Shown here in pieces: positions 1 through 64,000 of a stretch of DNA of 64,000 nucleotides. The position numbers and the translations under genes are program-made. Location of the stretch: the IMG/VR virus record IMGVR_UViG_3300046660_000488, positions 372,001 through 436,000 of that record. One strand, given 5' to 3'. The notes beneath the pieces were generated by a model that searched no databases, had not been told where the DNA came from, and saw nothing but the letters and a program-made list of their open reading frames with translations. The number at the start of each line of letters is the position of its first letter. Position 1 is the stretch's first letter.

Positions 1-654
1 ATGGAAACCGTTGGCCTCTACGTCGGCTCGTTCGATCCGGTGACCCTTGGACACCTCGACATCGTCAGCAAAGCGATGAAGACCTTCGACAAGGTCATCG
101 TCGGCAAGGGCTTCAACCCGAAGAAAAAACAATCCCTCCTGCATCCGGGCGTCGCAGCGGCTATGATCGCCCACGCCGCCAGAGAAGCGCTTGGCGTCGA
201 ATTCGACACGCGAATCGCCAAGGGTGGTGAGATCGGCGAGGGCAAGGTCATCATCCGACATGACCGCAAGGACAAGCGATATCCCTCCACCGAGCAATAC
301 CCTCGCGAAAACCTGCATCCGGCCTACACGTCGCTGGACGGCCGCCTGCACATCGGTGTCTACGAGGACGACATTTCGGCCTACGCAAAGCGCATGGGCG
401 CCACCCATCTGGTGCGGGGCCTTCGGCAGGTCAGCGATTTCAACGACGAATTCACCCTGCACGGGGTGATGCGCGAGATTTCGCCTGAACTGATCCCGAT
501 CCACATCATCTGCGACGCCAAATTCCTGCACGTCTCGTCGAGCACGGTGCGTGAACTGGCCAAGCTCGGCTACAACGACAACCTCGACTGGCTGGTTACA
601 CCCACGGTCAAGGACATGGTGATCGACTGCACGGCGTCGGTGCTGCGCTGGTGA
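1..654 (+). CDS. coaD: phosphopantetheine adenylyltransferase with an internal insertion
   Basis: Motifs GSFDPVTLGH, LVRGLR..DF..E and VSSSTVRE; 217 aa against about 160 aa for a typical CoaD. Confidence 0.88.
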   Translation: METVGLYVGSFDPVTLGHLDIVSKAMKTFDKVIVGKGFNPKKKQSLLHPGVAAAMIAHAAREALGVEFDTRIAKGGEIGEGKVIIRHDRKDKRYPSTEQYPRENLHPAYTSLDGRLHIGVYEDDISAYAKRMGATHLVRGLRQVSDFNDEFTLHGVMREISPELIPIHIICDAKFLHVSSSTVRELAKLGYNDNLDWLVTPTVKDMVIDCTASVLRW

Positions 655-917
655 TCCATCGCGGCTTGCATACGCGAGAGCGGCAGGAGTCCAAGGGCTG
701 GAAGAGCATCGCGTGGTGCTCCACGCCGGTCTATGCCGGGACAACCATGGTTGGCCGGGACGTGGAAGGCGGTGGCTGGTTCCGCACTTTCCAGAAGGGT
801 GGCATGCTGTTCTACTACCACGGGGTCGATGACCACGGTGGCCCGTTCGACGGCGGACCCTGCAAAACCAGAGCCGCCGCCGCGCGGCTGGCGTCTCGCC
901 TGTTTATGAAAACTTGA
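651..917 (+). CDS. hypothetical protein
   Basis: Start overlaps the coaD stop (GTGA). Confidence 0.5.
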   Translation: MIHRGLHTRERQESKGWKSIAWCSTPVYAGTTMVGRDVEGGGWFRTFQKGGMLFYYHGVDDHGGPFDGGPCKTRAAAARLASRLFMKT

Positions 918-1134
918 CCACAAGCCTGATGCCATACTGATCGTCGGTCGGAGGATCGCGCATCAAGCTGATCCGCGCGTTGGTCGGCTTTTGGGGCGGC
1001 GGCAGGTTCGCCACGTGGCGCTGTATGGCTTTCGTGACGAATGCGACGACGTTGATGCCATAGTGACGCTCAGCGTCCTCAACGGCTTCGGATGTGATCT
1101 GGAACGTGACGCCGTCTACGGTGTGTGTTTGCAT
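904..1134 (-). CDS. small protein with a segment resembling the gp23 capsid P-domain
   Basis: AGGAG RBS; ITSEAVEDAERHYGINV resembles gp23 WTFEAAQDA..HGIDV. Confidence 0.55.
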   Translation of the reverse strand: MQTHTVDGVTFQITSEAVEDAERHYGINVVAFVTKAIQRHVANLPPPQKPTNARISLMRDPPTDDQYGIRLVVKFS

Positions 1135-1148
1135 GGTGCTCTCCTACG

Positions 1149-1173
1149 AAAAAGGGAGGGCCGAAGCCCTCCC
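1149..1173 (-). terminator. intrinsic terminator after thyX
   Basis: GGGAGGGC-TTCG-GCCCTCCC-TTTTT on the minus strand. Confidence 0.8.
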
Positions 1174-1178
1174 GATCC

Positions 1179-2276
1179 TTATTTCTTCTTCTTGGTCTTG
1201 CCGATTTGAACAGGCGGTGTCTGGGGCGCGGTGTTGACCAGCAACTCAACCGCCTTGGGAAGGATTTCTTCCTCAAGCCTCTTGCTGGCGGCGGCCATCG
1301 ACTTGGTCAGTTCGCCGTAGGCGGGAAGGCCCCATTGCGTCGCGAATTCGCGAAGCTCACGGGGCGACATTTCGTACTTGTCGGCGAAGGCCTTATCCGA
1401 GCCCGCTTCAAGAAGCGCGTCGGTCCACCAGACCTTCGGCGCGCTCGGGCACGCCAGCAGGGCCTTCAGCAGCGAAGTCTCCATCCGCGAGTTGTGGGTC
1501 GCTTGGCGGATGTAATCCTCGAAAGCCTGAACCGACTCGGGGAACAGCGGCTGGATCAGGTCATAGATCGCGTTGGCGACGTCGCGGATTTCCCGCTGAG
1601 CATGCGGGTCCATACGCAGACGCAGAAGGTGGAACAGGTTGTGGAGGTCTTGCTTCCAGTACAGTTCCGTGTAGTTGCCGGTCGGTAGGATCGTGCGGGC
1701 CAGTTCGCGAGCGATGCCGCCGAAATCGTCGCTCAGCAGCGGGTCGGCTGGATCATACGGATCGCACCAGACATCGCGCTTGTTTTCTCCGCGATCACCA
1801 AGCAGGGCCTTGTAGATGTCGTAGGACGTGCGATTGGCTTGCTCGATCATCCAACGAACGCCGGTCTTATCCTCGTCCGAGAGGTCACCGGAGCGGCCCT
1901 GTTTGTTGTCCTTGGACTGGGGCGCGATGTAATCGGGCTCGGGCATGTAGAATTCGTCGGTCATGACCGAGTAACGACCCGAGTACTCGTTCAGGCTGGC
2001 CGTGCGGTGACGGATCAGTTGGCGAGCAATGAAGATCGGGAGCTTGATGTGCAGCTTGACTTCGCACATTTCGAACGGCGAGGTGTGGTGGGCGCGCATC
2101 AGATAGCGGAGCAGGCCGCGATCTTCGCTGACCGACTTCGTGCCGTCGCCGTAGGAGGTCCGGGCCGCCTGCACGACGGCATAATCCGAGCCCATGTGGT
2201 CGATCAGCCCCACGAAGCCATGGTCGAGCACGGGGACGTACTTGGGGTCGTTGATAACGTCAGCTTGCTTCGTCAT
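1179..2276 (-). CDS. thyX: flavin-dependent thymidylate synthase
   Basis: ThyX motif RHRTASLNEYSGRY, plus HTSPFE and HAQREIR. Confidence 0.96.
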   Translation of the reverse strand: MTKQADVINDPKYVPVLDHGFVGLIDHMGSDYAVVQAARTSYGDGTKSVSEDRGLLRYLMRAHHTSPFEMCEVKLHIKLPIFIARQLIRHRTASLNEYSGRYSVMTDEFYMPEPDYIAPQSKDNKQGRSGDLSDEDKTGVRWMIEQANRTSYDIYKALLGDRGENKRDVWCDPYDPADPLLSDDFGGIARELARTILPTGNYTELYWKQDLHNLFHLLRLRMDPHAQREIRDVANAIYDLIQPLFPESVQAFEDYIRQATHNSRMETSLLKALLACPSAPKVWWTDALLEAGSDKAFADKYEMSPRELREFATQWGLPAYGELTKSMAAASKRLEEEILPKAVELLVNTAPQTPPVQIGKTKKKK

Positions 2277-2425
2277 GTGTTTTTGCTATGCTCTAAGTAT
2301 TGGATAAACAAATCGGGATACTCTTCGCCGGTGACACGGATGCCATTGCGGAAGAGATAAAATGCTTCCCTTGATACCAATCCCCGAAATTCGTCGCCAT
2401 TAATTTCGAGGACCGGGGTCAGCAC
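2273..2425 (-). CDS. hypothetical protein (start uncertain)
   Basis: Fills the gap in a minus-strand operon and overlaps the thyX start. Confidence 0.4.
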   Translation of the reverse strand: MLTPVLEINGDEFRGLVSREAFYLFRNGIRVTGEEYPDLFIQYLEHSKNT

Positions 2426-2441
2426 GATGTCGGCGACTCCG

Positions 2442-2741
2442 TCAGGTTTCCTCGCCACCGCAGTCCTCGCTGGAGTCGCATTCTGGCCATGGAACGTCCG
2501 CGCCGTCCTTGAACAGCCAGTTGAACTCGGAATAGCGGGTCTGTTTCTCACCGGCCGCCTTCAACAGGCTTTCACCAAGGGCGCGGGCGGCGTTGGTGGT
2601 CAGGCTGACCTTGGCGGTGACGTCGCCGCTGCGGACCTTCATCCAGACGTAATCGTCGGAAGCTTCGACCACGGCCACGGTTTGCCACGGCGCTGGGCCG
2701 CTGGAATAGAACTCGGCGATCTTGATTGCATCATCACTCAT
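2442..2741 (-). CDS. hypothetical protein
   Basis: Operon packing and codon usage. Confidence 0.65.
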   Translation of the reverse strand: MSDDAIKIAEFYSSGPAPWQTVAVVEASDDYVWMKVRSGDVTAKVSLTTNAARALGESLLKAAGEKQTRYSEFNWLFKDGADVPWPECDSSEDCGGEET

Positions 2742-2745
2742 GGGG

Positions 2746-2946
2746 TCACGCCTTCACGGGGAAGGGTTCGACGCGCCACTGCCACGTGCTGGCCACGGAG
2801 GTCTTGCCGTTGTTGATCATGCTGTTGACGTAGGCTCGGGCCGACGTCTCGTTGTCGTAGACCTCAACGATCTCGTACTTGGCGGCGCCGCCGACCACGT
2901 AGGTTTCGCGGGACACGATCCATGCGATTTGTCCGGCGAAACTCAT
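2746..2946 (-). CDS. hypothetical protein
   Basis: ATGA overlap with the upstream ORF. Confidence 0.6.
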   Translation of the reverse strand: MSFAGQIAWIVSRETYVVGGAAKYEIVEVYDNETSARAYVNSMINNGKTSVASTWQWRVEPFPVKA

Positions 2947-3131
2947 GCGGAGGCTCCCTTGACGCCCCACATCACGGCTTCTTCCAGCTTGGTGATGGCC
3001 AGCGCGTACTCACGGGACTTGGGCAGTCCGGCGAACAGGGCGATGAATTCTTCGCCTTGGTCCTTGATCTTGGCGATCAGGGCAATCTCGTCTTCCGTCA
3101 GTTGACGGTATTCTTTGCGTGTTGCTGTCAT
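2943..3131 (-). CDS. Acb2/Tad1-like cyclic-nucleotide sponge (anti-defence)
   Basis: YRQLTEDEIALIAKIKDQG is Acb2-like and SREYALAITKLEEAVMW is Tad1-like. Confidence 0.65.
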   Translation of the reverse strand: MTATRKEYRQLTEDEIALIAKIKDQGEEFIALFAGLPKSREYALAITKLEEAVMWGVKGASA

Positions 3132-3412
3132 TAGAAAATATCATTTGAGTTGGAAATCGCCGCAAAACGGCGCTCAGCTTCGTCGTCGCTGAGTTTGATG
3201 AACATGCAGAAGCGCTTCCACTCGGAAGCCAAGGTCGGATTGTCCGCGATGAGCTTCTGTAGCTCTTCCCAGTACTTCGCCTTTGTCTCGGCTAATTTGA
3301 TGCGATCCTGAAGACCGTCGATAATTTTCCCAAGTCTACTAACATCATCGTTCAATTTTGTAATGCAAGCAGCTTGTGCTTCGATCATACGCTGATCTGC
3401 GGTCCGATACAT
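3131..3412 (-). CDS. coiled-coil hypothetical protein
   Basis: Coupled to the next ORF; GAGGTG RBS. Confidence 0.65.
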   Translation of the reverse strand: MYRTADQRMIEAQAACITKLNDDVSRLGKIIDGLQDRIKLAETKAKYWEELQKLIADNPTLASEWKRFCMFIKLSDDEAERRFAAISNSNDIF

Positions 3413-3468
3413 AGAAAAACACCTCTGATACTACAAGAGTACCAGAGGTGGAAAGTATAGTCTATTTT

Positions 3469-3741
3469 TTAGCTGAGTTGTTTCTTGTGGTCGATCAGCT
3501 TGAACATTTCGCTGATCTTCACGTACATCGCATGACGGAGGCGGTCGGTATCGAGCTTGAGCCTCGCGGAACGAAGGCGGCGATCAGGCCCGGTCAAGAA
3601 ATCCTGAAGCTCTTGGCCCTTCAGGTAGGTCTTGTTGCCGCGCTCGTCTACGATCTCTGCCTCGATGATGTACTGAGGGTCGATTTCCTCTACATCAAGG
3701 TCTCTGATGATGTCGTTGATAAGCGCCGCTGGATTGATCAT
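3469..3741 (-). CDS. hypothetical protein (late)
   Basis: AAGGAG RBS; TAAATA at 3762-3767. Confidence 0.7.
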   Translation of the reverse strand: MINPAALINDIIRDLDVEEIDPQYIIEAEIVDERGNKTYLKGQELQDFLTGPDRRLRSARLKLDTDRLRHAMYVKISEMFKLIDHKKQLS

Positions 3742-3778
3742 GGGGTAATCTCCTTACTTGGTATTTACCCTATTCGGA

Positions 3779-4045
3779 CTAATTAAGCGATCCGTTTGTC
3801 TTCATGTGAGCAGCATGTTCAAGGGCTGCGAGGATCACCGCCGCAGCCTTGATCAGGTCTTCTTCAAACGCCTCAGCCTGTGGCTTAGTGTGCTTCCTCG
3901 AAGAGCCCCGAAGACAGTAACTTGCCGCAATGGCGAGCCAGTCATTCGGGGTATTCTTCGTGTCCCACTCCGAGCCGGGCAGGTTGAACTGACGCTCGCG
4001 CTCCGCGAGGATTTCAGCGATGATTTCCTCGCGGCGCGCGGTCAT
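3779..4045 (-). CDS. MazG-like all-alpha NTP pyrophosphatase-like protein
   Basis: Pattern EILAERERQ...NDW...EEDLIKAAAV..AALE. Confidence 0.55.
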   Translation of the reverse strand: MTARREEIIAEILAERERQFNLPGSEWDTKNTPNDWLAIAASYCLRGSSRKHTKPQAEAFEEDLIKAAAVILAALEHAAHMKTNGSLN

Positions 4046-4046
4046 C

Positions 4047-4877
4047 TTACTTCGACGCCTTGCGGGGGCGGGTCGCCTTCACCGGCACTTCCACGACAGC
4101 TTCGGCGGCCTTGCGGGTCCGAGTTGCCTTGGCGGGTGCGGATTGAGCCACCGGCGCGGTCTGGGCGACGCGCTTGGTCGGCGCCGCGCGTTCCGGCTGC
4201 GGACGCAGTTGGGGTGCGTACTCGTAGGCCTTCTCGCGCTTCTGCTGGGCGGCGAATTCCAGATCGGACGCTTCCATCAGCAGGTTGTTGGCGATGCCGA
4301 CCGCACGTTCGTTCACGCCAGCGCGTTGGTTCTGGGCGTGCGGGTTGAACTTGTCAGCTTCTTCGTACTGCTGGGCGCGGGCCTTGGGGGCGACTTGCGC
4401 GTACAGGCTACCGACCGGGTCGATCTCGGGTTCCGGCTCAGCGACGGGATAGCCCTCGAAGCCTTCGTAGATCGACATGGCGTCGCCGTTGTAGCTCGGG
4501 GCGACCGGCTCTTCGGGGATGTAACGGCCCATCTTCTCCAGCACTTCGCGGAGCGGGAAGCTGCGCGACGGAAGCGGGAGCATCGACACTTGGTCGATGT
4601 GGATGGGTTGCAGCAGGTTGTTGTGGTGCAGGAACTTCAGCACGCTCAGCGTGCCGTCCGGCATCATCCGGGCGTCCAGAACCGTACCGAGGTCGGTGGC
4701 GGCTTGGCCTTCGCGGCTTTGCAGGATTTGCATCATGTACTGCTGGAAGCGATCCGGCAGGCTGTCAGTGGAAACCACCAGAGCGTGGTCTTCGCGCTGG
4801 GGGATTTGCATGAAGATGACCGCGTAGCGCTGGTCAGTCCGGGCGTGGCGTGCGACGTGTCGCAGAGGTGTAGACAT
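4047..4877 (-). CDS. conserved jumbo-phage hypothetical protein with a basic tail
   Basis: Long ORF, GGAG RBS, typical codon usage. Confidence 0.75.
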   Translation of the reverse strand: MSTPLRHVARHARTDQRYAVIFMQIPQREDHALVVSTDSLPDRFQQYMMQILQSREGQAATDLGTVLDARMMPDGTLSVLKFLHHNNLLQPIHIDQVSMLPLPSRSFPLREVLEKMGRYIPEEPVAPSYNGDAMSIYEGFEGYPVAEPEPEIDPVGSLYAQVAPKARAQQYEEADKFNPHAQNQRAGVNERAVGIANNLLMEASDLEFAAQQKREKAYEYAPQLRPQPERAAPTKRVAQTAPVAQSAPAKATRTRKAAEAVVEVPVKATRPRKASK

Positions 4878-4901
4878 TGTTACTCCGTAATTGGGTAAAG
4901 T

Positions 4902-5156
4902 TTAGGCTTCCGGCGTTTCGTCGCCCGCAACCGTAGTTGCGGCTTCAGCGGCTTGCTGCGCTTCAACGTATTCGATGAAGTCGAGAAGACGGCGACGGTG
5001 ACGCTGGACTTGCTCGATGTTCGACCAACCCTTCAGTGCACCTTCCCCCACAAGATGATCAATGATCTGTAGGGAGTGCTTCATGTCCTGAAGCTCCAGC
5101 GAGGGAGCGACTTCTTCAGAATCGTCGAGGTGGTCGGTTTGAGCAATATCGGTCAT
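4902..5156 (-). CDS. hypothetical protein
   Basis: ORF downstream of the late motif at 5253-5258. Confidence 0.7.
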   Translation of the reverse strand: MTDIAQTDHLDDSEEVAPSLELQDMKHSLQIIDHLVGEGALKGWSNIEQVQRHRRRLLDFIEYVEAQQAAEAATTVAGDETPEA

Positions 5157-5321
5157 AGTATGAGGACTCCAAATGGGATTACCACACAGTACACTTATGG
5201 TTAAATCTGGGTCAATATTTCTGAATGACTCCGCACTTAACTGGTGACGAAGTATTTATCAGCGGCCTTTTCTTCCGGCCAAATAAGGCTCGAAAAGGCG
5301 CTCAGCTTGAAAATGGGCAAT

Positions 5322-5352
5322 AAAAAAGCCCCGATCCATCGGGACCGGGGCT
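5322..5352 (-). terminator. intrinsic terminator after the HNH gene
   Basis: AGCCCCG...CGGGGCT stem followed by a T run on the minus strand. Confidence 0.75.
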
Positions 5353-5355
5353 GGA

Positions 5356-5940
5356 TCACGCCGCGAGGCGGATCACATTGTTCTTATTCTTCCGAGGCTT
5401 AACGATCACGTTGTCCTCCGGCCATGACAGGTACGGAACCCATGCGGCCTCGGGGATCGTGATCGGGAACTCCCGCCGCTTGGCCACAAGGTCGTAGTAC
5501 GACGGCTTGTAGGCGGGGAAATTCGGCCTGATCCTGACGTTGTTGCCCTTCTTGTTGTTGCAGGGCTTGCACGACGTGATCGCGTTCGTCCACGTGATCT
5601 GGCCGCCCAACGACTTGGGGAAGATGTGGTCGAGCGACAGCCGGTCCTCGTTCGTGAACTGCTCGTTGCAGTACGCGCACGTGTAGCGGTCACGCAGGAA
5701 GATGTTGTCCTTGTTGCAGACGACCTCACGCTCGAAGGGCTCGTAGCGCTTCTGCATGATGATCGACGGAACCATGAACTCCTGTGACGGAGTATGGACC
5801 ACCCAGTCCTCGTAGTACTCGACTACGTTGACCGATCCGACGTGGATGCAGCGCATCGCGTCTTGCCAGATCATAGTGGACAAAGGAAGGACGGTCGGCA
5901 GACCATCCGCTTGCAAGACTAGAACGTCCCCCGTTCTCAT
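5356..5940 (-). CDS. HNH endonuclease (McrA-like)
   Basis: RDRYTCAYC...SLDHIFPKSLGG..W.N...CKPCNNKKGN. Confidence 0.92.
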   Translation of the reverse strand: MRTGDVLVLQADGLPTVLPLSTMIWQDAMRCIHVGSVNVVEYYEDWVVHTPSQEFMVPSIIMQKRYEPFEREVVCNKDNIFLRDRYTCAYCNEQFTNEDRLSLDHIFPKSLGGQITWTNAITSCKPCNNKKGNNVRIRPNFPAYKPSYYDLVAKRREFPITIPEAAWVPYLSWPEDNVIVKPRKNKNNVIRLAA

Positions 5941-5995
5941 ATTAGCCTCCTGTGCTTCCGGGGTTATTTAGGACCCCGGAAATTGCTCTCGGAGT

Positions 5996-7219
5996 CTAAT
6001 GGCGGGTGAAATTCTCCAACTTGAGACCTTCTGGCGACCAGCGCAGATCAACGGACGACAGATAGCCGCCCTTACCGGCGCCCGTGTCCATAAACACGGC
6101 TTGCCCACCGGCTGCGTTGGTTTCAACGACCGGCTTAATCATCGAGCGTGCGTCATGGCCAACGAACACGGACATGTTCGAGGGAATGGCGTCGATCCAG
6201 CTATAGGTTCGGGGAGGACGATCAGGCCCTCCCAAACGTTGAGTGGGAGCGGCCGTCATATCGAACTCACCGAACAGGGAATACGTTTCCATGTTCTTGT
6301 GGTCCTGATCTGAGCCCCATGCGGACGGGTGAACCGCCGCGTGGGTAAAGTAGGTGTTATTTAGTCCCAAGCGATAAGGAGAACGAGCAACCAGCCCCCG
6401 GAACCTTGCCATCCATCGTTCCCGGCTGGCGGGACTGAGGTGAGAAAGCGCGGTTGTGGTAACCTTGTTACCTTCGCTTAATTTCATTATATGCCTCGAA
6501 CGCTCGGGTTGGTCAATCCATCGGGCGATCTTTCGCTCATGGTTTCCCAAAATTAGTTCCCCGTTTCCCCGCATCACGACCCGGTAAACCTCTTCCGCGC
6601 ATTCAATCGGCTGAGGCCCGTAGTCGATCACATCACCCAGAAAAATGATGAAGTGGCGGCGGTCACGCGCCCAGTCGATTGCCGAAAGCAAGGACTGGTA
6701 CATGCCGTGGATGTCGCCTATCACGGTGATTCCATTGAACCTTTCCTTGATAGACGCGATGTCGTTCGTCTTGAGTCGGTAAACCGGATCAACCACCGCC
6801 GCGCTCATATCGACCACGTTGGCAACTCCGTCACCCTTCATGAAATCCTTCGACGCTGACGTGAACCGTTGGCGAGCCACCGGATCGGCGTCAATGTCGT
6901 CGTACACCAGATAGAATACCGGAACACCGGAATTCACGCCGATATTGGTCAGCCCCATCCGGCCGTCCCTGCGGACGTTGGCGGCGCTGACCACCACGCG
7001 CTCACCCAGCCGAAGCTTGGTCTCCACCCGGCGGTGCAACTCGGAGAAGACGATGCCGTCGAGGTCTCGACGGTTCTCATCCCCCACCAGTTCATGCCGG
7101 ATAGCGTTGGCGCTGACGATCTCATAGTCGGGGAAAGCCTCCCGCACACGCGCGTCATTGTAGTGGGCGTTCGGACCCACGGTAATGACCAGCGAATGGA
7201 GTGGAATCAGTTTCCTCAT
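5996..7219 (-). CDS. Pnkp-like protein: degenerate kinase domain plus metallophosphoesterase
   Basis: Phosphoesterase motifs GDIHG, GDVIDYG, GNHE and GH; the N-terminal kinase-like domain lacks the P-loop GKS. Confidence 0.8.
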   Translation of the reverse strand: MRKLIPLHSLVITVGPNAHYNDARVREAFPDYEIVSANAIRHELVGDENRRDLDGIVFSELHRRVETKLRLGERVVVSAANVRRDGRMGLTNIGVNSGVPVFYLVYDDIDADPVARQRFTSASKDFMKGDGVANVVDMSAAVVDPVYRLKTNDIASIKERFNGITVIGDIHGMYQSLLSAIDWARDRRHFIIFLGDVIDYGPQPIECAEEVYRVVMRGNGELILGNHERKIARWIDQPERSRHIMKLSEGNKVTTTALSHLSPASRERWMARFRGLVARSPYRLGLNNTYFTHAAVHPSAWGSDQDHKNMETYSLFGEFDMTAAPTQRLGGPDRPPRTYSWIDAIPSNMSVFVGHDARSMIKPVVETNAAGGQAVFMDTGAGKGGYLSSVDLRWSPEGLKLENFTRH

Positions 7220-7273
7220 CTTCGCAGTGTAGTTTAGATCAGCATTTTAAGTCAAAATCCTCGTATAGGTGGG

Positions 7274-7301
7274 TTGACATGAAGCAGAGTTCGTATAGAA
7301 T
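7274..7301 (+). promoter_or_regulatory. sigma70-type early promoter
   Basis: TTGACA-16-TAGAAT. Confidence 0.7.
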
Positions 7302-7332
7302 GCTCCTACGTTCAACAACACGAGGGCCACAC

Positions 7333-7749
7333 ATGACCGACCTGATCATTCAAGACGAGCGCGTGGCCCAACTGGAAAAGCAACTGCGCGGCGCGCAAGA
7401 GACCTACGAAGGCGCCAAGGCGACCTTCATGGAGCGTTTCGAAAAGACCCCGGTCTACGCCTTCGAGTGGGCTGACACCGTCATGTCGGCCGCCGTCACC
7501 GCCAAGCTGCACAACGAATTCGCCGACAGCATCATCGCCAACCAAGAAGGCGACAAGCCGCTGTCCTACGAAGAAATCATCGCCTTCATCACCCGCGACC
7601 TGACGGACCGGGTCCTGCGCGGCGCCGAGAGCCCCAAGCAATCGACAAGCTCGACGCAGAACCTGCTGGCCCAATTCGAATTGTCCGCCGCCGCCAAGCT
7701 GCTGAAGCGCATCACCACCTTCTGGTCGCAGTCGGCGACCTACGGCTAA
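7333..7749 (+). CDS. hypothetical early protein
   Basis: GAGGG RBS downstream of the promoter. Confidence 0.75.
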   Translation: MTDLIIQDERVAQLEKQLRGAQETYEGAKATFMERFEKTPVYAFEWADTVMSAAVTAKLHNEFADSIIANQEGDKPLSYEEIIAFITRDLTDRVLRGAESPKQSTSSTQNLLAQFELSAAAKLLKRITTFWSQSATYG

Positions 7750-7792
7750 TCCGCTCCCTGAACCGATCAACCGCAGCTTCACGGAGGACCAC

Positions 7793-8092
7793 ATGGCCGA
7801 CTATCGTAAGACGAAGATGATCCACCCGGATGCCGACGTGCACAGCGCCAAGAACCCGTGCTCGTGCTGCGGCCGGAAAATGGCGGAAGCCAATCGCCGC
7901 TACTTCGTCCACATGATCGACGGCGGCTCCAACGTCCTGCATCCGGACGACTACGAGGCCTACATGGCTGATGAAGCCGTGAACAAGAGTGGTGAAATGG
8001 GCCTGCACCCGGTCGGCAACACCTGCGCGAAGAAGAAATTCGGTGCGTTCGCCGCCCTGATCGACACCGACACGTGGACGCGGGTGAAGTGA
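7793..8092 (+). CDS. hypothetical protein, possibly Zn-binding
   Basis: GGAGG RBS; CSCCGRK and HPVGNTCAKK. Confidence 0.75.
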   Translation: MADYRKTKMIHPDADVHSAKNPCSCCGRKMAEANRRYFVHMIDGGSNVLHPDDYEAYMADEAVNKSGEMGLHPVGNTCAKKKFGAFAALIDTDTWTRVK

Positions 8093-8277
8093 CCCGCCGC
8101 GTCGCATCCTACCGTGCGGCGATCTTTTGGATCGCCCGCAACGACGACACGACCTTTCTGGACGTGACGCCCCTGATCGGATCGGTCAGTGTGGCTCTGG
8201 TCGCCGACCTGTTCGGCCGGACTGACGAAGAGGTCATCGCCGACCTCCGTAAAGAGGTTTCCAAACTTGACCGATAA
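8089..8277 (+). CDS. hypothetical phage protein
   Basis: GTGA overlap; SYRAAIFWIARNDD...VALVADLFG. Confidence 0.65.
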   Translation: MTRRVASYRAAIFWIARNDDTTFLDVTPLIGSVSVALVADLFGRTDEEVIADLRKEVSKLDR

Positions 8278-8830
8278 ACCTGTGTTCACCCCGACCCTGC
8301 CCAGCAAGGTCAAGAACCGCAACATCAAGCTTGAGGTCGCTCCGGATCGCTATGCGAGGCTGGAGACCATGGCGGCCGAATGCGGAATTTCCCTGAAGGA
8401 ATTGCTTCGGCAGTTCGTCGATTTCGGCGTCGCGCACTATCAGCCGCCGACCAAGCCCATCGAGCGCCGCAGTGTCGGGCGCCCCGTGGAGCCAAAGACC
8501 TACGTGCCAGCGCCTTACATGGCCGACCTGCTGGCCGACGTGTACTCGGGGAAAATCCTGCACGTCTCGCAATTGGAGAATGCCCAGATCGACCGATTCA
8601 TCGATCTCGCGGTCCATGACCTCGCCAAGCGGTGGTCCAATTCCGACACGCCAGAAGGTGGGATCGACGCTCTGGAGCAAACCGACCACATCATCAGCTT
8701 CGTCCAACGCAATTTCCAGCAGGACGTTCTGCGAAGGTTCATCACAAGGCTGAAGGAACGGATGGTTCTGGACGCTGACTTGATGCCGACCTACAAGGGG
8801 CTCATCCGCGAGCTTGGGCTAATCGACTAA
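8267..8830 (+). CDS. ribbon-helix-helix (CopG-like) DNA-binding protein
   Basis: NIKLEVAPDRYARLETMAAECGISLKELLRQFVD; TTG start after AGAGG. Confidence 0.6.
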   Translation: MTDKPVFTPTLPSKVKNRNIKLEVAPDRYARLETMAAECGISLKELLRQFVDFGVAHYQPPTKPIERRSVGRPVEPKTYVPAPYMADLLADVYSGKILHVSQLENAQIDRFIDLAVHDLAKRWSNSDTPEGGIDALEQTDHIISFVQRNFQQDVLRRFITRLKERMVLDADLMPTYKGLIRELGLID

Positions 8831-8857
8831 CACAGCCCGAAAATATGGTAAACAAAA

Positions 8858-9577
8858 ATGGGGTCCAGTACACTGGACCTCATGAAAACCTATGCGATTT
8901 ACCTAGACCTCGACGGGGTCATGGCCGATTACGACGCCGGAATTCGGCGCTTCGGCTTCACGCCCGATCCGGCGCTTAACCGGTCGGCCCACCTTCTTCC
9001 CGGCTCTAAGAGCGAGAAGAAGCGGGAAATGTACGAGGCCATCAAGGGCAAGCATTTCTACGATGAACTGCCCTTCCTGCCCGGCGCGATCCAACTCTAC
9101 GACTACGTCAAGGACGCGGACCCAATCATCCTGACTGCTGCTCCGAAATTTGGCGCCGGTGAGGATGACTACTATCTGAACCCCTACTGGCTGGGCGCTG
9201 CGTTCCACAAGCGCAACTGGGTCGAGACCCGGTTGATCCCGGCCGCAGAGAGCTTTAGCGACGGCAAGCTCTACAATCCTGACAACCTGTCGGATGAGGT
9301 GTTGGTTCAGAAAGCCATCGACTGGATCGACAGCGAGGAAGTGTCGCTGCGCTCAGCCATCGACGACACGCGGTTCATCTGCACGACGTCGGCGCGGAAA
9401 CAGGAATTCATCAACCGCAAGCACAGCATCCATCAAATCCTGATCGACGACCGTGGCGACAACATCGACCGCTGGGAAGCCGCAGGCGGCATCGGCATCT
9501 GCTACACGACGTTCGAGGACGCCAAATCCCAACTCGACGACATCATGTTCCACGACCCGGCCAACTTCAACCAATAG
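8858..9577 (+). CDS. HAD-family 5'(3')-deoxyribonucleotidase
   Basis: YLDLDGVMAD, ILTA, LIDDR..N...W..AGG.GI. Confidence 0.85.
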   Translation: MGSSTLDLMKTYAIYLDLDGVMADYDAGIRRFGFTPDPALNRSAHLLPGSKSEKKREMYEAIKGKHFYDELPFLPGAIQLYDYVKDADPIILTAAPKFGAGEDDYYLNPYWLGAAFHKRNWVETRLIPAAESFSDGKLYNPDNLSDEVLVQKAIDWIDSEEVSLRSAIDDTRFICTTSARKQEFINRKHSIHQILIDDRGDNIDRWEAAGGIGICYTTFEDAKSQLDDIMFHDPANFNQ

Positions 9578-9642
9578 TACGAAACTCGTTGACGAGTTGC
9601 ATTGCGCGTGCAAAGCTCCACCATCAACATGGAGACTTGCAC

Positions 9643-10548
9643 GTGATCAACCCGCAGGAAGTCGAAGCGATATTGATGGACAGTCTGAGCCCGACCGGGG
9701 TTCTGGTCCAAGGCGTGATGCGGACGTTCGGCATCGACCTCGACAAGCTGGAGAAGCACCGCCAGACCTACAAGGACTGGATCGCGCAGCTTCCCACTGA
9801 ATTCCTGTCGGAGAAAGAAGGCGGCGGGGGCGGCTACTCGATGCTGAACCTCTGCGTCACCAAGGACGGCGAACTATGGACCGGTATGCAGTCCACCACG
9901 GACCTGCTGTTCGTCGGCGCCGCCGCTCTGGGCTTGGCCACCTATCTGATGCCGCGCGAAATGTGGCGGATGCTTCCGGGCTCGATGCCCTACATGGTCT
10001 TCACCACGGAAGACCCGAACCCCGACTCCATCGAACGCAAGTACATGATGCACCGGATGCTTCCGGACGGCGGCAAGGTTCGCCTGTGCATCGACGCCAA
10101 GGCGCCGCCGACGAAGGAAGAATTGGATGTCGCCTTCACCTACGTCCTGTCGGCGCTGTCACCATACGCCAATTGGACGTTGCAGGTGATGGAGGCCAAA
10201 GACCCGCTGGACGGCCGCGATGCGACTGTCATGAAGGTCTACACGCCCGATAACGCCAGCGACCTGATGCAGTACAAGCTGGGCGACGGTGACCAACCGG
10301 CCGAAATCCTGACGGTCGGAACGCGGGAAGAGATCGCCAAGGTCCCGCAGAAAATGATCATGTTGCAACAGACCGGCGTCGAAGATGGTCCGCGCGTCCA
10401 GAAGAGCCGCTACGACAGCCTGTTCGTGACCCTGATGTACGGCGACGGGGCGCGCCAGCGTCTGCACGGCGAAATGGGTGACCTGACGGTCTACCTGCCG
10501 GTCAAGAAGACGGTCCAAGCTCCGGAAGTCCAGCCTGAAGCTTCTTGA
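9643..10548 (+). CDS. two-domain hypothetical protein
   Basis: GGAG RBS and GTG start; GGGYSMLNLCVTKDGELWTG motif. Confidence 0.7.
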   Translation: MINPQEVEAILMDSLSPTGVLVQGVMRTFGIDLDKLEKHRQTYKDWIAQLPTEFLSEKEGGGGGYSMLNLCVTKDGELWTGMQSTTDLLFVGAAALGLATYLMPREMWRMLPGSMPYMVFTTEDPNPDSIERKYMMHRMLPDGGKVRLCIDAKAPPTKEELDVAFTYVLSALSPYANWTLQVMEAKDPLDGRDATVMKVYTPDNASDLMQYKLGDGDQPAEILTVGTREEIAKVPQKMIMLQQTGVEDGPRVQKSRYDSLFVTLMYGDGARQRLHGEMGDLTVYLPVKKTVQAPEVQPEAS

Positions 10549-10741
10549 CGTGCTCGTAGACCTCGTCGAGGTTCTTCTGCGCGCCGAGAACTTGCCGCTC
10601 TAGGGCGGCAAGCTCGAATTTCAGCAGGTCGTTGACACCCCGCACCTTGGCCATGTTGACCTTCAGTTCGGCGTTCTCCTTCTCGGAGGCGTCGAGCCTC
10701 GCCTGAAGGCGAGTCAGCGGGGTGTCGAGTTTGTGGGTCAT
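10502..10741 (-). CDS. coiled-coil hypothetical protein
   Basis: Operon position and heptad pattern. Confidence 0.6.
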   Translation of the reverse strand: MTHKLDTPLTRLQARLDASEKENAELKVNMAKVRGVNDLLKFELAALERQVLGAQKNLDEVYEHVKKLQAGLPELGPSS

Positions 10742-10747
10742 TGACCG

Positions 10748-11065
10748 TTACCCATGGTAATCGTCCATGTCGTCCACGAACTCGCCGCACTCTTCGTCGA
10801 AAACAGGATCGTCGTCATCGTCAAGCAACTCCGTCGCCTGATCGGCCATCAGGTTGGCGTTGTGCTCGTCCACCAGCTTGGTGGCGAACGATACCGCGTC
10901 ATCCAGCGTCAGGAAGGCGTCCGACGCCACGCGGAAGACGATCTGCGACGGAACACCGTCGAGGGCGTCTACGCGGGCCACGGGGACGTAAAAGCGGCCG
11001 TCTTCTCGGGTGACCGGATTGCCGACCGTCAGGAATTCCAGCACGAAAGCTTCGTCCAGCATCAC
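10748..11065 (-). CDS. hypothetical protein with an acidic tail
   Basis: Coupled to the upstream ORF. Confidence 0.65.
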   Translation of the reverse strand: MMLDEAFVLEFLTVGNPVTREDGRFYVPVARVDALDGVPSQIVFRVASDAFLTLDDAVSFATKLVDEHNANLMADQATELLDDDDDPVFDEECGEFVDDMDDYHG

Positions 11066-11508
11066 GCCACCGCCTTCTTGTTCTTCGAGCCCGGCGGGCG
11101 ACCACGGCGACGCGGCGCCATCGGCGTGCCGTCTTCGTTCAGCATCGGCTCAGGGACCTTCTTCTTGACGCCTGTGCCCGGCTTGCGGCCACGGCGCTTG
11201 CCCTGCGGCACGGCCTCGCCGAACGTGTCCATGCCGTAGATCGAGCCGATGGTTTGCAGGGTCATGCCGTCGATCTTGCGGACCTGATCGCCCATGATCA
11301 CGCGCGGCGAACCGTCGATGGTCGAGATCGTATCGAACTGAACCCGACCGGCCTTCTCGTAGACCTTCAGGCCGACGAGCGTAAAGGTCCCGACGCCACG
11401 CGCCAGCGGCGCGCCCGACAGGTCCACGCCCTTGTAGACGGCCTCGATTTCGGTGTTCTTGTGGATGATGCCGGTCTCAGTGAGCTTCCGAATGAGTGCA
11501 ATGTTCAC
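11062..11508 (-). CDS. AT-hook-containing DNA-binding protein
   Basis: KRRGRKP and RRRGRPPGSKNK. Confidence 0.7.
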   Translation of the reverse strand: MNIALIRKLTETGIIHKNTEIEAVYKGVDLSGAPLARGVGTFTLVGLKVYEKAGRVQFDTISTIDGSPRVIMGDQVRKIDGMTLQTIGSIYGMDTFGEAVPQGKRRGRKPGTGVKKKVPEPMLNEDGTPMAPRRRGRPPGSKNKKAVA

Positions 11509-12167
11509 GAAACAATCTCTTCTCGAAGAATGGATTTTGAAATGGAGGTAATCAAATCGTTGACACCCATCATGGCGACCATGATGTCGGTCTCAGAGTT
11601 CAAAAATAGGTTTGGGGAGTCGTCTCCAGTGAGCCAGCAAGTATCGGTGTTGTTCCGGCTCAGGAGGTAGACGTCGAACCAGTCATAAAATTCTGACCAG
11701 TCCTCTGGCGTAAAGGATCGTTTGAATTCGATCTTGTAGCGATACTTGCTCCAATAGAGCATGTCGGTGATTTCAGTCTTGATCTTACTCTTGCGGGACT
11801 TCTTGAGATAGTCGATCTCCGCTAGAGATTGCGGTCGGCTCACCTGCCGAACGTGCTTGAGATTGGAGGCGACGAACCGCTTTGCGGTCTCCGCGTCCAC
11901 GAAGAAAAAGCTGTAGCTGTGCTTGGTATTGTCGCGGACCTTCCAGTCGGAAGGCTCGCCGCTCAGGGTTTCAGTGCGGCGTTTCAGGAACCGCTTCTTG
12001 GCCTTGTCGAACGCCGCGCGCAGTACGTATGCGTCAGGCGGTGCCATGCCATCGCAGTTAGGGGGAACGACGCCGTGGTTCACGGTCACTCTGAACGGGT
12101 ACTTCCCCCAGAACAGATTCGTGATGGGCGTATAGTTCACCCCACGGTGAACGTCAAACGAGTCCAT
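11505..12167 (-). CDS. hypothetical protein
   Basis: Coupled ORF with LFWGKYPF and LYWSKYRY internal repeats. Confidence 0.7.
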   Translation of the reverse strand: MDSFDVHRGVNYTPITNLFWGKYPFRVTVNHGVVPPNCDGMAPPDAYVLRAAFDKAKKRFLKRRTETLSGEPSDWKVRDNTKHSYSFFFVDAETAKRFVASNLKHVRQVSRPQSLAEIDYLKKSRKSKIKTEITDMLYWSKYRYKIEFKRSFTPEDWSEFYDWFDVYLLSRNNTDTCWLTGDDSPNLFLNSETDIMVAMMGVNDLITSISKSILREEIVS

Positions 12168-12275
12168 AAAATGCGCTCAAGTATAAGTAGAACAATACAC
12201 AAGTCTCTGCTCCTGAAATTACGAGCAGAGGGCACTGGGGTTGCTGGACGAAAATTTCCCAGCAACCCCTATACT

Positions 12276-14555
12276 TTACACGTTGATAACCACGTTGTCA
12301 TCAACAATCGCGATGTTCGCATCGCCGCCGTTTTCCAGAGAACCGATCACGATCAACTTGGAAAGAGGCTTGGCGACATTGTCGGACAGGACGCGCTTGA
12401 GCGGTCGAGCGCCCATGAGCGGGTCGTAGCCCTTGTCGCCCAGCCAGTCCAAGGCCTCTTGCGTGAACGACAGATTGACGTTTCGCAGGGAGGCCATTTC
12501 CTGAAGCTGGCGAACGAACTTGGCCACGATGTGCAGCATGTTCGCCTTGTCCAGCCTGTCGAAGCGGATGTGGGCGTCCAGACGGTTCATGAACTCCGGG
12601 GTGAAGAACGCCTTGATCGCGGCGGTATCGCCGCCGACGTTCTCTTGCGATCCGAAACCGATCCGGTTCTTGGCCCGATCACGCGCCCCGGCATTCGAGG
12701 TCATGATCAGATGGATGTACCGGCAGTCGATGGTCTTGTTCGACGAGTCGGTGAACGAACCATTGTCCATGATCTGGAGGAAGATGTTCAGGACGTCCGG
12801 GTGAGCTTTCTCGATCTCATCCAGCAGCACCACGCAATGAGGCGTGTCGCTGACGCTCTGGGACAGCAGGCCAGCCTGATCCGAGTAGCCGACATAGCCG
12901 GGAGGGGCGCCGATCAGCCTGCTGACCGTGTGCTTCTCCATGTACTCGGACATGTCGATCCGGATGAGAGGCAGGTTGTAGACGTCCGCGAAGACCTTGG
13001 TGACTTCGGTCTTACCCACGCCGGTCGGGCCGGTGAACAGGTAGGCTCCAGCCGTCTTGTGGTTCTCACGCAGGCCAGCCTTGCTCAGGTAGATCGCGTC
13101 GATCAGGGCGGTGATCGCCGCTTCCTGCCCGAAGACGTTGGCGCGCATCTGCTCGTCGAGACGGATGATGCGTTCCTTGTCGCCCTCGGCCATTTTCTTC
13201 GGCGGGATTTTGGCGATCTGCTCAACTTCGGCCTCGATCTCTTCGACCGTGATCAGACCCTTGCGCTCGACACCTTCCTTCAGGACGTTCTGGGACGCGC
13301 CAGCGCAGTCGATCAGGTCGATGGCCTTGTCGGGCAGGAGCTTGCCGCTGATGTAACGGTGCGACAGGTCAACGGCCGCCACGAGGGCTTCGTCCGTGAA
13401 TTCGACGTTGTGGAAGGTCGAGTAATAGGGCGCGAGGCCGCGCAGGATGTCCTTGGCGTCGTCCAGCGACGGTTCGAACACATCCACCTTGCCGAATCGG
13501 CGAACGAGTGCCGTGTCCTTCTCGAAGTGCTTGTGGAACTCTGACGACGTCGTCGAGCCCATGCAGCGCAGCGTGCCCTTGGCCAGAGCAGGCTTCAGGA
13601 GGTTGGCCGCGTCCATCGTGCCGCTGTTGCCAGCCCCGGCGCCCATGATCATATGGATTTCGTCGATGAACAGGATCGACTTGGGCTTCAGTTCAAGGGC
13701 GTTGATGACTTGCTTCATCCGCTCTTCGAAATCACCGCGATAGCGAGCGCCAGCCACCAGAGCGGCCAGATCAAGCGCATAGACGGTCGAGTCCAGCAGG
13801 ATGGCCGGAACCTCGGAGCGAACGATCTTCAGGGCCAGACCTTCGGCGATGGCCGTCTTGCCAACACCCGGTTCACCCACCAGCAGCGGGTTGTTCTTCG
13901 TCCGGCGGGCGAGGATTTTGACGACGGAGTCCACTTCCTTCGTCCGGCCGATCAGCGGGTCGATGCTCTTGGTGTTGGCCCGCTCATTCAGGTTGACCGT
14001 GTAAAGCGCCAGAATGGAGTCGGCATCAGCTTCGGTCGTCGGCTTGGGCGGCGCCGTGGTCGGCTCGTCACCAGACATGATATGGCGTGCAAGACCGATG
14101 GTCGGCTTCTTGCCGTGCGACATGAAGCGCATCAGGGCCAGCGGATCGACGCCGAACTTTTGCAGGATCACGACCGCGTAACTGTCCTCCATCTTGGAGC
14201 CAGCCAGTTGCAGCAGGACATCCAGAGGGGTGACGTCAGGATCGGTGTGGGCGGCCTTCTTGCCGGTCGCGTTGAACACCAGTTCATTGGCGCGCGGGCT
14301 CGGCTCCGGCTCTTCGTCGCTGGCAGGAATGAGGCCTTCGGAGTAGAACGACTCCAACTCTTCCTGAATGCCCTCGACGTCGATCTTCATCCCTTCAAGG
14401 GCGGAGACCACATCTTCCTGCTCCAGAAGCGACGACAGCAGGTGTTCGAGGGTGATGAAAGCATGTCTGCGTTCGGTGGCGATTCGTCTAGCCCGAAGAA
14501 ACATCGCGGCTGTACGCTCAGTTTGAGCGCTATTCTCAGGCAAATCACTCATCAA
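12276..14555 (-). CDS. clpA: ATP-dependent Clp protease ATP-binding subunit ClpA
   Basis: Two AAA+ modules ([16 protein letters not shown]), [12 protein letters not shown], an IGF ClpP-docking loop and no ClpB middle domain. Confidence 0.95.
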
Positions 14556-14562
14556 AAATACC

Positions 14563-15057
14563 TTATCTACGCAATGTCTTACCTCCCGATCCTTTGGCCC
14601 TCGATAATACGAGGCGGGAGACGAGAGACACGAACGTCACCCCGTTCAGGTGGTCCGTCTCATGAAGGTAGCAGCGTGCGTCGAGATTGGCAAACATTTC
14701 GTTTACCAAATTTCCGGCCGCGTCCTGATAGCGCACCTCGGCGGTGATCGGCCGGGATACCTTCAGGAAAAGGCCGGGGAAGCTCAGGCAACCCTCATCA
14801 TCCTTGGCCTTGGTCTCGGAGACCGACAGGATTTCCGGGTTGAAGACGCCGATCTGGCGGCCGTCGCTCGTCTCCATGACGAACATGCGGTAGGGCAGGT
14901 TGACTTGCGGAGCGGCCAGACCGATGCCGCGCTCGCGCTTCATCGTAGACAGCATTTCGCCCACCAACCATTTCGGGTCGGCGGGCGGATTTTCGAAGTC
15001 GAAGGGAGGGGTGGGCTCCGACAGGATGGGGTGTGAATCGGGTACGAGGGTGAACAT
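14563..15057 (-). CDS. def: peptide deformylase
   Basis: GIGLAAPQV, EGCLSFP, HETDHLNG. Confidence 0.96.
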   Translation of the reverse strand: MFTLVPDSHPILSEPTPPFDFENPPADPKWLVGEMLSTMKRERGIGLAAPQVNLPYRMFVMETSDGRQIGVFNPEILSVSETKAKDDEGCLSFPGLFLKVSRPITAEVRYQDAAGNLVNEMFANLDARCYLHETDHLNGVTFVSLVSRLVLSRAKGSGGKTLRR

Positions 15058-15683
15058 TACAGTCTGGAGCGGATGATCTCGTGCATGACTTCGATCCCAG
15101 CGACCTTCAGGTCGTTGCAGGCTTTGGCGTCGCCCATCGAGACGATGTCGCGAAGCGAGGCGTGGATCAAGTAGGTTTCGGTGAACATCAGGCCGCGAAC
15201 CTGCGAAGCCCGCTCGTAGGAGATCATCCCCGGCGCCGTGCCCTCGCGGACAGTGATGTTGTGGCCAAGGCGGCTCATTTCGATGCCGAAGTCGCGGTTG
15301 GCCTTGATGCAGGCCTCTTGGTTGACCGGCGCGCCACGGTTCACAGCGCCACGACCCAGTTCACCGGCCTTGATCCTGTTGGAGACGTTGGCACACAATT
15401 GGGTCACGCAGCGGCTGTTGACGGCCGAGCCGACGATCTGAGCCATCTGGCTGAGGTCTTGAACGTTGGGGTCGAGGCCCTGATAGGTCGGCGAGACATA
15501 GCGCGTCTGGCCGTTGGCCATGCGCTGCTGATATTGATACTGCGGATACGGACGATCCTGCTGGCGGGTCTGCGGGCCATTGACGGCCGCCACCGCGTCG
15601 CGGGTCACGCTTGGATCGAACTGCTGGGCGTTCGCGCTCGAAGCGAACAGGACAGCGGCGATAGCAAGACCGGCGAGACGCAA
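15057..15683 (-). CDS. secreted/periplasmic hypothetical protein
   Basis: Signal peptide MRLAGLAIAAVLFASSANA; GGAGG RBS. Confidence 0.7.
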   Translation of the reverse strand: MRLAGLAIAAVLFASSANAQQFDPSVTRDAVAAVNGPQTRQQDRPYPQYQYQQRMANGQTRYVSPTYQGLDPNVQDLSQMAQIVGSAVNSRCVTQLCANVSNRIKAGELGRGAVNRGAPVNQEACIKANRDFGIEMSRLGHNITVREGTAPGMISYERASQVRGLMFTETYLIHASLRDIVSMGDAKACNDLKVAGIEVMHEIIRSRL

Positions 15684-15711
15684 GGTGACCTCCAGAGCAA
15701 TTTCGATTTGG

Positions 15712-16596
15712 CTACGTAGCAGAGTTTTGCTTCTCTTGCAAGTCTTTTACTTGCAAAAGCAGGCCTTTTTGCTCGTCCGTCAAGTCCTTGGGGACCGTGA
15801 TGTTGATGACCGCAAAGAGATCACCACGCTCACCACCGCGCTCAAGGTCCGGCAGACCGTAGCCGCTGATCCTCACCGACGACCCTGACACCTTGGTCGG
15901 AACGCCGAAATAAAGCTCTTCGCCCTCCAGCGTCACGATCTTGGCCGCGCCGCTGATCATCAGTTCAAGGGCATCCACGTCAACGCGGGCATGCAGGTTC
16001 GCGCCGTTGCGCTCGAACGCACGATGCGGCTTGACCCTTACCGTCAGGTAAAGGTCTCCAGCCTTGCCGCTCACCCAGTTCCCCATGCCCGGAACACGCA
16101 GCCGCGTACCGTGGTGAATGCCCGGTGGGATTTTCACGTTCAGGGTCTTGGCCGTTTCGAGGCCGGGATCGACCTCGATGTTCACGTTGGCCCCATTCAG
16201 TACCGAAATCAGGTCGATATCGACGGCGGCTTGCCGGTCCATCATCTGGCGACGGATGTGTTCGTCTTGGCGCCTGAAAATTTCCCGATAGCGATCCGCG
16301 AACGGGTTGTTGTCGTCGAACGCGAATTCCTGCCACCAGCCGCCCGCCGCGTCGGCGTTGCGGAAACCGTTCGGGCCATGCGGGTTCTGGCTGAAAGGGC
16401 TCGACGCCTGCTTCCACTCATTGCGCTTGGCCTGCGTGGCGATTTTCTCGTAAGCGGCTGAAATCTCTTTGAAACGAGCGTCGTCACCCCCGTTGCGATC
16501 CGGGTGATGTTCCTTGGCCAGCTTGCGGTAGGCCGACTTGATCTCGTCGTCGGTGGCGGTCTCTGCGACGCCAAGGGTGGTGAAGGGATTGCTCAT
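15712..16596 (-). CDS. dnaJ: DnaJ/CbpA-type J-domain chaperone without a Zn finger
   Basis: J-domain with HPD and a DnaJ C-terminal domain (GDLYL, GDLFA). Confidence 0.9.
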   Translation of the reverse strand: MSNPFTTLGVAETATDDEIKSAYRKLAKEHHPDRNGGDDARFKEISAAYEKIATQAKRNEWKQASSPFSQNPHGPNGFRNADAAGGWWQEFAFDDNNPFADRYREIFRRQDEHIRRQMMDRQAAVDIDLISVLNGANVNIEVDPGLETAKTLNVKIPPGIHHGTRLRVPGMGNWVSGKAGDLYLTVRVKPHRAFERNGANLHARVDVDALELMISGAAKIVTLEGEELYFGVPTKVSGSSVRISGYGLPDLERGGERGDLFAVINITVPKDLTDEQKGLLLQVKDLQEKQNSAT

Positions 16597-16672
16597 TAAC
16601 GAAATTATAACCCAATGGTAAGCCTAAAGCAGTAAAATCCAGCTTTAAGGCCAAGTATTTAGGGCCATCCCA

Positions 16673-16700
16673 TTGACATTGCGGGAATCTATAGTAGGAT
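16673..16700 (+). promoter_or_regulatory. sigma70-type promoter, back to back with a minus-strand late motif at 16656-16661
   Basis: TTGACA-16-TAGGAT. Confidence 0.6.
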
Positions 16701-16731
16701 TACTTTGTTGAAACGGTAGGAGACAGCACAC

Positions 16732-17157
16732 ATGACGAAACTGGTAAAACGGTTGGCCATCGACGCCCTGCTCGCCTACCTGTTCTATCGGTTCAGCCGC
16801 GTGGTGTTCGTCGTCGTCCTGTTTTTCGCGGCCATCTTTGGCTATGGCGTGATCAGTAGCGCGTGGTCTGATTTCCGCGCCCATGGCGGCGGCGAGCAAA
16901 TCGACCCTGCAACGGCCGCTTCATTCAGCTACAACACCGACGTCAACAACAGCCAAGTGAACTGGACCTTCCGCAACACGTCGGATCGCGTTTTGGGTTC
17001 GGTCGAGATTGCATGCGTGGCCAATGGCACGGAGACCCTGTTCTTGGCGGGCGACTATGTCGCTCCGGGCCAAGAGGTCAGCGGCGCCAAATACAACTCG
17101 ACCTTCGGCTATGACACGCGGTGTCACCTCGCCGATGCGAGACTGTACGACAAGTGA
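16732..17157 (+). CDS. membrane-anchored hypothetical protein
   Basis: AGGAG RBS, hydrophobic N-terminus, beta-rich C-terminal domain. Confidence 0.7.
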   Translation: MTKLVKRLAIDALLAYLFYRFSRVVFVVVLFFAAIFGYGVISSAWSDFRAHGGGEQIDPATAASFSYNTDVNNSQVNWTFRNTSDRVLGSVEIACVANGTETLFLAGDYVAPGQEVSGAKYNSTFGYDTRCHLADARLYDK

Positions 17158-17160
17158 CTG

Positions 17161-17860
17161 ATCAGGCGGGCTTGCCCGCCTGATGGTTTGGATGACACAC
17201 TCGCTATCGCTCGCTGGCTGTCATCCAAACCGATTTGACTGTCCTTCCTTGAGACAGTTTCTTTCCTTGTATCCTAGATTTATGTTGCATTTCTCTCCCC
17301 CTACCACAAGCAATCCCCCGTAAAGGGGGACTGACTTGCGGTAAAGGGAGAAGTGCAGACGATCCTGAGTTCGTAGTTGCTCAACCCGTGGCGTACCGCG
17401 TCTATAGCGGGGCTGGCGGTTCTCCTGTACCAGCTTGTTGCACACGTTATCTCGATCCGACCCACCTGAAGGTGGTCGAGTTGCGTCTTGACCGGTGGAT
17501 GTGCCTTTCGGCGCTTTCATCCCCGAGACGTGCTTGACGGGTGGTCGTGTGTGATCTGAACGGTTATGGCTCCCTCTCGGGGCCAATCTTACAGACCTCG
17601 CCGGTTGAGAGACGGGTCCGCACGGATAGTTGTCAAACGCGAGACATAGCTATCCTCTTTCATAAAAAGCCTTTCGTGGACCAAATTCTGGTTCACCAAG
17701 CGGCTGTGACGGGATATGCTCGCCGTGGGGCTTTCACCCGCGTGGCAATCCGACCTACTTGTTCGGTGCGCTCCTGACGTTCCGGTCCGTTGATCCCGGT
17801 TGGTCGGTTGGGCTGGGCTACCCGATACTTACTGCCCTGCGCGTATAGCTGTAAGTTGGA
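17161..17860 (+). ncRNA. candidate large structured non-coding RNA (or structured origin region)
   Basis: No credible ORF; at least ten hairpins and a multibranch junction; G.U pairs consistently on the + strand. Confidence 0.55.
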
Positions 17861-17877
17861 CAATAGAATCATAACGT

Positions 17878-18318
17878 GTGCTGAGTCAAAATGAATCGGT
17901 GGTTGCATTGAACTTAGATGTTTGGCGGTTCCAAGATGACCGGCTGGTCATGGTGCTGACGCCGATCAATTCGGACGGCGGCAATGATCGTGCGATTTAC
18001 ACGCCGGGCACTCCAGAATCCGAAGCGTTCAAGTTGCTGCGCGATGACACGATGTCGAAAAGGCATACCATCCTCTTGGTGGCCGACTGCATCGTTGAGG
18101 GTATTTTCAAGTTCAGTCTTTTCAAGACGGTGGCGCCATGGACGCCGGACGCGGACGTCAGGCTGCGCGAGAATTCGATCCTGACCGAATTCTTCGAAAG
18201 ATGCCCGGCGACCCGCATGGAGAAAATGCAGCACGTTCCGGGTGTTGACGCTTCGACTGAATTGAACATCTACATCCGGATAGAAGACCTGATGTTCCTG
18301 CGGATGATGTACTCATGA
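17878..18318 (+). CDS. paralogue family protein 1
   Basis: ENSILTEFFERCPATR...YIRIEDLMFLRMMYS. Confidence 0.75.
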   Translation: MLSQNESVVALNLDVWRFQDDRLVMVLTPINSDGGNDRAIYTPGTPESEAFKLLRDDTMSKRHTILLVADCIVEGIFKFSLFKTVAPWTPDADVRLRENSILTEFFERCPATRMEKMQHVPGVDASTELNIYIRIEDLMFLRMMYS

Positions 18319-18731
18319 AACTCGACGTCTGGAGTTTTCACGAAGGACTGCTGAACCTCGTCATCACGCCGATGCCCAAGGGCGTCAGCCATAGTTTGGC
18401 AGACGGACGTCGCACATGGCCGCCATCGACGTCGGCGTGGTGTATCGCGTTCAATAAATTCCAAGCCGACGCCCGCAAAGATAACCGCGCCATCACCCTC
18501 GTGACCGTGACCATCGAGGACGGCGTGTACGAATTCGCCGTGGCCAATATGGCGGAGCCTCGCTCGGGCTGGGCGATCCAGAACAACTCCATGCTGTCGG
18601 AATTCTTCGAGCGATGCCCGGCGGCTCGAACCAAGGTCGTGAACCTTCACCCTGACATTGCGGACGCCACCCGGACGCTGGTCTACATCCGGCAAGAAGA
18701 CTTGATGTTCCTGCGGATGCTCTACGCATGA
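18315..18731 (+). CDS. paralogue family protein 2
   Basis: NNSMLSEFFERCPAAR...YIRQEDLMFLRMLYA. Confidence 0.8.
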   Translation: MKLDVWSFHEGLLNLVITPMPKGVSHSLADGRRTWPPSTSAWCIAFNKFQADARKDNRAITLVTVTIEDGVYEFAVANMAEPRSGWAIQNNSMLSEFFERCPAARTKVVNLHPDIADATRTLVYIRQEDLMFLRMLYA

Positions 18732-19156
18732 CCAGCAAGCCTGCGACGCTCTGGACCCTGTTCGGTGGAAAGTTGGTTCTCGCGGTCAGGCCTGAAGGCT
18801 GGGGCGGCGTCCTCACGTTCGTGATCGGCAACGACAAGAGAGACGAATGTCGGTTGTTGTTCAAGCAGGAACCGACGCCAAGGGGTTCGCCATATGTCTT
18901 CAAGCTATGGTACGGGGCGCGCCACCAAGGTGACCCCGATTTGCGCGGCGTTGAGTATGTCAAATATGTGCTTGATGATTTCCTAGCGGTGTGCCCACGG
19001 TCTCGCGTTTACGAAGTGAAGCCGGAGCCCGTGCCATCGGTCCCCAACCAGCATGGCTTTCTGCCGGTTGGGCCGAATTGGAACGACCAGTCTATCGGGA
19101 CCTTCCTCGAAGTGGCGACTCTGGCCGACCTGACTGTCCTTCGGATGATGGACTAA
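18728..19156 (+). CDS. paralogue family protein 3 (diverged)
   Basis: VLDDFLAVCPRSR...ADLTVLRMMD. Confidence 0.7.
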   Translation: MTSKPATLWTLFGGKLVLAVRPEGWGGVLTFVIGNDKRDECRLLFKQEPTPRGSPYVFKLWYGARHQGDPDLRGVEYVKYVLDDFLAVCPRSRVYEVKPEPVPSVPNQHGFLPVGPNWNDQSIGTFLEVATLADLTVLRMMD

Positions 19157-19208
19157 TATTTTGCAGGCTAAATAAGGTCGCACTTTTTCGCACAGGAGCG
19201 ACCTAAAA

Positions 19209-19385
19209 ATGGCTAAAATTCAAGAAGAACTGGTGGTGATCCGCCTGAGCCGTCTCGTCAAGGACGATCAGAAACTGAGCGCCACCATCACGGGTGAAGA
19301 CTTCATCCCGAGCATGGAAGCCGTCGTGGCTGAACTGGCTGGCGCTGGCGTGCTGGTCGAAGTCGAGCGGGCGCCCACAGAGTGA
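19209..19385 (+). CDS. small late protein of 58 aa (MAKIQEELVVIRLSRLVKD...), absent from the ORF track
   Basis: TAAATA at 19169-19174, AGGAG RBS, strong codon bias. Confidence 0.75.
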   Translation: MAKIQEELVVIRLSRLVKDDQKLSATITGEDFIPSMEAVVAELAGAGVLVEVERAPTE

Positions 19386-19585
19386 TCCGCAGGTCACCCA
19401 CCGTCTATAGTCTGGAAGGCCTGATCAAAACGGTGACGGGTCCAGATCAGTCCCAAACGGGCCTTCCGGACGGACGGTGGGTTCCCACACGGCCAGTTCG
19501 TCTAGGAGGCTTACGGGAACGCCTCTATGCCGGATGGCTTGTCTTTTCGGGTCGAGCGGACGCGGTTGAATGGCCGGGCCAGTGA
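19382..19585 (+). CDS. hypothetical phage protein
   Basis: GTGA coupling; WVPTRP...RLYAGWLVFSGRADAV. Confidence 0.6.
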   Translation: MIRRSPTVYSLEGLIKTVTGPDQSQTGLPDGRWVPTRPVRLGGLRERLYAGWLVFSGRADAVEWPGQ

Positions 19586-20189
19586 GCACCTTCGGGAATT
19601 CCTGACAGGCCCTGACCCGGTTTTCCAGATTACGGACGTACTCTTGCCACATGAAGCTTCGGCTGGCGAGGTCCGGATAGTTCTGGTCGAAATAGAACCC
19701 GATGAGCCGGAAGACTTCCTGAAAGAGGAAGTCGCGTGACTTGGCGGTTCGGGCCAGCATGAATTTCGACAGGACAGCTTCGTCCATCAGCGCTTCGAGA
19801 TAGGCATGATGCTTGGCCTCGTGGACGAAGATATGCCGCTGATGCTTGGCGTGCGGAAAGCGCTCGATGTATTTCCCGATGGCCTGTTTTTCGCACAGGT
19901 GGGCGGCCAAGAAAAACATGAAGTAGGTCAGCGGCATAGGCACTGACCGAATGAACACGAAGGTGTTCTCCACCCCGTCTTGCGAGAAGGTTTCCGCGAC
20001 CGGGGTTTCCCAATCCATCATCGACATGACGCAGCCGCGATTAAGCTCGGCGCGCGGAGGGATGATCGTTTCCTTGAAATGGAACAGGCCGTCGAAGTTC
20101 ATCGGCCCATGGGTGATGAAATTCGTCAGAGAAGCAGCTTCGGCTGGCTCGTTGGGGAGCCTCGTGGCGAATTTTTCTTCAATACTCAT
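19425..20189 (-). CDS. hypothetical protein
   Basis: ATG overlaps the end of the NTase gene; the 3' end overlaps a convergent ORF. Confidence 0.6.
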   Translation of the reverse strand: MSIEEKFATRLPNEPAEAASLTNFITHGPMNFDGLFHFKETIIPPRAELNRGCVMSMMDWETPVAETFSQDGVENTFVFIRSVPMPLTYFMFFLAAHLCEKQAIGKYIERFPHAKHQRHIFVHEAKHHAYLEALMDEAVLSKFMLARTAKSRDFLFQEVFRLIGFYFDQNYPDLASRSFMWQEYVRNLENRVRACQEFPKVLTGPAIQPRPLDPKRQAIRHRGVPVSLLDELAVWEPTVRPEGPFGTDLDPSPF

Positions 20190-20925
20190 CGAGATCGTCC
20201 AACCATGTGCCGTCTTTGCTGGGGCCACCCAAGTAGATGACGCTCTGAGAGATCGCCATCCCGTCCGCGCCGTAGAAGGTCGAGAGCAGGCTGGGGTCGG
20301 GCTCAAACCCCATCATCAGGTATTTCGCCACCCGGAATGGGCGCGGCGTATGCGGCTTGTTCGGGCAACGCAGGCGCCGAGCGGCCAGATCGGCGGCCGT
20401 GTCGTCGTGCATGATAATCTCGCGTCCGTCCGTCAGCAGCATGCAGGCCGAAAAGTCGAAGTGGTTCAAAAGCTCGTCGGCCGTTTCGTATCGTGACCGG
20501 GTCACGAACTGGACGGTGACCGCAGCGCCGGTGAGCATGCTTGAAAGGCGCGCCCCGCCGCCGAACGGCGTCGGTTCGTATCGGCCTTGCAGCATCGGGC
20601 TGACGTAGCCTTCTGGGATGTCTTTCGGTGGAAAGACGTAATCTGCCGCCGCGTCTTTCGGCCGGTGGAGCCCCCGCACGATCATCGGTTCGTCCATGAC
20701 GAAATACGGACCCTTGCCCGGAAATTTGCTGTCTTCGACTTCGCGCCGATCCGGTGGGAAGAACAGGTCGATGTCAGAGTAGCCGAAATCGGTGGCGTTC
20801 TCGTAAAGCAGCCGGGCGGCGCTCCCCGCGACCCACGGTCCGGTGTCCAGATTCACGAAGCCAAGGTGCTCGCGAATGAAGCGAGCGATGGGGTGGTCCG
20901 GGTTAGGGACCGCAATGCGCTGCAT
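20179..20925 (-). CDS. Pol-beta-family nucleotidyltransferase (CCA/poly(A) polymerase head-like)
   Basis: WVAGSAAR...SDIDLFF and FDFSAC. Confidence 0.75.
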   Translation of the reverse strand: MQRIAVPNPDHPIARFIREHLGFVNLDTGPWVAGSAARLLYENATDFGYSDIDLFFPPDRREVEDSKFPGKGPYFVMDEPMIVRGLHRPKDAAADYVFPPKDIPEGYVSPMLQGRYEPTPFGGGARLSSMLTGAAVTVQFVTRSRYETADELLNHFDFSACMLLTDGREIIMHDDTAADLAARRLRCPNKPHTPRPFRVAKYLMMGFEPDPSLLSTFYGADGMAISQSVIYLGGPSKDGTWLDDLDEY

Positions 20926-21032
20926 AATGGGTTCAGACGAAATATGGTTTACGAGAATTGACCCTTTGGTATGCCCGGAGGCTCGGGGTGTCAACCGGCT
21001 AAATACCCACACGGATTAGGAGTGGGGACGCA

Positions 21033-21440
21033 ATGAGCCGGAAGAGTGTCTTGATCATCAGCACCAGCACGCGGGCTGAAGAGATCGACGTGACGGGAAA
21101 TCCGGTGAGGATCGACAATCTATACTCGTCCTCCGAGTATATGATGACCTTTGCTATTGCATCCAGTGCTTTCATGGGCCGCGTTGTGCTTGAGGGTTCC
21201 ATTATGAACTCTCCGGGCGAGAACGACTGGGCGACGATCTATCTGACCCCGGAAGGATTCATCGACTACCCCAAGACCGGTCAGCAAGGTCGCGAGACGT
21301 CCACTTTGGGCTTCACCGTCAAGGGCCGGTACACGTGGGTTCGAGCAAAAGTGCTGCGATCCCACCTCATTTCGACAGTAGCAACAAGCCTTCAGGTAGC
21401 AACGTACGGCGCTATCGACCGCATTTTGCTCAACCTCTAA
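21033..21440 (+). CDS. late, probably virion, protein
   Basis: TAAATA at 21000; GRYTWVRAKV beta-sandwich pattern. Confidence 0.65.
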   Translation: MSRKSVLIISTSTRAEEIDVTGNPVRIDNLYSSSEYMMTFAIASSAFMGRVVLEGSIMNSPGENDWATIYLTPEGFIDYPKTGQQGRETSTLGFTVKGRYTWVRAKVLRSHLISTVATSLQVATYGAIDRILLNL

Positions 21441-21500
21441 GAATTCAGTCCCAACTGTCCTTGGAGTCATAAATAACCAGAATATTTGGGGAGTTATACA

Positions 21501-23423
21501 ATGCCTTCAGTTGGTAGCAGCCGCGTCAAGACGTCCGGCCGTGGTGAGATCGAGTACTCGCAGGATTCTGCAACAAGCAATGGCGCGACGACCGCTGCTG
21601 TTTCGACCCCTGTTGATGAGCCGATCCTGTCGGTTGTCGGCGAGAACGTCGGTGGTGGCCTTGGCCTCTTCAACGGCGTCAACGGCTCCGACCATGTGGT
21701 CATGGAGTTCAAGACCCTCAAGGCAGGCGCGGGCATCGCGATTGTCAACGACGGTCTGTCCCTGACCATCCGCGCCACCGGCAATGCGACCGGCAACGGC
21801 GGCACGATCATCGGCGACGGCTTCGACATCCAGCTTGGCGACATCGCCAACAAGGGTGACGGCTCGTGGGCGCCGGGCGCCGTGGACCTGACGGACTCGA
21901 CCCCGATGTCCGAAGCCATCGACGAGATCAACGAACTGCTCGGCCTGTTGATCCCCGCAGCCCCGCCCGCTTTCCCCAACGGCACGCTGACGATCATCAA
22001 CACCGCTGGCAACTCGCCGCGTCTGGCCGCTGGCTTCACCAGCCACGTCACGGGTCAGGGCACGCCGGTCGCGGGCGATGCTGTCGCGCGCATCACGACC
22101 ACGGGCGTCAGCACCAACACCCTCAACGACGTCGGCCCGGCTAACCGTGGCAAGATTCAGCTTCTGCTGAACGACGGTTTCGTCGGCGAGCGCACGCTGA
22201 CGGAGAACAGCGACAACGGCAACTACGGCGGCCTGATCATTTCCGACGAGAAGGACTTCCCGGTCGATAAGCCCGGTTTCTGGAAGTCGCTCGACGTTGC
22301 TGGCACGGCCGTCCCGGTCGCCCAAGGCCTCAACAAGGTCCGCATCAACCACACCAACGCTGGCACGACGGCCAACACGCTGTTCGTCCGCGACGACATG
22401 ACGGCTTCGCCGTCCATCCCGACTGGCTCGGTTGCTCTCCAGACGCTGGGTACAGTCGCCTATTCGTCGGGCATCCCGCACTTCGGCCAAGGCGGCGTCC
22501 TGACGGTTGGCGGCTCGATCACCAATCTGGCTGGCCAGACCTACTACGGCGGCAACGATCCGCTGACGATCACCGGCACGAACACGGTCACGACGGCTCA
22601 AGCCTTCAGCTACACTTCGCTCGGCATCACCACCCCGATCCCGGCACAGACGACGTCTGCGACCGCGACGACCGGCGTGGCTGTCAGCATCGACGGCACG
22701 ACCCATTCGTCGGGCGTCATCCAAGCCGTGGCCAAGAACGTCAACGGACAAACGGCTCCGACGACGCTGTCGCAGTCGATCATTCTGGTCAAGCGCGGCG
22801 TCGCCGCCTCGAACCGTCTGGACGAACTGAACGTCCCGGTCATCAATCTGGGCACGGTCCCCAACGCCAATTACGCCACGCGCACTCTGATCGCCGCCAA
22901 CGCCGACCGTCCGGCTGGCGCTACGGCCAACTGGGACGCCACGGCGGCTCTGGCCAGCTACGAAGCCGCAGTCTGGGCTGGCGCTCTGGGTCACTGCCAA
23001 GTCGATTTCACCAGCGGTTACCTGCCGCAGGGTCCGAATTACTCGCAGGGCCGCAGCGGCGCTCAGTACGCGACCTTCACGTTCAACCGCGCCTCGGTCT
23101 CCAATTTCCGCATCAACGTCGTCGGCACGTACGCAGGAGTTTGGGTGAAGCTTCCGGGCGTCTCCGACAACTCGGCGATCTCTCCGAACGCCACGAACGG
23201 CTGGTGGGACGCCACCAAGGCTTACGCCGGTGCTGGTGTCCCCGGCAACTCGTCGGACTCGCTGGCTGGCTGCGTCGTCGGCACGCCGATGGGCGGAACT
23301 TCCGGCGCCTATCAGATCACTTTTGGTCCTCAGTCTTCGACGAACGCGACCTCGAACCAGATCATTGTCCGTATTCGTCTGAACGCTGGGCAAGTCATTA
23401 CTTCGCTCAATTTCTCTAACTAA
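21501..23423 (+). CDS. virion fibre/appendage-associated protein A
   Basis: Late motif at 21470; Gly/Thr/Asn-rich; paralogue of 41334-43148. Confidence 0.7.
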   Translation: MPSVGSSRVKTSGRGEIEYSQDSATSNGATTAAVSTPVDEPILSVVGENVGGGLGLFNGVNGSDHVVMEFKTLKAGAGIAIVNDGLSLTIRATGNATGNGGTIIGDGFDIQLGDIANKGDGSWAPGAVDLTDSTPMSEAIDEINELLGLLIPAAPPAFPNGTLTIINTAGNSPRLAAGFTSHVTGQGTPVAGDAVARITTTGVSTNTLNDVGPANRGKIQLLLNDGFVGERTLTENSDNGNYGGLIISDEKDFPVDKPGFWKSLDVAGTAVPVAQGLNKVRINHTNAGTTANTLFVRDDMTASPSIPTGSVALQTLGTVAYSSGIPHFGQGGVLTVGGSITNLAGQTYYGGNDPLTITGTNTVTTAQAFSYTSLGITTPIPAQTTSATATTGVAVSIDGTTHSSGVIQAVAKNVNGQTAPTTLSQSIILVKRGVAASNRLDELNVPVINLGTVPNANYATRTLIAANADRPAGATANWDATAALASYEAAVWAGALGHCQVDFTSGYLPQGPNYSQGRSGAQYATFTFNRASVSNFRINVVGTYAGVWVKLPGVSDNSAISPNATNGWWDATKAYAGAGVPGNSSDSLAGCVVGTPMGGTSGAYQITFGPQSSTNATSNQIIVRIRLNAGQVITSLNFSN

Positions 23424-23435
23424 GGGTAATACTTC

Positions 23436-26400
23436 ATGGCCATTTCAGATTCTGACAAGATTGATTTCCTCTGGAAGAAGGTTATCTTTGGTGTTACCAA
23501 GACGGCGTCGGGCACCATCAAGCTCGGCTCGAACGAAAGCGTCACGTCGCCGTTCCCCGTCGATCCGGATAACATCTGGAGCGAAGCCAGCCTGATTCCG
23601 GACACGCCGCCGACTTCGACGACCGCTCAGGTCCGTCGTTATTTCGGTGTGACCCGCGTTCACATGACGGTGGACCCGACCTCGCCGCCTAACCAGACTT
23701 GGTTCGCGACGTCGGCCTATCCGGACATCACCAGCCGCCTGACGGATTTCATCAATCCGGGCATCTTCGGCGCTGGCTATCTGGTTCAAGCCTTCATCGG
23801 CGACCCGAACACGGGTCCGGCCGCTCGTATCTTCCCTGACGCTGCTGGCGAAGAATTCGTCTTCGACTATGCGGCCGGTGTCCTGAACTTCGTCAATGCT
23901 GTCCCGGCATCGCGCGCGGCGACCGTTGGCCAAGGCACGGTCTCGGTTTCTGGCAACGGCATCTACATCCAAGCCTACCGTTACGTCGGCGCCAAGGGCG
24001 GCGGCGGTTCGGGTGGTGGCTCGGGCTTCGTCGCCAAGGCTGGCGACACCATGACCGGAACGCTGGCGTTCAACGGCATCGACGACGCTCTCTTCCTGAA
24101 GGAAGACGCTGCGAACGGCACGCAATGGGGTGCTGGCGTGGTTGGCACGGACCTGCGCGTCTTCGCCGCCGACATCGCTAACTCGGCCATCAGCTTTGGT
24201 CACCGCGCCGCCAACACCGGCGTCTTCCGCGAAGACCTCCGCATCGACGCAAACGGCGTTGTGACGGTCGGTGGAGCCGACGACGGCTTCGTCACGACCA
24301 ACGACGGCAACCGCATCGTTCTGGGCCACGTGGATGCCAACGGCTTCGTCACTGAGAACATGGTCATCGAGGCCAACGGCGTCGTCTACATCGACGGCTA
24401 CATGGTCTACCACGAAGGCAACCTGAACCTGAACGGTGGCCTGACCCCGTCTGGTGTGTCGCCGGGCGCCTACACCAACGCCAACATCACGGTTGACGTC
24501 TACGGCCGCGTCACAGTCGCCGCCAACGGCACGGGCGGTGGTGGTTCCTCGGGCACGGTCACGTCGGTTGCGGCAACGGGATCGGCTGACATCGCCGTCA
24601 CTGGTTCGCCGATCACCACGGCTGGTACGCTTGCCTTCGCTCTGTCCAACACGGCGGTCACACCGGGCACGTATACGAAGGTCACGGTTGACGCCAAGGG
24701 CCGCGCCACGGCTGGCACGAACCTGAGCAGCAGCGACGTCACCACGGCGCTGGGCTTCACTCCGCTCCAGACGGTCACCAACGCAGCCGTCGTCTCGGCG
24801 CTCGGCTATCAGCCGCTGGCGACCAACCAGACGATCACGGTCACGGGCGACGCTACGGGCTCGGGCGCTACTTCGATTGCCCTGACCCTCGCCAACACCG
24901 GCGTCGCTGCTTCGACCTACTCGCTCCCCACGGTCACCGTGGACAGCAAGGGGCGCGTCATCAACATCCAGAACGGCTCGGCTGTCACCAGCGTGGGCGT
25001 CACCGGTTCGGCCGACATCACGGCGACCGGCGGACCGATCACGTCGGCTGGCTCGATCTCTCTGGCCCTGTCCGACAAGCTGGGTGTAACGCCGGGCACG
25101 TACAGCCTGACCACGATCACCGTTGACCAGAAGGGCCGCATCACTGCGATCTCGAACGGTTCGGCCGGTGGTACTGGCACGGTCACGTCGGTCGGCCTGA
25201 CCGGCTCCCCGGCCATCACGGTCACGGGCTCGACGATCACCACGAGCGGTTCGTTCGCGGTCGATCTGTCGAACACGGGCGTCACGGCCCAGACCTACAC
25301 CAATCCCGTCGTCACGGTCGATGTGAAGGGTCGCGTCACTGCGATTTCGAACGGCTCGGCTGGCGGCACGGGAACTGTCACCTCGGTTGGAGCCACGGGT
25401 TCGGCCGACATCACCGTGGGTGGTGGTCCGATCACCAACTCGGGCACGCTGACCTTTGCTCTGTCGAACACGACGGTTTCGCCGGGCGTCTTCACCAAGG
25501 TCACGGTCGATGCCAAGGGCCGCGTAACGACGGGCGCGTTTCTGTCGAGCGCCGACGTCACCACGGCGCTGGGCTTCACACCGATCTCGACCAACCAGTC
25601 GATCACCGTCTCTGGTGACGCCACCGGTTCGGGCACAACGGCGATCACTCTGGCTCTGGCCAACACGGGCGTAACGGCTCAAACCTACGTCAACCCGACC
25701 ATCACGGTCGATGCCAAGGGCCGTGTCCTGACCGCTTCGAACGGAACGGGTTCGGCTGGCACGGTCACGTCGGTTGCTGCTACCGGCACGGCTGACATCA
25801 CGGTCACCGGTTCGCCGATCACGACGACCGGAACTTTGGCTTTCGCGCTGTCCAACACGGCGGTCACGCCGGGCACGTACACGAAGGTCACCGTGGACGC
25901 CAAGGGTCGCGCGACTGCTGGCGCCCAACTGACCAACACCGACGTCACCACGGCTCTGGGCTTCACTCCGCTGTCCACCGTCACCAACGCGGCCGTCGTC
26001 TCGGCTCTGGGCTATCAACCGCTCCAGCACAACGAAGCGATCACGGCTTCGGGAGACGTCACGGGTTCGGGTACGACGGCGATTGCACTGACGCTGGCCA
26101 ACTCGGGTGTCACGGCTGGATCGTACACCAACGCCAACATCACGGTTGACGCCAAAGGCCGCGTGACTGCGGTCGCCAACGGCGTGGCTGGTGGTGGCGG
26201 CGGTGGTTCGGTTTCGGTCAGCAAGGGTGGCACGCAAGTCGTAGCCACGGCCACCAACCTCAACTTCACGGGTAACAGCGTGACGGTGACGGACGGCGGC
26301 GCTGGCGTGGCCAACATCGCAGTCGATGACCGCGTCGAGTACGTCTACTTCCAATACACCTCGGGCAACGGCGGCACGTTCGCGAACAACACCGATTGCA

Positions 26401-26720
26401 TTCTGGCCAAGACCAGCGGCGTCACGGTCACCATCCTCGACGGAACCAACTCCATCGTGAAGTTCACCTTCACGGGTCGTCCGTTCCCGCCGGGTGGTAT
26501 TGCCGTCATGGGTCAAGCGTATTCGACCAACGAGTTCCTGTACAAGAACGTCGATGGCACGTTCGCTACCAGCAAGATCACCGGCGGCGGCACGGCGGCT
26601 GCTCCGACGTTCTTCGGTACGTTCTCCGAATACACGATCCAGCTTCGCATGACCGACACCGGCACTTCGGGCGCTGGTCTGGGCCAACGCGCGCGCGCTG
26701 CAATCATCTTCAAGTTCTAA
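23436..26720 (+). CDS. long tail-fibre-like protein B with repeated TVDAKGRVT modules
   Basis: KAGDTMTG motif and many GTYTKVTVDAKGR fibre repeats. Confidence 0.8.
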   Translation: MAISDSDKIDFLWKKVIFGVTKTASGTIKLGSNESVTSPFPVDPDNIWSEASLIPDTPPTSTTAQVRRYFGVTRVHMTVDPTSPPNQTWFATSAYPDITSRLTDFINPGIFGAGYLVQAFIGDPNTGPAARIFPDAAGEEFVFDYAAGVLNFVNAVPASRAATVGQGTVSVSGNGIYIQAYRYVGAKGGGGSGGGSGFVAKAGDTMTGTLAFNGIDDALFLKEDAANGTQWGAGVVGTDLRVFAADIANSAISFGHRAANTGVFREDLRIDANGVVTVGGADDGFVTTNDGNRIVLGHVDANGFVTENMVIEANGVVYIDGYMVYHEGNLNLNGGLTPSGVSPGAYTNANITVDVYGRVTVAANGTGGGGSSGTVTSVAATGSADIAVTGSPITTAGTLAFALSNTAVTPGTYTKVTVDAKGRATAGTNLSSSDVTTALGFTPLQTVTNAAVVSALGYQPLATNQTITVTGDATGSGATSIALTLANTGVAASTYSLPTVTVDSKGRVINIQNGSAVTSVGVTGSADITATGGPITSAGSISLALSDKLGVTPGTYSLTTITVDQKGRITAISNGSAGGTGTVTSVGLTGSPAITVTGSTITTSGSFAVDLSNTGVTAQTYTNPVVTVDVKGRVTAISNGSAGGTGTVTSVGATGSADITVGGGPITNSGTLTFALSNTTVSPGVFTKVTVDAKGRVTTGAFLSSADVTTALGFTPISTNQSITVSGDATGSGTTAITLALANTGVTAQTYVNPTITVDAKGRVLTASNGTGSAGTVTSVAATGTADITVTGSPITTTGTLAFALSNTAVTPGTYTKVTVDAKGRATAGAQLTNTDVTTALGFTPLSTVTNAAVVSALGYQPLQHNEAITASGDVTGSGTTAIALTLANSGVTAGSYTNANITVDAKGRVTAVANGVAGGGGGGSVSVSKGGTQVVATATNLNFTGNSVTVTDGGAGVANIAVDDRVEYVYFQYTSGNGGTFANNTDCILAKTSGVTVTILDGTNSIVKFTFTGRPFPPGGIAVMGQAYSTNEFLYKNVDGTFATSKITGGGTAAAPTFFGTFSEYTIQLRMTDTGTSGAGLGQRARAAIIFKF
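24440..26190 (+). repeat. imperfect tandem repeats encoding fibre modules
   Basis: Recurring GTVTSVAATG.ADITVTG.PITT.GTL.FALSNT.VTPG.YTKVTVDAKGR units. Confidence 0.85.
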
Positions 26721-26729
26721 GGAAAATCC

Positions 26730-28700
26730 ATGCGTTACGTCGATCTCCCCGCAAAAGTCCTTTCCGGAAGCGTATCTGCCATCACTGGTCTCGGTGCTTG
26801 GCCGTACGACGACGGGACGGGCGACCCGTTCTGGGTGGGGGGATCGACGCCCAAGGACTACCGCTGGCGGATGACCATGACGGTCGTCAATCAACAGCAC
26901 TCCAGCTACAAGACCCGTCGTCCTTATTACTACACTGGTATGGATGTCTCGGTTGGTGATTACGTCGCCGACCGTGAAGAAGGCATCTGCGTCAAGGTCA
27001 CTGCTGTTATCAGCAAGACGGATACGTCGGTCGTCTGTGAAGTTGAAGACGTTCTGCGCTACAATACGTTCCGTTTCCAAGGCGGAACGGGTGTCGGCAT
27101 TTTCCGTATCCCTTCGGAAGTCATCGTTTTCTCGCTGAACGAAGAAGGCCTCCCGGTCGTCGATCCGGTCCCCACGGTCGGCGTCGGTCCCAATTTCTTC
27201 CCCAACGTCATGTCCCGCTTCCAGAACATCGAGGCGGACGCCAATTTCCCGTTGGCCAAGGACAATCACGGATTTGAGCAGAACGACCTGATCTCTGCTG
27301 ATCCGAACAATAACACCTTCGTAAAGACCGACAGTGGCCACCCATACATTGTCGGCACGGTGTCGTTCAACGGCGCTGGCCCAAACACCTTCTTCATCAA
27401 CCCGATCCAGAAGGTCTTGGACAACATGGACTCGCTGATCGGCGACGTTGGTGAGGTCATCTACGCTGACCCAAACGTCGCTGGTGGATACTCCACGGTC
27501 GGCACTGTTCCGGTCATGATCAAGCTGCGGAACAACACGCAGTCGCAAACGGTGGGATCGGTGTTCGGCCCCACGTCCCCGGCCGGAACCGCCTTCAAGC
27601 TGAACGGCGTGCTGGTGACGATGTCGGCTGGAACGCTGACGGAATGCCAAAGCCTGATCAACAACACGACGGCCACGCACGGCATCGTCGCCTCCACTAT
27701 CTCGTCTCCCGTGGTCGCCCAGTCCAACCCGGCTGACTGCGTGAATGGCGAACCGGCTTTCCTGTCCACTGGTGCTCAGGCAACGATCAACGGTGTACTC
27801 GTCACCTTCAACACCACGACTGTAGGTCAGGCGACCTATGGTTCGGCCTATGCGCTTGAAGAAGACATGGCCACGGACATCAACGCGGCCAATATCCCCA
27901 ATGTCGTCGCCACGACGGCAGGCAATAAGCTGGTCCTGACCAACTCGGCTGGCGGGTCGATCACGATTGTCAACGTCGCGGCGGACACCGGCGGCAACCA
28001 GTTCGCTGGCCCGGCTTCCGCGTCTGGCGTTCCTTTGGCCACGACGTCTGGTGCTGGCGGCTCGGCCCTGAAGCTGACGGCGCCGGATGCTCGCGCCATC
28101 GACATCTACGACCAGACGGGCACGTTCTCGGAAGATTTCGGCATCGTGAGCGCAGAGAACGGCACGAAGGCCGCCGCGCTCTATATCGAGCAGGGCATTC
28201 GCGAAGCCTCGACTTATGTGGTCGCCAACATTCCGGCACGTGACGCGCTGGACGCGACGTTCGGTGACCAGTGCTTTGTTCAGGACGCCGGTAATGGCGA
28301 GTGGGCTCATTACATCCGCACGCTCGACAACTCGTGGGTCAAGCTCTCGGATGCTGACTCGTCAGTCACGGACGCTCAGTCGGTTGAAATCGAAGTCGAG
28401 TTCAACAGTGCGACAAACGGTCTCATCCACACGATCTCGTCGGGCCGCCGCGTCAGTTTCGTGACCGTCACCGTAGTCACGCCGTTCAACGGCACGGCTC
28501 CGACCATCGCTGTGGGCGACGCTGGAAGCAACTCGCGCCTGATGACTGCGGATCAGAACGATCTGACCACCATCGCAGATTACTCAACTACACCCAGCTA
28601 TACCTATAGTAATTCAGGGTCGGATACCGACATTGAGTATTACTTTGACCCCGGAAACTCTACTTCCGGAAAAGCTGTCATTGCAATCACTTATACCTAA
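26730..28700 (+). CDS. virion structural protein C
   Basis: AAGGA RBS; C-terminal domain shared with 40239-41318. Confidence 0.7.
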   Translation: MRYVDLPAKVLSGSVSAITGLGAWPYDDGTGDPFWVGGSTPKDYRWRMTMTVVNQQHSSYKTRRPYYYTGMDVSVGDYVADREEGICVKVTAVISKTDTSVVCEVEDVLRYNTFRFQGGTGVGIFRIPSEVIVFSLNEEGLPVVDPVPTVGVGPNFFPNVMSRFQNIEADANFPLAKDNHGFEQNDLISADPNNNTFVKTDSGHPYIVGTVSFNGAGPNTFFINPIQKVLDNMDSLIGDVGEVIYADPNVAGGYSTVGTVPVMIKLRNNTQSQTVGSVFGPTSPAGTAFKLNGVLVTMSAGTLTECQSLINNTTATHGIVASTISSPVVAQSNPADCVNGEPAFLSTGAQATINGVLVTFNTTTVGQATYGSAYALEEDMATDINAANIPNVVATTAGNKLVLTNSAGGSITIVNVAADTGGNQFAGPASASGVPLATTSGAGGSALKLTAPDARAIDIYDQTGTFSEDFGIVSAENGTKAAALYIEQGIREASTYVVANIPARDALDATFGDQCFVQDAGNGEWAHYIRTLDNSWVKLSDADSSVTDAQSVEIEVEFNSATNGLIHTISSGRRVSFVTVTVVTPFNGTAPTIAVGDAGSNSRLMTADQNDLTTIADYSTTPSYTYSNSGSDTDIEYYFDPGNSTSGKAVIAITYT

Positions 28701-28797
28701 ATTCTCCTGAGTACTTGCTAAATACTTCGCTTCCCGTGAACGGCCTTAAGCAAGCTGCACGAGGACAATTTGTTTCACCTATAGGAGACTACAACAT

Positions 28798-31700
28798 ATG
28801 GCTAATATCAAGAATTTTGGTATGGTTGGTGTTGGCACTGACGTGCAATTCGGCAAGGGCGGGGCTCGCCTCGTTCAGTCGGAAGGCACATTTGCTGCGA
28901 AGAATGCGACGGGCAATGCCTTCGTTCGCTTCCAAATCGCAGAAGGTGTCGATGCTGGCGATGCTGTCACGGTTCAACAGCTTACGAATGCTGTTTCCAC
29001 CGTCGCCAATGCTTCCACTGCACTCCAGACCGAAATCGACGCCATCGAAACCGGCGCCGGTCTGAACTCGGACGGCACGTACACGGCTCCGGTCGGTTCT
29101 GCCTATCTGGCCAACGCAACCTCGCTGAAGGACGCTTCGGCTCTTCTCGACACCGCTCTGGCTGCTGAAGTCGCTGCTCGCACGGCTGCGGATTCGGCTC
29201 TGTCGAACGCTGTCGCCAACGTCGCGGCCAACGCCACGTCGATGCAATCCGAAATCGACCTGATCGAAACTTCGGTCGGTCTGGGCACGGACGGTTCGCT
29301 GACTCTGGCTGACGGCAACTACCTCGCAGCCGCCAACTCGCTGGTTCAAGCTGTCGAAATCCTCGACGGCGCTATCGGCAACGTTTCGGTCGTCGCCAAC
29401 CTCGCCAACACCAAGGCCGACGCTGCTCAAGCCGACGCCACGCAAGCCCTGTCGGACGCTGCTAACGCCGCTGCTGACGTCGCTCTGCTGGACGGCCGTG
29501 TTGACACGCTGGAAATCACGACCGTTGCTCAAGGCAACTCGATTGTCGCGCTGACCAGCGATCTGGCCAACACCAACGCCAACGCCGTCACCCTGACGGC
29601 TCGCGTCGATGCTCTGGAAAACGACTCGGCCACGGCTAACGCCCTTGCCGAACTGGCTCAAGACATTTCCGACGAAGCCAACGCTCGCGTTGCCGCTGAC
29701 CTCGTTCTGTCGAACGCCATCGTTCAAGAAACCTCGGACCGCGCCAACGCCGTTGCCGCTGAAGCCAACGCTCGTACGCTCGCCGATGGCGTTCTGACGA
29801 CCGCGATTGCTCAGGAAGTTTCGGACCGCGCCAACGCCGTTGCCGCTGAAGCCAATGCCCGTACGCTCGCCGATGGCGTGCTGACGAGCGATCTGGCCAA
29901 CGCTGTCGCCGCACACGACGCTCTGGCCGCCAACGCCATCGTGAAGGACGGTTCGGTCGCTATGACCGGCGCTCTGAACCTCGGCAACAACGTCATCCAT
30001 AACGTCGCCAACCCGGTTGACGATAACGATGCTGCAAACAAGCTGTTCGTCACGACCCTCGTTGGAACTCTGGGCAACGCTTTCAACTACGTTGGATCGC
30101 TGCCGGAAATCTTCGCGACCTTCCCGGTTACCGGTGATGGTTCGCTTGCAACGCCGTACGATCTGTCTGATCTTCCGCCGGAAGGCCAGAACGCCGGTGA
30201 TTACTACAAGGTCACGGAAGAAGGCTACTATCAGGTTGGCGCCAACGCTGCCGTTCTGTTCGAAGAAAACGACGGTCTGGTCTTCAACGCCATCGGTGAC
30301 ATCGACAAGATCGACAACCAATCGTCGGTCGTGTTCGGTACGGCTGGTGAAATCGAAGTTGCTGGTAGCCCGTCCACGGGCTTCACCGTTAGCATCGACG
30401 ACGCTTACACCGCTGCTCGTCAACTGGAAGTCTCCAACGAAGCCAACGCCCGCGCCGCCGCCGACAGCCTGCTGTCGAACGCCATCGTGCAAGAAGCCTC
30501 GGACCGCGCTGCTGCTGACCTGACCCTCTCGAACGCCATCGTTCAAGAAGCGTCGGATCGCGCCAACGCTGTTACGGCTGAAGCCAACGCCCGCACCGCT
30601 GCTGACGCTGTTCTGACCTCGGCTATCGCTCAGGAAGTCTCGGATCGCGCCAACGCTGTTACGGCTGAAGCCAATGCCCGCACGACTGCTGACGCTGCTC
30701 TGACCTCGGCTATCGCCAACACGGACGCCAACGCCGTCACCCTGACGCTGCGCGTTGACGCTCTGGAAGACGAAGTCGCCAACGCTCTGGGTAACACCAC
30801 GGCTCTGGAAGCTCGCGTTGACACTCTGGAAGCCAACTCGGTCGCCTTCGACGCTCACTTCGTTTCGACGGACGCGAACGTTGCGGCTCTGGCCAACACG
30901 GTCGCCAACACGGTCGCCGATATCGCTGACCTGCAAGCTGAAGACGTTCTGATCAACGGCAACGTTTCGACCCTCACGGGCCGCGTTGACGCTGTTGAGA
31001 TCGCTGCTGCTGCTCTGGCCAACGCTGTCGCGAACAACACGGCCAACATCGTCACCCTGCAATCCGACCTGCTCGACCTGCAAGACGAAGTTGACGCCAT
31101 CGAAGCTGGCGCGGGTCTGAACTCGGACGGCACGTACGCTGCGAACGCCACGGCGAACTACATCGCCAACGCGACCTCGCTGGCCGACGCCGACGACCTG
31201 ATCGACGCCGCCATCAAGACGGTCGCCGACGAACTGGCCAACCTGTCGCAAGACACGATCAAGACTGCCGACAGCCTGAACTCCGTTCACGTTGCTGACA
31301 ACTCGGTCGAATTCAAGCTGAACGTCGGCAACGCCGCTCAGTCGGTTGGTACGATCATCGCTGGTCCGGATGCTGACTCCAACTTCCAATTCGATCTCTC
31401 CGCTGCTGGCGAAGTCATTCTGCGCGCCCAAGGCGAGCCGACCGACGTTGACCTGCGTCTGGCTGGTCAGGGTGCTGGTCACGTCATCATCGGCGAAACC
31501 GGCGTTGGTGTGATCCAAGCTGACGATGGCTACGACATGACCGTCGCTGGCGGCGTGGGTGGCGGTAACCTCAACCTGTACGGCTCGACCGTCGTGGTTG
31601 GTGGCGAAGACACCACTGCCGTCGCGAAGTTCAACAGCATCGCCAATGCTACGGCGTTCGCCGAAGTCACCAACGGCACGAACAGCGTCGAATTCAGCGT

Positions 31701-32175
31701 TGATGGCGTCGCCACCAACCTTGACCTCGTGTTCGCTCCGAAGGGTGCTGGCAACGTTAGCGTCTCGAACGCTCGCGTGATGAACCTCGGCAACGCCGTC
31801 GCTTCGACGGACGCTGCTACGCTGGGTCAAGTCGCATCGGCTGTCGCTGCTTCCGAAATCGGCCACGTCAAGACGCTGGTCGCTACGGTAACGGAAACGA
31901 ACGGCACGGTCGATCTGGGTGCAATCACTGGTACGGTCCTGCGCGTTCGCGTGCTGGTCACCGGTGCTTTCGCCACGGGTACGATCACGGTTGGTTCGGC
32001 TGAAGGTTCGGCTAACGAACTGGCAGGCGCTGCTGACATCGACGAAGCCTCGGCCGGTATCTACATCGTGGAAACCGCCAAGGATTACGTCGCTGGCACG
32101 ATCCAAGCCACCGTCGCTGGCGCTACGCCGGGCGTTGGTTCGGCCAAGGTCTACGTCGAATATCTGGTGGGCTAA
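28798..32175 (+). CDS. long Ala/Asn-rich coiled-coil fibre protein D
   Basis: Late motif at 28719; AGGAG RBS; EANARTAAD repeats and DAVT..Q/DAAT..Q neck motifs. Confidence 0.75.
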   Translation: MANIKNFGMVGVGTDVQFGKGGARLVQSEGTFAAKNATGNAFVRFQIAEGVDAGDAVTVQQLTNAVSTVANASTALQTEIDAIETGAGLNSDGTYTAPVGSAYLANATSLKDASALLDTALAAEVAARTAADSALSNAVANVAANATSMQSEIDLIETSVGLGTDGSLTLADGNYLAAANSLVQAVEILDGAIGNVSVVANLANTKADAAQADATQALSDAANAAADVALLDGRVDTLEITTVAQGNSIVALTSDLANTNANAVTLTARVDALENDSATANALAELAQDISDEANARVAADLVLSNAIVQETSDRANAVAAEANARTLADGVLTTAIAQEVSDRANAVAAEANARTLADGVLTSDLANAVAAHDALAANAIVKDGSVAMTGALNLGNNVIHNVANPVDDNDAANKLFVTTLVGTLGNAFNYVGSLPEIFATFPVTGDGSLATPYDLSDLPPEGQNAGDYYKVTEEGYYQVGANAAVLFEENDGLVFNAIGDIDKIDNQSSVVFGTAGEIEVAGSPSTGFTVSIDDAYTAARQLEVSNEANARAAADSLLSNAIVQEASDRAAADLTLSNAIVQEASDRANAVTAEANARTAADAVLTSAIAQEVSDRANAVTAEANARTTADAALTSAIANTDANAVTLTLRVDALEDEVANALGNTTALEARVDTLEANSVAFDAHFVSTDANVAALANTVANTVADIADLQAEDVLINGNVSTLTGRVDAVEIAAAALANAVANNTANIVTLQSDLLDLQDEVDAIEAGAGLNSDGTYAANATANYIANATSLADADDLIDAAIKTVADELANLSQDTIKTADSLNSVHVADNSVEFKLNVGNAAQSVGTIIAGPDADSNFQFDLSAAGEVILRAQGEPTDVDLRLAGQGAGHVIIGETGVGVIQADDGYDMTVAGGVGGGNLNLYGSTVVVGGEDTTAVAKFNSIANATAFAEVTNGTNSVEFSVDGVATNLDLVFAPKGAGNVSVSNARVMNLGNAVASTDAATLGQVASAVAASEIGHVKTLVATVTETNGTVDLGAITGTVLRVRVLVTGAFATGTITVGSAEGSANELAGAADIDEASAGIYIVETAKDYVAGTIQATVAGATPGVGSAKVYVEYLVG
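29660..30720 (+). repeat. two clusters of ~87-bp (29-aa) coiled-coil repeats
   Basis: IVQE.SDRANAV.AEANART.AD..L units on both sides of a globular insert. Confidence 0.75.
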
Positions 32176-32182
32176 CCCACGG

Positions 32183-32208
32183 GAGGGGGACTTCGGTCCC
32201 CCTCTTTT
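32183..32208 (+). terminator. intrinsic terminator, with a second hairpin at 32223-32252
   Basis: GAGGGGGAC-TTCG-GTCCCCCTC-TTTT. Confidence 0.85.
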
Positions 32209-32300
32209 CGACGACAATCATGGAAGGGCGGGGGCTTCGGTTCCCGCCCTTTCTTGTATCCAGATTTTGCCTAAATATTCAATCATCCAGTTGGTGTATC

Positions 32301-32930
32301 ATGAGCGAACCAGTCAACATCCATCGTTATGTCAAGATCGTTGTCAAAGACGAGCTTCCCAAGGAAATCTTGGGTGATTGGTTCCGCGCGGTCAAGAAGA
32401 CTGTCCCGAGCGGCGTCATGACGACGATTCAAACGACGGCCCAAGAAGGCCTGCGCTCGGCCGTGATGGTTCACCGCTCCGGCGGCGAGGACAATGCCTA
32501 CATCATCCCGATGACACGCGACCTGTCGGATGGTGAAATCGAACCGGCTGTCGAGCAATTCTCCAGCCAGCATCCTGATCTCGATTTCGAGATCGAAGTC
32601 TCATCCTCGGAAGTCGCCAATGCCAGCGACAAGCCGAAGGTCGAAATCCCTGACGAAAGCTTCTCCAACCTGTGCGTGGCTTGGGCCAAGAAACAGCACG
32701 AAGACTGGTTCAAGGATCGCACCGACGCCGGGTGGCGCTATGGCATCAACATGAGTGTCAATCAGAAGACGCACCCTCTGCTCCGCCCGTGGCACGAACT
32801 GCCGGACAAGTACCGGAACGTCAACTACGATCAGCCTCAGAACCTGCTCGATCTGCTCAACGATCAGGGTTACGCGGTGATCTCGAAGACCGAACTCGAC
32901 AGCCTGCTGAATCTGGTTCGCGGTCGCTGA
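32301..32930 (+). CDS. RyR-domain protein
   Basis: HEDWFKDRTDAGWRYG...KTHPLLRPWHELP; late motif at 32272. Confidence 0.8.
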   Translation: MSEPVNIHRYVKIVVKDELPKEILGDWFRAVKKTVPSGVMTTIQTTAQEGLRSAVMVHRSGGEDNAYIIPMTRDLSDGEIEPAVEQFSSQHPDLDFEIEVSSSEVANASDKPKVEIPDESFSNLCVAWAKKQHEDWFKDRTDAGWRYGINMSVNQKTHPLLRPWHELPDKYRNVNYDQPQNLLDLLNDQGYAVISKTELDSLLNLVRGR

Positions 32931-32956
32931 TTTTTATTGCCAAGCCTGTATGGTTA

Positions 32957-33238
32957 ATGGATTATCAGTCCATGGCAATCGGACTTATCACAATTTGGCT
33001 GGGTGTGGCGGCGTGGCTTTGGGTCCACTGCAAGCTGACGCTCGACGACGCCGAAAATGTGGAAGATGTCCCCCAGCGCTCAATTCCCGGTGCGCTGCTG
33101 TGGCCGTGGTTCTTTTTGATTTCATTGACCAATTTTTTCATCACGTGGTCTTCGGCCCTCGTGAACCATTTCAAGGCGAAGCTATATGACGAACACGGTG
33201 CAGATCATCGAAGCCCTCGAAGCGACGACGAAACGTAA
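32957..33238 (+). CDS. small membrane protein
   Basis: Two hydrophobic segments with ALLWPWF. Confidence 0.55.
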   Translation: MDYQSMAIGLITIWLGVAAWLWVHCKLTLDDAENVEDVPQRSIPGALLWPWFFLISLTNFFITWSSALVNHFKAKLYDEHGADHRSPRSDDET

Positions 33239-34568
33239 CGAGAAGGAACAAATCCTCACCGCCGCATTTATGGATGGTGAACGAGATTTTTTCACTGCTG
33301 CAAAACTGGCATACGACATTCTGGTCACCTTCGGCGTCAAGAAGGTCGCCGAGATCGATCCGGAAGCTGAAGACGTAGGCGGCGACTATTCGTTCGTGGA
33401 TTTCCTGTCGCTGGCCGCCAAGTTGCGCGCCCGTGAACTGACGGGTCACGCGGCGCGCGACGCGATCCACGAGGCCGCCAACCGCAGCAACGTGAAGACG
33501 TGGAACACGTTCTACCGCCGCATCCTGCTGAAGGATTTCAAGTGCGGCGTGGACACCTCCACGATCAACAAGGTGCTCAAGGCCATCGCCAAGAGCACGC
33601 ACCTCGCGGAAGCGTCCGACTTCATCATCCCGGTGTTCTCGTGCCAGTTGGCCAAGGACGGCGCCGATCCGGACAACGCCAAGCACGTGACCGGCCGCAA
33701 GATGCTGGACATCAAGCTGGACGGCGTCCGTCTGCTGACCGTGCTCGACAAAGAGCAGGGCACGATCACCCAGTACACCCGCAACGGCAAGGTCAACGAG
33801 AATTTCACGGAAATCCGTGAGAGCCTTCAGGCCATGATGGACTACCTGCCGGGCTCGGTGGTTATCGACGGTGAAGTCGTCGCCAAGTCGTTCCAAGACC
33901 TGATGCGTCACGTCAACCGTCGCACGGATGTGGACACGTCTGCCGCCCGGCTGGCCGTGTTCGACATGATCCCGCTGGAAGACTTCCGCGCGGGCATCTG
34001 CACGACGCCGCAGGAAATCCGCCACACGGTTCTGGCCGATCTGGACGCCGAAGGCTTGTTCAAGAAATTCACCAACGGCATCGTCTACGTGATCCCCAAG
34101 GTGACCGTCGATCTGGACACGGTCGAGGGCCAAAAGACCTACGCCGAGTTCAACAAGGCCGCCATCGAAGCGGGCTACGAGGGCGTGATGCTGAAGGACC
34201 CGGACGCGCCGTACGAGACGCGCCGCACCAAGGCGTGGCTGAAGGTCAAGCCGTTCATCGAAGTCAGCCTAACCGTGGTTGGCGTCGAGGTCGGCAAGGA
34301 AGACGGCAAGCGCAAGGGCCTGCTGGGCGCCATCGTCTGTGAGGGCTACGACGACGGCAAGTTCATCAAGTCCAATGTCGGGAGCGGATTCACCGATGCT
34401 CAGGTCAAGGAATACTGGGAAGACCAGTCCTTGGTCATGGGCATGGTGGTCGAGATTCGCGCCGACTGTCTGACCCAAGACGAGGACAGCACCGGCACGA
34501 ACAATTACTCGCTGCGGTTCCCGCGATTCAAGGGCTTCCGGGGTACGGTTCCGGGTGAAAAGCTCTAA
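33186..34568 (+). CDS. lig: ATP-dependent DNA ligase
   Basis: KLDGVR, DGEV, EGVMLK, WLKVKP, SLRFPRF. Confidence 0.95.
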   Translation: MTNTVQIIEALEATTKRNEKEQILTAAFMDGERDFFTAAKLAYDILVTFGVKKVAEIDPEAEDVGGDYSFVDFLSLAAKLRARELTGHAARDAIHEAANRSNVKTWNTFYRRILLKDFKCGVDTSTINKVLKAIAKSTHLAEASDFIIPVFSCQLAKDGADPDNAKHVTGRKMLDIKLDGVRLLTVLDKEQGTITQYTRNGKVNENFTEIRESLQAMMDYLPGSVVIDGEVVAKSFQDLMRHVNRRTDVDTSAARLAVFDMIPLEDFRAGICTTPQEIRHTVLADLDAEGLFKKFTNGIVYVIPKVTVDLDTVEGQKTYAEFNKAAIEAGYEGVMLKDPDAPYETRRTKAWLKVKPFIEVSLTVVGVEVGKEDGKRKGLLGAIVCEGYDDGKFIKSNVGSGFTDAQVKEYWEDQSLVMGMVVEIRADCLTQDEDSTGTNNYSLRFPRFKGFRGTVPGEKL

Positions 34569-34593
34569 CCACACTAGCAGAGAGCGGGGGCTG

Positions 34594-34980
34594 ATGACGC
34601 GCATCACCCCCGCGTTCGACACGCTTGCGTGCGGCTTCGTGCTACGGGACCGCCTGAACAAGATCGGCTATGAGCACTGGTCGCATTTTCTGCCCCGAGA
34701 ATGGACTATCGACCAGTCGCCGCCCTACGCGGTTGTGGTATCCGGCAATCTGTATGAAGCCGAAGAAGTGCTCGTGCGGAACAACGTAGTCCTGAAACCA
34801 TGGACAGCGATCAATTACCAGTGGGAGGTACGGCCCGACATCCAGTTCACGGTCAACGGCGTTCCGCAAGGGCCTGTGAGCTATTTGGATAAGGTAGCGA
34901 TCATCGCATCCAACTTGGAAGACCTCACCAAAATACGACTTTTCACCGACCTCAGCTTTGTTGAAATGCCATATAAATAG
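34594..34980 (+). CDS. hypothetical protein
   Basis: ORF between ligase and hydrolase with a C-terminal EDLTKIRLF motif. Confidence 0.6.
   Translation: MTRITPAFDTLACGFVLRDRLNKIGYEHWSHFLPREWTIDQSPPYAVVVSGNLYEAEEVLVRNNVVLKPWTAINYQWEVRPDIQFTVNGVPQGPVSYLDKVAIIASNLEDLTKIRLFTDLSFVEMPYK
34972..34979 (+). promoter_or_regulatory. T4-type late promoter TATAAATA (core TAAATA recurs at about 19 sites)
   Basis: TAAATA on + at 19169, 21000, 21470, 28719, 32272, 34974, 50099, 50178, 53675, 56876, 61061, 63213 and on - at 3762, 5253, 5965, 16656, 36954, 43176, 44700, each upstream of a gene in GC-rich DNA. Confidence 0.85.
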
Positions 34981-34983
34981 TGT

Positions 34984-35631
34984 ATGCGTATCAACGAACT
35001 ATTCACCGAAGAACATCTTGACGAGGGTATTCGCAAGAGCCTTGGTGCTGCGGTATTGGGTGGAGCGTTGCTTGCAACCCCGGTCGGGCAACTCGCCAAC
35101 GACCAGATCAAAAACTCAGGTCCCGCACCCCGCGACGTAGCTGTGCTCGCCCAGACGATCTGGGCTGAAGCTCGCAGCCATGGCGTTGAGGGCATGAATG
35201 CGGTTGGCCATGTCATCAAGAACCGCGTCGATGCCGACAAGGGCATGTTCGGCCACGGCCTGACTGGCGTGGTCAAGAAAGATAAGCAGTTCTCTTGCTG
35301 GAATGTAGGCGATCCTAACCGCGACCGCGTCAAGGCTATGATGGACATCGAGACTGCGATCCGGAATCAGGAATCTCCGGTAGAAGGCAAAGACTTCAAC
35401 GAGTGGTATGCCAAATTCCAGCAGACTCGGGATTTCACCGACTACAAGGCATGGCGTAATGCGTTCAAGGTTGCTCGCGACATCCTTGACAATCGCTCCA
35501 AAGACCCGACAAACGGCGCGGTCTACTACCATACTACAGGCGTACACCCGTACTGGGCAGACAAGATGATCCCGGTCGGCCAAGTTGCCAGTCATATCTT
35601 CTACCAACTACCTCAAAAGAAGTTGACATAG
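34984..35631 (+). CDS. SleB/CwlJ-type cell wall hydrolase
   Basis: TIWAEARS..GM.AVGHVIKNRV, KQFSCWN, DPTNGAVYYH, HIFY. Confidence 0.9.
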   Translation: MRINELFTEEHLDEGIRKSLGAAVLGGALLATPVGQLANDQIKNSGPAPRDVAVLAQTIWAEARSHGVEGMNAVGHVIKNRVDADKGMFGHGLTGVVKKDKQFSCWNVGDPNRDRVKAMMDIETAIRNQESPVEGKDFNEWYAKFQQTRDFTDYKAWRNAFKVARDILDNRSKDPTNGAVYYHTTGVHPYWADKMIPVGQVASHIFYQLPQKKLT

Positions 35632-35705
35632 CAGACATGCTGTGATCTACGTCCCTCGATCAATGTTAGGCGGCCGGTAGCCGTCCCATTTGGAGAAACG
35701 ATTTC

Positions 35706-36308
35706 ATGGACCATTCGCCTTTCCTCGTCACCCGCGAGCAACGTGTCGCCCTCTACATCGACGGACCCAACCTCCACGCCGCGTTCAAGACCGGCACGTT
35801 CGATGTGGACTACAAGAAGCTTCTCGCGCATTTCGAGGTCGGTGATGAACGCGGACCGTTCTGTCGCCTGATCCGCGCCAATTACTTCACCGCCATCAAC
35901 GACGTCGCCTCGGAATACTCGACGGTCAAGCCGCTCGTGGACTGGCTGAGCGCCAACGGCTACGTGGTGCACACCAAGCCGATCCGAGAAGTCCTGAGCG
36001 GCGACGGAACCCGCAAGCAAGTCCGCGCCAGCGTTGCTCCCGATCTGGCGGCGATGCTGATGCGTGATGCGTTCGCCAAGAACATCGACCACGCCATCAT
36101 CTTCTCGGGCGACGTGGACATGCTCCCGGCCGTCCGCGAAGCTCAGGCCTACGGCGTCCGCGTCACCTGCATGACGTCCAAGCCGAGCATGTCGGTCGAT
36201 CTGCGCGGGCAGGTGGATCGCTTCCTCGACCTGCACGACAAGGACGGCGTGTTCGAGAACCTGATCGGCAAGCCGCCGAACACTCCGGCCAGCCGCCGCC
36301 AAGCCTAA
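35706..36308 (+). CDS. NYN/LabA-domain (PIN-fold) protein
   Basis: YIDGPNL, SGDVD, LR.QVD.F.DL. Confidence 0.85.
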   Translation: MDHSPFLVTREQRVALYIDGPNLHAAFKTGTFDVDYKKLLAHFEVGDERGPFCRLIRANYFTAINDVASEYSTVKPLVDWLSANGYVVHTKPIREVLSGDGTRKQVRASVAPDLAAMLMRDAFAKNIDHAIIFSGDVDMLPAVREAQAYGVRVTCMTSKPSMSVDLRGQVDRFLDLHDKDGVFENLIGKPPNTPASRRQA

Positions 36309-36312
36309 GCGG

Positions 36313-36945
36313 TCAGAGCCACTTCACGGTTGCATCGCCTTCGTGTGCGTGATCCCAAACGAACCACGCGAAGGCGATCATCCCTGAATTCTTCATCTTC
36401 TCGCCGTTCCGCGTCATCGTGAGGCGCTTGGAGAAGACGTAGACGCGCTTCAGGGGCGTAGCCTCGAACATCTTCTTGCGCTTGCCGCCCTCCAGAAACT
36501 GGAGCTTGCAGAGCATCGCGACCTTGCCGCGATTGTCGGCCGTCATTTCCAACGATTTCCAGATGAACTCTTCAGCCAGCTTGAACGGCGGGTTCGTGAT
36601 GATGTTCGTCGGGTTGACCGCGATGTCGTGGGCCGGGAATTCCTTCAGGAAGTCGCGATCTCCAACGCCGTAGTTGCGGTAATTCAGGTCGGTGGATTTG
36701 ACCGTGTGCCCATGCGCTTCCAGCACCCGGCTGATGGCGCCGTCACCGCATGCCGGTTCCCAGATCGAGCCCGTGAAGGTCTCGTGGGCCAGCAAGGCTT
36801 CCGTCGCCTCCGGCGGCGTGGGGTAGAAATCGTCATCCGGTCGGCCAGCAGACGTCCCAACTAGACTTTGCGCGCGCTTGAGCTTGGCGTCGATGGTTTG
36901 GGTAATGAAATGGTCGTAGGCTTCGGGAGGGAGTTCGTCATTCAT
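36313..36945 (-). CDS. orphan amino-DNA methyltransferase
   Basis: DFYPTP, WEPACGDG, ITNPPF. Confidence 0.88.
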   Translation of the reverse strand: MNDELPPEAYDHFITQTIDAKLKRAQSLVGTSAGRPDDDFYPTPPEATEALLAHETFTGSIWEPACGDGAISRVLEAHGHTVKSTDLNYRNYGVGDRDFLKEFPAHDIAVNPTNIITNPPFKLAEEFIWKSLEMTADNRGKVAMLCKLQFLEGGKRKKMFEATPLKRVYVFSKRLTMTRNGEKMKNSGMIAFAWFVWDHAHEGDATVKWL

Positions 36946-36975
36946 GATGACGGTATTTAGTGCCGACTTTATTCT

Positions 36976-38496
36976 TTACTTGCTGTCAATCATTTTCTCA
37001 AGCATCGCGCTGACGCGACCAAGAACGACCTTCTCCCAGCTTTCACCGTCTTGCTGGTGGATGATGTGCATGGTCGGATACCACGGAGAATCGTCCCGAT
37101 TATCGAGCCAGCGCCAGCAGCCGTCAAACCGCGACAGCATCCACACCGGCTTACCCAGCGCACCCGCGAGGTGAGCCCCGGCCGTGTCCACGGTGATCAG
37201 CAAGTCCAGCCCGGCGATCCATTTGGCGGCGTACAGGAAGTCGCAGTCCGGCCCGGCCAGCACGTTCTGGAAATAGTGGTCTTGGTCGTCCGGGTCGTAT
37301 TGCAGGTTGACGAAGTCGATCTGGCGTTCGAGGCCGAGCATGAGGTTAAGCATCGTCCCTTTGGGGATCGAGCGTTTCTCGTCGATGGCCTGAAGCTCGG
37401 GGTTGCCCGGCCGCGCTTGCCCCGCCCAGATCAGCCCGACGCGCAGCTTGTGGCCGTCTCCATTCACCACGTCGGGAACGCTGAGGTACGGCGCCGGAGG
37501 TATGGACTTGAGGGTCGTGTTGAACAGGCGCGGCGCGCTCAGCATCGGCAACTCGAAATCGTAGTCGCCGACCTCGTCGCGGCTGGTGACCACCGGCAGA
37601 CCAAGGGTCTCGAACAAGGCCTTCAGCGTCCACGGCACGAGGATCGTCACCTTCCCGGCGTGCTCGGCCAGCAGCGGCGCGTAGCGAACAAACTGGATGC
37701 TGTCGCCGAAGCCTTGTTCGTGGCAGAACAGAACGTGCTTGTCCTTCGCGTCGGCGAGCGACGGCAGGAACGGCTTGACGAATTCCGTGCGGCTATTGGC
37801 CGACATCGCGCATTCCCAGCGGCGCTCGTAAAGCTCCCAGCCTTCCCCGAAATGGCCGAAGCGCAGGCGGTGGGTAGCCCGGTTGAAGTCAAGCTCGGGA
37901 CTGTTGATCGGAAGCTTGGCCAGACTGTCGAACATCTGGAGCGCGGTTTTGTACTCGCCCCGGTCGGAGTGGGTCACGGCCCGGTTCAGATTGATCCGCA
38001 CGAAGGCGTCGAGATTGCCTGAGCCCAAGACGGTCAGGGCATGCTCGTAGCCTTCCAGCGCCGCGTCCAGATAACCGAGCCGCCGCTGGGCGTTGGCATG
38101 GTGGAAAGCGTATTCCCAGTTTTCGGGCTCGCGGTTGGTGGCGACGTGGTAGTGCTCTTCGGCGCCGTGCAGGTGGCCGAGCGCCGAACGGACGTGGCCG
38201 ATCATGAAATTGACCGCCGGATGGTCCGGGCATTCCTCGTCGGCCGCGTCGATCAGCGATTCCGCCAGTTTCAATTGGCCAGCGTCGAGCAGCGCCGACA
38301 TGCTGTTGCAGAACCACGCTGGTGCGGGAGATACGGACACGGCCGCCAGCAGCAGGGTGAAGGCCTCGTCATACCGCCCGAGCGCCACGAGGGACAGGCC
38401 GGTCACGTGCATGGTCTCGGCGGCAGACGCACCAGCCTGAAGCACGGCGTCGTGCCGACCGGCGAAATAGTCCTGCCAAACTGGATTGGTACTCAT
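36976..38496 (-). CDS. TPR protein fused to a GT9-like glycosyltransferase
   Basis: TPRs, then EQGFGDSIQFVRY, VGLIWAG, LDLLITVDT..AHLAGALG, WRW...SPWYPT. Confidence 0.88.
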   Translation of the reverse strand: MSTNPVWQDYFAGRHDAVLQAGASAAETMHVTGLSLVALGRYDEAFTLLLAAVSVSPAPAWFCNSMSALLDAGQLKLAESLIDAADEECPDHPAVNFMIGHVRSALGHLHGAEEHYHVATNREPENWEYAFHHANAQRRLGYLDAALEGYEHALTVLGSGNLDAFVRINLNRAVTHSDRGEYKTALQMFDSLAKLPINSPELDFNRATHRLRFGHFGEGWELYERRWECAMSANSRTEFVKPFLPSLADAKDKHVLFCHEQGFGDSIQFVRYAPLLAEHAGKVTILVPWTLKALFETLGLPVVTSRDEVGDYDFELPMLSAPRLFNTTLKSIPPAPYLSVPDVVNGDGHKLRVGLIWAGQARPGNPELQAIDEKRSIPKGTMLNLMLGLERQIDFVNLQYDPDDQDHYFQNVLAGPDCDFLYAAKWIAGLDLLITVDTAGAHLAGALGKPVWMLSRFDGCWRWLDNRDDSPWYPTMHIIHQQDGESWEKVVLGRVSAMLEKMIDSK

Positions 38497-38526
38497 CCGC
38501 GCATTTTAGCGCAGAGGGAGTCTGGT

Positions 38527-38769
38527 TTACCAGACCTTTTTGTCCTTGACGCATTTCGGGCAGAATTGGCGGTCGTCGCGCTTGCTGATCTTCCAGCCGC
38601 GCGCTTGGACCTGCCCGACGCATTCGCGTTCGGTCTGTCCGGTGGCTTGCGCGAAACCGCCGCTGCGGTCGCCGGGGGTGATGGCCGAGCACACGAACAG
38701 GCTCTCGCCGCCGGATGACTCCGTGCTGTTGGTGCAGTAGACGTCGATGGAGTAGCAGCCGACCAGCAT
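38527..38769 (-). CDS. small Zn-finger-like protein
   Basis: ARGW.......FCPKC; coupled to the upstream ORF. Confidence 0.65.
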   Translation of the reverse strand: MLVGCYSIDVYCTNSTESSGGESLFVCSAITPGDRSGGFAQATGQTERECVGQVQARGWKISKRDDRQFCPKCVKDKKVW

Positions 38770-39143
38770 TAGATCAAACGCTCCCCAACCAGCAGCAGGG
38801 CATCTTCCCGCGCTTCTTCGATCTCAGCGTCGGACCACGTGACCTTGCCGGTGATTTCGCAGTCGCCCACGCGCCAGATCACGCCGCAGACGCCCGAACC
38901 GGTGACGTACTGGGCTTCCTCGCGGGTGCACCACACCAGACGTTTCTTGTCCGGGCCGTGGCGACCGTTGCCAGATTGCTCGTCTTCGAGCCAGATTTCG
39001 TAGGAGAAGCGCTCCAAGAACGGAGCGTCGGCGGCAGGCGCGACCAGATCGGGCAGGGCCTTCATCCAGCCGCTAACCCGGTACGTGCCCGACAGGCTTT
39101 CCGAGTTGGTGGAGCGGATGATGTCGCCTACGTCCGGGGCCAT
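38769..39143 (-). CDS. hypothetical early protein
   Basis: AGGAG RBS; promoter at 39172-39199. Confidence 0.7.
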   Translation of the reverse strand: MAPDVGDIIRSTNSESLSGTYRVSGWMKALPDLVAPAADAPFLERFSYEIWLEDEQSGNGRHGPDKKRLVWCTREEAQYVTGSGVCGVIWRVGDCEITGKVTWSDAEIEEAREDALLLVGERLI

Positions 39144-39171
39144 GTGGTCTCCTGTCGCCGTTGAGAAGTGC

Positions 39172-39199
39172 AGATTAGCACACTCTACTTTGATTGCAA
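39172..39199 (-). promoter_or_regulatory. early promoter
   Basis: TTGCAA-16-TAATCT; near copy at 39743-39770. Confidence 0.65.
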
Positions 39200-39207
39200 G
39201 CGAATAC

Positions 39208-39714
39208 TTAGACCTGTTGCGGGATGATTGCCTTCATCAGCTTGGCTTCGAGCCACATCGGGTCGGAGGTGTTGACGCAGACATGCTGTTCCTTGCCTTC
39301 GATGACGACGACCGCGCGGAACAGCAGGGTATAGTTGATCCGCATGCCGCTCATGCCCGAACCGCCGCCGACGTAGGCTTGGGTGTTCGACATGTTGTTG
39401 ATGGAGACGTTGAACGTCGAGACGCCGGAGACTTGGACCTCGTAGGCCGTGTCGATAACGCGCATCATCTGGCGAATCTTCGCCTTGTTGTACTCCGGCA
39501 GTTGCTTGCCGTTCCAGCTATCCATGTAGCCGTCGCGCTTCAGTTTCTTCAGCGTCTTGCGCGTGTGGACCAGCGCGTCGCGCAGCAGGGTCTTGCGATA
39601 GTACTTGCCGTCAACCCCGGCCATGGCCATGTCTCGCGAGACCCGCGTTCCGATGGCGATCTTCGGCATCGGGATTTCGTAGACGGGGCCGGTAGGACGA
39701 TCAGGGTGGGTCAA
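39208..39714 (-). CDS. hypothetical early protein
   Basis: AGGAG RBS and TTG start downstream of a promoter. Confidence 0.65.
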   Translation of the reverse strand: MTHPDRPTGPVYEIPMPKIAIGTRVSRDMAMAGVDGKYYRKTLLRDALVHTRKTLKKLKRDGYMDSWNGKQLPEYNKAKIRQMMRVIDTAYEVQVSGVSTFNVSINNMSNTQAYVGGGSGMSGMRINYTLLFRAVVVIEGKEQHVCVNTSDPMWLEAKLMKAIIPQQV

Positions 39715-39742
39715 GCGAGGTCTCCTGCGTTTCAACAAGCAC

Positions 39743-39770
39743 AGACTATCACACTCTACTTGCTTTGCAA
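39743..39770 (-). promoter_or_regulatory. early promoter
   Basis: TTGCAA-16-TAGTCT; shares AAGTAGAGTGTG with the 39172 promoter. Confidence 0.65.
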
Positions 39771-39801
39771 GCAGATTCTGAAGCACAGATGGAGAAAGTT
39801 G

Positions 39802-40122
39802 CTACTCGGCGGTGACCGCAGCCAAGGTTTCGGACAGGACCGCCGCTTGGCGCTTGTTGTGGGTGAGCTTGGCGTGCTTGATCTCTTGGTTGCAGATCGT
39901 CAGCGAATGCTGGAGCTTGGCGACGGCGGCCTTGGCCTCAGCTTCGGTGAGGCCATCGAGCAGCAGCCAGTCGGCCTTGCGGGTCGCCGGAGCAGCGTCT
40001 TCGTGCTCGGGCTTGCTGATAAACGTCACCGACTTGTCGGTTTTCTTGACCAGAATGGCGGAGAAGGTGGGCTTGTCGAGGAAGTGGAGGTGTTGCAGGA
40101 TCGCCCAGTTGCGTTCGGTCAT
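39802..40122 (-). CDS. hypothetical early protein
   Basis: GAGGAG RBS; promoter TTGACA-16-TATGAT at 40155-40182. Confidence 0.7.
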   Translation of the reverse strand: MTERNWAILQHLHFLDKPTFSAILVKKTDKSVTFISKPEHEDAAPATRKADWLLLDGLTEAEAKAAVAKLQHSLTICNQEIKHAKLTHNKRQAAVLSETLAAVTAE

Positions 40123-40185
40123 GATGATCTCCTCAACTTCATTTCGAGAAAGGCATCATAGCACAGTTAGTATAGGTGTCAAGCA

Positions 40186-40213
40186 AAAGCCCCCGGAATT
40201 GCTTCCGAGGGCT
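40186..40213 (-). terminator. intrinsic terminator after the minus-strand fibre cassette
   Basis: Imperfect GC stem followed by TTTT on the minus strand. Confidence 0.6.
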
Positions 40214-40238
40214 CCACTTACTCGATACTGTGTTACGC

Positions 40239-41318
40239 TTAGGCGTAGGTGATGACCACGTTGGCCGTACCGACCGTCGCCGCGCCGGTGACGTAGATCG
40301 CGATGTCCGTTTCAGCACCCGTGGGGAACTGGTAGATCGGAGTCGTGACATACGAACCAGCGCCTTGCAGGTCGTTTTGGTCCGCGCCCATCAGGCGGGC
40401 GTTGTCGCCAGCGTCACCGACGCTGATGGCGATGTCGCCGTCGAAATCGGCCGTGACTTCAACCGAAACCTCAACCACGCGAGCGCCGTTGCCGACCTTG
40501 CCCAGAGAGATCGTGCCGGTCGAAGCAGCGGTGATGGCCACCTTGGTCGTCAGGTTGTCGGAACGAGCCGAATCCTGAGTGGCGACCAGACGCCAAGCCG
40601 TGCCGTCGTACAGGTAGTCAGCGTATTCGCCAGCCGCAGCGTCGGTCGGGATGCCGCTCGCGTCGATGACGTGAACGAAATCGCCAGCACCCGGCGTGAG
40701 GCTATCGCGAGCCGCGATATCGGCGACGACCGAAGACTTGGTCGCCGAAGCACCCTTGGCGCCGATGTACTTGTAGACTTCGATGTAGACGCCGTTCGAG
40801 GCGACGGAGAACGTGCCCGTACCGATGGTCGCAGCCTTACCGCTCGGGATCGTGCCCGTGAAGTTCAGAACGCCAGAGATATAGTCGTAGACGTACTCTT
40901 CGCCAGTCGTGTCGGGGAAGATACGAGCAGCGTTGCCGCTGTTCGGGTCGCCCAGATAGACCTTGACGAGATAGCCGGAACCGAACGTCGTCGGAACGAA
41001 GTCGATCAGGCGCGAGCCCGTGTCGTTGTAGGTCGCCGTGGCCAGCCACGTCTGGTTGGACGGGGCGGTCGGGTCCATCGTCATACGGATGCGCGAGGCG
41101 CCCGTGTACAGTTGGATCGTGGCCGTGGTCGAAACAGGCGGCAGGGTAGGGATCGCAGTCGAATCCGATTGTGCCCAGATGTTCGCCGAATAGACCGGCG
41201 TGGGCGAAGCAATCGTTTCGTTCGAACCAGCCTTGTTAGCGGCCGATGCTGTCTTCGAAGTACCGAAGATTACCTTCTTCCAAAGGAAGTCAAGCTTTTC
41301 GCTGTCAGAAATTGCCAT
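40239..41318 (-). CDS. virion protein B' (N-terminus of B plus C-terminus of C)
   Basis: MAISDSEKLDFLWKKVIFG as in 23436; VVADIAARD...RLMGADQNDL as in 26730. Confidence 0.75.
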   Translation of the reverse strand: MAISDSEKLDFLWKKVIFGTSKTASAANKAGSNETIASPTPVYSANIWAQSDSTAIPTLPPVSTTATIQLYTGASRIRMTMDPTAPSNQTWLATATYNDTGSRLIDFVPTTFGSGYLVKVYLGDPNSGNAARIFPDTTGEEYVYDYISGVLNFTGTIPSGKAATIGTGTFSVASNGVYIEVYKYIGAKGASATKSSVVADIAARDSLTPGAGDFVHVIDASGIPTDAAAGEYADYLYDGTAWRLVATQDSARSDNLTTKVAITAASTGTISLGKVGNGARVVEVSVEVTADFDGDIAISVGDAGDNARLMGADQNDLQGAGSYVTTPIYQFPTGAETDIAIYVTGAATVGTANVVITYA

Positions 41319-41333
41319 GATGCTTATCCTTCC

Positions 41334-43148
41334 TTAGTTGCTGAAGCTGAGTGCGGTGATGGCTTGGCCAGCGTTCAGGCGGAAGCGCACGAGGATTTCA
41401 TTCCCCGTTGCCGACGTCGAAGAAGCCGTACCGAAGGTCATTTGGAACGAGCCAGTGGCGCCGCTCATGACCGTACCCGACGCACAGCCAGCGACGGTGT
41501 CGCCAGCTTCACCGGGGATACCGGCGCCGTCATAGGGTGCGAAACCGTTCCACCAAACGCCGCCCAGCGAGTTCGGCTGAGCCGTCGAAACGCCCGGAAG
41601 AGCGATCCAGCAGCCAGCGTACGTGCCGGTGACGTTGATCTTGAACTGCGAGAGAGCCGTACGGGCGAACGAGAACGTCACGTACTGGACTGCATCGCGG
41701 CCCGAGAGGTTCGGACCAACCGGCAGATAACCGGTCGAGTAGTTGGTTTGGTCAGCCTTCAGGATACCGCCGACGACAGCCGCTTCGTGAGCAGCCAGCG
41801 CAGCCGTAGCGTCCCAAGCGACAGTCGAGGCGTTCGGGGTGTTGCCCGTGCCCTTGCTGACGCGGATGGCGTTGTTCGCGTTCGGCGAAGAGCCCAGACC
41901 CGAGACCGGGATGGACAGTTCGTCAACCTTCGAAGCAGCCGCGACGCCGCGCTTGACCAGAACGATGTTGCTGGTCAGGTTCGTTGCCGTGCTGGAGCCG
42001 TTGACGTTTTTGGCGACGGCCGTGAGAGCGCCCATGCCATGCGTCGCGCCGTCCACGTTGATCGTCACCGGCGTGATGGCCGTGGCGGTCGTGGTGTTGG
42101 CGGCGAACGGGGTCGAGAGACCCATGTTCGTGTAGGTGAAGGTCTGCGACGAGATCACCGAGTTGGCGCCCGAGACGACGACCGGGTCAGAACCACCGTA
42201 GTAGGTTTGGCCCGACAGGTTCGACATCGACAGACCAACAGTCAGCGTGCCCGACGTGTTGTAGTGCGGAACCGACGACGAGTAGGCGACCGTACCGGCA
42301 CTGGCCTGAGCCAGCGACGTTGCGGTGATCGCCGGAACGGCCGTGACGTTGTCGCGAACGAGGAAGACATCCGAAGTCGTGCCCGAACCGGTGTGGTTCA
42401 GCTTGATCTTGTTGATGCCGGTGCTCGTGGCGCCGCCAGTGATCTGGATGTCAACCGACTTCCAGAAACCCGGCGTAGCGACCGGGAAGTCTTTCTGATC
42501 GGAAATGACCAGACCCGAGAACGTGCCAGCGTCGCCCGTACCCGTGAGGGTCTTGGAGCCGACGACAGTGCCGTTCAGCAGGAATTGGACCGTGCCCGAA
42601 TTGCCCGGACCCATGTCGTTGAAGACGTTCGAGTTGACGGCAGCGATAGTGCGGGTGACCGCGCTACCAGCCGACAGGCCCGAGCCACCGCCCGAAGCGT
42701 CAGCAGCACCGGTGGCGAGCAGCGGAGTGCTACCCGAGGTGTTGGCGACGGTCAGAGCGTTCGCGTTCGGGAACGACGGCGGCGATGCCGGGACCAGAAG
42801 GCCCAGAATTTCGTTCAGACGGTCAACTGCTTCCGAGACCGGAGTCGCGTCAGACAGTGAGACGGCGCCCGGCGTCCACGAGCCATCGCCATTGACGGCG
42901 ACGTTGCCCAGCGGGACGTGGAAACCGTCGTTAGCAGCAACCGCGTTGGACACGAAGGTCGTAACTTGACCCAGTGTGACAACGTCGGTGTCGCTTACGG
43001 CGTTAGCAGCACGCATAACGGCCAGACCTGCGTCTGCCGCGTTGCGAACTTCGACAACACCACCGTTCACTTTGAGGCGAGGACCCGCCTTACCAAACTG
43101 AACGTTGGTGCCTACGCCTGTAAGCCCAAAGTTTTTAATTTCAGCCAT
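41334..43148 (-). CDS. virion protein A' (N-terminus of D plus body of A)
   Basis: MAEIKNFGLTGVGTNVQFGK as in 28798; GDGSW.PGAV...RLNAGQ.IT.L.FSN as in 21501; late motif at 43176. Confidence 0.75.
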   Translation of the reverse strand: MAEIKNFGLTGVGTNVQFGKAGPRLKVNGGVVEVRNAADAGLAVMRAANAVSDTDVVTLGQVTTFVSNAVAANDGFHVPLGNVAVNGDGSWTPGAVSLSDATPVSEAVDRLNEILGLLVPASPPSFPNANALTVANTSGSTPLLATGAADASGGGSGLSAGSAVTRTIAAVNSNVFNDMGPGNSGTVQFLLNGTVVGSKTLTGTGDAGTFSGLVISDQKDFPVATPGFWKSVDIQITGGATSTGINKIKLNHTGSGTTSDVFLVRDNVTAVPAITATSLAQASAGTVAYSSSVPHYNTSGTLTVGLSMSNLSGQTYYGGSDPVVVSGANSVISSQTFTYTNMGLSTPFAANTTTATAITPVTINVDGATHGMGALTAVAKNVNGSSTATNLTSNIVLVKRGVAAASKVDELSIPVSGLGSSPNANNAIRVSKGTGNTPNASTVAWDATAALAAHEAAVVGGILKADQTNYSTGYLPVGPNLSGRDAVQYVTFSFARTALSQFKINVTGTYAGCWIALPGVSTAQPNSLGGVWWNGFAPYDGAGIPGEAGDTVAGCASGTVMSGATGSFQMTFGTASSTSATGNEILVRFRLNAGQAITALSFSN

Positions 43149-43263
43149 TGCAATCTCCCAAGAAAATGCCTCGGGTATTTAGGCAGTGGCCAGCTATGTT
43201 CTCGTATAGCTTAAATGTTTTTGAAGTTAAACCTGACGTTATTACTTCGTCGGGTGGCCGACG

Positions 43264-43578
43264 CTATTCCAGATACTTTTCGATAATCTCGGAATACTTG
43301 CCATCGAGCTTCATGCAGAACACCAACCAGCCTTTGTTCCAGACTGGACGTGGGTTTTCGGAGATCGTTTCGACGATCTTGGGGAAGTCCTGAAGGATGA
43401 ACAGGACATCGTCGGCCATGGCGATAGCCGAGTTGACAATGTGGTTGGTGTCGATCTGCGCGTCGAAGATGTTCGGGATTTGCCCGACCCAGACCGCCCG
43501 CGCCACAGGCGACATGCTGACGATCTCAGCGCGCATTTCTGCACGCTGAGCAGTCGTCAAATGACCGATCCGGTTCAT
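43264..43578 (-). CDS. hypothetical protein
   Basis: ATGA coupling with the upstream ORF. Confidence 0.6.
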   Translation of the reverse strand: MNRIGHLTTAQRAEMRAEIVSMSPVARAVWVGQIPNIFDAQIDTNHIVNSAIAMADDVLFILQDFPKIVETISENPRPVWNKGWLVFCMKLDGKYSEIIEKYLE

Positions 43579-44381
43579 GCCTTCGGCTTGGCTCTCGACT
43601 TGCGGGGCTTGCGCGGCGCCTTGCCCTGCTCTTCGATCTGGGCCTTCACGGCTTCCATCGCCGCGCAGGCGGCTTCCCATTGGCCGCTTTCGATCAGACG
43701 GCGCTTGGCGTTGGCTGCGGCCTGTTCCATCGTGATCGTCGGCTTGCCGTCTTCGACCGCTTTCTTGGCGGCGGCGTGCTTGTAGTCGAGGGCTTCGTTG
43801 GTCAGGCGGTGCAGACGTTCAGTCGCCTTCGCGTCCAGCATCACTTCGTCCCAGTGGCCGTACTTGGAGTGGCGGCCCATGATATAGCCGAGACCCAGAC
43901 CCAGACGCTTCCAGAAGCCGGTGGCCAGATTGCTCAGGTAGGGCTTCAGGTAGAAATCGCCATCGACTGGGTCGAGCACGAATTTGAACACGTGGTCATC
44001 GCTGTGACATTCGCACTCGAAGTATTCGGTCTTGGTGTCCTCGTCGTCGAACGCCTCGTGGTCCTTGTCGCAGTGGGCAAGGCCAGTGTTGGGATCGGCC
44101 AAGGCGTCAGAGGTGTCGTGCGTCTCCAAAGCCTTGTGGATGGCGATGGTGGCGTCGATGATCGAGGTCTGAAACTCGGGGGTGAGTTCGGTGTAGGCCT
44201 TGTCGCGGATTTGTCCGGCGAGGACTTCCAGCGGAATGGCGGCTTCGACGAGCGCCCGGCGGCCGGAGCGGACTTCAGCGACCAAGAGAAGCATCAGTTG
44301 GGTCATGCCCGTCTCGTCCGGCTCTGACAGCTTGTCGCGGCAGATGCGGTCGAGGTCGTCCAGAAGTTTTTGCGTGAACAT
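43575..44381 (-). CDS. hypothetical protein
   Basis: AGGA RBS; FECECHSDDH...FWKRL...YIMG..SKYGHWDE phage motif. Confidence 0.7.
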   Translation of the reverse strand: MFTQKLLDDLDRICRDKLSEPDETGMTQLMLLLVAEVRSGRRALVEAAIPLEVLAGQIRDKAYTELTPEFQTSIIDATIAIHKALETHDTSDALADPNTGLAHCDKDHEAFDDEDTKTEYFECECHSDDHVFKFVLDPVDGDFYLKPYLSNLATGFWKRLGLGLGYIMGRHSKYGHWDEVMLDAKATERLHRLTNEALDYKHAAAKKAVEDGKPTITMEQAAANAKRRLIESGQWEAACAAMEAVKAQIEEQGKAPRKPRKSRAKPKA

Positions 44382-44400
44382 GAAATGTCCTAAAAAATGA

Positions 44401-44695
44401 AGGGGGAGCTTTCTGTTGACAGGCAAGCCCCGAAGGACCGGCTCCCTAACCCCGGAACCATCACCGCTTACGCGGCGACAGCGTAGTCCATGGCAACGTT
44501 GTCGTTGGCATTTACAATTGTGAACTGATCGTCGGCCGTGTCTTGCCGGATATCTCGCAAACCCTTTACCGCCGCGAATCGATGCTGGTCACCCCCACTT
44601 AGAAACCCATCGCGGACGATGGGCTTGTATGGTGGAGGTGCGGGGAATCGCACCCCGGTCTTCATCGGCTTATTACAGTCTGGTCATCAATATCG
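44401..44695 (-). ncRNA. ssrA: circularly permuted (two-piece) tmRNA with tag ANDNVAMDYAVAA
   Basis: Acceptor piece ends CCGGGG-TGCGATT-CCCCG-CACCTCCACCA at 44630; 33-nt intervening hairpin; coding piece starts GGGGGTGA at 44596; G3.U70 pair; tag stop at 44468. Confidence 0.93.
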
Positions 44696-44730
44696 TCTGT
44701 ATTTAAGCATGGTTTACCAAATGGCACAAG

Positions 44731-45192
44731 CTAAATCGAATTCTCGTCCATTTTGGTGATCCGCTTGGCGGCCAAGGACTTTTTGCGTTCCTTTTCCGAC
44801 TGGTGCGCGCGGTACACAATGCACGGACCCATCCAGCCATATGGCCCCACGAACAGTGCGGTGATCAGCCACCAGTCTTGGTTTTTAACGAACCACGGGA
44901 TGTGGTGCGTGACCGTCAGCATGCCCAGCGTACCGAAGAACACGAGCAGCAGAAAAGTCGGGCCGAACGTGATGATCTCAGACCTGATCCACCGGCGCCG
45001 AGCATCTTGTTCGTCCGGGGTCACCAGCAGACCAAGCTCGTCTTCCAGCATGGCCTGTCGTTCGGCCATCGCGCAGACCTTCTTGAACCAGTGGCGGTCG
45101 TTGATGCCAATGGGGCACGGTCCGGTCTCCGGCGTCCACGAGACGAAATCGGCGACGATCTTCTGAGCCCGGTCGGCCACCACGGGTTTCAT
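44731..45192 (-). CDS. membrane protein
   Basis: Two hydrophobic segments; ATGA overlap with serS. Confidence 0.65.
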   Translation of the reverse strand: MKPVVADRAQKIVADFVSWTPETGPCPIGINDRHWFKKVCAMAERQAMLEDELGLLVTPDEQDARRRWIRSEIITFGPTFLLLVFFGTLGMLTVTHHIPWFVKNQDWWLITALFVGPYGWMGPCIVYRAHQSEKERKKSLAAKRITKMDENSI

Positions 45193-46466
45193 CGGATGAC
45201 TTCCAACCCGTTCATGTAGGGTTGCAGGACGCGGGGCACGCGGATCGAGCCATCCTCGTTCTGGTAATTCTCCATGACGGCGACCAGCGTGCGGCCGACC
45301 GCCAACCCCGAACCGTTGAAGGTCCGCAGGTAACGGTTCTTGCCACCGTCGCTGGGCTTGTAGCGGGCGTTCATCCGCCGGGATTGGAATTGCCCGAAGT
45401 CCGACACGCTCGAAATTTCGCGGTAGGTCTCTTGGCTCGGAATCCAAACCTCGATGTCGATGGTCTTGGCGGCCGAGAAGCCGGTGTCGCCGCCGCACAG
45501 CAGTACCGTGCGGAACGAAAGCTCCAGAGCGCCCAAGATGCCTTGGGCGTTGATCAGGATGAAGTTGTGCTCGTTCGCCGTTGCGCTGTCAGTTATCGAG
45601 ACCAACTCGACCTTGTAGAATTGGTGCTGGCGAATCAGGCCGCGCGTGTCACGTCCGGCCGAACCCGCCTCGGCGCGGAAGCATGGCGTCAGAGCCACGT
45701 AGCGCAGGGGAAGCTGATCCTCGGGGATGATCTTGTCGCGGACAAGGTTGGTGATCGAAACCTCGGCGGTCGGGATCAGCCAGTGATCCGACTCCGGAAT
45801 GTGGAACAGGTCGTCCTTGAATTTTGGAAGCTGGCCGGTCCCGATCAGAGCGTTGGCGTGGACCATCAGCGGAGGATTGACCTCCATGAAGCCGTTCATG
45901 GCGTGGCGGTCGAGCATGAATTGGCCAAGCGCCCGTTCGAGACGCGCCAGCGGACCCTTGGTCACGCAGAACCGGGCGCCGCTCATTTCAGCCGCCGCCT
46001 CGAAATCCATCATGCCGAGATTTTCACCCAGCGTGACGTGGTCCTTGGGTGTGAACGAGAAATTCGGGCGAAGTAATGGGAAGTCAGAGATCACCTTGTT
46101 GTGGCTCTCGTCCACGCCGATGGGCACACCAACGTCCAGCATGTTCGGGATACGCAGCAAGGTTTCTTGAACTTGCTCGTGCAGCTTGCGCTCGTTGGCC
46201 GTGGAATCCGAGAGGAAGCCCTTCAGCGCGGTCATCGACTCAATCGCCCGCTGGCGCTCGATGCCTTGAAGCGTTGGGATGCGGGCAGATTCCTCGTTGC
46301 GCTGCTGAAGCAGGCTTTCGGAATTTTGAATGGCCTTGCGGTGCTGCTGGTCCAGATCGACCAGCGTGTTGATCAGTACCGAAGCTTCGGCGTGGGTCAT
46401 CCCCTTCCGGCCAAGCTCGCTGATGACAGCATGCGGGTTGTCGCGGACGAATTTCAGATCAAGCAT
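45189..46466 (-). CDS. serS: seryl-tRNA synthetase
   Basis: N-terminal coiled coil, LIPTAEV, FRAEAGSAGRDTRGLIRQHQF, EISS, NGSGLAVGR. Confidence 0.97.
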   Translation of the reverse strand: MLDLKFVRDNPHAVISELGRKGMTHAEASVLINTLVDLDQQHRKAIQNSESLLQQRNEESARIPTLQGIERQRAIESMTALKGFLSDSTANERKLHEQVQETLLRIPNMLDVGVPIGVDESHNKVISDFPLLRPNFSFTPKDHVTLGENLGMMDFEAAAEMSGARFCVTKGPLARLERALGQFMLDRHAMNGFMEVNPPLMVHANALIGTGQLPKFKDDLFHIPESDHWLIPTAEVSITNLVRDKIIPEDQLPLRYVALTPCFRAEAGSAGRDTRGLIRQHQFYKVELVSITDSATANEHNFILINAQGILGALELSFRTVLLCGGDTGFSAAKTIDIEVWIPSQETYREISSVSDFGQFQSRRMNARYKPSDGGKNRYLRTFNGSGLAVGRTLVAVMENYQNEDGSIRVPRVLQPYMNGLEVIR

Positions 46467-46527
46467 ATGGCCGGGCCTTTTTACGAGGCCCGACCATAGG
46501 GATGTGACTAATTTTCGTCAACCAGAA

Positions 46528-46636
46528 TTGCTGGACATTTGCCGGACATCGCCGGACATGGATCAGCTAGTTAAGTCATTGATTTTTATGAGGGTGGCTC
46601 TGGCATCCGAACATTTGCTGGACATTTGCTGGACAT
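46528..46636. repeat. two triplets of 11-bp TTGCYGGACAT repeats around an IHF-consensus site
   Basis: Repeats at 46528, 46539, 46550 and about 46604, 46615, 46626; AATCAATGACTTA on the minus strand at 46572-46584. Confidence 0.7.
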
Positions 46637-46845
46637 CAACCCAGCAAGTGCTCGATGACGCTACCAAAGACCCCGGAGTCGGGATCAGAATTATGTGGTG
46701 GATGCGCGTTTCTCGCCTTGACCTCTTCCACTTCATCTGGAGAGACAAGGACCATCCGGCCGGGGTATTTGAGCCACGTGTGGCCGTCAGCAACCCATAG
46801 GGTCTCAGAAACCCAAACCATGCCGTCTTCGTCGGGTTCCATCAT
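46636..46845 (-). CDS. hypothetical protein
   Basis: Overlaps the stop of the MazG gene. Confidence 0.5.
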   Translation of the reverse strand: MMEPDEDGMVWVSETLWVADGHTWLKYPGRMVLVSPDEVEEVKARNAHPPHNSDPDSGVFGSVIEHLLG

Positions 46846-47795
46846 TTCAGGCCGACCAGCCAAGCGGCATCGTGCGAAATCCGGGTGTCGAAGATCGAGA
46901 ATTCCGTGATGGTCTTGGGGACCTCGAAGCCGATGCCACGCAGTTGGGTCGCGATGTTCTCACAGCTTCCCTTGAACCTTTCGTACGTGCCGTCGTATTT
47001 CCGGTAGGTGACCATCATGACGTAGGTGTCGTCGCTGATTTTCTTGAAGGCATTCCGTGAGACGTGGGCGTCGAGATCGTAGGCGGCGGCGCGAAGGCCT
47101 TCGATCCGGTCGTCGCTGACCACCACGTTGAAGTGGGCCTCAAAATAGCACGCCGGGGGCATCGCCTGACGACTGTGGCTATTGGACGGAGCCGCCGGAT
47201 GCCACGGAACAGTCTCGATTTTCTGGCGGGCCACGTTATAGCCGCGTTCGACCAGATCATCCTTGATCCGGCTCACTTCAAGGAACGCCGAGCGGTTGTC
47301 GCCCATGTGGACCGACGAGGTCTGGGCGTCGAGCATAACGGTCTCGCCATGTTGGTTGTGCAGGTCGATCAGCAGCGGCTTGACGCCGATCTCCGCGCAG
47401 TCGGCCTTGTACTGCTCGATGTTCAGGCCACCCTCGCCCGGCGAGACGGTGACGTGGATTTCGTAGGGGAGCGGGTAGGTGACGTCGCGCTCGCGGGTCT
47501 GAAGTTCGTCCCAGTACTGGGCCTTCTTCATCATCATCGACCCGATGTCGTCGTGGCTGTAGCCCAACTGGTAGGCGACACTCAGCGCGCAGAGGATGAC
47601 GTCGGCCGTCTCTTCAAGGATGCGCTCGGAGGTGACGAACCGGTGGGTCGTGGTCGGCACGTTGTCGAAGGGCAGGACGGCCTTGGCCAGTTCGCCGACT
47701 TCTTCAGCCGTCTTCAGGGCCTTTTCGGTCAGGGTCTTCTTATCCTTGGCGGACAGCGCGGCGATATAGTCGAAAATCTCGGGTTTCATGACCAC
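46842..47795 (-). CDS. MazG pyrophosphohydrolase fused to a C-terminal domain
   Basis: KTAEEVGELA...EETADV; C-terminal YEIHVTV, RQKIETVPWHP, YFEAH. Confidence 0.8.
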   Translation of the reverse strand: MVMKPEIFDYIAALSAKDKKTLTEKALKTAEEVGELAKAVLPFDNVPTTTHRFVTSERILEETADVILCALSVAYQLGYSHDDIGSMMMKKAQYWDELQTRERDVTYPLPYEIHVTVSPGEGGLNIEQYKADCAEIGVKPLLIDLHNQHGETVMLDAQTSSVHMGDNRSAFLEVSRIKDDLVERGYNVARQKIETVPWHPAAPSNSHSRQAMPPACYFEAHFNVVVSDDRIEGLRAAAYDLDAHVSRNAFKKISDDTYVMMVTYRKYDGTYERFKGSCENIATQLRGIGFEVPKTITEFSIFDTRISHDAAWLVGLK

Positions 47796-48067
47796 CTCAA
47801 TTTGAAAAGTGTGAATTTACTCAAATCGTCTGAACTGAATTCAATAGTTGTGTCTTGCATCATGCGAAACTGGTCTGTGTACGTATAGTACACTGCATGA
47901 TACTTGAAGTTGTTCTCTTCGGACCATTCTTTGAATTCTTCGGTGAGTTCAAGCTTGACGCCGAGTTCTGTCGTAATGGACAGGCCATTGGCGCGATGAA
48001 CCGGAGCGGCAACCAGCGTCGCTACGTCCGGGCCAACTTTCATCCTGAATTTTCCGCGAACGCTCAT
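47786..48067 (-). CDS. hypothetical protein with a C-terminal F.LRW motif
   Basis: IEFSSDDLSKFTLFKLRWS. Confidence 0.6.
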   Translation of the reverse strand: MSVRGKFRMKVGPDVATLVAAPVHRANGLSITTELGVKLELTEEFKEWSEENNFKYHAVYYTYTDQFRMMQDTTIEFSSDDLSKFTLFKLRWS

Positions 48068-48121
48068 CGGCCGGGTCCTATTTGGTTTACCAACCTACCC
48101 CGACCGGAAATTAGCGCGCAA

Positions 48122-48832
48122 TTAACTTGACTGCGGACCGGTTGGGTCTGCGTTGGTGTAATCGCTGAACTGGGTCGGATCGTCGGAGACGGGTTGGTCC
48201 TCGTCGCTGATGAACAGCCAGCCAAAATCCTCGCCCTGCGACGCTTGGTAGTCGTCCACGGCATTGGCCACCGCACCATTGGCCACCGCGTCGAGCACGA
48301 TCAGCGAGATCGGGTCGTAGAGCATGGCTTGCAGGCTGGTCGCTTCGCTCAGGGTCGCCGACACATTCAAGGCGTTGGCAAAGCTGACGCGCTCCGTGGT
48401 CATCAGGTCTTCGACATCGTCGGCCAGCGCCAGCAGGGCATTGGCGGTCGAGGGAAGACCATCGGCCGCGACCTGCACGTTGGCGATGATCGCGTTGGCT
48501 TCGCCGAGCAGAGAGCCGAAGAAATCGCCCAACGCATTGGCCGAGTCGTGGACGTTCAATTCGCCGTTGGCCATCAGCACGCCGGTGTAGGCGCCGTAGA
48601 TGTCCATGTTGGCCGACAGGTTGGTCAACTGGGTGCTGAGGTGCGAGGACAGTTCGTAGAAGGCGCCGCCGGGCACGGTGGTCTCGGCCACATTGTTGGC
48701 GGTCGCGCCGGTCAGGGTTCCGAGCTTGCTGACGATGGTGCTGACGGCCGTGTTAGCCCGGTCCGGCAGGCTGTTGTCCAGCGCGGTTCCGTTCATCAGG
48801 GCGATGTAGAAAGCCTTCTGCGTCTCATCCAT
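48122..48832 (-). CDS. Ala/Asn-rich helical protein, probably baseplate-associated
   Basis: Directly follows the PAAR-like gene. Confidence 0.6.
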   Translation of the reverse strand: MDETQKAFYIALMNGTALDNSLPDRANTAVSTIVSKLGTLTGATANNVAETTVPGGAFYELSSHLSTQLTNLSANMDIYGAYTGVLMANGELNVHDSANALGDFFGSLLGEANAIIANVQVAADGLPSTANALLALADDVEDLMTTERVSFANALNVSATLSEATSLQAMLYDPISLIVLDAVANGAVANAVDDYQASQGEDFGWLFISDEDQPVSDDPTQFSDYTNADPTGPQSS

Positions 48833-48834
48833 GG

Positions 48835-49647
48835 TCAGCGCATCTTCTTCAGGCCGGAGACATAGTTGCCGTTGGTCACGGCGGTGAGGACTTGCTTGCG
48901 GTTACCGGTGCGGTTGAAGCTACCGTGCAGCCACGGGCGGTTGCCCAAGTACTCAAGGATGAATTGATCGTAGCAGACGTTGTCCTTGATCCATTTCGCA
49001 CGGACCCAGTACTCATCGTCGCTGATGTTCAGGAACTGCACGTCGGCGGCCATGCCGCGCTCATGCTGGCTCTTCGACGAACCGGCCCGGAAGCCAGACG
49101 TGATGATCATGTTCCGGCGGCCGTATCGGGCGGCCAGAGGTTCGAGGTAATTCGTGCACATCCCTTTGAGGTTGCACACGATCTGAGCCACGGTCAGGCC
49201 ATGCTGGGCGACGACGCCTTGACGGCTGATGGCCGTGCCGACCGTCACGTCTGACAGCTTGAAATTCGGGGATAGCTGCAAGCTGTATGGGACCGTGCCG
49301 CGAATGTTCGCGCAGTCGGCTGGTAGCGGACCCGTGTTGTTCGTCACGAGGTCGTCGGTGGCCAGCGGCGATCCGGCCGATCCCGTCAGCGAGTTCGAGC
49401 GGGCGCGCTCCATCGCGGTGGGCGAACGGCCATAGACCGGGGGATAGACGGCCAGCCCGTCATCCGACTCGGGATCATCATCCTCGGAGCCGAGATCACG
49501 TTCGTCATAGATGACGACCTGACCGTTGATCGAATAGCTGATCGAAGGCGATCCCGTCGCCGGGTCGGTGAACATGCTGCTCGCGCCGGTGACGATCTTG
49601 TCGCCCTTCGCGGTCAGACTTCCAACTCTGGCAACGGGAAAAGCCAT
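48835..49647 (-). CDS. PAAR-like N-terminus fused to peptidase M15
   Basis: PVARVGS...IVTGASSMF; LSPNF.L, ITSGFR, SQHERGMAAD, WLH.S. Confidence 0.8.
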   Translation of the reverse strand: MAFPVARVGSLTAKGDKIVTGASSMFTDPATGSPSISYSINGQVVIYDERDLGSEDDDPESDDGLAVYPPVYGRSPTAMERARSNSLTGSAGSPLATDDLVTNNTGPLPADCANIRGTVPYSLQLSPNFKLSDVTVGTAISRQGVVAQHGLTVAQIVCNLKGMCTNYLEPLAARYGRRNMIITSGFRAGSSKSQHERGMAADVQFLNISDDEYWVRAKWIKDNVCYDQFILEYLGNRPWLHGSFNRTGNRKQVLTAVTNGNYVSGLKKMR

Positions 49648-49648
49648 T

Positions 49649-49981
49649 TTAGACGATCAGGCCCGACTTGGGCGGCGTCACGATGGACGACGTCGCTTGG
49701 ATGTAGGCGTCCTTGATGTCCTGACGCGGCGCGGCCGGGGCCACGAGCACGTTGGCCTTGTAGAACACGGCCTTGTCGTTGTTGGCGACCGTGGTCATGA
49801 ACGGGCCAAAGCCCAGCGACGGCTGTCCAGTTTCCGGGTGAGCTTGCAGACCGCAAAGCACCGGCTTGCCGATGACGAGTTGAGTGTCGGTATCCGAAAT
49901 CAGTTTTCCGACGATTTCCTCGCCTGTGCTGATGCGGAAGCAAACAACGTCGCCCTCGCCAGCTTTCTTCTCGATGATCAT
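49649..49981 (-). CDS. Sm-like fold phage protein
   Basis: VCFRISTGEEIVGKL...AYIQATSSIVTP. Confidence 0.6.
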   Translation of the reverse strand: MIIEKKAGEGDVVCFRISTGEEIVGKLISDTDTQLVIGKPVLCGLQAHPETGQPSLGFGPFMTTVANNDKAVFYKANVLVAPAAPRQDIKDAYIQATSSIVTPPKSGLIV

Positions 49982-50215
49982 GAGGGGAATTCTCCAAAAT
50001 ATACGCCATCATAGCACTCGGCGACGGCGTTCTCAATTTCCACATTTCGTAAAGTCTATTTATTTCGGCCGTGGAGCAAGTATCCGGCCGCTATGGGGTA
50101 AATACACAACTTAAGCCTTGCCACGCTATCCTTCTGATAACGCCTATGTTTACGGGAGGAGATAGACGGCCTCGCGCTAAATACTCAAAAGACGTTTTCT
50201 CGGAGGTCTTACTTA

Positions 50216-53152
50216 ATGGCTACTCTCGTTTCGCCGGGCGTCGATGTTCAAATCATCGACGAATCCTTCTACAGCAGCGCTGGTCCCGGTACGGTCCCGC
50301 TGATCATCATCGCGACTGCTGCAAACAAGACTGCGGCTTCGGGCGGTACGGCTCCGTACACGATCCCGTCGATGGCAGGCTCGCTCTATCTGGCCACTTC
50401 GCAGCGCGAACTGGTTCAAAACTACGGCGTCCCGACTTTCCAGACCGTGCAAGGCACGCCTGTTCAAGGTTCGGAACTCAACGAATACGGCTTGGATGCT
50501 GCGTACAAGTTCCTCGGCATCAGCAACCGCGCTTATGTGCTGCGCGCTGACATCGACCTTGCTGCTCTGCAACCGTCCACGACGGCGCCGGTCGGCAACC
50601 CTCTGCCGGGCACTTACTGGTTCGACCTGAGCGAGACTTCGTTCGGTGTGTTCCAGTCGTCGGGCAACGCCAATCCGGGTCTGGCTTGGTCCACCCAACC
50701 TGTCCTGATCGCTGCTGAAGGCAACGTTGTCCCCGATGGCGACACCGATGTCCCGAACCCGGCGTTCGGCAACGACGGCGACTTCGCCGTGGTCGTCACC
50801 ATGTCGGACAACCTGATCTACGAAAAGATCGACGGTGCTTGGTATCAAACCGGTTCCGACGAGTGGGCCGCTAAGCGCCCGACGACGATCACCGGCCGCA
50901 CGACGCCGAACAACATCATGACGACGGACACCATCGTCATCACGAGCGACGGCCAGCAATACACGGTCGCCTTCGACACGACCCTCGACCTCGGCGGCAA
51001 TGCCGTCGTCGGCACGGGCGCGCTGGACGAAGTCGTCGCCAACATCAACGCCGCCGCTATCCCGAACGTCGTCGCGACCAACACGAACGACGCTCTGGTC
51101 ATCAAGGACACGACCGGCGCCGACATCACCATCGGCAACGGCGCTGGCACTCCGCTGACCACGCTGGGCATCGTTCCGAACCTGTACCGTGGCGTGAAGG
51201 TCTACTTCACCAACAACGCCCAGTACCCGGCTAACTCGGCGACGGGTTCGGTCTGGATCAAGGGTTCGATCCCGAACAAGGGCGCTCTGTGGAAGATTAA
51301 GCTGTGGAGCAACACCGGTGGCTGGACCACGGTTGCTGCACCGTTCTACGCCTTCAACTCGTCCCTGAACGACGGCGTCGCCTCGAAGGACCAAGCCGCC
51401 ACGGCCGCCTTCGGCACTCCGCTGATCGGCACGGTCTATGTTGGCTTCGACGCCGACACCGGCGTGCAGCAACTGCGTCGCTGGAGCGGCCTGCGCTGGG
51501 AAAACCTGAGCTACGAAGCTGGTACGGTTCCGCCGACCACCGCTCCGGCCTCGGGCACGTACTGGTACAACGCTGATTTCCGCGCCGACATCATGTACGG
51601 CGACGGCACGCAGTGGGTTGGCTACAAGCGCAAGTACACCGAAACGGACCCGGAAGGCGTTCTGTTCGCGGGCACGGCGCCGCTGTATCAGTCGGACGGC
51701 ACTGAACTGGTCGATAACGACCTGTGGGTCGATACGAGCGACCTCGAAAACTATCCGATGCTGTATCGCTATGACGCGACCGCAGTCCGTTGGAACCTGA
51801 TCGACAAGACCGACCAGACGACGCCGTTCGGTATCGCCTTCGCCGACGCTCGTCAGAACTCGGGAACCAATTACACCGGCAACCCGAACCCCGGCACGTA
51901 CGCCTACAACTCGGAAGAAGCCGCCGACATGCTGGCGTCCAATTTCGTCGATCCTGACGCTCCGGATGCCCGCACGTATCCGGACGGCATCCTGATGTTC
52001 AACACCCGCTACGCGACGTACAACGTCAAGGAATGGATGCCGAACTACTTCAAGCGTGGTGGTTTCGACGAGAACACCGACTACACGATCACCGACTACC
52101 ACAACAGCGGTAGCGCTGGCCTGTTCCCGGCTCTGGCTTCGGCTGGCCGTTGGGTCACGGCTTCGGGCAACAAGGCTGACGGCACGCCGTACATGGGCCG
52201 CAAGGCTCAGCGTCTGATGATCGTTCGCGCCATGGCCGAAATGATCGCTCAGAACGAAGATATCCGTTCGGAATTGGTCTACTTCAACCTCATCGCGGCT
52301 CCGGGTTATCCGGAACTGATGGATGAAATGGTCGCGCTGAACACCGACCAGAAGGAAGTGGCGTTCGTCGTTGGCGACACCCCGATCCGTCTGGCTCCGG
52401 GTGGCACGACTGTCTCGGCTTGGGCTGGCAACACGAAGAACGCACCGTCCACGGGCGAAGACGGTCTGACCGTCGCCAACCCGTACGTCGGCGTCTACTA
52501 CCCGTGGGGTCTGGGAACCGACCTGAGCGGCAACGAAGTGATGATCCCGCCGTCCACGATGGCGCTGAACACCATCGCGTACAACGACCAAGTTGCATAC
52601 CAGTGGTATGCTCCGGCTGGTTACCGTCGCGGTCTGGTCACGAATGCTTCGTCGGTGGGTTACCTCACCAGCGAAGGCGAATTCAAGCCGGTCATCCTCA
52701 ACCAAGGACAGCGCGACGTCCTGTACAGCAACAAGATCAACCCGATTGCCTACATTCCGGGTCGTGGTCTGGTTGTTTACGGTCAGAAGACGCTGCACAG
52801 CACGACTACCGCGCTGGACCGCATCAACGTTGCCCGTCTGTCGAACTACCTCAAGTACAACCTCGACAACATCGTCAAGCCGTTCCTCTTCGAACAGAAC
52901 GACGAACAGACCCGCTCTTCCGCACAGGCGACTGTCGAGAGCTTCCTGAACGGTCTGGTCGGTCTGCGCGCACTGGAAGACTACGTGGTTCTCTGCGACG
53001 AATCGAACAACACGCCGACTCGCCGCGACCGCAATGAACTCTGGATCGACATCGCTATCAAGCCGCTGAAGGCCGTCGAGTTCATCTACATCCCCGTGCG
53101 AATTGTAAATTCGTCGGCGGACCTCACCGACGTTTCGACGACTTTCGTCTAA
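50216..53152 (+). CDS. contractile tail sheath protein (gp18-like)
   Basis: LVSPGV, WYAPAGYRRG, LYSNKINPI, GQKT..ALDRINVARL, FEQND, AVEFIYIP. Confidence 0.97.
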   Translation: MATLVSPGVDVQIIDESFYSSAGPGTVPLIIIATAANKTAASGGTAPYTIPSMAGSLYLATSQRELVQNYGVPTFQTVQGTPVQGSELNEYGLDAAYKFLGISNRAYVLRADIDLAALQPSTTAPVGNPLPGTYWFDLSETSFGVFQSSGNANPGLAWSTQPVLIAAEGNVVPDGDTDVPNPAFGNDGDFAVVVTMSDNLIYEKIDGAWYQTGSDEWAAKRPTTITGRTTPNNIMTTDTIVITSDGQQYTVAFDTTLDLGGNAVVGTGALDEVVANINAAAIPNVVATNTNDALVIKDTTGADITIGNGAGTPLTTLGIVPNLYRGVKVYFTNNAQYPANSATGSVWIKGSIPNKGALWKIKLWSNTGGWTTVAAPFYAFNSSLNDGVASKDQAATAAFGTPLIGTVYVGFDADTGVQQLRRWSGLRWENLSYEAGTVPPTTAPASGTYWYNADFRADIMYGDGTQWVGYKRKYTETDPEGVLFAGTAPLYQSDGTELVDNDLWVDTSDLENYPMLYRYDATAVRWNLIDKTDQTTPFGIAFADARQNSGTNYTGNPNPGTYAYNSEEAADMLASNFVDPDAPDARTYPDGILMFNTRYATYNVKEWMPNYFKRGGFDENTDYTITDYHNSGSAGLFPALASAGRWVTASGNKADGTPYMGRKAQRLMIVRAMAEMIAQNEDIRSELVYFNLIAAPGYPELMDEMVALNTDQKEVAFVVGDTPIRLAPGGTTVSAWAGNTKNAPSTGEDGLTVANPYVGVYYPWGLGTDLSGNEVMIPPSTMALNTIAYNDQVAYQWYAPAGYRRGLVTNASSVGYLTSEGEFKPVILNQGQRDVLYSNKINPIAYIPGRGLVVYGQKTLHSTTTALDRINVARLSNYLKYNLDNIVKPFLFEQNDEQTRSSAQATVESFLNGLVGLRALEDYVVLCDESNNTPTRRDRNELWIDIAIKPLKAVEFIYIPVRIVNSSADLTDVSTTFV

Positions 53153-53181
53153 GCTTCGGCTCCTTAGTACCTCCGAGAAGG

Positions 53182-53213
53182 AAGGGCGGCTCCACATTGG
53201 GGCCGCCCTTTTT
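53182..53213 (+). terminator. intrinsic terminator
   Basis: AAGGGCGGC...GCCGCCCTTTTT. Confidence 0.85.
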
Positions 53214-53215
53214 CT

Positions 53216-53632
53216 TTAGCGCCGCTCAAGAAGGTGGCGGTGAACTGCGATCACCCGGCGGGAGACCATCACCAAGGCTTCAGCCTCGGGGTCTTCTTCA
53301 TCGGCGAAGTCGTCGAGGAACGCCAACAGGTTGGAGTCAGCCGTTGCCGCCACGATGTCCAGAGCGACATCCGGGCCGATCTTGAACCGGTAATCCTGAA
53401 GAATCTGGATGACGATGGGAAGAAAGGCGCCCGCCTCTTCGGCCAGATCACGCGCGAATACCAACCCGAAATAGTTGGTGAAGAACGACTTGCTGTCGTC
53501 GGGGATTTCCGTGAGCAGGTCAACAAGCACTTCGGCGCGACGTTTGGCCTCTTCAGAGTCCATGATCTCCGTGATTTTGCGGTTTTGCTCGATGATTTCT
53601 TCGATACGAGAAGACTTGTTGTCGTCAGTCAT
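53216..53632 (-). CDS. hypothetical protein inserted between sheath and tube genes
   Basis: GGAG RBS; acidic helical ORF. Confidence 0.65.
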   Translation of the reverse strand: MTDDNKSSRIEEIIEQNRKITEIMDSEEAKRRAEVLVDLLTEIPDDSKSFFTNYFGLVFARDLAEEAGAFLPIVIQILQDYRFKIGPDVALDIVAATADSNLLAFLDDFADEEDPEAEALVMVSRRVIAVHRHLLERR

Positions 53633-53731
53633 GGGTAAATGTCTCCAGTAAACACTGACTATAACTCGCCTCCATAAATACAAGCAAGAAACGAAGCGCA
53701 TCCAGCGCCAGTATTTTTCGAGGTATACTAC

Positions 53732-54319
53732 GTGAGCACACTACAAAATATGGGTGTTCCGCTTGGCGGTGGCACTGGTCGTGGCGGTCTTCTGATGCCG
53801 AAGACCCGTCAGAAGTTCCGCGTGCGGGTCACCAATTTCGGTCCGGTCAACGGTGGTCTTGAACTGACGCAGCAAGTCGTCAGCGTCGGTCGCCCGTCCG
53901 TCTCGATGTCCGGCCAAGCCGTCCACTCGTACAACTCTATCGGCTACTACGCCGGTAAGGCCGAGTGGTCCACGCTTGATCTGACGGTTCGCGACGACAT
54001 CACCAACGCGGTCTCCAAGCTGGTGGGTCACCAGCTTCAGAAGCAAATGAACTTCTATCAGCAGACTTCTGCTGAAGCAGGTTCCAACTACAAATTCCAG
54101 ATGTTCCTTGAAACGCTGGATGGCGGCAACGACACCGTCACCGAGCAGTGGATCATCGAAGGCTGCTTCCTCGAATCGATCAACTACGGCGACTTCGCCT
54201 ACGATTCGTCGGACGCCCTGACGATCCAGATGACGGTTCGCTACGACAACGCCACGCAGCAGGGTGGCCTGATGCCGGTCAACCCGCAACTCGGCGTTGG
54301 CAAGATGGTTGGTTCCTAA
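53732..54319 (+). CDS. tail tube protein (gp19-like)
   Basis: FRVR, YYAGKAEW, VRDD, W.IEGCF, YDNA; late motif at 53675. Confidence 0.9.
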   Translation: MSTLQNMGVPLGGGTGRGGLLMPKTRQKFRVRVTNFGPVNGGLELTQQVVSVGRPSVSMSGQAVHSYNSIGYYAGKAEWSTLDLTVRDDITNAVSKLVGHQLQKQMNFYQQTSAEAGSNYKFQMFLETLDGGNDTVTEQWIIEGCFLESINYGDFAYDSSDALTIQMTVRYDNATQQGGLMPVNPQLGVGKMVGS

Positions 54320-54333
54320 GACAGTAGGACGCA

Positions 54334-55734
54334 ATGCCCGACTTCATTAAGAGTCCTCGGCAGGCGACAACGGTTTTTGGCCTTGATGGTCAGTCCGTCC
54401 CGCGCAAGAAGAGCTTGTTCTATGTCCGCTTTCGGCGGGCAGACAACGCTCAAGCGGGACGGGCTGGCTGGCAAGACAATCTGGGTTTCATGGCGAAGTC
54501 GGTTGACCGACCTTCTGTCCAGCCCCAGATTGAAGAGCTTAACCAGTACGGCAAGAAGCGCCAAGTCACCACCGGAATCAAGAATCAACCCGCGCGGATC
54601 GTGTTGTATGACACGGCCGATAGCATGGCTATGCGTATGTGGGTGGAGTACAGCCGCTGGTACTTCGGCGAATACCGCCAAGACTCAGATGCGATGTGGG
54701 ACTACGATGTCACCACAGAAGAAATGTATGGCATGGATGAGGGTTTCGGCTTCACGCTGCGGAACTCGTCGTCGGATGCTATCGACCTCAACTCGCAATT
54801 CTTCTTCGACGCACTTGAGGTCTATCAAGTCTGGGGTGGATATTTCACCCAGTTTGACCTGATCAATCCCAAGATCAGCGCGTTCGACCCCGACGAACTT
54901 GACTATTCGGTCACCGAGCCATCCACGATCAGCGTCACGCTGAACTATGAGGCGATGATCCACCAGAACGGCGCCGCGCCGCAGCCGATCTCGTCTGATC
55001 CTCTTGTCGCATCGGTGTTCGGCGGTCTGTTCAACGGCAACACGTTCGATCCCGAGGGCGCTGCGTCCTCGAAGCCGCGACACGGCTACAATTTCACCGA
55101 CAAGGATGTGGCCCCCGCGCCGCTGTCCTTCCGGAACAAGACGCTCGGCCAGATCGTGGACAGCGCTCTGCACACCGCGACCGGGTCGCAAGGCGTTGGC
55201 TCGCTGGGCATCTTCGGCAATTTCAACTTCGGCGCGGCCACCGGCGTCAACACCGGCAGTCTGGCGGGCGACATTTCGTACCTCGCCACCGGAAACCCGG
55301 CGCTGGCATCGGTGCTGAACCAGACGGTCGGCCAAGCCGCGACGTCTGCCTCTTCGCGCATCCTGTCCACGGGGTCGTCGAACGTCGTCTCCGGCTATTC
55401 GTCCAGCAAGGTCGATACGGCCAAGAGCGCCCTGCTCGGCGCGGCGACGAACGTGTCCAACAAGTACGCCAATCAGTACGTCAACAACAACCTGTTGGGC
55501 GGCGTAGTCGCCGCTGGCGTCATTGAAGGCACACCCGCCACGGATCAGGTCTCGAAGACTTCGTCCGGCCTGTCCCTGAAGAGCATGGCTCTGGCGGTCA
55601 TCAACTCCAATCGCGCTCCGGTAAGCCAGATCGGCTTCAACCAAGTGACCCAGCTTACCCCCGTCGTTGCTGACAGCAACCCGGCCGGGTTCCTTCCCGC
55701 AGGTGTTCCGGACGTGAATTTTGACGAGGATTAG
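54334..55734 (+). CDS. baseplate tube-initiator/hub protein (gp48/gp54-like)
   Basis: Tube-fold N-terminus: KSVDRP, LNQYGKKR, LINPKIS.FD, L.YE. Confidence 0.7.
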   Translation: MPDFIKSPRQATTVFGLDGQSVPRKKSLFYVRFRRADNAQAGRAGWQDNLGFMAKSVDRPSVQPQIEELNQYGKKRQVTTGIKNQPARIVLYDTADSMAMRMWVEYSRWYFGEYRQDSDAMWDYDVTTEEMYGMDEGFGFTLRNSSSDAIDLNSQFFFDALEVYQVWGGYFTQFDLINPKISAFDPDELDYSVTEPSTISVTLNYEAMIHQNGAAPQPISSDPLVASVFGGLFNGNTFDPEGAASSKPRHGYNFTDKDVAPAPLSFRNKTLGQIVDSALHTATGSQGVGSLGIFGNFNFGAATGVNTGSLAGDISYLATGNPALASVLNQTVGQAATSASSRILSTGSSNVVSGYSSSKVDTAKSALLGAATNVSNKYANQYVNNNLLGGVVAAGVIEGTPATDQVSKTSSGLSLKSMALAVINSNRAPVSQIGFNQVTQLTPVVADSNPAGFLPAGVPDVNFDED

Positions 55735-55736
55735 TA

Positions 55737-56273
55737 GTGGCCAAAAAGCCAACTATCACGACCGGTGGTGATTTCGAAGTAAAAGTGCAGGCCCACGCCA
55801 ACAAGAAGAAAACGGCGAACGGCGTCTTCACTCCCAAGAACCCCGACAAGTATCACGGCAAGCATCCGATCTCCTACCGTTCCTCATGGGAATTGCGGGT
55901 GATGATGAAGCTGGACGACCACCCGTACTATCTGGCGTGGAGTTCGGAGTCGGTGAACGTCACCTATTACCACCCCTATTACCGCAAGTGGAAGACGTAT
56001 CTCCCTGATTTCTTGGTCAAATACATGGACCGGAACGGCAAGCACCACATCGAAATGATCGAGGTCAAGCCGGTCAAGGAAAGCCCGCTCCACGACAGCA
56101 AGAAATTGCCGAACGGTAAATACCAGAAACTACGTCTGAACGAACAGACCAAAGCAATCCGCAACGTCAATGCTGCGAAGTGGCAAGCCGCCAAAGCATT
56201 CTGCGATGCCAAGGGCTGGAAGTTCGTCGTCTGGACGGAAGAAGAAATCTTTCAATGGGATGGTAGGAAATGA
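55737..56273 (+). CDS. head completion nuclease (gp4-like, TnsA-type)
   Basis: FTPKNPDKY, YRSSWE, WSSE, YLPDF, EVKP, KWQAA. Confidence 0.92.
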   Translation: MAKKPTITTGGDFEVKVQAHANKKKTANGVFTPKNPDKYHGKHPISYRSSWELRVMMKLDDHPYYLAWSSESVNVTYYHPYYRKWKTYLPDFLVKYMDRNGKHHIEMIEVKPVKESPLHDSKKLPNGKYQKLRLNEQTKAIRNVNAAKWQAAKAFCDAKGWKFVVWTEEEIFQWDGRK

Positions 56274-56872
56274 CCCGAGGAATGGAAATCATGCACAACC
56301 TTCCGAGCATGGAAGAGTTGATGGACATGGACAAGAAGGGCAAGGCCGTCGAGGTCATGCCTGAAGTCGAGATCGACGACGAAGATGGTGGGGACTTTGA
56401 ACCCAACTATGGCGACCTGTCGAATCTCCCGGCGAGCACCAGCCGGAGCGAATTGGTCATGAGCGGTATGCCGCTTCAGGATCACGACGACTCGATGGAC
56501 ACCATCCACGACGAGACCCTGAAGCACGCCCAAGACCTCATGGACTATGGCTACAGCGCCGAACCGCGCTCGCAGGCCACGCTCTTCGAGAAGGCGAACA
56601 TGCTCTACAAGACGGCTCTGGACGCCAAGGCCACGAAGATCGACGCACACCTCAAAATCCGCAAGCTGATGCTGGATCAGAAGAAACTCGAACTCGAAGA
56701 GAAAAAGCTGAACCATGAAATGGGCAACAAGACTGCCGACATGGAAGCAGAGGCCACGGTGATTTTCGACCGCAACGACATGGTCCGCAAGCTCCGCGAG
56801 GACGCCAAGCGCGAACGTCTGGAAGCGGGCGTTCCGGAATGGACTCCGGAACCCGACGACGGTTCTGACTAA
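56270..56872 (+). CDS. possible terminase small subunit
   Basis: Helical coiled coil ending in DRND; position after gp4. Confidence 0.4.
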   Translation: MTRGMEIMHNLPSMEELMDMDKKGKAVEVMPEVEIDDEDGGDFEPNYGDLSNLPASTSRSELVMSGMPLQDHDDSMDTIHDETLKHAQDLMDYGYSAEPRSQATLFEKANMLYKTALDAKATKIDAHLKIRKLMLDQKKLELEEKKLNHEMGNKTADMEAEATVIFDRNDMVRKLREDAKRERLEAGVPEWTPEPDDGSD

Positions 56873-56911
56873 GCATAAATAGCTGGAACGCCGTTTTCGG
56901 GGATTTTACCT

Positions 56912-57691
56912 ATGAACTTCAAGCAATACGTTGACGAAGCCACGAGCTTCTACAACTACCGTATCAAGACGATCTGCATTCTCGACGACAACGCCATGGA
57001 CTGGCTTGAGCGCGTCGTGCTGAAGTATGACCCGGTGGACATCAGCAAGCCGCGCAAGCTGATGCTGCAAAAGGCTCCGCTCGATTTCACCAACGTGCCG
57101 GTCGGCTCGGAAGTGTGGATGGTCGATATTCAGACCGCCTTGCCGGTCTCGTCCTACGTCCTCCAGAAGGAACTGCAACTGGCTCTGGGCCTGCCGGAAA
57201 CGCACGTCGTCGTGCGCGGCGCCAACGATCCGGTCGAGATCGAGAACGAGCGCAAGAACGCTGAAGACGAGATCGACAAGGAAGCCGCCGCCAAGGGCAT
57301 GACCCGTGACGCTCTGCTGAACGATCCAGACTACACCGAAGCCGATCACGACACCCCGGAACTGTACGGCGACGATTACAACGGCCGCCTGCTCGGCTAT
57401 CTCCGCACGGTCCAGAAGGAACGTGAAGGCGACCAGAAGATCGACGCCCCGAACGCCAAGTTTGGCTGGCTGAACATGCCCAAGCCGGACGTCGCCGACG
57501 ACAATGGCGCCTACAACTCCGACATCGCCGGTGCACCGACCATCGGCCAGCCGGGCGATGGCCAAGACCTGCCGACCGCGCCGCAGGGCAACCTGTCGGG
57601 CCACAAGCGCACCTATCGTCGCCTGTACGGCAAGGACGGTGCTCGCTCGACGATCTCGCGCGACATGGACACGACGAAAGACCCCAAGTAA
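56912..57691 (+). CDS. late head-associated protein
   Basis: TAAATA at 56876; CTS-like N-terminus MNFKQYVDEA. Confidence 0.65.
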   Translation: MNFKQYVDEATSFYNYRIKTICILDDNAMDWLERVVLKYDPVDISKPRKLMLQKAPLDFTNVPVGSEVWMVDIQTALPVSSYVLQKELQLALGLPETHVVVRGANDPVEIENERKNAEDEIDKEAAAKGMTRDALLNDPDYTEADHDTPELYGDDYNGRLLGYLRTVQKEREGDQKIDAPNAKFGWLNMPKPDVADDNGAYNSDIAGAPTIGQPGDGQDLPTAPQGNLSGHKRTYRRLYGKDGARSTISRDMDTTKDPK

Positions 57692-58387
57692 ATGGCGAAC
57701 GTCTACGAATTCTTCGGTGGTCCGGGCAACCTGAGCAGCAGTGATCGTGATCGGTTGCTGGCGATGTTCCACGACGCCGGTATCGACGAAGACGAAATTC
57801 GTCGTGGCATCGAATTGGATCGCTCCGGATACTGGGAGATCGCAGAAGAATTTGGTGGCATCAGCGTCAACGATGCCCGCAACATGGTCCACGAGTTGAT
57901 CCACAGCCTCCGCAACGACATTGAGGAAAGCTACAACTCGATGGTCAACGAGGACGACAACGACCGCTACGGCTATGAGAGCGACACGCTGGGCAATGTC
58001 ACCGTCCGCGACGCTGAAAGCGGCCGTAGCCGCTTCCTGAAGGGCTCCATTGCGTCCAAGCTGAAGGCTATGCTTGCAGCCCATCCGTCCGGCGAGCAAA
58101 ACATCATCGCCCAGTTCATGGGTGAAGCACTCGAAGAGAGCCTGTTCTTCGAGGAAGACGACGACGATTACGCCGGTGAAGTCAACTCGACGCGCGGTAC
58201 TTACAACTTTCCGTGGACAATTGCCGGAAAACATGGTACGGCCACTGCTGATTACAGCGGTCGCGGTGACCCCGATGCAATGACTATCGTTTCCGTCCGA
58301 GACGCAAGCGGTAAGGAATTCGACGCGGAAGCCCGTGTTCTCGCTGAACTGAAGAAGCAGGCTATCGCCTTTATTGGGAACGCATGA
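57692..58387 (+). CDS. acidic hypothetical protein, probably internal head
   Basis: Late operon; repeated IEE/VNE/LEE candidate cleavage sites. Confidence 0.6.
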   Translation: MANVYEFFGGPGNLSSSDRDRLLAMFHDAGIDEDEIRRGIELDRSGYWEIAEEFGGISVNDARNMVHELIHSLRNDIEESYNSMVNEDDNDRYGYESDTLGNVTVRDAESGRSRFLKGSIASKLKAMLAAHPSGEQNIIAQFMGEALEESLFFEEDDDDYAGEVNSTRGTYNFPWTIAGKHGTATADYSGRGDPDAMTIVSVRDASGKEFDAEARVLAELKKQAIAFIGNA

Positions 58388-58929
58388 TGGACATGAGAGA
58401 CCTGTTCGAATCGTCTATCGACGATGAAGAAGACGACGGCGCGTATCACGACAACGAATCGGATCACGCTGACGCGCTTCAACGGACCGGTTTCTGGGGT
58501 TCCGCCGGTGCGGGCCTTGTCTTCTTGTCACGTCGAACCGGTCGCCTCCTGCTGGCCCACCGTTCGTCTGAAGTCGAGCAGCCCCACACGTGGGGAAACT
58601 GGGGCGGCGCTGTAGATCGCTCCGAAATGAAGAACCCGGCCGCCGCCGCCATGCGCGAGGCCCGTGAGGAAACCGGATATTCCGGAACCATCGACATCGT
58701 CCCGGCTTTCCGGTTCCAGTCGGGAAGCTTCCAGTATTTCAACTTCATCGGCGTCGTCGATAACGAATTCGCGCCGCATCGGAATTGGGAAACCCAAGGC
58801 TTTGAATGGTGCGAGTGGGGCCACTGGCCGTCACCGCTGCATTTCGGCCTCCAAGCCCTGTTCAACGACCCCGCCTCGGCGCGCACGATCAAGACCCTGA
58901 TCAGCGATTTCCGGTCGCGCCCAGCTTAA
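58384..58929 (+). CDS. NUDIX hydrolase
   Basis: Nudix box GG.....E....AAMREAREETG. Confidence 0.9.
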   Translation: MMDMRDLFESSIDDEEDDGAYHDNESDHADALQRTGFWGSAGAGLVFLSRRTGRLLLAHRSSEVEQPHTWGNWGGAVDRSEMKNPAAAAMREAREETGYSGTIDIVPAFRFQSGSFQYFNFIGVVDNEFAPHRNWETQGFEWCEWGHWPSPLHFGLQALFNDPASARTIKTLISDFRSRPA

Positions 58930-58996
58930 CCACATTTTTGGTTTGCCAGTTCAAAACTGGCTGGCTATGATCCGCCCACTCGTTTGAGGTGCGTGC

Positions 58997-59284
58997 GTGA
59001 ACCGTCAAGCTAAATCCGACCAAGCCCTGTCGTTCCAATGTCCGACATGCCAAGCGGAACCCGGCCACAAATGCCGGGATTGGCGAGGAAATTTCGTGCT
59101 TGCACACCGCCGCCGGGTGACCTTGGCGGCCGGTCAGCAGGCTTGGGACAGGCGCCCCGATCTCGACAATTACGAAGGGGCAATCGACGACTTGATTGCC
59201 AAGCTTCAAGACGTTAAAGCCGCAGGCTTCAGTCACGTGTTCATGGACAGTGGCGTAGCTCCGATTTACGCGAGGGTGCGATGA
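58997..59284 (+). CDS. Zn-finger hypothetical protein
   Basis: CPTCQAEPGHKC...H..R; GAGGTG RBS. Confidence 0.7.
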   Translation: MNRQAKSDQALSFQCPTCQAEPGHKCRDWRGNFVLAHRRRVTLAAGQQAWDRRPDLDNYEGAIDDLIAKLQDVKAAGFSHVFMDSGVAPIYARVR

Positions 59285-59658
59285 GCCGACACATGATCAT
59301 CACCGGCAAAGACGGTGATGTGGAATTCGTCTGGGACAAAGACCAAGACGACGCCGTCCGCGCCATGATCGAGAAGAAGCTGTCGGAGGGCGTGCGGTTC
59401 ATGATCCGCAAGCCGATCCTCGGCTCGGCTCTCAAGCGGACGAAGGAGATCAAGAAGGTCTCCCAACTCAAGGGCCGCAACGTGATCGCCAAGACGATCA
59501 ACGATCAAGACATTCGCGACCTGTTCACCAGCGGCAAGGTTGAAATGGCCCGCGCCGACGACAAGTGGTACGCCAAAGAGACGCCGGTCGTCTCGACCAG
59601 CGCCGACGAGATCATGAACAGCCAATCGGTCGGCCTCGCGCCCATGCGCGGGGGTTGA
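59281..59658 (+). CDS. hypothetical protein with a C-terminal GG
   Basis: GDVEFVW...PMRGG; coupled ORF. Confidence 0.7.
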   Translation: MSRHMIITGKDGDVEFVWDKDQDDAVRAMIEKKLSEGVRFMIRKPILGSALKRTKEIKKVSQLKGRNVIAKTINDQDIRDLFTSGKVEMARADDKWYAKETPVVSTSADEIMNSQSVGLAPMRGG

Positions 59659-59661
59659 TGC

Positions 59662-60858
59662 TTGGTCGCGCACGAGAATAGCTGGTTTCTCGACTGCTCC
59701 CTGATCCTCGGGGACATCGGCCCCGACACCTACTACTATTACCAGAACGTCGATCCATACACGGATGACGTGATCGGCAACTATCGCAGCCCGCCGGGCA
59801 TGGTGTTCGACACCCACGGCGATAGCCTGTCGTATCAGGCGCTCATGATGGAAGCCCGGTTCACCGAGTGGCGCGCGGCCTTCCCCAAGGCCGCGTTGGG
59901 TGTCTCCGTGTCCAGTGTCGAGACCTTCGGCCATGTCCTACAAAATCACGTCAGTGAATTGGCGATTGGCGCCGTGAACCACGGCCACCGGCGCGTCACA
60001 GCGGAGGTGCGAGAGGCCAAGCACTTCAACCAGACCACGAAGGTCATGCGGCGGGCGATGAACAGGATCGCGGCCGACCTTCAGGGCCTCGACCGTGACA
60101 CCTTGCTTCGCATCGACGCCGAGCACACGGCCTACCTGCAATCGCGCCTGTACGAGCGCCCGCAGGACGTCGAGGGCATCCCGTTTTATCAGCGAGACCT
60201 GCGGCCGATCAAGAACGCCAAGGCCTTCATTCGCCGCGAGCAGAAGCATGCGCGCAGCATCATGAAGCGCAGCATGAAATTCCTCAGCGCCCTGATCGGC
60301 GACGACGCCACGCGGATGTTCGTGAGCGGCGACCGAATCAGGATTGAGGGCCAGCATTGCGTCTACGAAATCCATCGCACCGGCCGCATGGCCTATGAGC
60401 ACGGCGGCTCCGGCCTGAAGGTGTTCACCAAGGACGAAGACATCCACCTGTGCGACATCTGCATCTACACGCCGAACGTCCCGATCTTCGATCACGTCGC
60501 TGGGATCGTCATGCACATCAAGGCTGGTGAGGAAGACAAGATTCTGGAGATCGGCAACCCCTATAATCTCAGCGAGGCCGCCAAGCAGCAGGAATGGCTC
60601 GTTCCCTACCTGCCCAAGCCTCGTGTGCCTCAGCCGCCGGTGGAACAGCCGGACCGGGATTTCATGGGCATCCGCGCGGTCCCGTACTTTGGGGACCTGC
60701 CGCAGGTCTATCGCGGCGCTGACCGCGAGCAACGTCTGAGAACCATGCGGCATCTGATCGGCCGCCACCTATATGACGACCTTGGCCTTGAGCGCTTCGC
60801 GCTGGCCGGTCGTGTTGTGAAAGAACAAAGGGCGTTGGAACGTGTACGAGTGGCTTGA
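59662..60858 (+). CDS. hypothetical protein (start uncertain)
   Basis: Long ORF with LCDICIY..PIFDHVA...EE motif. Confidence 0.7.
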   Translation: MVAHENSWFLDCSLILGDIGPDTYYYYQNVDPYTDDVIGNYRSPPGMVFDTHGDSLSYQALMMEARFTEWRAAFPKAALGVSVSSVETFGHVLQNHVSELAIGAVNHGHRRVTAEVREAKHFNQTTKVMRRAMNRIAADLQGLDRDTLLRIDAEHTAYLQSRLYERPQDVEGIPFYQRDLRPIKNAKAFIRREQKHARSIMKRSMKFLSALIGDDATRMFVSGDRIRIEGQHCVYEIHRTGRMAYEHGGSGLKVFTKDEDIHLCDICIYTPNVPIFDHVAGIVMHIKAGEEDKILEIGNPYNLSEAAKQQEWLVPYLPKPRVPQPPVEQPDRDFMGIRAVPYFGDLPQVYRGADREQRLRTMRHLIGRHLYDDLGLERFALAGRVVKEQRALERVRVA

Positions 60859-61063
60859 TCCGGTCGCCGCCATCGACGATGTTCGAGGTCTTCGCGCCGA
60901 GCTTGCATCGGTCAAAGCCCAATTGAGGGAAGCGACCTACGAGCCTCGGCGTCAGAAAATCGAAAGCGCCCGTGCCCTCCGGTTCCTTCGGGACGTCAAG
61001 GGTCACAAGTTGTCGCCTAGACAAGAAGAGATCATTGCTATGTGGGCAGACGGTGAGCCCTAA
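60842..61063 (+). CDS. hypothetical protein
   Basis: Overlapping ORF at the end of the operon. Confidence 0.55.
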   Translation: MYEWLDPVAAIDDVRGLRAELASVKAQLREATYEPRRQKIESARALRFLRDVKGHKLSPRQEEIIAMWADGEP

Positions 61064-61073
61064 ATAAGGGATC

Positions 61074-62153
61074 ATGATCCCGACGAACCCTGCATATCTG
61101 ACAAGCAAGGAATACTTGCAGGCGACCAACCAGAGCCGCAAATGGCACGAAGGCCATGCGTACAATTGGTCGCTTGATCAGATCAACAACGGGTACGGCT
61201 CGTCCAACAAAAACACCTTCCCCAAGTTGCTTGGTCGCAAGATCATCAAGGGCCTGACTTTCGAGTTCCGTCAGAAGGACGAGAGCGAGGGTCCGATGAT
61301 CGGCGTCTGGAACGAAGAGGGCCAGAAGGTCGGCGGCACGCAGGACGAATGGGGCGCCATGCTCGTCTACGTCGCCAAGGAATACCGTGGCTTCGGCCTC
61401 GGCCCCATGCTCATCAAGATCGCACGCACGCTTGAGCCGATGAAGGACTCAGGTGGATTCACCGACGCGGGCCGCAACAACCTCGTCAAGGCACACCGCG
61501 AGTTCGTCCGCGACGCTCTGAAGAACGGGACTTACACCAAGCTGGTCCGCTCGGGTCAGATGTCCATCGAGCGCGTCAAGGAGATCGTGGACAGCGCGCA
61601 CCTGTCCATGCGTCCCAAGGCCGACACGGAAGACCTCAGCAGCAAGCCGCAGGACTGGCTGCTCTACGTCGGCGGCTACGGCGACTTCATCCTCTACGAC
61701 AAGAAACTGAAGAACCTGATCGGCCGCGATGACCGCGAGCATTTCCACGACCAGATGATCAAGGGCTACGTGCTGGTCCGCGAGCCGCGCGACGGCAAGG
61801 CGATCATCGTCCGCTTCGGTGGACAGAACGACAAGTTCAAGACCTTCATGATGACCTGCGCGATCTGGTGGGCGAACAAGGAAGGCGCGACCTTCGACGT
61901 GGACCCGGAAGACGTCAAGTACGTGGACAAGCGCTTCGCCAAGGTCTCACCCAAGCACAACATGCAGGTCGGCCACACGCGTTATCGCGTCACCGTGACC
62001 GGCGAAATCCCCAATTTCAACGACTTCGCAATGGTCGAGAAGCACTGGCGTAAGCAGAACGACCAGTACGACGAGTTCAAGAATTACATGATGGACTTGG
62101 CCAACAGCATCTACCAGCCTCAGCCGGTAGTAAAGGATCGTTGGGCGGCTTAA
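61074..62153 (+). CDS. GNAT-like domain late protein
   Basis: Acetyl-CoA motif VYVAKEYRGFGLG and FTDAG; TAAATA 7 nt upstream. Confidence 0.65.
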   Translation: MIPTNPAYLTSKEYLQATNQSRKWHEGHAYNWSLDQINNGYGSSNKNTFPKLLGRKIIKGLTFEFRQKDESEGPMIGVWNEEGQKVGGTQDEWGAMLVYVAKEYRGFGLGPMLIKIARTLEPMKDSGGFTDAGRNNLVKAHREFVRDALKNGTYTKLVRSGQMSIERVKEIVDSAHLSMRPKADTEDLSSKPQDWLLYVGGYGDFILYDKKLKNLIGRDDREHFHDQMIKGYVLVREPRDGKAIIVRFGGQNDKFKTFMMTCAIWWANKEGATFDVDPEDVKYVDKRFAKVSPKHNMQVGHTRYRVTVTGEIPNFNDFAMVEKHWRKQNDQYDEFKNYMMDLANSIYQPQPVVKDRWAA

Positions 62154-62190
62154 AATCGCAGTAAATTATGTTGTGTGCTAAGTTAATAGT

Positions 62191-62670
62191 ATGCACACAA
62201 TTCTTGAAAACATTGAAGTCGATTACGAGAAAAATCGCACGGATCGCATTTCCGGCGCTTCTGCTGGGTACGCGACTATCAAACGCATCACTCAGCCGTT
62301 CGCAGAGCGGTATGCTTTGAAGATTTGGCCGGACGAAAGCCTTCATGTCAATTCCAGATTTGAAGACATCCGTGGCCAGTCGGTGAAAGACCTGATCACG
62401 ACCAAGCTGAAAGCTCGCTGGACGTTCGAAGCTGCACAGGGAGCCGCGAGCACGACCGGACTTTCCGCAGCCGACATCGAAGAAGAGATCACCGCATTGC
62501 TCTACGAATTTCTGGCCAATGAGATCATCGTGATCCGTGATCAATTGCTTTCGGAAGGAAAGATCATGTGCCCATACCTTCCGATTTCGTCGTCGTCAGT
62601 CATCATCGACCCCGAGACATTCGAGCCTGTTGTGGCATTCACAACCAAATACGCGGTGATCAACGCATGA
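62191..62670 (+). CDS. miniature gp23 (major capsid)-like protein 1
   Basis: TTKLKARWTFEAAQ...DIEEEI.A.L...LANEI and CPYLP.SSSVIIDPETFEPVVAFTTKY. Confidence 0.75.
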   Translation: MHTILENIEVDYEKNRTDRISGASAGYATIKRITQPFAERYALKIWPDESLHVNSRFEDIRGQSVKDLITTKLKARWTFEAAQGAASTTGLSAADIEEEITALLYEFLANEIIVIRDQLLSEGKIMCPYLPISSSSVIIDPETFEPVVAFTTKYAVINA

Positions 62671-63155
62671 ACATGCCCTCATCTTTCGCAACGATCCAAG
62701 TGCTCGTGGACAACTTGATGCACTACATCAAGTTCATCGCCGAAAACGGCGTCCGGACTGAACCCAACAACGCCGCCGCAGCCAACAAGCTGTCGCTGGC
62801 CTATGCCGCGCGCCATGCGGAATCGCTGTTCCCTGATCCACGTCTCTACGTGAAGGACAAGCAGGTTCAGGGCAAGGACGTCGAAATCCTCACCCACCGT
62901 TTCTCCACCATCATGGAGTTCGAGGCGTTTCAGGATGACGTCACCCGGCGCGGGGAAGCCGCAGAGACAGAATTCCTGCATCAGCTATACGACGGCCTCG
63001 TCGTCGAGACTAAGGAACTGATCGCGCGCCATGCGGCTGAAGGCAAGATCGTCTGCCCGTACATCGTCGCCGGTTCGGCTGGTCCGGTGATCAGCCCAGA
63101 GACCTTCGAACCGTACATGCCGTTCTTCATCAAGTACGCTCTGATCGACGCCTAA
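62667..63155 (+). CDS. miniature gp23-like protein 2
   Basis: FEAFQD and CPYI...VISPETFEPYMPFFIKY; paralogue of the previous gene. Confidence 0.7.
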   Translation: MNMPSSFATIQVLVDNLMHYIKFIAENGVRTEPNNAAAANKLSLAYAARHAESLFPDPRLYVKDKQVQGKDVEILTHRFSTIMEFEAFQDDVTRRGEAAETEFLHQLYDGLVVETKELIARHAAEGKIVCPYIVAGSAGPVISPETFEPYMPFFIKYALIDA

Positions 63156-63226
63156 GCAGCGATAAAGCCTGATCTAATACGACTCCTCCGCGAATAAATT
63201 GGCTTCGCCACCTAAATACTTTGTAG

Positions 63227-64000
<774 letters not shown>

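What the first reader, a model, noticed from the sequence alone, without database searches (positions are those of the whole stretch)
2943..3131. Minimal 62-aa Acb2/Tad1-like sponge
The N-terminal YRQLTEDEIALIAKIKDQG recalls Acb2 (YRDLSQEEIDMMNRVKELG) and the C-terminal SREYALAITKLEEAVMW recalls Tad1 (SRENACALTHVEEALMW). Both reference sequences are quoted from memory. Established: both proteins sequester CBASS or Thoeris signalling nucleotides. Inference: a compact helical-hairpin sponge with possibly different ligand specificity.
Basis: partly seen in the sequence, partly recalled or inferred. Interest (0 to 1): 0.65.

Follow-up and report, generated by a model that had tools for sequence, protein, structure and literature searches.

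The report
Short Acb2-family phage sponge gene
A 62-residue gene in a 578-kb phage genome is a genuine but ordinary member of the Acb2 family of phage 'sponge' proteins that soak up bacterial immune signalling nucleotides; equally short members have already been tested in the laboratory.

Summary
The ORF is real: window 2943..3131, minus strand, 62 aa. It is translationally coupled to both neighbours, and its frame is open for only 65 codons. It matches Pfam PF24729 (Acb2/Tad1 hairpin domain) at 68.9 bits (cut-off 27, E 4e-19). It folds with confidence (pLDDT 93) into a two-helix hairpin. It keeps the equivalents of the published Acb2 pocket residues: Y8/L11/K23 (cyclic-dinucleotide pocket) and R40/A43/L44/T47 (cA3 pocket). 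A two-copy model passes the controls (0.84 against 0.00). The novelty is not. Hadary et al. 2025 collected 9,141 Acb2 homologs and tested 44. Seven of those are 65 aa or shorter (down to 50 aa), and six of the seven block CBASS and/or type I Thoeris. In IMG/VR the ORF falls in a populated clade of 61-85 aa proteins with the same loop and tail lengths. The most likely function is a hexameric sponge for CBASS cyclic dinucleotides; cA3 or 3'cADPR binding is possible. Nothing supports a Tad1-type protein or a new specificity. Ligand binding and the hexamer are inferred, not shown. Verdict: new member of a known kind, low interest. The one unusual point is its host genome, a 578-kb phage.

The parts
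2943..3131 (-). CDS of the 62-aa Acb2-family protein (stop codon TGA at 2945..2943 included)
   Evidence: ORF list and translation. Pfam PF24729 at 68.9 bits, E 4.1e-19. It is the only copy in the 578-kb genome, and the frame is open for only 65 codons.
3039..3095 (-). Helix 1 (residues 13-31); carries K23 and part of the predicted dimer interface
   Evidence: AlphaFold2 model with pLDDT 93.2, H13-31. Interface residues 18-33.
2949..3014 (-). Helix 2 (residues 40-61) with the family motif R-E-x-x-L-A-x-T-K-L-E-E-A-V-M-W; core of the predicted homodimer interface
   Evidence: Model H40-61. Lowest-error contacts are W55 with E41/L44/A45/K48 of the other copy. Motif conservation.
3108..3110 (-). 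Codon of Tyr8, equivalent to Acb2 Y11 (stacks on the base of the cyclic dinucleotide)
   Evidence: Aligned to Y11 of JBD67 Acb2 by MAFFT and hhalign and to PaMx33 chain position 11. The role of Y11 is from PMC10312549 and Hadary 2025. Tyr in 18 of 24 clade members.
3063..3065 (-). Codon of Lys23, equivalent to Acb2 K26 (salt bridge to the dinucleotide phosphate)
   Evidence: Alignments. Role. Lys in 22 of 24 clade members.
3012..3014 (-). Codon of Arg40, equivalent to PaMx33 Acb2 R67 (cA3 pocket)
   Evidence: Aligned to JBD67 R82, which is PaMx33 R67 after the 15-residue offset. The structural alignment puts model residue 62 at PaMx33 residue 89, which gives the same register. Role. Arg in 22 of 24.
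2991..2993 (-). Codon of Thr47, equivalent to PaMx33 Acb2 T74 (cA3 pocket)
   Evidence: Same alignments. Role. Thr in 20 of 24.
3131..3412 (-). Upstream 93-aa ORF of unknown function; its TAA stop overlaps the ATG of the acb2-like gene (context, probably co-translated)
   Evidence: No Pfam or PHROG family.
2746..2946 (-). Downstream 66-aa ORF of unknown function (ATG at 2946, ATGA overlap with the acb2-like stop) (context)
   Evidence: No Pfam or PHROG family.
3420..3450 (-). Terminator-like hairpin (13 pairs plus a T run) just upstream of the 93-aa ORF; probable upstream boundary of the transcription unit
   Evidence: Pattern scan: 12 sites found against 6.6 +/- 2.5 in shuffles. This is a consensus match only.
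1154..1173 (-). Terminator-like hairpin just after thyX (1179..2276, minus strand); probable downstream end of the unit that holds the acb2-like gene
   Evidence: ThyX by Pfam PF02511, E 1e-51.

Best explanation
The ORF encodes a hairpin-only member of the Acb2 family of phage anti-defence sponges. Each 62-residue chain is two long antiparallel helices. Two chains pair through the conserved helix-2 motif (T-K-L-E-E-A-V-M-W, centred on W55). By analogy with the solved Acb2 and Acb2_43 hexamers, three such pairs would build a triangular prism. At each of its three vertices, the N-terminal segments of two chains would form a pocket. There Tyr8 (with Leu11) would stack on the bases of a cyclic dinucleotide and Lys23 would hold its phosphates. 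The phage would make the protein during infection to mop up the CBASS second messenger (3'3'-cGAMP or 3'3'-cUA type), so the CBASS effector is never switched on. Arg40, Ala43, Leu44 and Thr47 match the residues that line the threefold cA3 pocket of PaMx33 Acb2, so trinucleotide binding is possible but much less certain. Shown here: the ORF, family membership, the predicted hairpin, conservation of the pocket residues, and an in-silico homodimer. Inferred: the hexamer, ligand binding, and the anti-CBASS role. My probabilities: family member 0.97; binds some immune nucleotide signal 0.8; binds cyclic dinucleotides 0.65; also binds cA3 0.3.
For: Pfam PF24729 at 68.9 bits against a cut-off of 27, reproduced at 67.9 bits in the genome scan, in a virus record. 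AlphaFold2 gives pLDDT 93.2 with helices 13-31 and 40-61. Of 350,542 PDB chains, Foldseek ranks T4 Vs.4 with cGAMP (TMq 0.76, prob 1.00) and PaMx33 Acb2 with cGAMP (TMq 0.75, prob 0.99) on top. VIA-align gives Z 7.1 (rmsd 3.2 A over 60 residues) and Z 6.7 (rmsd 2.3 A over 59). MAFFT and hhalign (E 4.1e-5, prob 70%) against JBD67 Acb2 place Y8=Y11, L11=L14, K23=K26, R40=R67, A43=A70, L44=I71 and T47=T74 in PaMx33 numbering. The roles of these residues come from mutagenesis and structures (PMC10312549; Hadary 2025). In the ORF's own clade (n=24), Y8 is kept in 18, L11 in 21, K23 in 22, R40 in 22 and T47 in 20. The two-copy model scores 0.84 (runs 0.83, 0.87, 0.84) against a best control of 0.00 among 3 controls. 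That mark was reached by 20 of 30 proteins solved as pairs and by 1 of 23 solved as single chains. The runs agree in at least 97% of contacts, and the partner's pLDDT is at least 88. Experimental precedent, by my reading of Table S2: 33 of 44 tested Acb2 homologs inhibit at least one CBASS system, and 6 of the 7 that are 65 aa or shorter are active. The three tested homologs with the same Y-x14-K helix 1 (#13, #18, #26) all inhibit both the cGAMP and the cUA CBASS systems (signals).
Against: There is no binding, oligomer or infection data for this protein. In the dimer job the ligand was not scored, and the N-terminal Tyr segment was not among the confident contacts; the pass may also reflect memory of solved Acb2 complexes. 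The fold match alone does not discriminate: an unrelated Esx hairpin ties at Z 7.0, and no Foldseek E-value is below 0.3. The protein lacks the insert between the helices (about 38 residues in JBD67) and ends one residue before the P90 contact of PaMx33 Acb2. Nine of the 44 tested homologs inhibited nothing. Specificity in this family is hard to read from sequence. Homolog #13 also inhibits type I Thoeris. Having R67 and T74 is not enough for cA3 binding: T4 Acb2 D61R still fails, because helix geometry matters. The host is unknown, so it is also unknown whether it uses CBASS.
Confidence: 0.68

Rival explanations
1. It is an Acb2-family sponge whose main target is the type I Thoeris signal 3'cADPR, as for Acb2_43, instead of or in addition to CBASS dinucleotides.
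For: [quoted passage not shown] One of them is #13, whose core most resembles this ORF by eye, and another is the 62-aa #31. With the family profile, Acb2_43 (PDB 9ptq) is the second-best PDB sequence match (E 7e-4).
Against: Acb2_43 binds 3'cADPR through an N-terminal beta-strand (T4, H5, L6, V7) and has no Tyr at the Y11 position. This ORF instead has the Y-R-x-L plus K signature of the dinucleotide binders. Its N-terminal segment before Tyr8 is only 7 residues long and is modelled without a strand.
Confidence: 0.15
2. It is a true family member that binds none of the signals known so far. It is either inactive or specific for an as yet unknown host nucleotide signal.
For: Nine of 44 tested homologs, including the 60-aa #22, inhibited none of the seven systems. 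The host of this 578-kb phage and its defence repertoire are unknown.
Against: The residues needed for dinucleotide binding are all present and are conserved in the clade. The three tested homologs with the same helix-1 signature were all active.
Confidence: 0.13
3. It is the remnant of a Tad1-type gene that lost its N-terminal gcADPR-binding domain, or it is a generic helical-hairpin protein unrelated to sponges.
For: Single-sequence and profile searches of the PDB rank Tad1 chains first, through the shared helix-2 motif. Helical hairpins are common, and unrelated ones tie in Z-score.
Against: Helix 1 carries the Acb2-specific Y-x14-K signature, which aligns with Acb2 and not with Tad1. Structural overlap with Tad1 is poor (TMq 0.31), against 0.75-0.76 for Acb2 and Vs.4. 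The frame is tightly bounded and coupled to its neighbours, and the upstream ORF has no family match. Dozens of intact relatives have the same length and ends. The Pfam score is 2.5 times the cut-off.
Confidence: 0.03

Closest known systems
Hairpin-only Acb2 homologs tested by Hadary et al. 2025 (bioRxiv 10.1101/2025.08.24.671296), especially #13 (80 aa), #18 (68 aa) and #26 (74 aa), and the very short #8 and #31 (62 aa) and #28 (50 aa)
   Same: Same Pfam family and the same two-helix architecture, with no long insert. #13, #18 and #26 share the Y-[RK]-x-L...K helix-1 signature, and their helix-2 motifs are close variants (ALEESVMW, NLEQAIMW, NLQHGIM). The sizes bracket this ORF. All come from phage or metagenomic viral contigs.
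   Different: These are different sequences. I compared them by eye only, because the table's sequences have no tool reference. This ORF has a shorter N-terminal lead (7 residues before the Tyr) than #13 and sits in a 578-kb phage. None of their activities has been measured for this protein.
Pseudomonas phage PaMx33 / JBD67 Acb2 (PDB 8H2J, 8H2X; Huiting et al. 2023, cited in PMC10312549; the preprint PMC10312549 itself)
   Same: Y11/L14/K26 and R67/A70/I71/T74 all have identical or conservative equivalents (Y8/L11/K23, R40/A43/L44/T47). The hairpin superposes at Z 6.7, rmsd 2.3 A over 59 residues.
   Different: Compared with JBD67, this ORF lacks about 38 residues between the two conserved helices; by the numbering offset that is about 23 in PaMx33, which is my inference. 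It stops one residue before P90, which contacts the cGAMP adenine in PaMx33 Acb2. Over the 59 aligned columns, hhalign reports 36% identity between the A3 profile (this ORF is its first sequence) and JBD67 Acb2.
T4 Vs.4 (Acb2 of phage T4, PDB 7UQ2)
   Same: Best structural match: Foldseek TMq 0.76 and prob 1.00, VIA Z 7.1. It is a cGAMP sponge.
   Different: It is 89 aa with extra elements. T4 Acb2 has Asp in place of R67 and does not bind cA3, whereas this ORF keeps the Arg.
Acb2_43 (PDB 9PTQ), a 3'cADPR-binding Acb2 homolog
   Same: Two-helix core and hexamer-forming family. It is the second-best PDB sequence match to the family profile (E 7e-4), and the Lys on helix 1 (K19) is retained.
   Different: Acb2_43 has added beta-strands at both ends and no Tyr at the stacking position. 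It binds 3'cADPR and does not inhibit CBASS.
Tad1 (Thoeris anti-defense 1; PDB 7UAV, 8KBB and others)
   Same: It shares the C-terminal hairpin with the S/C-R-E-N-A-x-A-x-T-x-x-E-E-x-x-M-W motif, hence the joint Pfam domain.
   Different: Tad1 is 98-148 aa in the tested panel and has an N-terminal domain that forms the gcADPR pocket (sizes; pocket from my own knowledge of the Tad1 structures). This ORF has no room for that domain. Structural overlap is only TMq 0.31.

Membership tests
Acb2 family (Pfam PF24729, Acb2/Tad1 hairpin domain) | Sequence profile match above the curated gathering score | tested here: met
   68.9 bits against 27, E 4.1e-19, profile positions 2-55 of 58; 67.9 bits in the genome scan.
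Acb2 family (Pfam PF24729, Acb2/Tad1 hairpin domain) | Core of two long antiparallel helices | tested here: met
   AlphaFold2 pLDDT 93.2, helices 13-31 and 40-61. Top structural matches are Vs.4 and Acb2, although unrelated hairpins score alike.
Acb2 family (Pfam PF24729, Acb2/Tad1 hairpin domain) | Cyclic-dinucleotide pocket residues (PaMx33 Y11 and K26, plus L14) | tested here: met
   Y8, K23 and L11 align to them and are conserved in the clade. Presence of the residues is shown; binding is not.
Acb2 family (Pfam PF24729, Acb2/Tad1 hairpin domain) | Cyclic-trinucleotide pocket (PaMx33 R67 and T74, plus A70 and I71, and a kinked helix) | tested here: inconclusive
   R40, T47, A43 and L44 are present. 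But these residues alone do not give cA3 binding in T4 or CHI14 Acb2, and helix geometry matters. The threefold pocket could not be modelled.
Acb2 family (Pfam PF24729, Acb2/Tad1 hairpin domain) | Homo-hexamer (triangular prism) | tested here: inconclusive
   The two-copy model passes: 0.84 against a best control of 0.00; the mark was reached by 20 of 30 solved pairs and 1 of 23 single chains. The hexamer is inferred by homology.
Acb2 family (Pfam PF24729, Acb2/Tad1 hairpin domain) | Sequesters, without cleaving, a nucleotide immune signal and rescues phage from CBASS or Thoeris | not testable with these tools
   This needs ITC or gel shift and plaque assays.
Acb2 family (Pfam PF24729, Acb2/Tad1 hairpin domain) | Encoded by a phage or prophage | tested here: met
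   The window lies in an IMG/VR virus record of 578,292 bp with direct terminal repeats, estimated 100% complete. Relatives lie in phage contigs.
PaMx33-type (canonical, about 94 aa) Acb2 architecture | Extra segment between the two conserved helices, and a C-terminal Pro (P90) closing the dinucleotide pocket | tested here: not met
   The insert is absent and the protein ends at the position of PaMx33 residue 89. This is not a family-defining feature: Acb2_43 and many tested homologs lack it too.
Tad1 family | N-terminal domain that forms the gcADPR pocket, ahead of the hairpin | tested here: not met
   The protein has 62 residues in all, with only 7 before the Acb2-type Tyr. The frame is open for just 65 codons. 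The upstream ORF has no family match. TMq to Tad1 is 0.31.
Tad1 family | C-terminal hairpin with the R-E-N-A...T...E-E-A-x-M-W motif | tested here: met
   HMMER alignments to Tad1 chains over residues 23-56.

The most novel reading that the evidence does not exclude
This bare 62-residue hairpin, lacking both the inter-helix insert and the P90 cap of canonical Acb2, still assembles into a hexamer with both pocket types. It would then sequester cyclic dinucleotides and cA3 together, perhaps also 3'cADPR as its relative #13 does. That would define the minimal structural unit of a multi-signal sponge, here used by a 578-kb phage.
Probability: 0.2. Interest if true: 0.4.

Novelty: new member of a known kind. 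Interest (0 to 1): 0.2.

Why it matters
It adds one more annotated anti-defence gene, this time in a very large (578-kb) phage. It suggests that the unknown host, or hosts the phage met in the past, use cyclic-nucleotide immune signalling such as CBASS. As a clean hairpin-only Acb2 that keeps both sets of pocket residues, it would be a convenient small construct for asking how much of Acb2 is needed for each pocket. It would not change current understanding: short Acb2 homologs are already catalogued in the thousands and tested by the dozen. A practical gain is that the unannotated small ORFs coupled to it become reasonable candidates for further anti-defence genes.

Tried and rejected
1. Megablast of window 1-12000 against the phage collection found no match, so no close sequenced relative is available there.
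2. A single-sequence phmmer search of the PDB gave only weak hits (E 0.25-1.2). It was useful for residue register but not as evidence.
3. Foldseek gave no hit with E <= 0.001, and VIA Z-scores tie with unrelated Esx, Rop-like and designed hairpins. I therefore do not use the fold as independent proof of membership.
I did not substitute a near-identical homolog to get round the rule.
5. My first impression from alignment A1 was that the ORF lacks a C-terminal tail. That holds only against one subgroup (the 81-94 aa forms ending NPYPSSKDP...GLKF). Against canonical Pseudomonas Acb2, the difference is a missing insert between the helices.
6. The invariance of K-L-E-E-A-V-M in my IMG/VR sample is not evidence, because that peptide was the recruiting pattern.
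7. A Tad2-family (PF11195) search of the genome found nothing.
8. Neighbouring small ORFs have no functional Pfam or PHROG assignment.
9. The large representative-protein search was not run. The family scans had settled the identity, and the operators had flagged its cost.
10. Table S1 of Hadary et al. was not searched for this exact protein.
11. The sequences in Table S2 have no tool reference, so I compared them by eye only and did not align them.

Full report
**1. The observation**

Window 2943..3131 holds a 62-codon ORF on the minus strand.

The gene call is firm.
- The frame is open for only 65 codons from stop to stop, and the ATG at 3131 is the first start in it.
- That ATG overlaps the TAA of the upstream 93-aa ORF (TAATG).
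- The ORF's own TGA overlaps the ATG of a downstream 66-aa ORF (ATGA).
- This tight coupling is typical of a phage operon of small genes.

- The Tad1 string appears exactly in the HMMER alignments to PDB Tad1 chains.
- The PaMx33 Acb2 string is covered by the Y11A and K26A primers printed in PMC10312549.

**2. What it is**

Pfam assigns the protein to PF24729, the Acb2/Tad1 hairpin domain. The score is 68.9 bits against a curated cut-off of 27 (E 4.1e-19), and the match covers profile positions 2-55 of 58. PHROGs gives only families of unknown function.

The window is part of an IMG/VR virus record of 578,292 bp with direct terminal repeats, estimated 100% complete. This is the only PF24729 copy in it.

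AlphaFold2, run with a 66-sequence alignment, gives a confident two-helix hairpin: pLDDT 93.2, helices 13-31 and 40-61.

Structural comparison agrees with the family but cannot prove membership.
- Foldseek ranks T4 Vs.4 with cGAMP (TMq 0.76) and PaMx33 Acb2 with cGAMP (TMq 0.75) first among 350,542 chains. Tad1 scores far lower (TMq 0.31).
- VIA-align gives Z 7.1 and Z 6.7 for the Acb2-family chains, but an unrelated Esx hairpin ties at Z 7.0.
- Membership therefore rests on the sequence profile.

**3. Anatomy compared with characterised Acb2 proteins**

I fetched JBD67 acb2 using the coordinates given in PMC10312549. MAFFT and hhalign (E 4.1e-5) agree on the alignment. JBD67 has Y11 and K26 at exactly the published positions. 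Its R82, T89 and P105 correspond to PaMx33 R67, T74 and P90, because its insert is 15 residues longer. The structural alignment puts model residue 62 at PaMx33 residue 89, which confirms the register.

| This ORF | PaMx33 Acb2 | Published role |
|---|---|---|
| Y8 | Y11 | dinucleotide pocket, stacks on the base |
| L11 | L14 | dinucleotide pocket, hydrophobic contact |
| K23 | K26 | dinucleotide pocket, salt bridge |
| R40 | R67 | cA3 pocket |
| A43 | A70 | cA3 pocket |
| L44 | I71 | cA3 pocket |
| T47 | T74 | cA3 pocket |

Two things are missing. One is an insert between the two conserved helices, about 38 residues long in JBD67. The other is the C-terminal Pro: the chain ends one residue before P90, which contacts the cGAMP adenine in PaMx33 Acb2.

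The mutagenesis behind these roles is as follows.
- Y11A and K26A abolish dinucleotide binding.
- R67A abolishes cA3 binding and T74A weakens it.
- Having the R67 and T74 residues is not sufficient: T4 Acb2 D61R still does not bind cA3, because helix geometry matters.

**4. Is "minimal" unusual? No**

Hadary et al. 2025 collected 9,141 Acb2 homologs, 4,204 of them non-redundant. Their Table S2 lists 44 tested Acb2 proteins. The counts below are my own reading of that table. My parse reproduces the paper's stated figure of ten type I Thoeris inhibitors.
- Seven tested proteins are 65 aa or shorter: 50, 60, 62, 62, 64, 64 and 65 aa.
- Six of those seven inhibit CBASS and/or type I Thoeris.
- Overall, 35 of 44 inhibit at least one system and 33 of 44 inhibit at least one CBASS system.

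The word search of 5.8 billion proteins found 9 relatives. They include a 98%-identical 62-aa protein and 63-aa and 69-aa proteins. A scan of IMG/VR found 117 relatives, of which 80 loci were kept. Extracting their ORFs shows three subgroups.
- The ORF belongs to a clade of 24 sequences that end W-[AG]-V-K-G-x-T-x.
- In this clade the modal gap between the helix-1 Lys and the helix-2 Arg is 16 residues, the tail after the Trp is 7 residues, and lengths run 61-92 aa (median 72). These lengths are upper bounds, because the longest ORF was taken.
- The ORF has exactly those modal values.
- Conservation of the pocket residues in the clade: Y8 in 18 of 24, L11 in 21, K23 in 22, R40 in 22, T47 in 20.
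- The invariance of K-L-E-E-A-V-M in this sample is an artefact of the recruiting pattern and is not used as evidence.

The three tested homologs with the same helix-1 signature (#13, #18, #26) all inhibit both the cGAMP-producing E. albertii CBASS and the cUA-producing Y. aleksiciae CBASS. #13 also inhibits type I Thoeris.

**5. Self-association**

A two-copy co-fold with 3'3'-cGAMP riding along scored 0.84 (three runs: 0.83, 0.87, 0.84). The best of three controls scored 0.00.
- That mark was reached by 20 of 30 proteins solved as pairs and by 1 of 23 solved as single chains.
- The runs agree in at least 97% of contacts, and the partner's pLDDT is at least 88.
- The interface is symmetric, with helix 2 against helix 2. 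W55 packs on E41, L44, A45 and K48 of the other copy.
- This offers a reason why the helix-2 motif is the most conserved part of the whole Acb2/Tad1 superfamily: it is the assembly core.

Several limits apply.
- The ligand was not scored.
- The Tyr8 segment is not among the confident contacts.
- The pass may reflect the model's memory of solved Acb2 complexes.

My geometric inference is this. An antiparallel dimer puts its two N-termini at opposite ends. Three such dimers forming the sides of a triangular prism would bring two N-termini together at each of three vertices. That is where the solved hexamers bind their ligands.

**6. Context**

The gene sits in a run of small minus-strand ORFs with no functional family assignment.
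- Terminator-like hairpins on the minus strand at 3450..3420 and 1173..1154 bracket the run.
- If those hairpins are real, the gene shares a transcription unit with thyX (1179..2276; PF02511, E 1e-51).
- Further upstream on the minus strand, beyond the 3450..3420 hairpin, lie an HNH endonuclease gene and a NinI-like phosphatase gene.
- The genome has no Tad2-family gene.

In smaller phages, Acb2-type genes lie inside or next to the structural module.
- In JBD67 the gene lies between the major head and adaptor genes.
- In Sinorhizobium phage Aussie it lies between the adaptor and stopper genes.
- One relative lies just upstream of terminase and portal genes.
- Another lies among baseplate genes.

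Here the gene instead lies next to nucleotide-metabolism genes.

**7. Verdict**

The most likely mechanism is a hexameric sponge for CBASS cyclic dinucleotides. cA3 and/or 3'cADPR binding remain open possibilities. Nothing points to a new ligand or a new architecture, because equally small relatives have already been catalogued and tested. This is a new member of a known kind, and interest is low (0.2). The main curiosity is that its carrier is a 578-kb phage.

Noticed in passing
whole window (G000:C1:372001-436000): The window belongs to a virus record of 578,292 bp with direct terminal repeats, estimated 100% complete. That puts it among very large phage genomes. GC is 57-62% across the window, and there are no tRNA genes in these 64 kb. 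Megablast of the first 12 kb finds no relative in the GenBank phage collection.
   Followed up: partly
window 12276..14555 (-): A 759-aa ClpB/ClpA-like double AAA+ chaperone encoded by the phage: Clp_N, AAA, AAA_lid_9, AAA_2 and ClpB_D2-small domains, best E 7.7e-56.
   Followed up: no
window 33186..34568 (+); 1..654 (+); 36976..38496 (-): An ATP-dependent DNA ligase (PF01068 plus the OB domain), a cytidylyltransferase-like nucleotidyltransferase (PF01467, E 1.8e-12) and a TPR-repeat protein. Several very long ORFs have no Pfam match: 23445..28310 (-) of 1,621 aa, 28798..32175 (+) of 1,125 aa and 50213..53197 (-) of 994 aa.
   Followed up: no
window 904..5156 (-): Small, tightly packed minus-strand ORFs lie around the acb2-like gene: 76, 99, 66, 93, 90, 88, 276 and 84 aa. 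None has a functional family assignment. Anti-defence genes tend to cluster, so these are candidates for further counter-defence proteins, above all the two that are translationally coupled to the acb2-like gene (2746..2946 and 3131..3412).
   Followed up: partly
window 1179..2276 (-), 5356..5940 (-), 5996..7219 (-): Flavin-dependent thymidylate synthase ThyX (PF02511, E 1e-51), an HNH endonuclease (PF14279/PF01844) and a 407-aa NinI-like Ser/Thr phosphatase/phosphoesterase (phrog_246, E 3e-40) flank the small-ORF cluster.
   Followed up: partly
L002 (JBD67), L003 (Sinorhizobium phage Aussie), L086, L088: In smaller phages the Acb2-type gene lies inside or beside the virion-structure module: major head to adaptor, adaptor to stopper, baseplate/PAAR, or just upstream of terminase and portal. 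In the 578-kb phage it lies among nucleotide-metabolism genes. This may reflect different expression timing.
   Followed up: no
L005 (HQ332136.1 / NC_023841.1, 'Dunaliella viridis virus SI2'): A record labelled as a virus of a green alga is classified as Caudoviricetes and encodes a 76-aa Acb2-type protein that is 47% identical to this ORF. That suggests its true host is a bacterium living with the alga.
   Followed up: no
L006-L085 (IMG/VR loci): The PF24729 relatives split into three sequence subgroups with different N-terminal signatures: Y-R-x-L...K (this ORF's clade); F-x-Y-H-x-P...R, 67-70 aa and the most numerous here; and E-I-V-A-N-K-Q-L-R-K-D with a 25-37 aa C-terminal extension ending G-L-K-[FL]. 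The second subgroup replaces the helix-1 Lys with Arg and Leu11 with Pro, which may go with a different pocket chemistry.
   Followed up: partly

What the first reader, a model, noticed from the sequence alone, without database searches (positions are those of the whole stretch)
12276..16661. Late protein quality-control operon (dnaJ, secreted protein, def, clpA) complementing tmRNA and SerRS
Seen in sequence: four tightly packed genes follow a TAAATA motif at 16656-16661, and ClpA retains both ATPase modules and the IGF loop. Established: PDF removes N-formyl groups, J-proteins deliver substrates to DnaK, and ClpAP can degrade ssrA-tagged and N-degron substrates. Inference: with ssrA and serS, this forms a phage-run charging, rescue, maturation and degradation pipeline for very large virion proteins, or for selective removal of host proteins. 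No clpP or clpS is present in the window, so host ClpP may be co-opted.
Basis: partly seen in the sequence, partly recalled or inferred. Interest (0 to 1): 0.62.

Follow-up and report, generated by a model that had tools for sequence, protein, structure and literature searches.

The report
Huge-phage dnaJ–def–clpA proteostasis operon
A 578-kb soil phage carries a compact four-gene unit (J-protein co-chaperone, small exported protein, peptide deformylase, ClpA unfoldase) that is conserved in many huge phages and works beside the phage's own ClpP, ClpS and ClpX, so it is a real but already annotated kind of phage protein-handling module.

Summary
Four tightly packed minus-strand genes lie at 12276-16596: a J-protein, a signal-peptide protein, peptide deformylase and a ClpA-type unfoldase. 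A CTAAATA motif precedes them (16656-16662) and two strong hairpins follow them (12205-12269).

The window is part of a complete 578,292-bp phage genome with terminal repeats.

The interpretation needs three corrections.
- The phage does not have to borrow host ClpP. It encodes ClpP, ClpS and ClpX about 300 kb away, as do all 8 complete ClpA-bearing huge phages tested and Sinorhizobium phage Phosso.
- The proposed pipeline is incomplete. The genome has no SmpB, AlaRS, DnaK, MAP or L/F-transferase, and SerRS does not charge tmRNA.
- "Late" is plausible but unproven. TAAATA is the top upstream hexamer genome-wide and precedes sheath, portal and fibre genes, and a T4 gp55-like sigma factor is encoded. 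The motif also precedes RNR, rIIB and clpX, and no RNA data exist.

The order dnaJ-(def)-clpA is phage-specific: 50 of 56 non-redundant viral ClpA loci have dnaJ upstream, and no bacterial ClpA locus does. Phage ClpAs form one clade in which the ClpP-docking tripeptide is always kept.

Cultured relatives (Atu_ph07, AP-J-162, Phosso) already carry these annotations. This is a new member of a known kind, of moderate interest.

The parts
16655..16662 (-). Promoter-like motif CTAAATAC (core TAAATA at 16661-16656), 59 nt upstream of the dnaJ ATG, in a 135-nt divergent intergenic region
   Evidence: Read. CTAAATA occurs 12 times in the window against 0.78 expected. TAAATA is the top upstream hexamer genome-wide, 77 sense against 27 antisense in 362 upstream regions. 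A single copy lies 22-25 nt before the first gene of the homologous module in L190, L191 and Phosso.
15712..16596 (-). dnaJ-like gene, 294 aa: class B (CbpA-like) J-protein with a J domain carrying HPD and the DnaJ C-terminal substrate-binding domains, but no zinc finger
   Evidence: Pfam DnaJ 62.4 bits and DnaJ_C 106.7 bits. NCBIfam DnaJ_bact scores 175 against a cutoff of 377, and it resembles PRK14299 and CbpA models. It is the only J-protein in the genome, and the genome has no Hsp70.
15057..15683 (-). Exported protein, 208 aa, TTG start. Sec-type signal peptide (cleavage after ...SSANA, before QQ), then a low-complexity Q/Y-rich linker and a C-terminal helical bundle of about 120 aa with conserved cysteines. 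Function unknown.
   Evidence: No hit in Pfam, NCBIfam or PHROGs. About 20 relatives among 1.8 billion representatives. All carry an N-terminal hydrophobic segment, and C125 and C189 are invariant. AF2 gives pLDDT above 90 for residues 90-208, with no fold match. The gene lies between dnaJ and def in 3 of 3 relatives looked up.
14563..15057 (-). def, peptide deformylase, 164 aa. Its start overlaps the stop of the preceding gene (TAATG).
   Evidence: Pfam 131.7 bits; TIGR00079 scores 106.7 against a cutoff of 103.95. Motifs GIGLAAPQV, EGCLSFPG and HETDHLNG are intact. It is the only PDF in the genome.
12276..14552 (-). clpA-type double-ring AAA+ unfoldase, 758 aa from ATG 14552 (a TTG lies at 14555). 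It has an N-domain, D1 and D2 modules, an IGF ClpP-docking loop and no M-domain.
   Evidence: TIGR02639 847.5 bits. Aligns with E. coli ClpA at 686 bits over residues 24-750. phrog_4871 801 bits. It sits in a phage-only clade.
12205..12269 (-). Two GC-rich hairpins (11-bp stem at 12269-12237, 8-bp stem at 12230-12205) starting 7 nt after the clpA stop codon: a terminator-like 3' boundary
   Evidence: MFE -45.9 kcal/mol, z = -4.33, with 0 of 200 shuffles folding as well. Strong hairpins occupy the same position in L190, L010, L011 and Phosso, with z from -4.6 to -5.5.

Best explanation
This is a conserved transcription unit of a clade of huge, T4-related phages (Atu_ph07, Phosso, AP-J-162 and Rak2-like phages).

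Shown:
- It encodes a class B J-protein, an exported helical-bundle protein, an active-site-intact peptide deformylase and a ClpA unfoldase of a phage-specific lineage.
- It is bounded by a [C/A]TAAATA promoter-like motif and by terminator-like hairpins.
- The same genome encodes ClpP, ClpS and ClpX.

Inferred mechanism:
- ClpA hexamers dock through their IGF loops onto phage-encoded ClpP, and possibly onto mixed phage and host rings.
- Phage ClpS on the ClpA N-domain supplies N-degron substrates.
- The J-protein recruits host DnaK, since the phage has none.
- PDF raises deformylation capacity for the heavy load of phage translation.

Together these expand folding, N-terminal maturation and degradation capacity in the infected cell. 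The unit is probably read from a gp55-type (T4-late-like) promoter, so it would be expressed along with virion genes. The tmRNA 28 kb away adds a canonical alpha-proteobacterial tag ending in AVAA. The phage's own ClpXP, and secondarily ClpAP, could degrade such tagged proteins, but SmpB, AlaRS, MAP, DnaK and the L/F-transferase must come from the host.
For: - Gene identities and intact motifs.
- Complete virus record of 578,292 bp with terminal repeats.
- Phage ClpP: 290 bits against a subfamily cutoff of 249, only 78 bits against a cutoff of 120 for the head-maturation model, catalytic triad present.
- ClpS 81 bits. ClpX 553 bits against a cutoff of 359.
- Among 13 ClpA-bearing huge phages, ClpP is present in 12, ClpS in 11 and ClpX in 11. 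All 8 complete genomes and Phosso have all three.
- The [ILVM]GF docking tripeptide is kept in 57 of 57 phage ClpAs.
- ClpS with the ClpA N-domain: ipSAE 0.71 against 0.01 for the best control. That mark was reached by 51 of 78 solved complexes and by 2 of 108 mismatched pairs. The three runs agree in at least 90% of contacts, and partner pLDDT is 85. A like complex has been solved, so this shows likeness only.
- Synteny: 50 of 56 non-redundant viral ClpA loci have dnaJ upstream, 28 have def directly upstream, and 27 have both in the order dnaJ, def, clpA. The layout is the same in Phosso and in L190, L191 and a 171-kb contig.
- Bacterial ClpA loci have clpS upstream in 18 cases and never dnaJ or def.
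- Phage ClpAs form one clade with support 99.
- Promoter motif statistics. The motif lies 5 nt before the tmRNA 5' end. A gp55-like sigma factor scores 218 bits. The motif precedes sheath, portal, fibre and virion-protein genes.
- Literature: ATAAATA is predicted as a late promoter in the Rak2-like phages CBB and GAP32 (PMC5259590).
- Hairpins after clpA.
Against: - There is no expression data. The only run holding the region is a rhizosphere DNA metagenome.
- The motif also precedes RNR, rIIB, a cytidyltransferase/NUDIX gene and clpX, so it may mark middle plus late, or general, phage transcription.
- clpP and clpS lie about 300 kb away and have no TAAATA within 260 nt upstream. Co-expression with clpA is therefore not shown.
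- ClpA scores below NCBI's equivalog cutoff (847.5 against 993).
- ClpS differs from E. coli at two pocket positions, D36 to N and M40 to V.
- The hairpins lack a clean U-tract, so downstream genes may be reached by read-through.
- The role of the exported protein in a cytoplasmic module is unexplained.
- The tree is FastTree only, and the bacterial sampling came from a pattern scan.
Confidence: 0.6

Rival explanations
1. One reading: a self-contained, phage-run pipeline (SerRS and tmRNA charging and rescue, then PDF, DnaJ and ClpA) in which ClpA must co-opt host ClpP because the phage has none.
For: The window contains a two-piece alpha-type tmRNA and SerRS 28-30 kb from the operon, and has no clpP or clpS. 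The tmRNA tag ANDNVAMDYAVAA ends in a typical Clp degron.
Against: The genome encodes its own ClpP, ClpS and ClpX. It has no SmpB, no AlaRS, no MAP and no DnaK. By established knowledge SerRS does not charge tmRNA, and ssrA-tagged proteins go mainly to ClpXP. The tmRNA and SerRS are not in the same transcription unit.
Confidence: 0.12
2. ClpA and the J-protein act mainly as a ClpP-independent unfolding, remodelling or assembly chaperone pair for very large virion proteins, in the way DnaK/J-ClpB does, or as a translocase. Iyer et al. (PMC7824862) suggested this for jumbo-phage ClpA and ClpX.
For: dnaJ sits directly upstream of clpA in 50 of 56 phage lineages, at the position clpS holds in bacteria. 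The likely co-expressed genes are virion genes carrying the same motif. E. coli ClpA has known chaperone activity without ClpP (established knowledge).
Against: The ClpP-docking tripeptide is conserved in all 57 phage ClpAs. ClpP and ClpS co-occur with ClpA in every complete genome tested. There is no ClpB-type M-domain, which is the known DnaK-coupling element.
Confidence: 0.15
3. The module is a host-takeover device. ClpS, ClpA and ClpP are retargeted to destroy selected host proteins such as defence proteins, antitoxins and regulators, rather than to support phage protein quality control.
For: The phage ClpS has altered pocket residues (D36 to N, M40 to V against E. coli). Iyer et al. read patchy jumbo-phage ClpP and ClpS as anti-host. 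The phage ClpA lineage is old and distinct.
Against: No substrate evidence exists. Neither the L/F-transferase nor any other degron-making enzyme is encoded. Linkage to PDF and a J-protein, and a promoter shared with virion genes, fit biosynthetic support better. The two roles are not mutually exclusive.
Confidence: 0.13

Closest known systems
Agrobacterium phage Atu_ph07 (490 kb): ClpA gp292 and DnaJ gp293, plus ClpX gp2, ClpP gp676, ClpS gp708 (PMC6102473)
   Same: dnaJ and clpA are adjacent. The full Clp set is scattered over a huge T4-related genome with an alphaproteobacterial host. The paper states that ClpA is conserved in Rak2-like phages.
   Different: Atu_ph07 also has ClpB, which this phage lacks: only ClpA and ClpX carry AAA_2. 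The paper mentions no PDF. No exported protein, promoter or terminator is described for the unit.
Sinorhizobium phages Phosso (PV764938, 469 kb) and AP-J-162 (471.5 kb, PMC11242549)
   Same: In Phosso the order DnaJ-like, PDF, Clp ATPase lies on one strand, with a CTAAATA 22 nt before the first gene of the run and a strong hairpin after clpA. Phosso also has ClpP, ClpS and ClpX. AP-J-162 has PDF gp154 next to DnaJ gp155, six Clp ORFs and a tmRNA.
   Different: Phosso has no exported-protein gene between dnaJ and def, and two small genes precede dnaJ in its unit. DNA identity to the window is only about 66% over part of clpA.
Bacterial clpS-clpA operon and the ClpAPS N-degron protease (E. coli, Caulobacter)
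   Same: The domain architecture matches, with an end-to-end alignment to E. coli ClpA. The ClpP-docking loop, the pore loops and a ClpS predicted to bind the N-domain are all present.
   Different: In the phages dnaJ (and def) takes the place of clpS upstream of clpA, and clpS lies about 300 kb away. Phage ClpAs form a sister clade to the sampled bacterial ClpAs. The score is below the NCBIfam equivalog cutoff.
Phage-encoded peptide deformylases (cyanophage S-SSM7 PDF, PDB 3UWA; phrog_2890)
   Same: A small PDF with the three catalytic motifs, matching phrog_2890 at 129 bits and 3UWA at E 3e-15.
   Different: Here it is embedded in a chaperone and unfoldase unit rather than among photosystem-related genes. 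Substrate preference is unknown.
T4 late promoters (TATAAATA, gp55/gp33/gp45) and the ATAAATA motif of Rak2-like phages CBB and GAP32 (PMC5259590)
   Same: The core TAAATA has no -35 element, lies upstream of structural genes, and a gp55-like sigma factor is encoded.
   Different: The base before the core is C (56 of 109) or A (36 of 109), and T in only 3 sites. The motif also precedes non-structural genes. gp33 was not sought. Timing has not been measured.

Membership tests
ClpA (class I Hsp100 unfoldase partnering ClpP) | Two AAA+ modules, each with Walker A and B motifs and pore loops | tested here: met
   GEPGVGKT / LFIDEIH / RYRGDFE in D1 and GPTGVGKT / LLDEIEKAH / GYVGY in D2
ClpA (class I Hsp100 unfoldase partnering ClpP) | ClpP-docking IG[FL] loop in D2 | tested here: met
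   IGF aligns to the IGL of E. coli ClpA. [ILVM]GF is present in 57 of 57 phage homologues.
ClpA (class I Hsp100 unfoldase partnering ClpP) | Clp N-domain present and no ClpB/ClpC-type middle domain | tested here: met
   Clp_N 40.7 bits. 758 aa aligned collinearly to the 758-aa E. coli ClpA, while ClpB and ClpC match only in two separate pieces.
ClpA (class I Hsp100 unfoldase partnering ClpP) | Score above NCBIfam equivalog cutoff (TIGR02639, 993 bits) | tested here: inconclusive
   847.5 bits, below the cutoff although by far the best model. This fits a separate phage clade sister to bacterial ClpA.
ClpA (class I Hsp100 unfoldase partnering ClpP) | Physical and functional coupling to ClpP and ClpS | not testable with these tools
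   Only a prediction is available: ClpS with the N-domain gives ipSAE 0.71 against 0.01 for the best control. The mark was reached by 51 of 78 solved and 2 of 108 mismatched pairs. Biochemistry is needed.
Peptide deformylase (PDF) | Three metal-binding and catalytic motifs: GxGxAAxQ, EGCLS, HExxH | tested here: met
   GIGLAAPQ, EGCLS and HETDH read. Pfam 131.7 bits against a cutoff of 22.8, and TIGR00079 106.7 against 103.95.
J-domain protein, class A DnaJ (bacterial equivalog) | J domain, G/F region, zinc-finger domain and C-terminal domains | tested here: not met
   No zinc-finger domain hit. TIGR02349 scores 175.5 bits against a cutoff of 377 and matches in two pieces. It is therefore not filed as DnaJ proper.
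J-domain protein, class B (CbpA/DjlB-like) | J domain with HPD plus the DnaJ_C substrate-binding domains, without a zinc finger | tested here: met
   DnaJ 62.4 bits and DnaJ_C 106.7 bits. HPD is read in 'EHHPDRNG'. It gives full-length matches to PRK14299 and to the CbpA model PRK10266, both below their cutoffs.
Cellular-type ClpP (not a prohead protease) | Ser-His-Asp triad, full-length S14 fold, score above the ClpP cutoff and below the head-maturation cutoff | tested here: met
   NF001368 scores 289.8 against a cutoff of 249, while the head-maturation model scores 78 against 120. GQACSMG, IHDP and ERDNF align to the triad positions. Its neighbours are an RNA ligase and a DUF2201 metallopeptidase, not head genes.
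ClpS N-degron adaptor | ClpS fold and residues that bind the substrate alpha-amino group (E. coli N34, D35, D36, H66) | tested here: inconclusive
   Pfam 81 bits against a cutoff of 23. N, D and H are conserved, but D36 is N and the gatekeeper M40 is V.
T4-type late promoter / gp55 regulon | TAAATA-core -10-like element without a -35 element, placed upstream of virion genes | tested here: met
   The motif precedes sheath, portal, fibre and virion-protein genes.
T4-type late promoter / gp55 regulon | Phage-encoded gp55-like sigma factor | tested here: met
   phrog_12791 217.9 bits and phrog_234 76.2 bits at G000:C1:301389-302114
T4-type late promoter / gp55 regulon | Transcription late in infection and dependent on replication | not testable with these tools
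   No RNA run holds the sequence. The motif also precedes RNR, rIIB and clpX.
Operon (single transcription unit) | Co-directional genes with short gaps, one promoter and one terminator | tested here: met
   Gaps of 28, -1 and 10 nt. A single TAAATA lies upstream and hairpins lie downstream. The layout is conserved in relatives.
Operon (single transcription unit) | One mRNA covering all four genes | not testable with these tools
   No RNA data

The most novel reading that the evidence does not exclude
In this phage lineage the J-protein may have replaced ClpS as the operon-linked partner of ClpA. It would then act as a substrate-delivery adaptor, handing nascent or misfolded giant virion proteins, freshly deformylated by the co-encoded PDF, directly to ClpA. 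That would be a J-protein-ClpA bi-chaperone and protease axis not described in bacteria. The conserved exported helical-bundle protein would be a further, still unknown, component.
Probability: 0.1. Interest if true: 0.65.

Novelty: new member of a known kind. Interest (0 to 1): 0.38.

Why it matters
Huge phages carry much of their own translation and proteostasis machinery. This genome shows how complete that set can be: ClpA, ClpX, ClpP, ClpS, a J-protein, PDF, tmRNA and SerRS. It also shows exactly where the phage still depends on its host, namely for DnaK, SmpB, AlaRS and MAP.

The comparative result goes beyond the existing annotations. The order dnaJ-(def)-clpA is phage-specific and recurs across dozens of lineages, and it is tied to a monophyletic phage ClpA that always keeps its ClpP-docking loop. 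That gives a concrete, testable unit for asking why giant virions need extra unfolding and degradation capacity. Cultured relatives (Phosso, AP-J-162, Atu_ph07) make the experiments feasible.

Tried and rejected
- ARAGORN found no tRNA or tmRNA in the window. Rfam did find the two-piece tmRNA.
- The exported protein gave nothing in Pfam, NCBIfam or PHROGs. The word search found only itself. The ESM Atlas feature search gave no usable hit, with a best score of 0.77.
- Foldseek against the PDB and the Atlas shape search gave only generic helical-bundle noise, with E no better than 0.58 (all values 0.58 or higher) and TM at or below 0.3.
- The look-up of sequencing runs returned one DNA run, a rhizosphere metagenome that is probably the source sample, and no RNA. 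Read laying was therefore not used, because contigs cannot show timing or transcript ends.
- Paper searches for Phosso and for timing of the PA5oct ClpA homologue gave nothing usable.
- Contamination by bacterial DNA was considered and rejected. The record is a complete 578-kb virus contig with terminal repeats, it carries sheath, portal and fibre genes, and its ClpA lies in a phage-only clade.
- The idea that the phage ClpP is a prohead protease was rejected on model scores and gene neighbourhood.
- One fold call failed on a length limit and was repeated within the limit.
- No alternative genetic code was used.

Full report
**What the sequence is.** The window is bases 372,001-436,000 of a 578,292-bp IMG/VR virus record with direct terminal repeats, rated 100% complete. 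It has about 60% G+C.
- The window carries a tail sheath gene, tail-fibre-like genes, a DNA ligase, ThyX and SerRS.
- It also carries a two-piece alphaproteobacterial tmRNA.
- The only public run holding the region is a rhizosphere DNA metagenome.
- The nearest cultured relative by DNA is Sinorhizobium phage Phosso, 469 kb.

It is therefore a huge, T4-related phage of a probable alphaproteobacterial soil host.

| Gene | Window coordinates | Size | Main evidence |
|---|---|---|---|
| J-protein | 15712-16596 | 294 aa | J domain with HPD plus DnaJ_C, no zinc finger |
| Exported protein | 15057-15683 | 208 aa | TTG start behind GGAGG, Sec-type signal peptide |
| Peptide deformylase | 14563-15057 | 164 aa | All three catalytic motifs intact |
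| ClpA-type unfoldase | 12276-14552 | 758 aa | End-to-end alignment with E. coli ClpA |

- The gaps between the genes are 28 nt, a one-base TAATG overlap, and 10 nt.
- ClpA aligns with E. coli ClpA at 686 bits. It keeps both Walker A/B pairs and both pore loops, and has IGF where E. coli has the IGL ClpP-docking tripeptide.
- The TAAATA motif is at 16661-16656, 59 nt before the dnaJ ATG, in a divergent intergenic region.

**The motif is real.**
- CTAAATA occurs 12 times in the window against 0.78 expected, and no shuffle of 100 reaches that count.
- I made a crude codon-usage gene call of the whole genome: 620 genes.
- On that call TAAATA is the most enriched hexamer in upstream intergenic DNA. 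It occurs in 77 of 362 upstream regions in sense and 27 in antisense.
- 129 of its 180 genomic copies lie in the 20.5% of the genome called intergenic.
- The base before the core is C or A in 92 of 109 sites, and there is no -35 element.
- It precedes the tail sheath, portal, several fibre and baseplate-like genes and virion structural proteins.
- It also lies 5 nt before the 5' end of the tmRNA, which is the geometry expected of a -10-like element.
- The genome encodes a T4 gp55-like late sigma factor (218 bits to phrog_12791).
- An ATAAATA motif was already predicted as the late promoter of the Rak2-like phages CBB and GAP32 (PMC5259590).
- Against a strictly late reading, the motif also precedes the RNR large subunit, rIIB, a cytidyltransferase/NUDIX gene and clpX.

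Late timing is therefore probable, at roughly 55-60%, but not shown.

**Operon boundaries.**
- No second TAAATA lies inside the unit.
- Seven nucleotides after the clpA stop codon come two strong hairpins at 12269-12205 (z = -4.33).
- Strong hairpins occupy the same place in four relatives, although their sequences differ.
- In L190, L191 and Phosso a single CTAAATA lies 22-25 nt before the first gene of the homologous run.

Comparative evidence thus supports one promoter, one unit and one 3' boundary. Four further small genes downstream (10502-12167) are conserved in relatives and could be reached by read-through.

**The rest of the genome changes the interpretation.** The phage encodes three more Clp components:
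- A cellular-type ClpP at G000 77760-78353. It scores 290 bits against a cutoff of 249, has an intact Ser-His-Asp triad, and lies below the cutoff of the head-maturation model.
- ClpS at 82887-83186.
- ClpX at 87027-88289, at 553 bits against a cutoff of 359.

It lacks SmpB, Hsp70/DnaK, ClpB, AlaRS, L/F-transferase and MAP.
- The 'charging' link through SerRS does not hold either, because tmRNA is charged by AlaRS (established knowledge).
- The tmRNA tag reads ANDNVAMDYAVAA, a canonical alpha-type degron. The primary protease for such tags would be ClpXP, which the phage also supplies.

A predicted complex of phage ClpS with the ClpA N-domain passed its controls. The ipSAE was 0.71 against 0.01 for the best control. 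That mark was reached by 51 of 78 solved complexes and 2 of 108 mismatched pairs. The three runs agreed in at least 90% of contacts, and the partner's pLDDT was 85. Because the E. coli complex is solved, this shows likeness rather than binding.

**Comparative picture.** IMG/VR holds more than 585 ClpA relatives.
- Among 56 non-redundant loci taken from the best 80, 50 have a full-length dnaJ-type gene just upstream on the same strand. Of the 56, 28 have def directly upstream of clpA, and 27 have both, always in the order dnaJ, def, clpA.
- Bacterial ClpA loci have clpS upstream in 18 cases and never dnaJ or def.
- In a FastTree phylogeny the 57 phage ClpAs form one clade (support 99), sister to 28 bacterial ClpAs from several phyla.
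- Every one of those phage ClpAs keeps the [ILVM]GF tripeptide, which argues that ClpP docking is under selection.
- Of 13 ClpA-bearing huge phages, 12 have ClpP, 11 have ClpS and 11 have ClpX. That includes all 8 complete genomes and Phosso.

**The exported protein.** It has no family assignment.
- An exhaustive HMMER search found about 20 representatives.
- All of them have an N-terminal signal-like segment and conserved cysteines.
- In three of three contexts examined the gene sits between dnaJ and def.
- The C-terminal 120 residues fold confidently as a helical bundle with no informative structural match.

Its presence in an otherwise cytoplasmic module is unexplained.

**What is already known.**
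- The Atu_ph07 paper lists ClpA gp292 next to DnaJ gp293, plus ClpX, ClpP, ClpS and ClpB, and notes that ClpA is conserved in Rak2-like phages (PMC6102473).
- The AP-J-162 paper lists PDF gp154 next to DnaJ gp155, six Clp ORFs and a tmRNA (PMC11242549).
- Iyer et al. mention ClpA, ClpX, ClpP, ClpS and J-proteins in jumbo phages (PMC7824862).
- PHROGs already holds families for the ClpA, the PDF and the J-protein.

No paper I found treats dnaJ-def-clpA as a conserved unit. None reports the phage-only ClpA clade, the promoter and terminator framing, or the exported-protein family.

**Verdict.** This is a new member of a known kind, with some added comparative value.

Noticed in passing
whole genome G000; in the window e.g. 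36954-36960 (-) and 61060-61066 (+): The spacing between TAAATA and predicted start codons is bimodal. 38 of 109 sites end 0-9 nt (mostly 4-6 nt) before the start codon, and 34 end 20-39 nt before it. If transcription starts about 6 nt after the motif, as at the tmRNA gene, a large class of genes would give leaderless mRNAs. The starts come from a crude gene caller.
   Followed up: partly
window 44402-44738 (-): This is a two-piece (permuted) alphaproteobacterial tmRNA that ARAGORN missed and Rfam found. The tag reads ANDNVAMDYAVAA, and a TAAATA motif (44705-44700) lies 5 nt before its 5' end. SerRS is adjacent at 45189-46466. The genome has no SmpB or AlaRS.
   Followed up: partly
window 15057-15683 (-); relatives P0003-P0020: This small family of exported, cysteine-bearing helical-bundle proteins has about 20 representatives among 1.8 billion. 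In every context examined it sits between dnaJ and def of huge-phage modules. Its function is unknown.
   Followed up: yes
window 10502-12167 (-): Four small co-directional genes (220, 148, 105 and 79 aa) follow the hairpins after clpA. Two of their junctions overlap, and none has a family hit. The 220-aa protein has homologues just downstream of clpA in L010, L011 and L023. Similar small genes follow clpA in L190, so the unit may extend by read-through.
   Followed up: partly
G000:C1:301389-302114 (+), outside the window: This ORF is a T4 gp55-like late sigma factor: phrog_12791 at 218 bits and phrog_234 at 76 bits, in an open frame of 329 aa. gp33 and gp45 homologues were not sought.
   Followed up: partly
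G000:C1:78354-78520, upstream of clpP, outside the window: clpP and clpS have no TAAATA within 260 nt upstream. Instead clpP is preceded by a sigma-70-like pair, TCGACA, an 18-nt spacer, then TATACT (read). It may therefore be expressed earlier than clpA, or by host RNA polymerase.
   Followed up: no
G000:C1:82887-83186 (-), outside the window: Phage ClpS differs from E. coli ClpS at two substrate-pocket positions. D36 is N, and the gatekeeper M40 is V (alignment). This could alter N-degron specificity.
   Followed up: no
window 21486-26720 (+) and 40239-43148 (-): There are two inverted copies of a gene pair. The phrog_8578 proteins (645 and 604 aa) are each followed by a protein with the phrog_9417 N-terminal domain (1094 and 359 aa), the longer one with tail-fibre-like parts. 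They look like duplicated fibre cassettes, and each cassette has a TAAATA motif upstream.
   Followed up: no
whole genome, upstream regions: Other words recur upstream of genes: the palindromic pair ACTGTGCT/AGCACAGT, the pair TGGTAAAC/GTTTACCA, and TTGAC-containing words such as TGGTTGAC. They may be regulator sites or a second promoter class. They remain unexplained.
   Followed up: no
literature, relatives: ClpP was detected by mass spectrometry in virions of the Rak2-like phage CBB, with one peptide (PMC5259590). [quoted passage not shown] Clp components of huge phages may therefore be packaged.
   Followed up: no

What the first reader, a model, noticed from the sequence alone, without database searches (positions are those of the whole stretch)
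17161..17860. Candidate ~700-nt structured non-coding RNA of unknown class
Seen in sequence: this is the only long region without a credible ORF in a tightly packed genome, and it is tiled with helices. These include 17161-17184; a 13-bp stem at 17185-17197/17219-17231; 17237-17259; a long interrupted hairpin at 17286-17357 capped by CCCCC-GTAAA-GGGGG; and a multibranch domain closed by CACACG 17441/CGTGTG 17546 that contains CGACCCACC-TGAA-GGTGGTCG and GCGTCTTG/CGAGACGT. Further stems are GGCTCC/GGGGCC, GGATAGT/GCTATCC and GTGGACCA/TGGTTCAC. In at least six stems the non-Watson-Crick pair is G.U on the + strand and would be an A.C mismatch on the - strand. Inference: selection acts on a + strand single-stranded nucleic acid, probably read through from the 16673 promoter because the first hairpin has no U-tract. 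I could not recognise RNase P, group I/II intron or hammerhead cores. It may be a new large phage ncRNA, comparable in size to GOLLD or ROOL, or a structured replication origin.
Basis: partly seen in the sequence, partly recalled or inferred. Interest (0 to 1): 0.88.

Follow-up and report, generated by a model that had tools for sequence, protein, structure and literature searches.

The report
New large structured RNA, minus strand
The ORF-free stretch is a real gene for a roughly 690-nt, heavily folded non-coding RNA of a family that is not in Rfam, most likely read from the opposite strand to the one proposed; it has four diverged copies in this 578-kb phage and relatives in other huge phages and in mobile islands of soil Alphaproteobacteria.

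Summary
Window 17161-17860 has no credible ORF and folds far better than shuffled sequence on both strands (z about -9 to -10).

It is not unique. The 578-kb phage carries four copies that are 47-60% identical. Homologues occur in at least four related huge phages, in other viral contigs and in seven alphaproteobacterial genomes. There they lie in mobile regions. In three loci the RNA sits directly downstream of, and co-oriented with, a tyrosine integrase.

Identity across the family is only 45-64%, yet helices are kept by compensatory changes (13/14 and 9/14 predicted pairs in two blocks). Two pseudoknots are conserved (18/18 and 18/19 sequences). No Rfam 15 family matches any member.

Five lines favour the minus strand:
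- excess folding energy (9/9 copies);
- GNRA/UUCG tetraloops (7 versus 1);
- a conserved TTGAC-N17-CTAY promoter like the phage's tRNA promoters;
- gene context;
- a modest G.U excess.

I found no sign of an origin (no GC-skew signal, no iterons) or of coding.

Function is unknown. My best guess is a stable trans-acting scaffold or catalytic RNA of mobile elements, in the manner of GOLLD and ROOL. No transcript data could be obtained.

The parts
17861..17889 (-). Promoter of the RNA gene: -35 TTGACT (17889-17884), 17-nt spacer, -10 CTATTG (17866-17861). The scan tool reads the same site as TTGACT-N18-TATTGT.
   Evidence: Found by the consensus scan. TTGAC/TCGAC, the 17-nt spacing and CTA/CGA are kept in the phage copies. 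The architecture matches TTGACG-N17-CTAAAT in front of the phage's tRNA arrays. That it works as a promoter is inferred, not shown.
17161..17853 (-). Predicted transcribed RNA, about 690 nt. The 5' end is inferred at about 17853 (6-8 nt after the -10). The 3' end is inferred at the terminal hairpin.
   Evidence: nhmmer homology of the paralogues covers window 17158-17893. The ends are not mapped experimentally.
17810..17837 (-). Pseudoknot PK1 near the 5' end: S1 GGGC (17837-17834) with GCCC (17818-17815); S2 GGGU (17823-17820) with GCCC (17813-17810).
   Evidence: The same architecture occurs in 18 of 18 homologues, with many different stem sequences; 28% of shuffled windows give any such pseudoknot (alignment A4).
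17660..17809 (-). Variable 5' domain with several hairpins, including GUGAACC/GGUCCAC at 17676-17704, and the conserved CGAAAGGC linker.
   Evidence: Homologous hairpins have different sequences in the 19-sequence alignment. The alignment here is less certain.
17624..17655 (-). Helix Pa: GGAUAG...CUAUCC with an inner helix and the conserved UUUGAC loop.
   Evidence: 5 of 6 outer pairs show compensatory changes in 19 sequences.
17588..17623 (-). Helix Pb, with the conserved loop YUCYUCRA.
   Evidence: Every pair covaries, for example UA:10/CG:9 and GC:7/AU:6/GU:4/UA:2.
17558..17585 (-). Hairpin Pc (17568-17585), the conserved motif CAUAACCGU (17568-17560), whose AACCG core is invariant and which is complete in most copies, and the 5' strand of pseudoknot PK2 (GUUC, 17561-17558).
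   Evidence: Alignments A3 and A5; PK2 table.
17435..17557 (-). Multibranch domain, the optional module.
   Evidence: 19 of 37 pairs are compensatory in 6 sequences. The domain is missing from three homologues and is capped by a GAAA tetraloop in G005.
17412..17434 (-). Conserved hairpin GCUGG-loop-CCAGC. Its loop segment GAAC (17422-17419) pairs with 17561-17558 to form PK2.
   Evidence: The stem covaries (UA:11, AU:5). PK2 is compatible in 18 of 19 sequences, with five Watson-Crick types at its fourth pair.
17286..17357 (-). Long hairpin P2, with a conserved base (UCUCCC / GGGGGAGA) and a hypervariable tip.
   Evidence: It is a continuous 18+9-bp hairpin on the minus strand but is interrupted on the plus strand. 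The tips of homologues are capped by UUCG or GCAA in minus-strand reading.
17275..17285 (-). Conserved, apparently unpaired motif UAAAUCUAGG.
   Evidence: Nearly invariant in the phage copies and recognisable in the bacterial copies.
17185..17231 (-). 3' hairpin (13-bp stem) whose loop carries the conserved motif GAGCGNNAGCGAG (17212-17200).
   Evidence: Perfect inverted repeat. The loop motif is conserved across the family and is duplicated in Chthonobacter.
17161..17184 (-). Terminal GC-rich hairpin, a putative 3' end or terminator without a U-tract.
   Evidence: Perfect 11-bp inverted repeat. Homologues have an equivalent hairpin of different sequence. Its role as a terminator is inferred.

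Best explanation
Window 17161-17889 is a self-contained gene for a highly structured non-coding RNA of about 690 nt, most likely transcribed from the minus strand.

Shown:
- It belongs to a family of at least 19 sequenced members. Four are diverged paralogues in this 578-kb phage. Others are in related huge phages, in other viral contigs and in seven alphaproteobacterial genomes.
- Primary sequence has drifted to 45-64% identity while the fold is kept. The fold has more than a dozen helices, two pseudoknots, an optional multibranch module and a hairpin with a variable tip.
- No family in Rfam 15 matches it.

Inferred:
- Host RNA polymerase starts at a sigma-70-type promoter (TTGACT-N17-CTATTG, 17889-17861).
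- The transcript runs leftwards to the terminal hairpins at 17231-17161.
- The RNA acts in trans as a stable folded molecule, either as a scaffold for proteins or as an RNA-only or catalytic assembly.
- It serves mobile elements rather than the cell. This would explain why it travels with phages and integrase-bearing islands, and why the phage keeps several old paralogues.

Its biochemical activity is unknown.
For: Family:
- nhmmer finds three further full-length copies in the genome, with E from 1e-19 to 8e-33 for a single-sequence query and 7.5e-50 for the fourth copy with a profile.
- A covariance model and nhmmer find two copies each in G001 and G002 and one in G005.
- A pattern scan followed by nhmmer finds five more viral loci (from four distinct copies, since L132 and L142 carry the same sequence) and eight bacterial loci from seven species, with E down to 3e-52.

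Structure:
- 19/37 pairs are compensatory in 6 sequences.
- 13/14 and 9/14 predicted pairs are compensatory in 18-19 sequences.
- PK1 is present in 18/18 sequences and PK2 is compatible in 18/19.
- Identities are 45-64%.
- One copy replaces a whole domain with a GAAA-capped stem.

Strand:
- Excess stability over shuffles is larger on the minus strand in 9/9 copies.
- GNRA/UNCG tetraloops on Watson-Crick stems number 7 on the minus strand and 1 on the plus strand.
- The consensus folding energy is -119.8 versus -109.5. In pairs predicted on both strands, G.U counts are 79 versus 50, and 14 of 19 sequences lean to the minus strand.
- One covarying pair reads GU:11/CG:5/GC:2 in minus-strand orientation.
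- The fifth pair of PK1 stem 2 alternates between U-A and U.G.
- The conserved promoter is of the same type as the tRNA promoters.
- Two paralogues are followed by a co-oriented gene with its own promoter.
- In three bacterial loci the RNA is co-oriented with the upstream integrase.

Not a known family: no Rfam match.

Not coding: stops in all frames and no Pfam match.
Against: - No transcript evidence exists. No RNA run was listed for this sequence, so expression, strand and ends are all inferred.
- G.U versus A.C counts restricted to covarying pairs are nearly balanced (52 versus 45).
- The + strand also folds with z -9.7.
- The 3' hairpins lack U-tracts.
- Clear promoters are not evident upstream of several bacterial copies.
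- The functional statement (trans-acting scaffold or catalyst) rests only on analogy.
- The literature search was limited, so the family may be described somewhere outside Rfam.
Confidence: 0.65

Rival explanations
1. The RNA is real but is made from the plus strand. It would be read through from the upstream gene (promoter at 16673), or from an unrecognised plus-strand promoter in the copies whose upstream gene is divergent.
For: The plus strand folds with z -9.7. Some helices carry G.U pairs in plus-strand reading, for example columns 72-125 and 73-124 of A2. Two of the four phage copies follow a co-oriented gene. G.U counts in covarying pairs are close to even.
Against: - All 9 copies have more excess stability on the minus strand.
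- Stable tetraloops favour the minus strand 7 to 1.
- The conserved TTGAC-N17-CTAY block makes sense only on the minus strand.
- Two paralogues have a divergent gene only about 55 nt from the element's left end, which leaves no room for a plus-strand promoter.
- G.U-rich covarying helices read correctly only on the minus strand.
Confidence: 0.13
2. The active form is DNA rather than RNA. The element would be a structured single-stranded DNA site or a selfish repeat used by mobile elements, such as a replication origin, a recombination or packaging site, or a 'mobile/repeat sequence candidate'. This would explain multiple copies per genome and the association with integrases and resolvases.
For: There are four copies in the phage. 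In bacteria the element lies next to tyrosine integrases and near resolvases. Watson-Crick covariation alone does not distinguish RNA from single-stranded DNA. The Breaker-lab category of such elements is defined by exactly these associations (PMC11109978).
Against: - The copies are 47-60% identical, not near-identical as in active repeats.
- There are no terminal inverted repeats or iterons.
- There is no GC-skew feature at any copy.
- The phage has no tyrosine or serine recombinase.
- A conserved promoter is part of the unit.
- RNA-typical GNRA and UUCG loops, conserved G.U pairs and pseudoknots are present.
- Each bacterial genome has a single copy.
Confidence: 0.1
3. It is a very long structured leader or cis-regulatory RNA for the gene that follows it on the minus strand.
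For: In two paralogues a co-oriented gene follows the 3' end.
Against: In the window copy the next gene on that side (16732-17157) is on the opposite strand. Flanking proteins share no homology among the four phage copies and belong to no common functional class. Two paralogues have a separate promoter between the element and the next gene.
Confidence: 0.03
4. It is a decayed or recoded protein-coding gene.
For: One plus-strand frame has only TGA stops (5), and the phage carries suppressor-like tRNA(CUA) genes.
Against: The suppressors would read TAG, not TGA. Neighbouring genes end in TGA. Every frame has at least five stops. The mechanical ORFs have no Pfam match. Indels between copies are not in multiples of three, and substitutions are compensatory across helices.
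Confidence: 0.01

Closest known systems
GOLLD and ROOL RNAs (large ornate RNAs of phages and prophages)
   Same: They are similar in size (about 600-800 nt), intricately folded with pseudoknots and optional modules, carried by phages and prophages, expressed as stand-alone genes, and of unknown function. The cryo-EM work on them (bioRxiv 10.1101/2024.12.08.627333, listed) shows RNA-only multimeric assemblies, which is the mode of action I consider most plausible here.
   Different: There is no sequence or structure homology: their Rfam models give no match even at E<=10. The hosts differ: Alphaproteobacteria and their huge phages here, as against Firmicutes, rumen and lake organisms (from general knowledge). 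GOLLD and ROOL usually lie beside tRNA genes (from general knowledge), whereas these copies do not. This family has multiple old paralogues per genome.
OLE and raiA RNAs (large bacterial non-coding RNAs)
   Same: They are large, conserved, structured stand-alone RNAs whose discovery rested on covariation.
   Different: No Rfam match. Those are chromosomal genes of Firmicutes and Actinobacteria with fixed gene neighbours (from general knowledge). This family is sporadic: it was found in 1 of 151 genomes of one order and is borne by mobile elements.
HEARO / omega RNA, IS110 bridge RNA and other recombinase- or nuclease-associated guide RNAs
   Same: They are structured RNAs encoded next to a mobile-element enzyme. 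In three bacterial loci this RNA lies directly downstream of an integrase.
   Different: The adjacent integrases are not homologous to one another at E<=1e-4. The phage has four RNA copies and no tyrosine or serine recombinase. The RNA is three to four times larger than known guide RNAs (sizes from general knowledge). I found no guide-like segment and did not test for one systematically.
Mobile/repeat sequence candidates (MRSC) of the Breaker-lab surveys
   Same: They show several copies per genome and an association with integrases (PMC11109978).
   Different: The copies here are strongly diverged, have a conserved promoter and RNA-type tertiary motifs, and are single-copy in bacteria.
RNase P RNA, group I and group II introns, tmRNA
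   Same: They are large RNAs rich in pseudoknots, and some are found in phages.
   Different: No Rfam match for any of them. The element is intergenic, not inserted in a gene. A separate bona fide tmRNA is present at 44402-44738.

Membership tests
GOLLD, ROOL, OLE, raiA and HEARO (Rfam covariance models) | A match to the family's covariance model at or near its gathering score. | tested here: not met
   cmscan of the whole window at gathering score gave only the tmRNA. cmscan of 16600-18100 at E<=10 gave only hairpin-type miRNA noise and two E>1 chance hits. Twelve homologous loci gave only tRNAs.
RNase P RNA, group I intron, group II intron | A match to the Rfam models (conserved catalytic cores); for introns, insertion in a host gene. 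| tested here: not met
   No match at E<=10. The element lies between genes and has its own promoter.
Structured non-coding RNA (generic) | Helices maintained by compensatory substitutions across diverged homologues. | tested here: met
   19/37, 13/14 and 9/14 predicted pairs carry double changes, at 45-64% sequence identity.
Structured non-coding RNA (generic) | A discrete transcript from the predicted strand. | not testable with these tools
   No RNA sequencing run holding the sequence was listed.
Structured non-coding RNA (generic) | Folding better than shuffled sequence, with strand asymmetry. | tested here: met
   z is -9.7 and -9.0. The excess over shuffles is greater on the minus strand in 9/9 copies.
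Replication origin | A GC-skew inflection, iterons or DnaA boxes, and an AT-rich unwinding element. | tested here: not met
   Cumulative skew shows no feature at any of the four copies. No direct-repeat arrays are present. GC content is 54-57%, slightly below the flanking genes, with no AT-rich block. DnaA boxes were not searched for specifically.
Transposable repeat or MITE-like element | Near-identical copies, terminal inverted repeats and target-site duplications. | tested here: not met
   The copies are 47-60% identical. No terminal inverted repeats are present. Target-site duplications were not examined.
Protein-coding gene | An open frame conserved among homologues and a family match. 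| tested here: not met
   There are 5-14 stops in every frame, no Pfam hit, and frame-breaking indels among the copies.

The most novel reading that the evidence does not exclude
This is a previously undescribed class of large ornate RNA, with about 600-750 nt, two pseudoknots and modular domains. It is shared by half-megabase soil phages and by integrase-bearing islands of Alphaproteobacteria, and it has been kept as several ancient paralogues in the phages. It would act as a ribozyme or a self-assembling RNA or RNP machine in the conflicts or life cycle of mobile elements.
Probability: 0.45. Interest if true: 0.88.

Novelty: new member of a known kind. Interest (0 to 1): 0.8.

Why it matters
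Very few classes of large, elaborately folded bacterial or phage RNA are known (RNase P, the self-splicing introns, tmRNA, OLE, GOLLD, ROOL, raiA, HEARO). Each has either revealed new biochemistry or remains a prominent open problem. A new family of this size would add a strong candidate for an unknown RNA-based function. Its assets are clear covariation, two pseudoknots, modular architecture and multiple old paralogues in a 578-kb phage. It is also unusually tractable. Homologues sit in cultured strains: Microvirga sp. VF16, M. lupini Lut6, Azospirillum brasilense HAMBI_3172, Methylobacterium variabile DSM 16961 and Chthonobacter rhizosphaerae. Expression, knock-outs, probing and cryo-EM are therefore possible without culturing the phage. 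The shared presence in huge phages and chromosomal islands also points to exchange or conflict between these elements.

Tried and rejected
- Three early DNA-pattern scans gave only chance hits or none. The hits were rejected with an nhmmer profile (two scans of viral contigs and one of metagenome contigs).
- A 23-nt degenerate pattern returned 53 viral and more than 120 genomic loci. Most were chance matches in GC-rich genomes. Only 15 loci (including the two known G001 copies) passed nhmmer at E<=1e-3.
- G.U versus A.C counting on 9 sequences was inconclusive.
- A brute-force search for covarying column pairs was swamped by low-complexity matches.
- A pseudoknot loop-length argument for the strand gave opposite answers depending on the stacking assumed. 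I do not use it as evidence.
- Shared flanking proteins: none among the four phage copies, and no common functional class.
- tRNA adjacency, as seen for GOLLD and ROOL: not found.
- GC skew as a sign of an origin: flat.
- Iterons or terminal repeats: none.
- Recoded coding gene: rejected.
- Integration target for islands: rejected. The integrase lies 5' of the RNA, and in one locus the island sits at a tRNA.
- RNA-guided recombinase idea: weakened, because the phage has no integrase or resolvase.
- RNA-seq evidence: no run was listed.
- Literature searches found no description of this family.

Full report
**Where the window lies.** The window is bases 372001-436000 of a 578,292-bp virus record with direct terminal repeats. 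The neighbours of the finding are ClpB-like, peptide deformylase and DnaJ genes on the minus strand, and small genes of unknown function on the plus strand. ARAGORN finds 69 tRNA genes in the genome. The window also holds a permuted alpha-type tmRNA, which points to an alphaproteobacterial host. The DNA comes from a rhizosphere metagenome.

**Checking the observation.**
- The stretch 17161-17860 has 5-14 stop codons in each of the six frames.
- The two mechanical minus-strand ORFs in it have no Pfam match.
17161-17184 and 17185-17197/17219-17231 are perfect inverted repeats. The long hairpin and the multibranch domain appear in the minimum-energy folds.
- Both strands fold far better than dinucleotide shuffles: z -9.7 for the plus strand and -9.0 for the minus strand.
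- Rfam 15 has no match at gathering score. At E<=10 it returns only hairpin-like miRNA noise.

Three of its claims are not, as shown below: that the region is unique, the G.U argument, and the read-through promoter.

**It is a family, not a single locus.**
- nhmmer with the region as query finds two more full-length copies in the same genome. A profile then finds a fourth. The copies are at genome 96.9 kb, 218 kb, 389 kb (the window) and 539 kb.
- Their flanking proteins share no homology and belong to no common functional class.
- Relatives of the phage were collected through its terminase. DNA search, nhmmer and a covariance model of the 158-nt core (R1) found two copies each in a 415-kb and a 608-kb phage, and one shorter copy in a 500-kb phage. 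R1 found none in the other 23 related records, including the 500-kb phage, whose shorter copy lacks this core.
- A degenerate 23-nt pattern scan, filtered with the profile, added five viral loci (from four distinct copies, since L132 and L142 carry the same sequence) and eight bacterial loci from seven species. The species are three Microvirga, Azospirillum brasilense, Chthonobacter rhizosphaerae, Methylobacterium variabile and two Caulobacteraceae MAGs.
- None of these loci matches an Rfam family apart from nearby tRNAs.
- Pairwise identity over the core is 45-64%, apart from one 84% pair. The window copy groups with one copy of the 415-kb phage and its near-identical viral-contig relative L114 (support 0.985). 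The paralogues are therefore older than the split between these phages.

**The fold is conserved by compensation.**
- With six sequences, 19 of 37 predicted pairs of the multibranch core show double changes.
- With 18-19 sequences, 13 of 14 pairs in the Pa/Pb block and 9 of 14 in the next block do so. Examples are UA:10/CG:9 and GC:7/AU:6/GU:4/UA:2.
- A pseudoknot near the 5' end (PK1) is found with the same order and spacing in 18 of 18 sequences, with at least a dozen different stem sequences. Only 28% of shuffled windows yield any such pseudoknot.
- A second, long-range pseudoknot (PK2) joins GUYN after the conserved CAUAACCGU to NRAC in the loop of the GCUGG/CCAGC hairpin. It is compatible in 18 of 19 sequences, with five Watson-Crick combinations at its fourth pair.
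- The multibranch domain is optional. Three members lack it, and in one a GAAA-capped stem stands in its place.
- The tip of the long hairpin P2 varies freely in length and sequence.

This is the pattern of a functional folded RNA. It is not the pattern of a coding gene or of a protein-binding DNA site.

**Which strand?** Watson-Crick covariation cannot tell the strands apart, so I used asymmetric signals.
1. In all nine phage copies, the excess of native stability over shuffles is larger on the minus strand, by 2-19 kcal/mol.
2. Among four-base loops closed by at least 4 Watson-Crick pairs, seven are GNRA or UNCG in minus-strand reading and one in plus-strand reading. At homologous positions the loops are UUCG, GCAA, GAAA and GCGA.
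3. The right end of every phage copy carries TTGAC (or TCGAC), then a 17-nt spacer, then CTA (or CGA) in most copies, on the minus strand. The phage's tRNA arrays are preceded by TTGACG-N17-CTAAAT. From general knowledge, this is the alphaproteobacterial sigma-70 pattern.
4. In two paralogues the left end is only about 55 nt from the start of a gene that points away from the element and has its own promoter. This fits terminator, then promoter, then gene on the minus strand. It leaves no room for a plus-strand promoter.
5. With 19 sequences, consensus folding gives -119.8 for the minus strand against -109.5 for the plus strand. Pairs predicted on both strands hold 79 G.U in minus-strand reading against 50 in plus-strand reading. 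Fourteen of 19 sequences lean to the minus strand. One covarying pair reads GU:11/CG:5/GC:2. The last pair of PK1 stem 2 alternates between U-A and U.G.
6. In three bacterial loci the RNA, in this orientation, directly follows a co-oriented integrase gene.

Two results point the other way. Counts restricted to covarying pairs are nearly even (52 versus 45). Earlier counts on nine sequences were balanced. I put the minus strand at about 0.8.

**Genomic setting in bacteria.**
- In Microvirga sp. VF16, a 329-aa tyrosine integrase ends about 140 nt before the RNA. An ABC-3C defence module follows the RNA.
- In Microvirga sp. 2MCAF38, an integrase-like gene precedes the RNA and a resolvase follows it.
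- In a Caulobacteraceae MAG the order is tRNA, integrase, RNA, as at the edge of an island integrated at a tRNA.
- Resolvase genes also lie near the Azospirillum and Chthonobacter copies.
- Each of the five bacterial genomes searched with model R1 has one copy.
- Only the query genome matched among 151 genomes of its order, and this search had limited sensitivity.

The RNA is thus cargo of mobile elements rather than a core bacterial gene. It is not an integration target, because the integrase lies on its 5' side. The phage has no tyrosine or serine recombinase, so the RNA does not depend on one.

**Alternatives.**
- Origin of replication. Cumulative GC skew has no feature at any copy. There are no iterons or terminal repeats. 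GC content is 54-57%, slightly below the flanking genes, with no AT-rich block.
- Selfish DNA repeat. The copies are too diverged and lack terminal repeats. The unit also includes a promoter and RNA-type loops. Even so, a role as single-stranded DNA cannot be excluded without transcript data.
- Leader of a downstream gene. The neighbours are not consistent.
- Coding or recoded gene. This is excluded by the stops, the frame-breaking indels and the compensatory pattern.

**How it probably works.**
- Shown: a conserved, modular fold with two pseudoknots, and carriage by phages and islands.
- Inferred: transcription by host polymerase from its own promoter, giving a stable RNA of about 690 nt that ends at two hairpins. 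One hairpin displays the conserved loop GAGCGNNAGCGAG. The conserved unpaired motifs (CAUAACCGU, UAAAUCUAGG, ACGAACUCAGG) are candidate contact or active sites.
- By analogy with GOLLD and ROOL, I consider a trans-acting RNA-only or RNP assembly (or a ribozyme) that serves the mobile element to be the most likely mode. I give that specific reading roughly 0.3-0.4. Nothing here identifies the activity.

**Novelty and verdict.** The family is absent from Rfam 15, and my literature searches did not find it. These searches were limited, so a prior description elsewhere cannot be ruled out. It is a new family within the known, small and much-studied category of large structured RNAs of bacteria and phages. 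The strand, the promoter and the claim of uniqueness are wrong. Interest is high, because cultured carriers make the question directly testable.

Noticed in passing
window 44402-44738 (-): A two-piece (permuted) alphaproteobacterial-type tmRNA gene is encoded by the phage (Rfam RF01849 at 114 bits, RF04321 at 121.7 bits).
   Followed up: no
genome 109999-110155 (-), outside the window: Two adjacent tRNA genes with anticodon CUA (amber-suppressor-like) are among the 69 tRNA genes that ARAGORN finds in the phage genome. This may indicate TAG read-through or recoding in part of the genome.
   Followed up: no
genome about 123290 and about 262180, outside the window: tRNA arrays are preceded by TTGACG-N17-CTAAAT, an alphaproteobacterial sigma-70-type promoter. 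I used this as a reference for the RNA's own promoter.
   Followed up: partly
window 17440-17450 and 17871-17881: A perfect 11-nt inverted repeat links the multibranch domain to the promoter spacer of the RNA gene. It is specific to this copy and would be expected by chance about 0.1 times. Its meaning is unknown.
   Followed up: no
genome 125803-126552 and 355699-356394, outside the window: A crude ORF map leaves these other ORF-free gaps of about 700-750 nt. They are not homologous to this RNA and could hold other non-coding elements.
   Followed up: no
L173:1708-4681 (Microvirga sp. VF16): An ABC-3C-type defence module (DUF2326 and CTD10 proteins) lies immediately beyond the bacterial copy of the RNA, convergent with it.
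   Followed up: partly
window 12276-16596 (-): A chaperone and protein-maturation cluster in the phage: a ClpB/ClpA-like AAA+ protein, peptide deformylase and DnaJ.
   Followed up: partly
window 33186-34568 (+) and the window's right end (L008:1285-2880): An ATP-dependent DNA ligase, and the large terminase subunit, which crosses the end of the window. The terminase has 467 relatives in IMG/VR. The closest are at 53-75% identity, and many come from contigs of 200-600 kb.
   Followed up: partly
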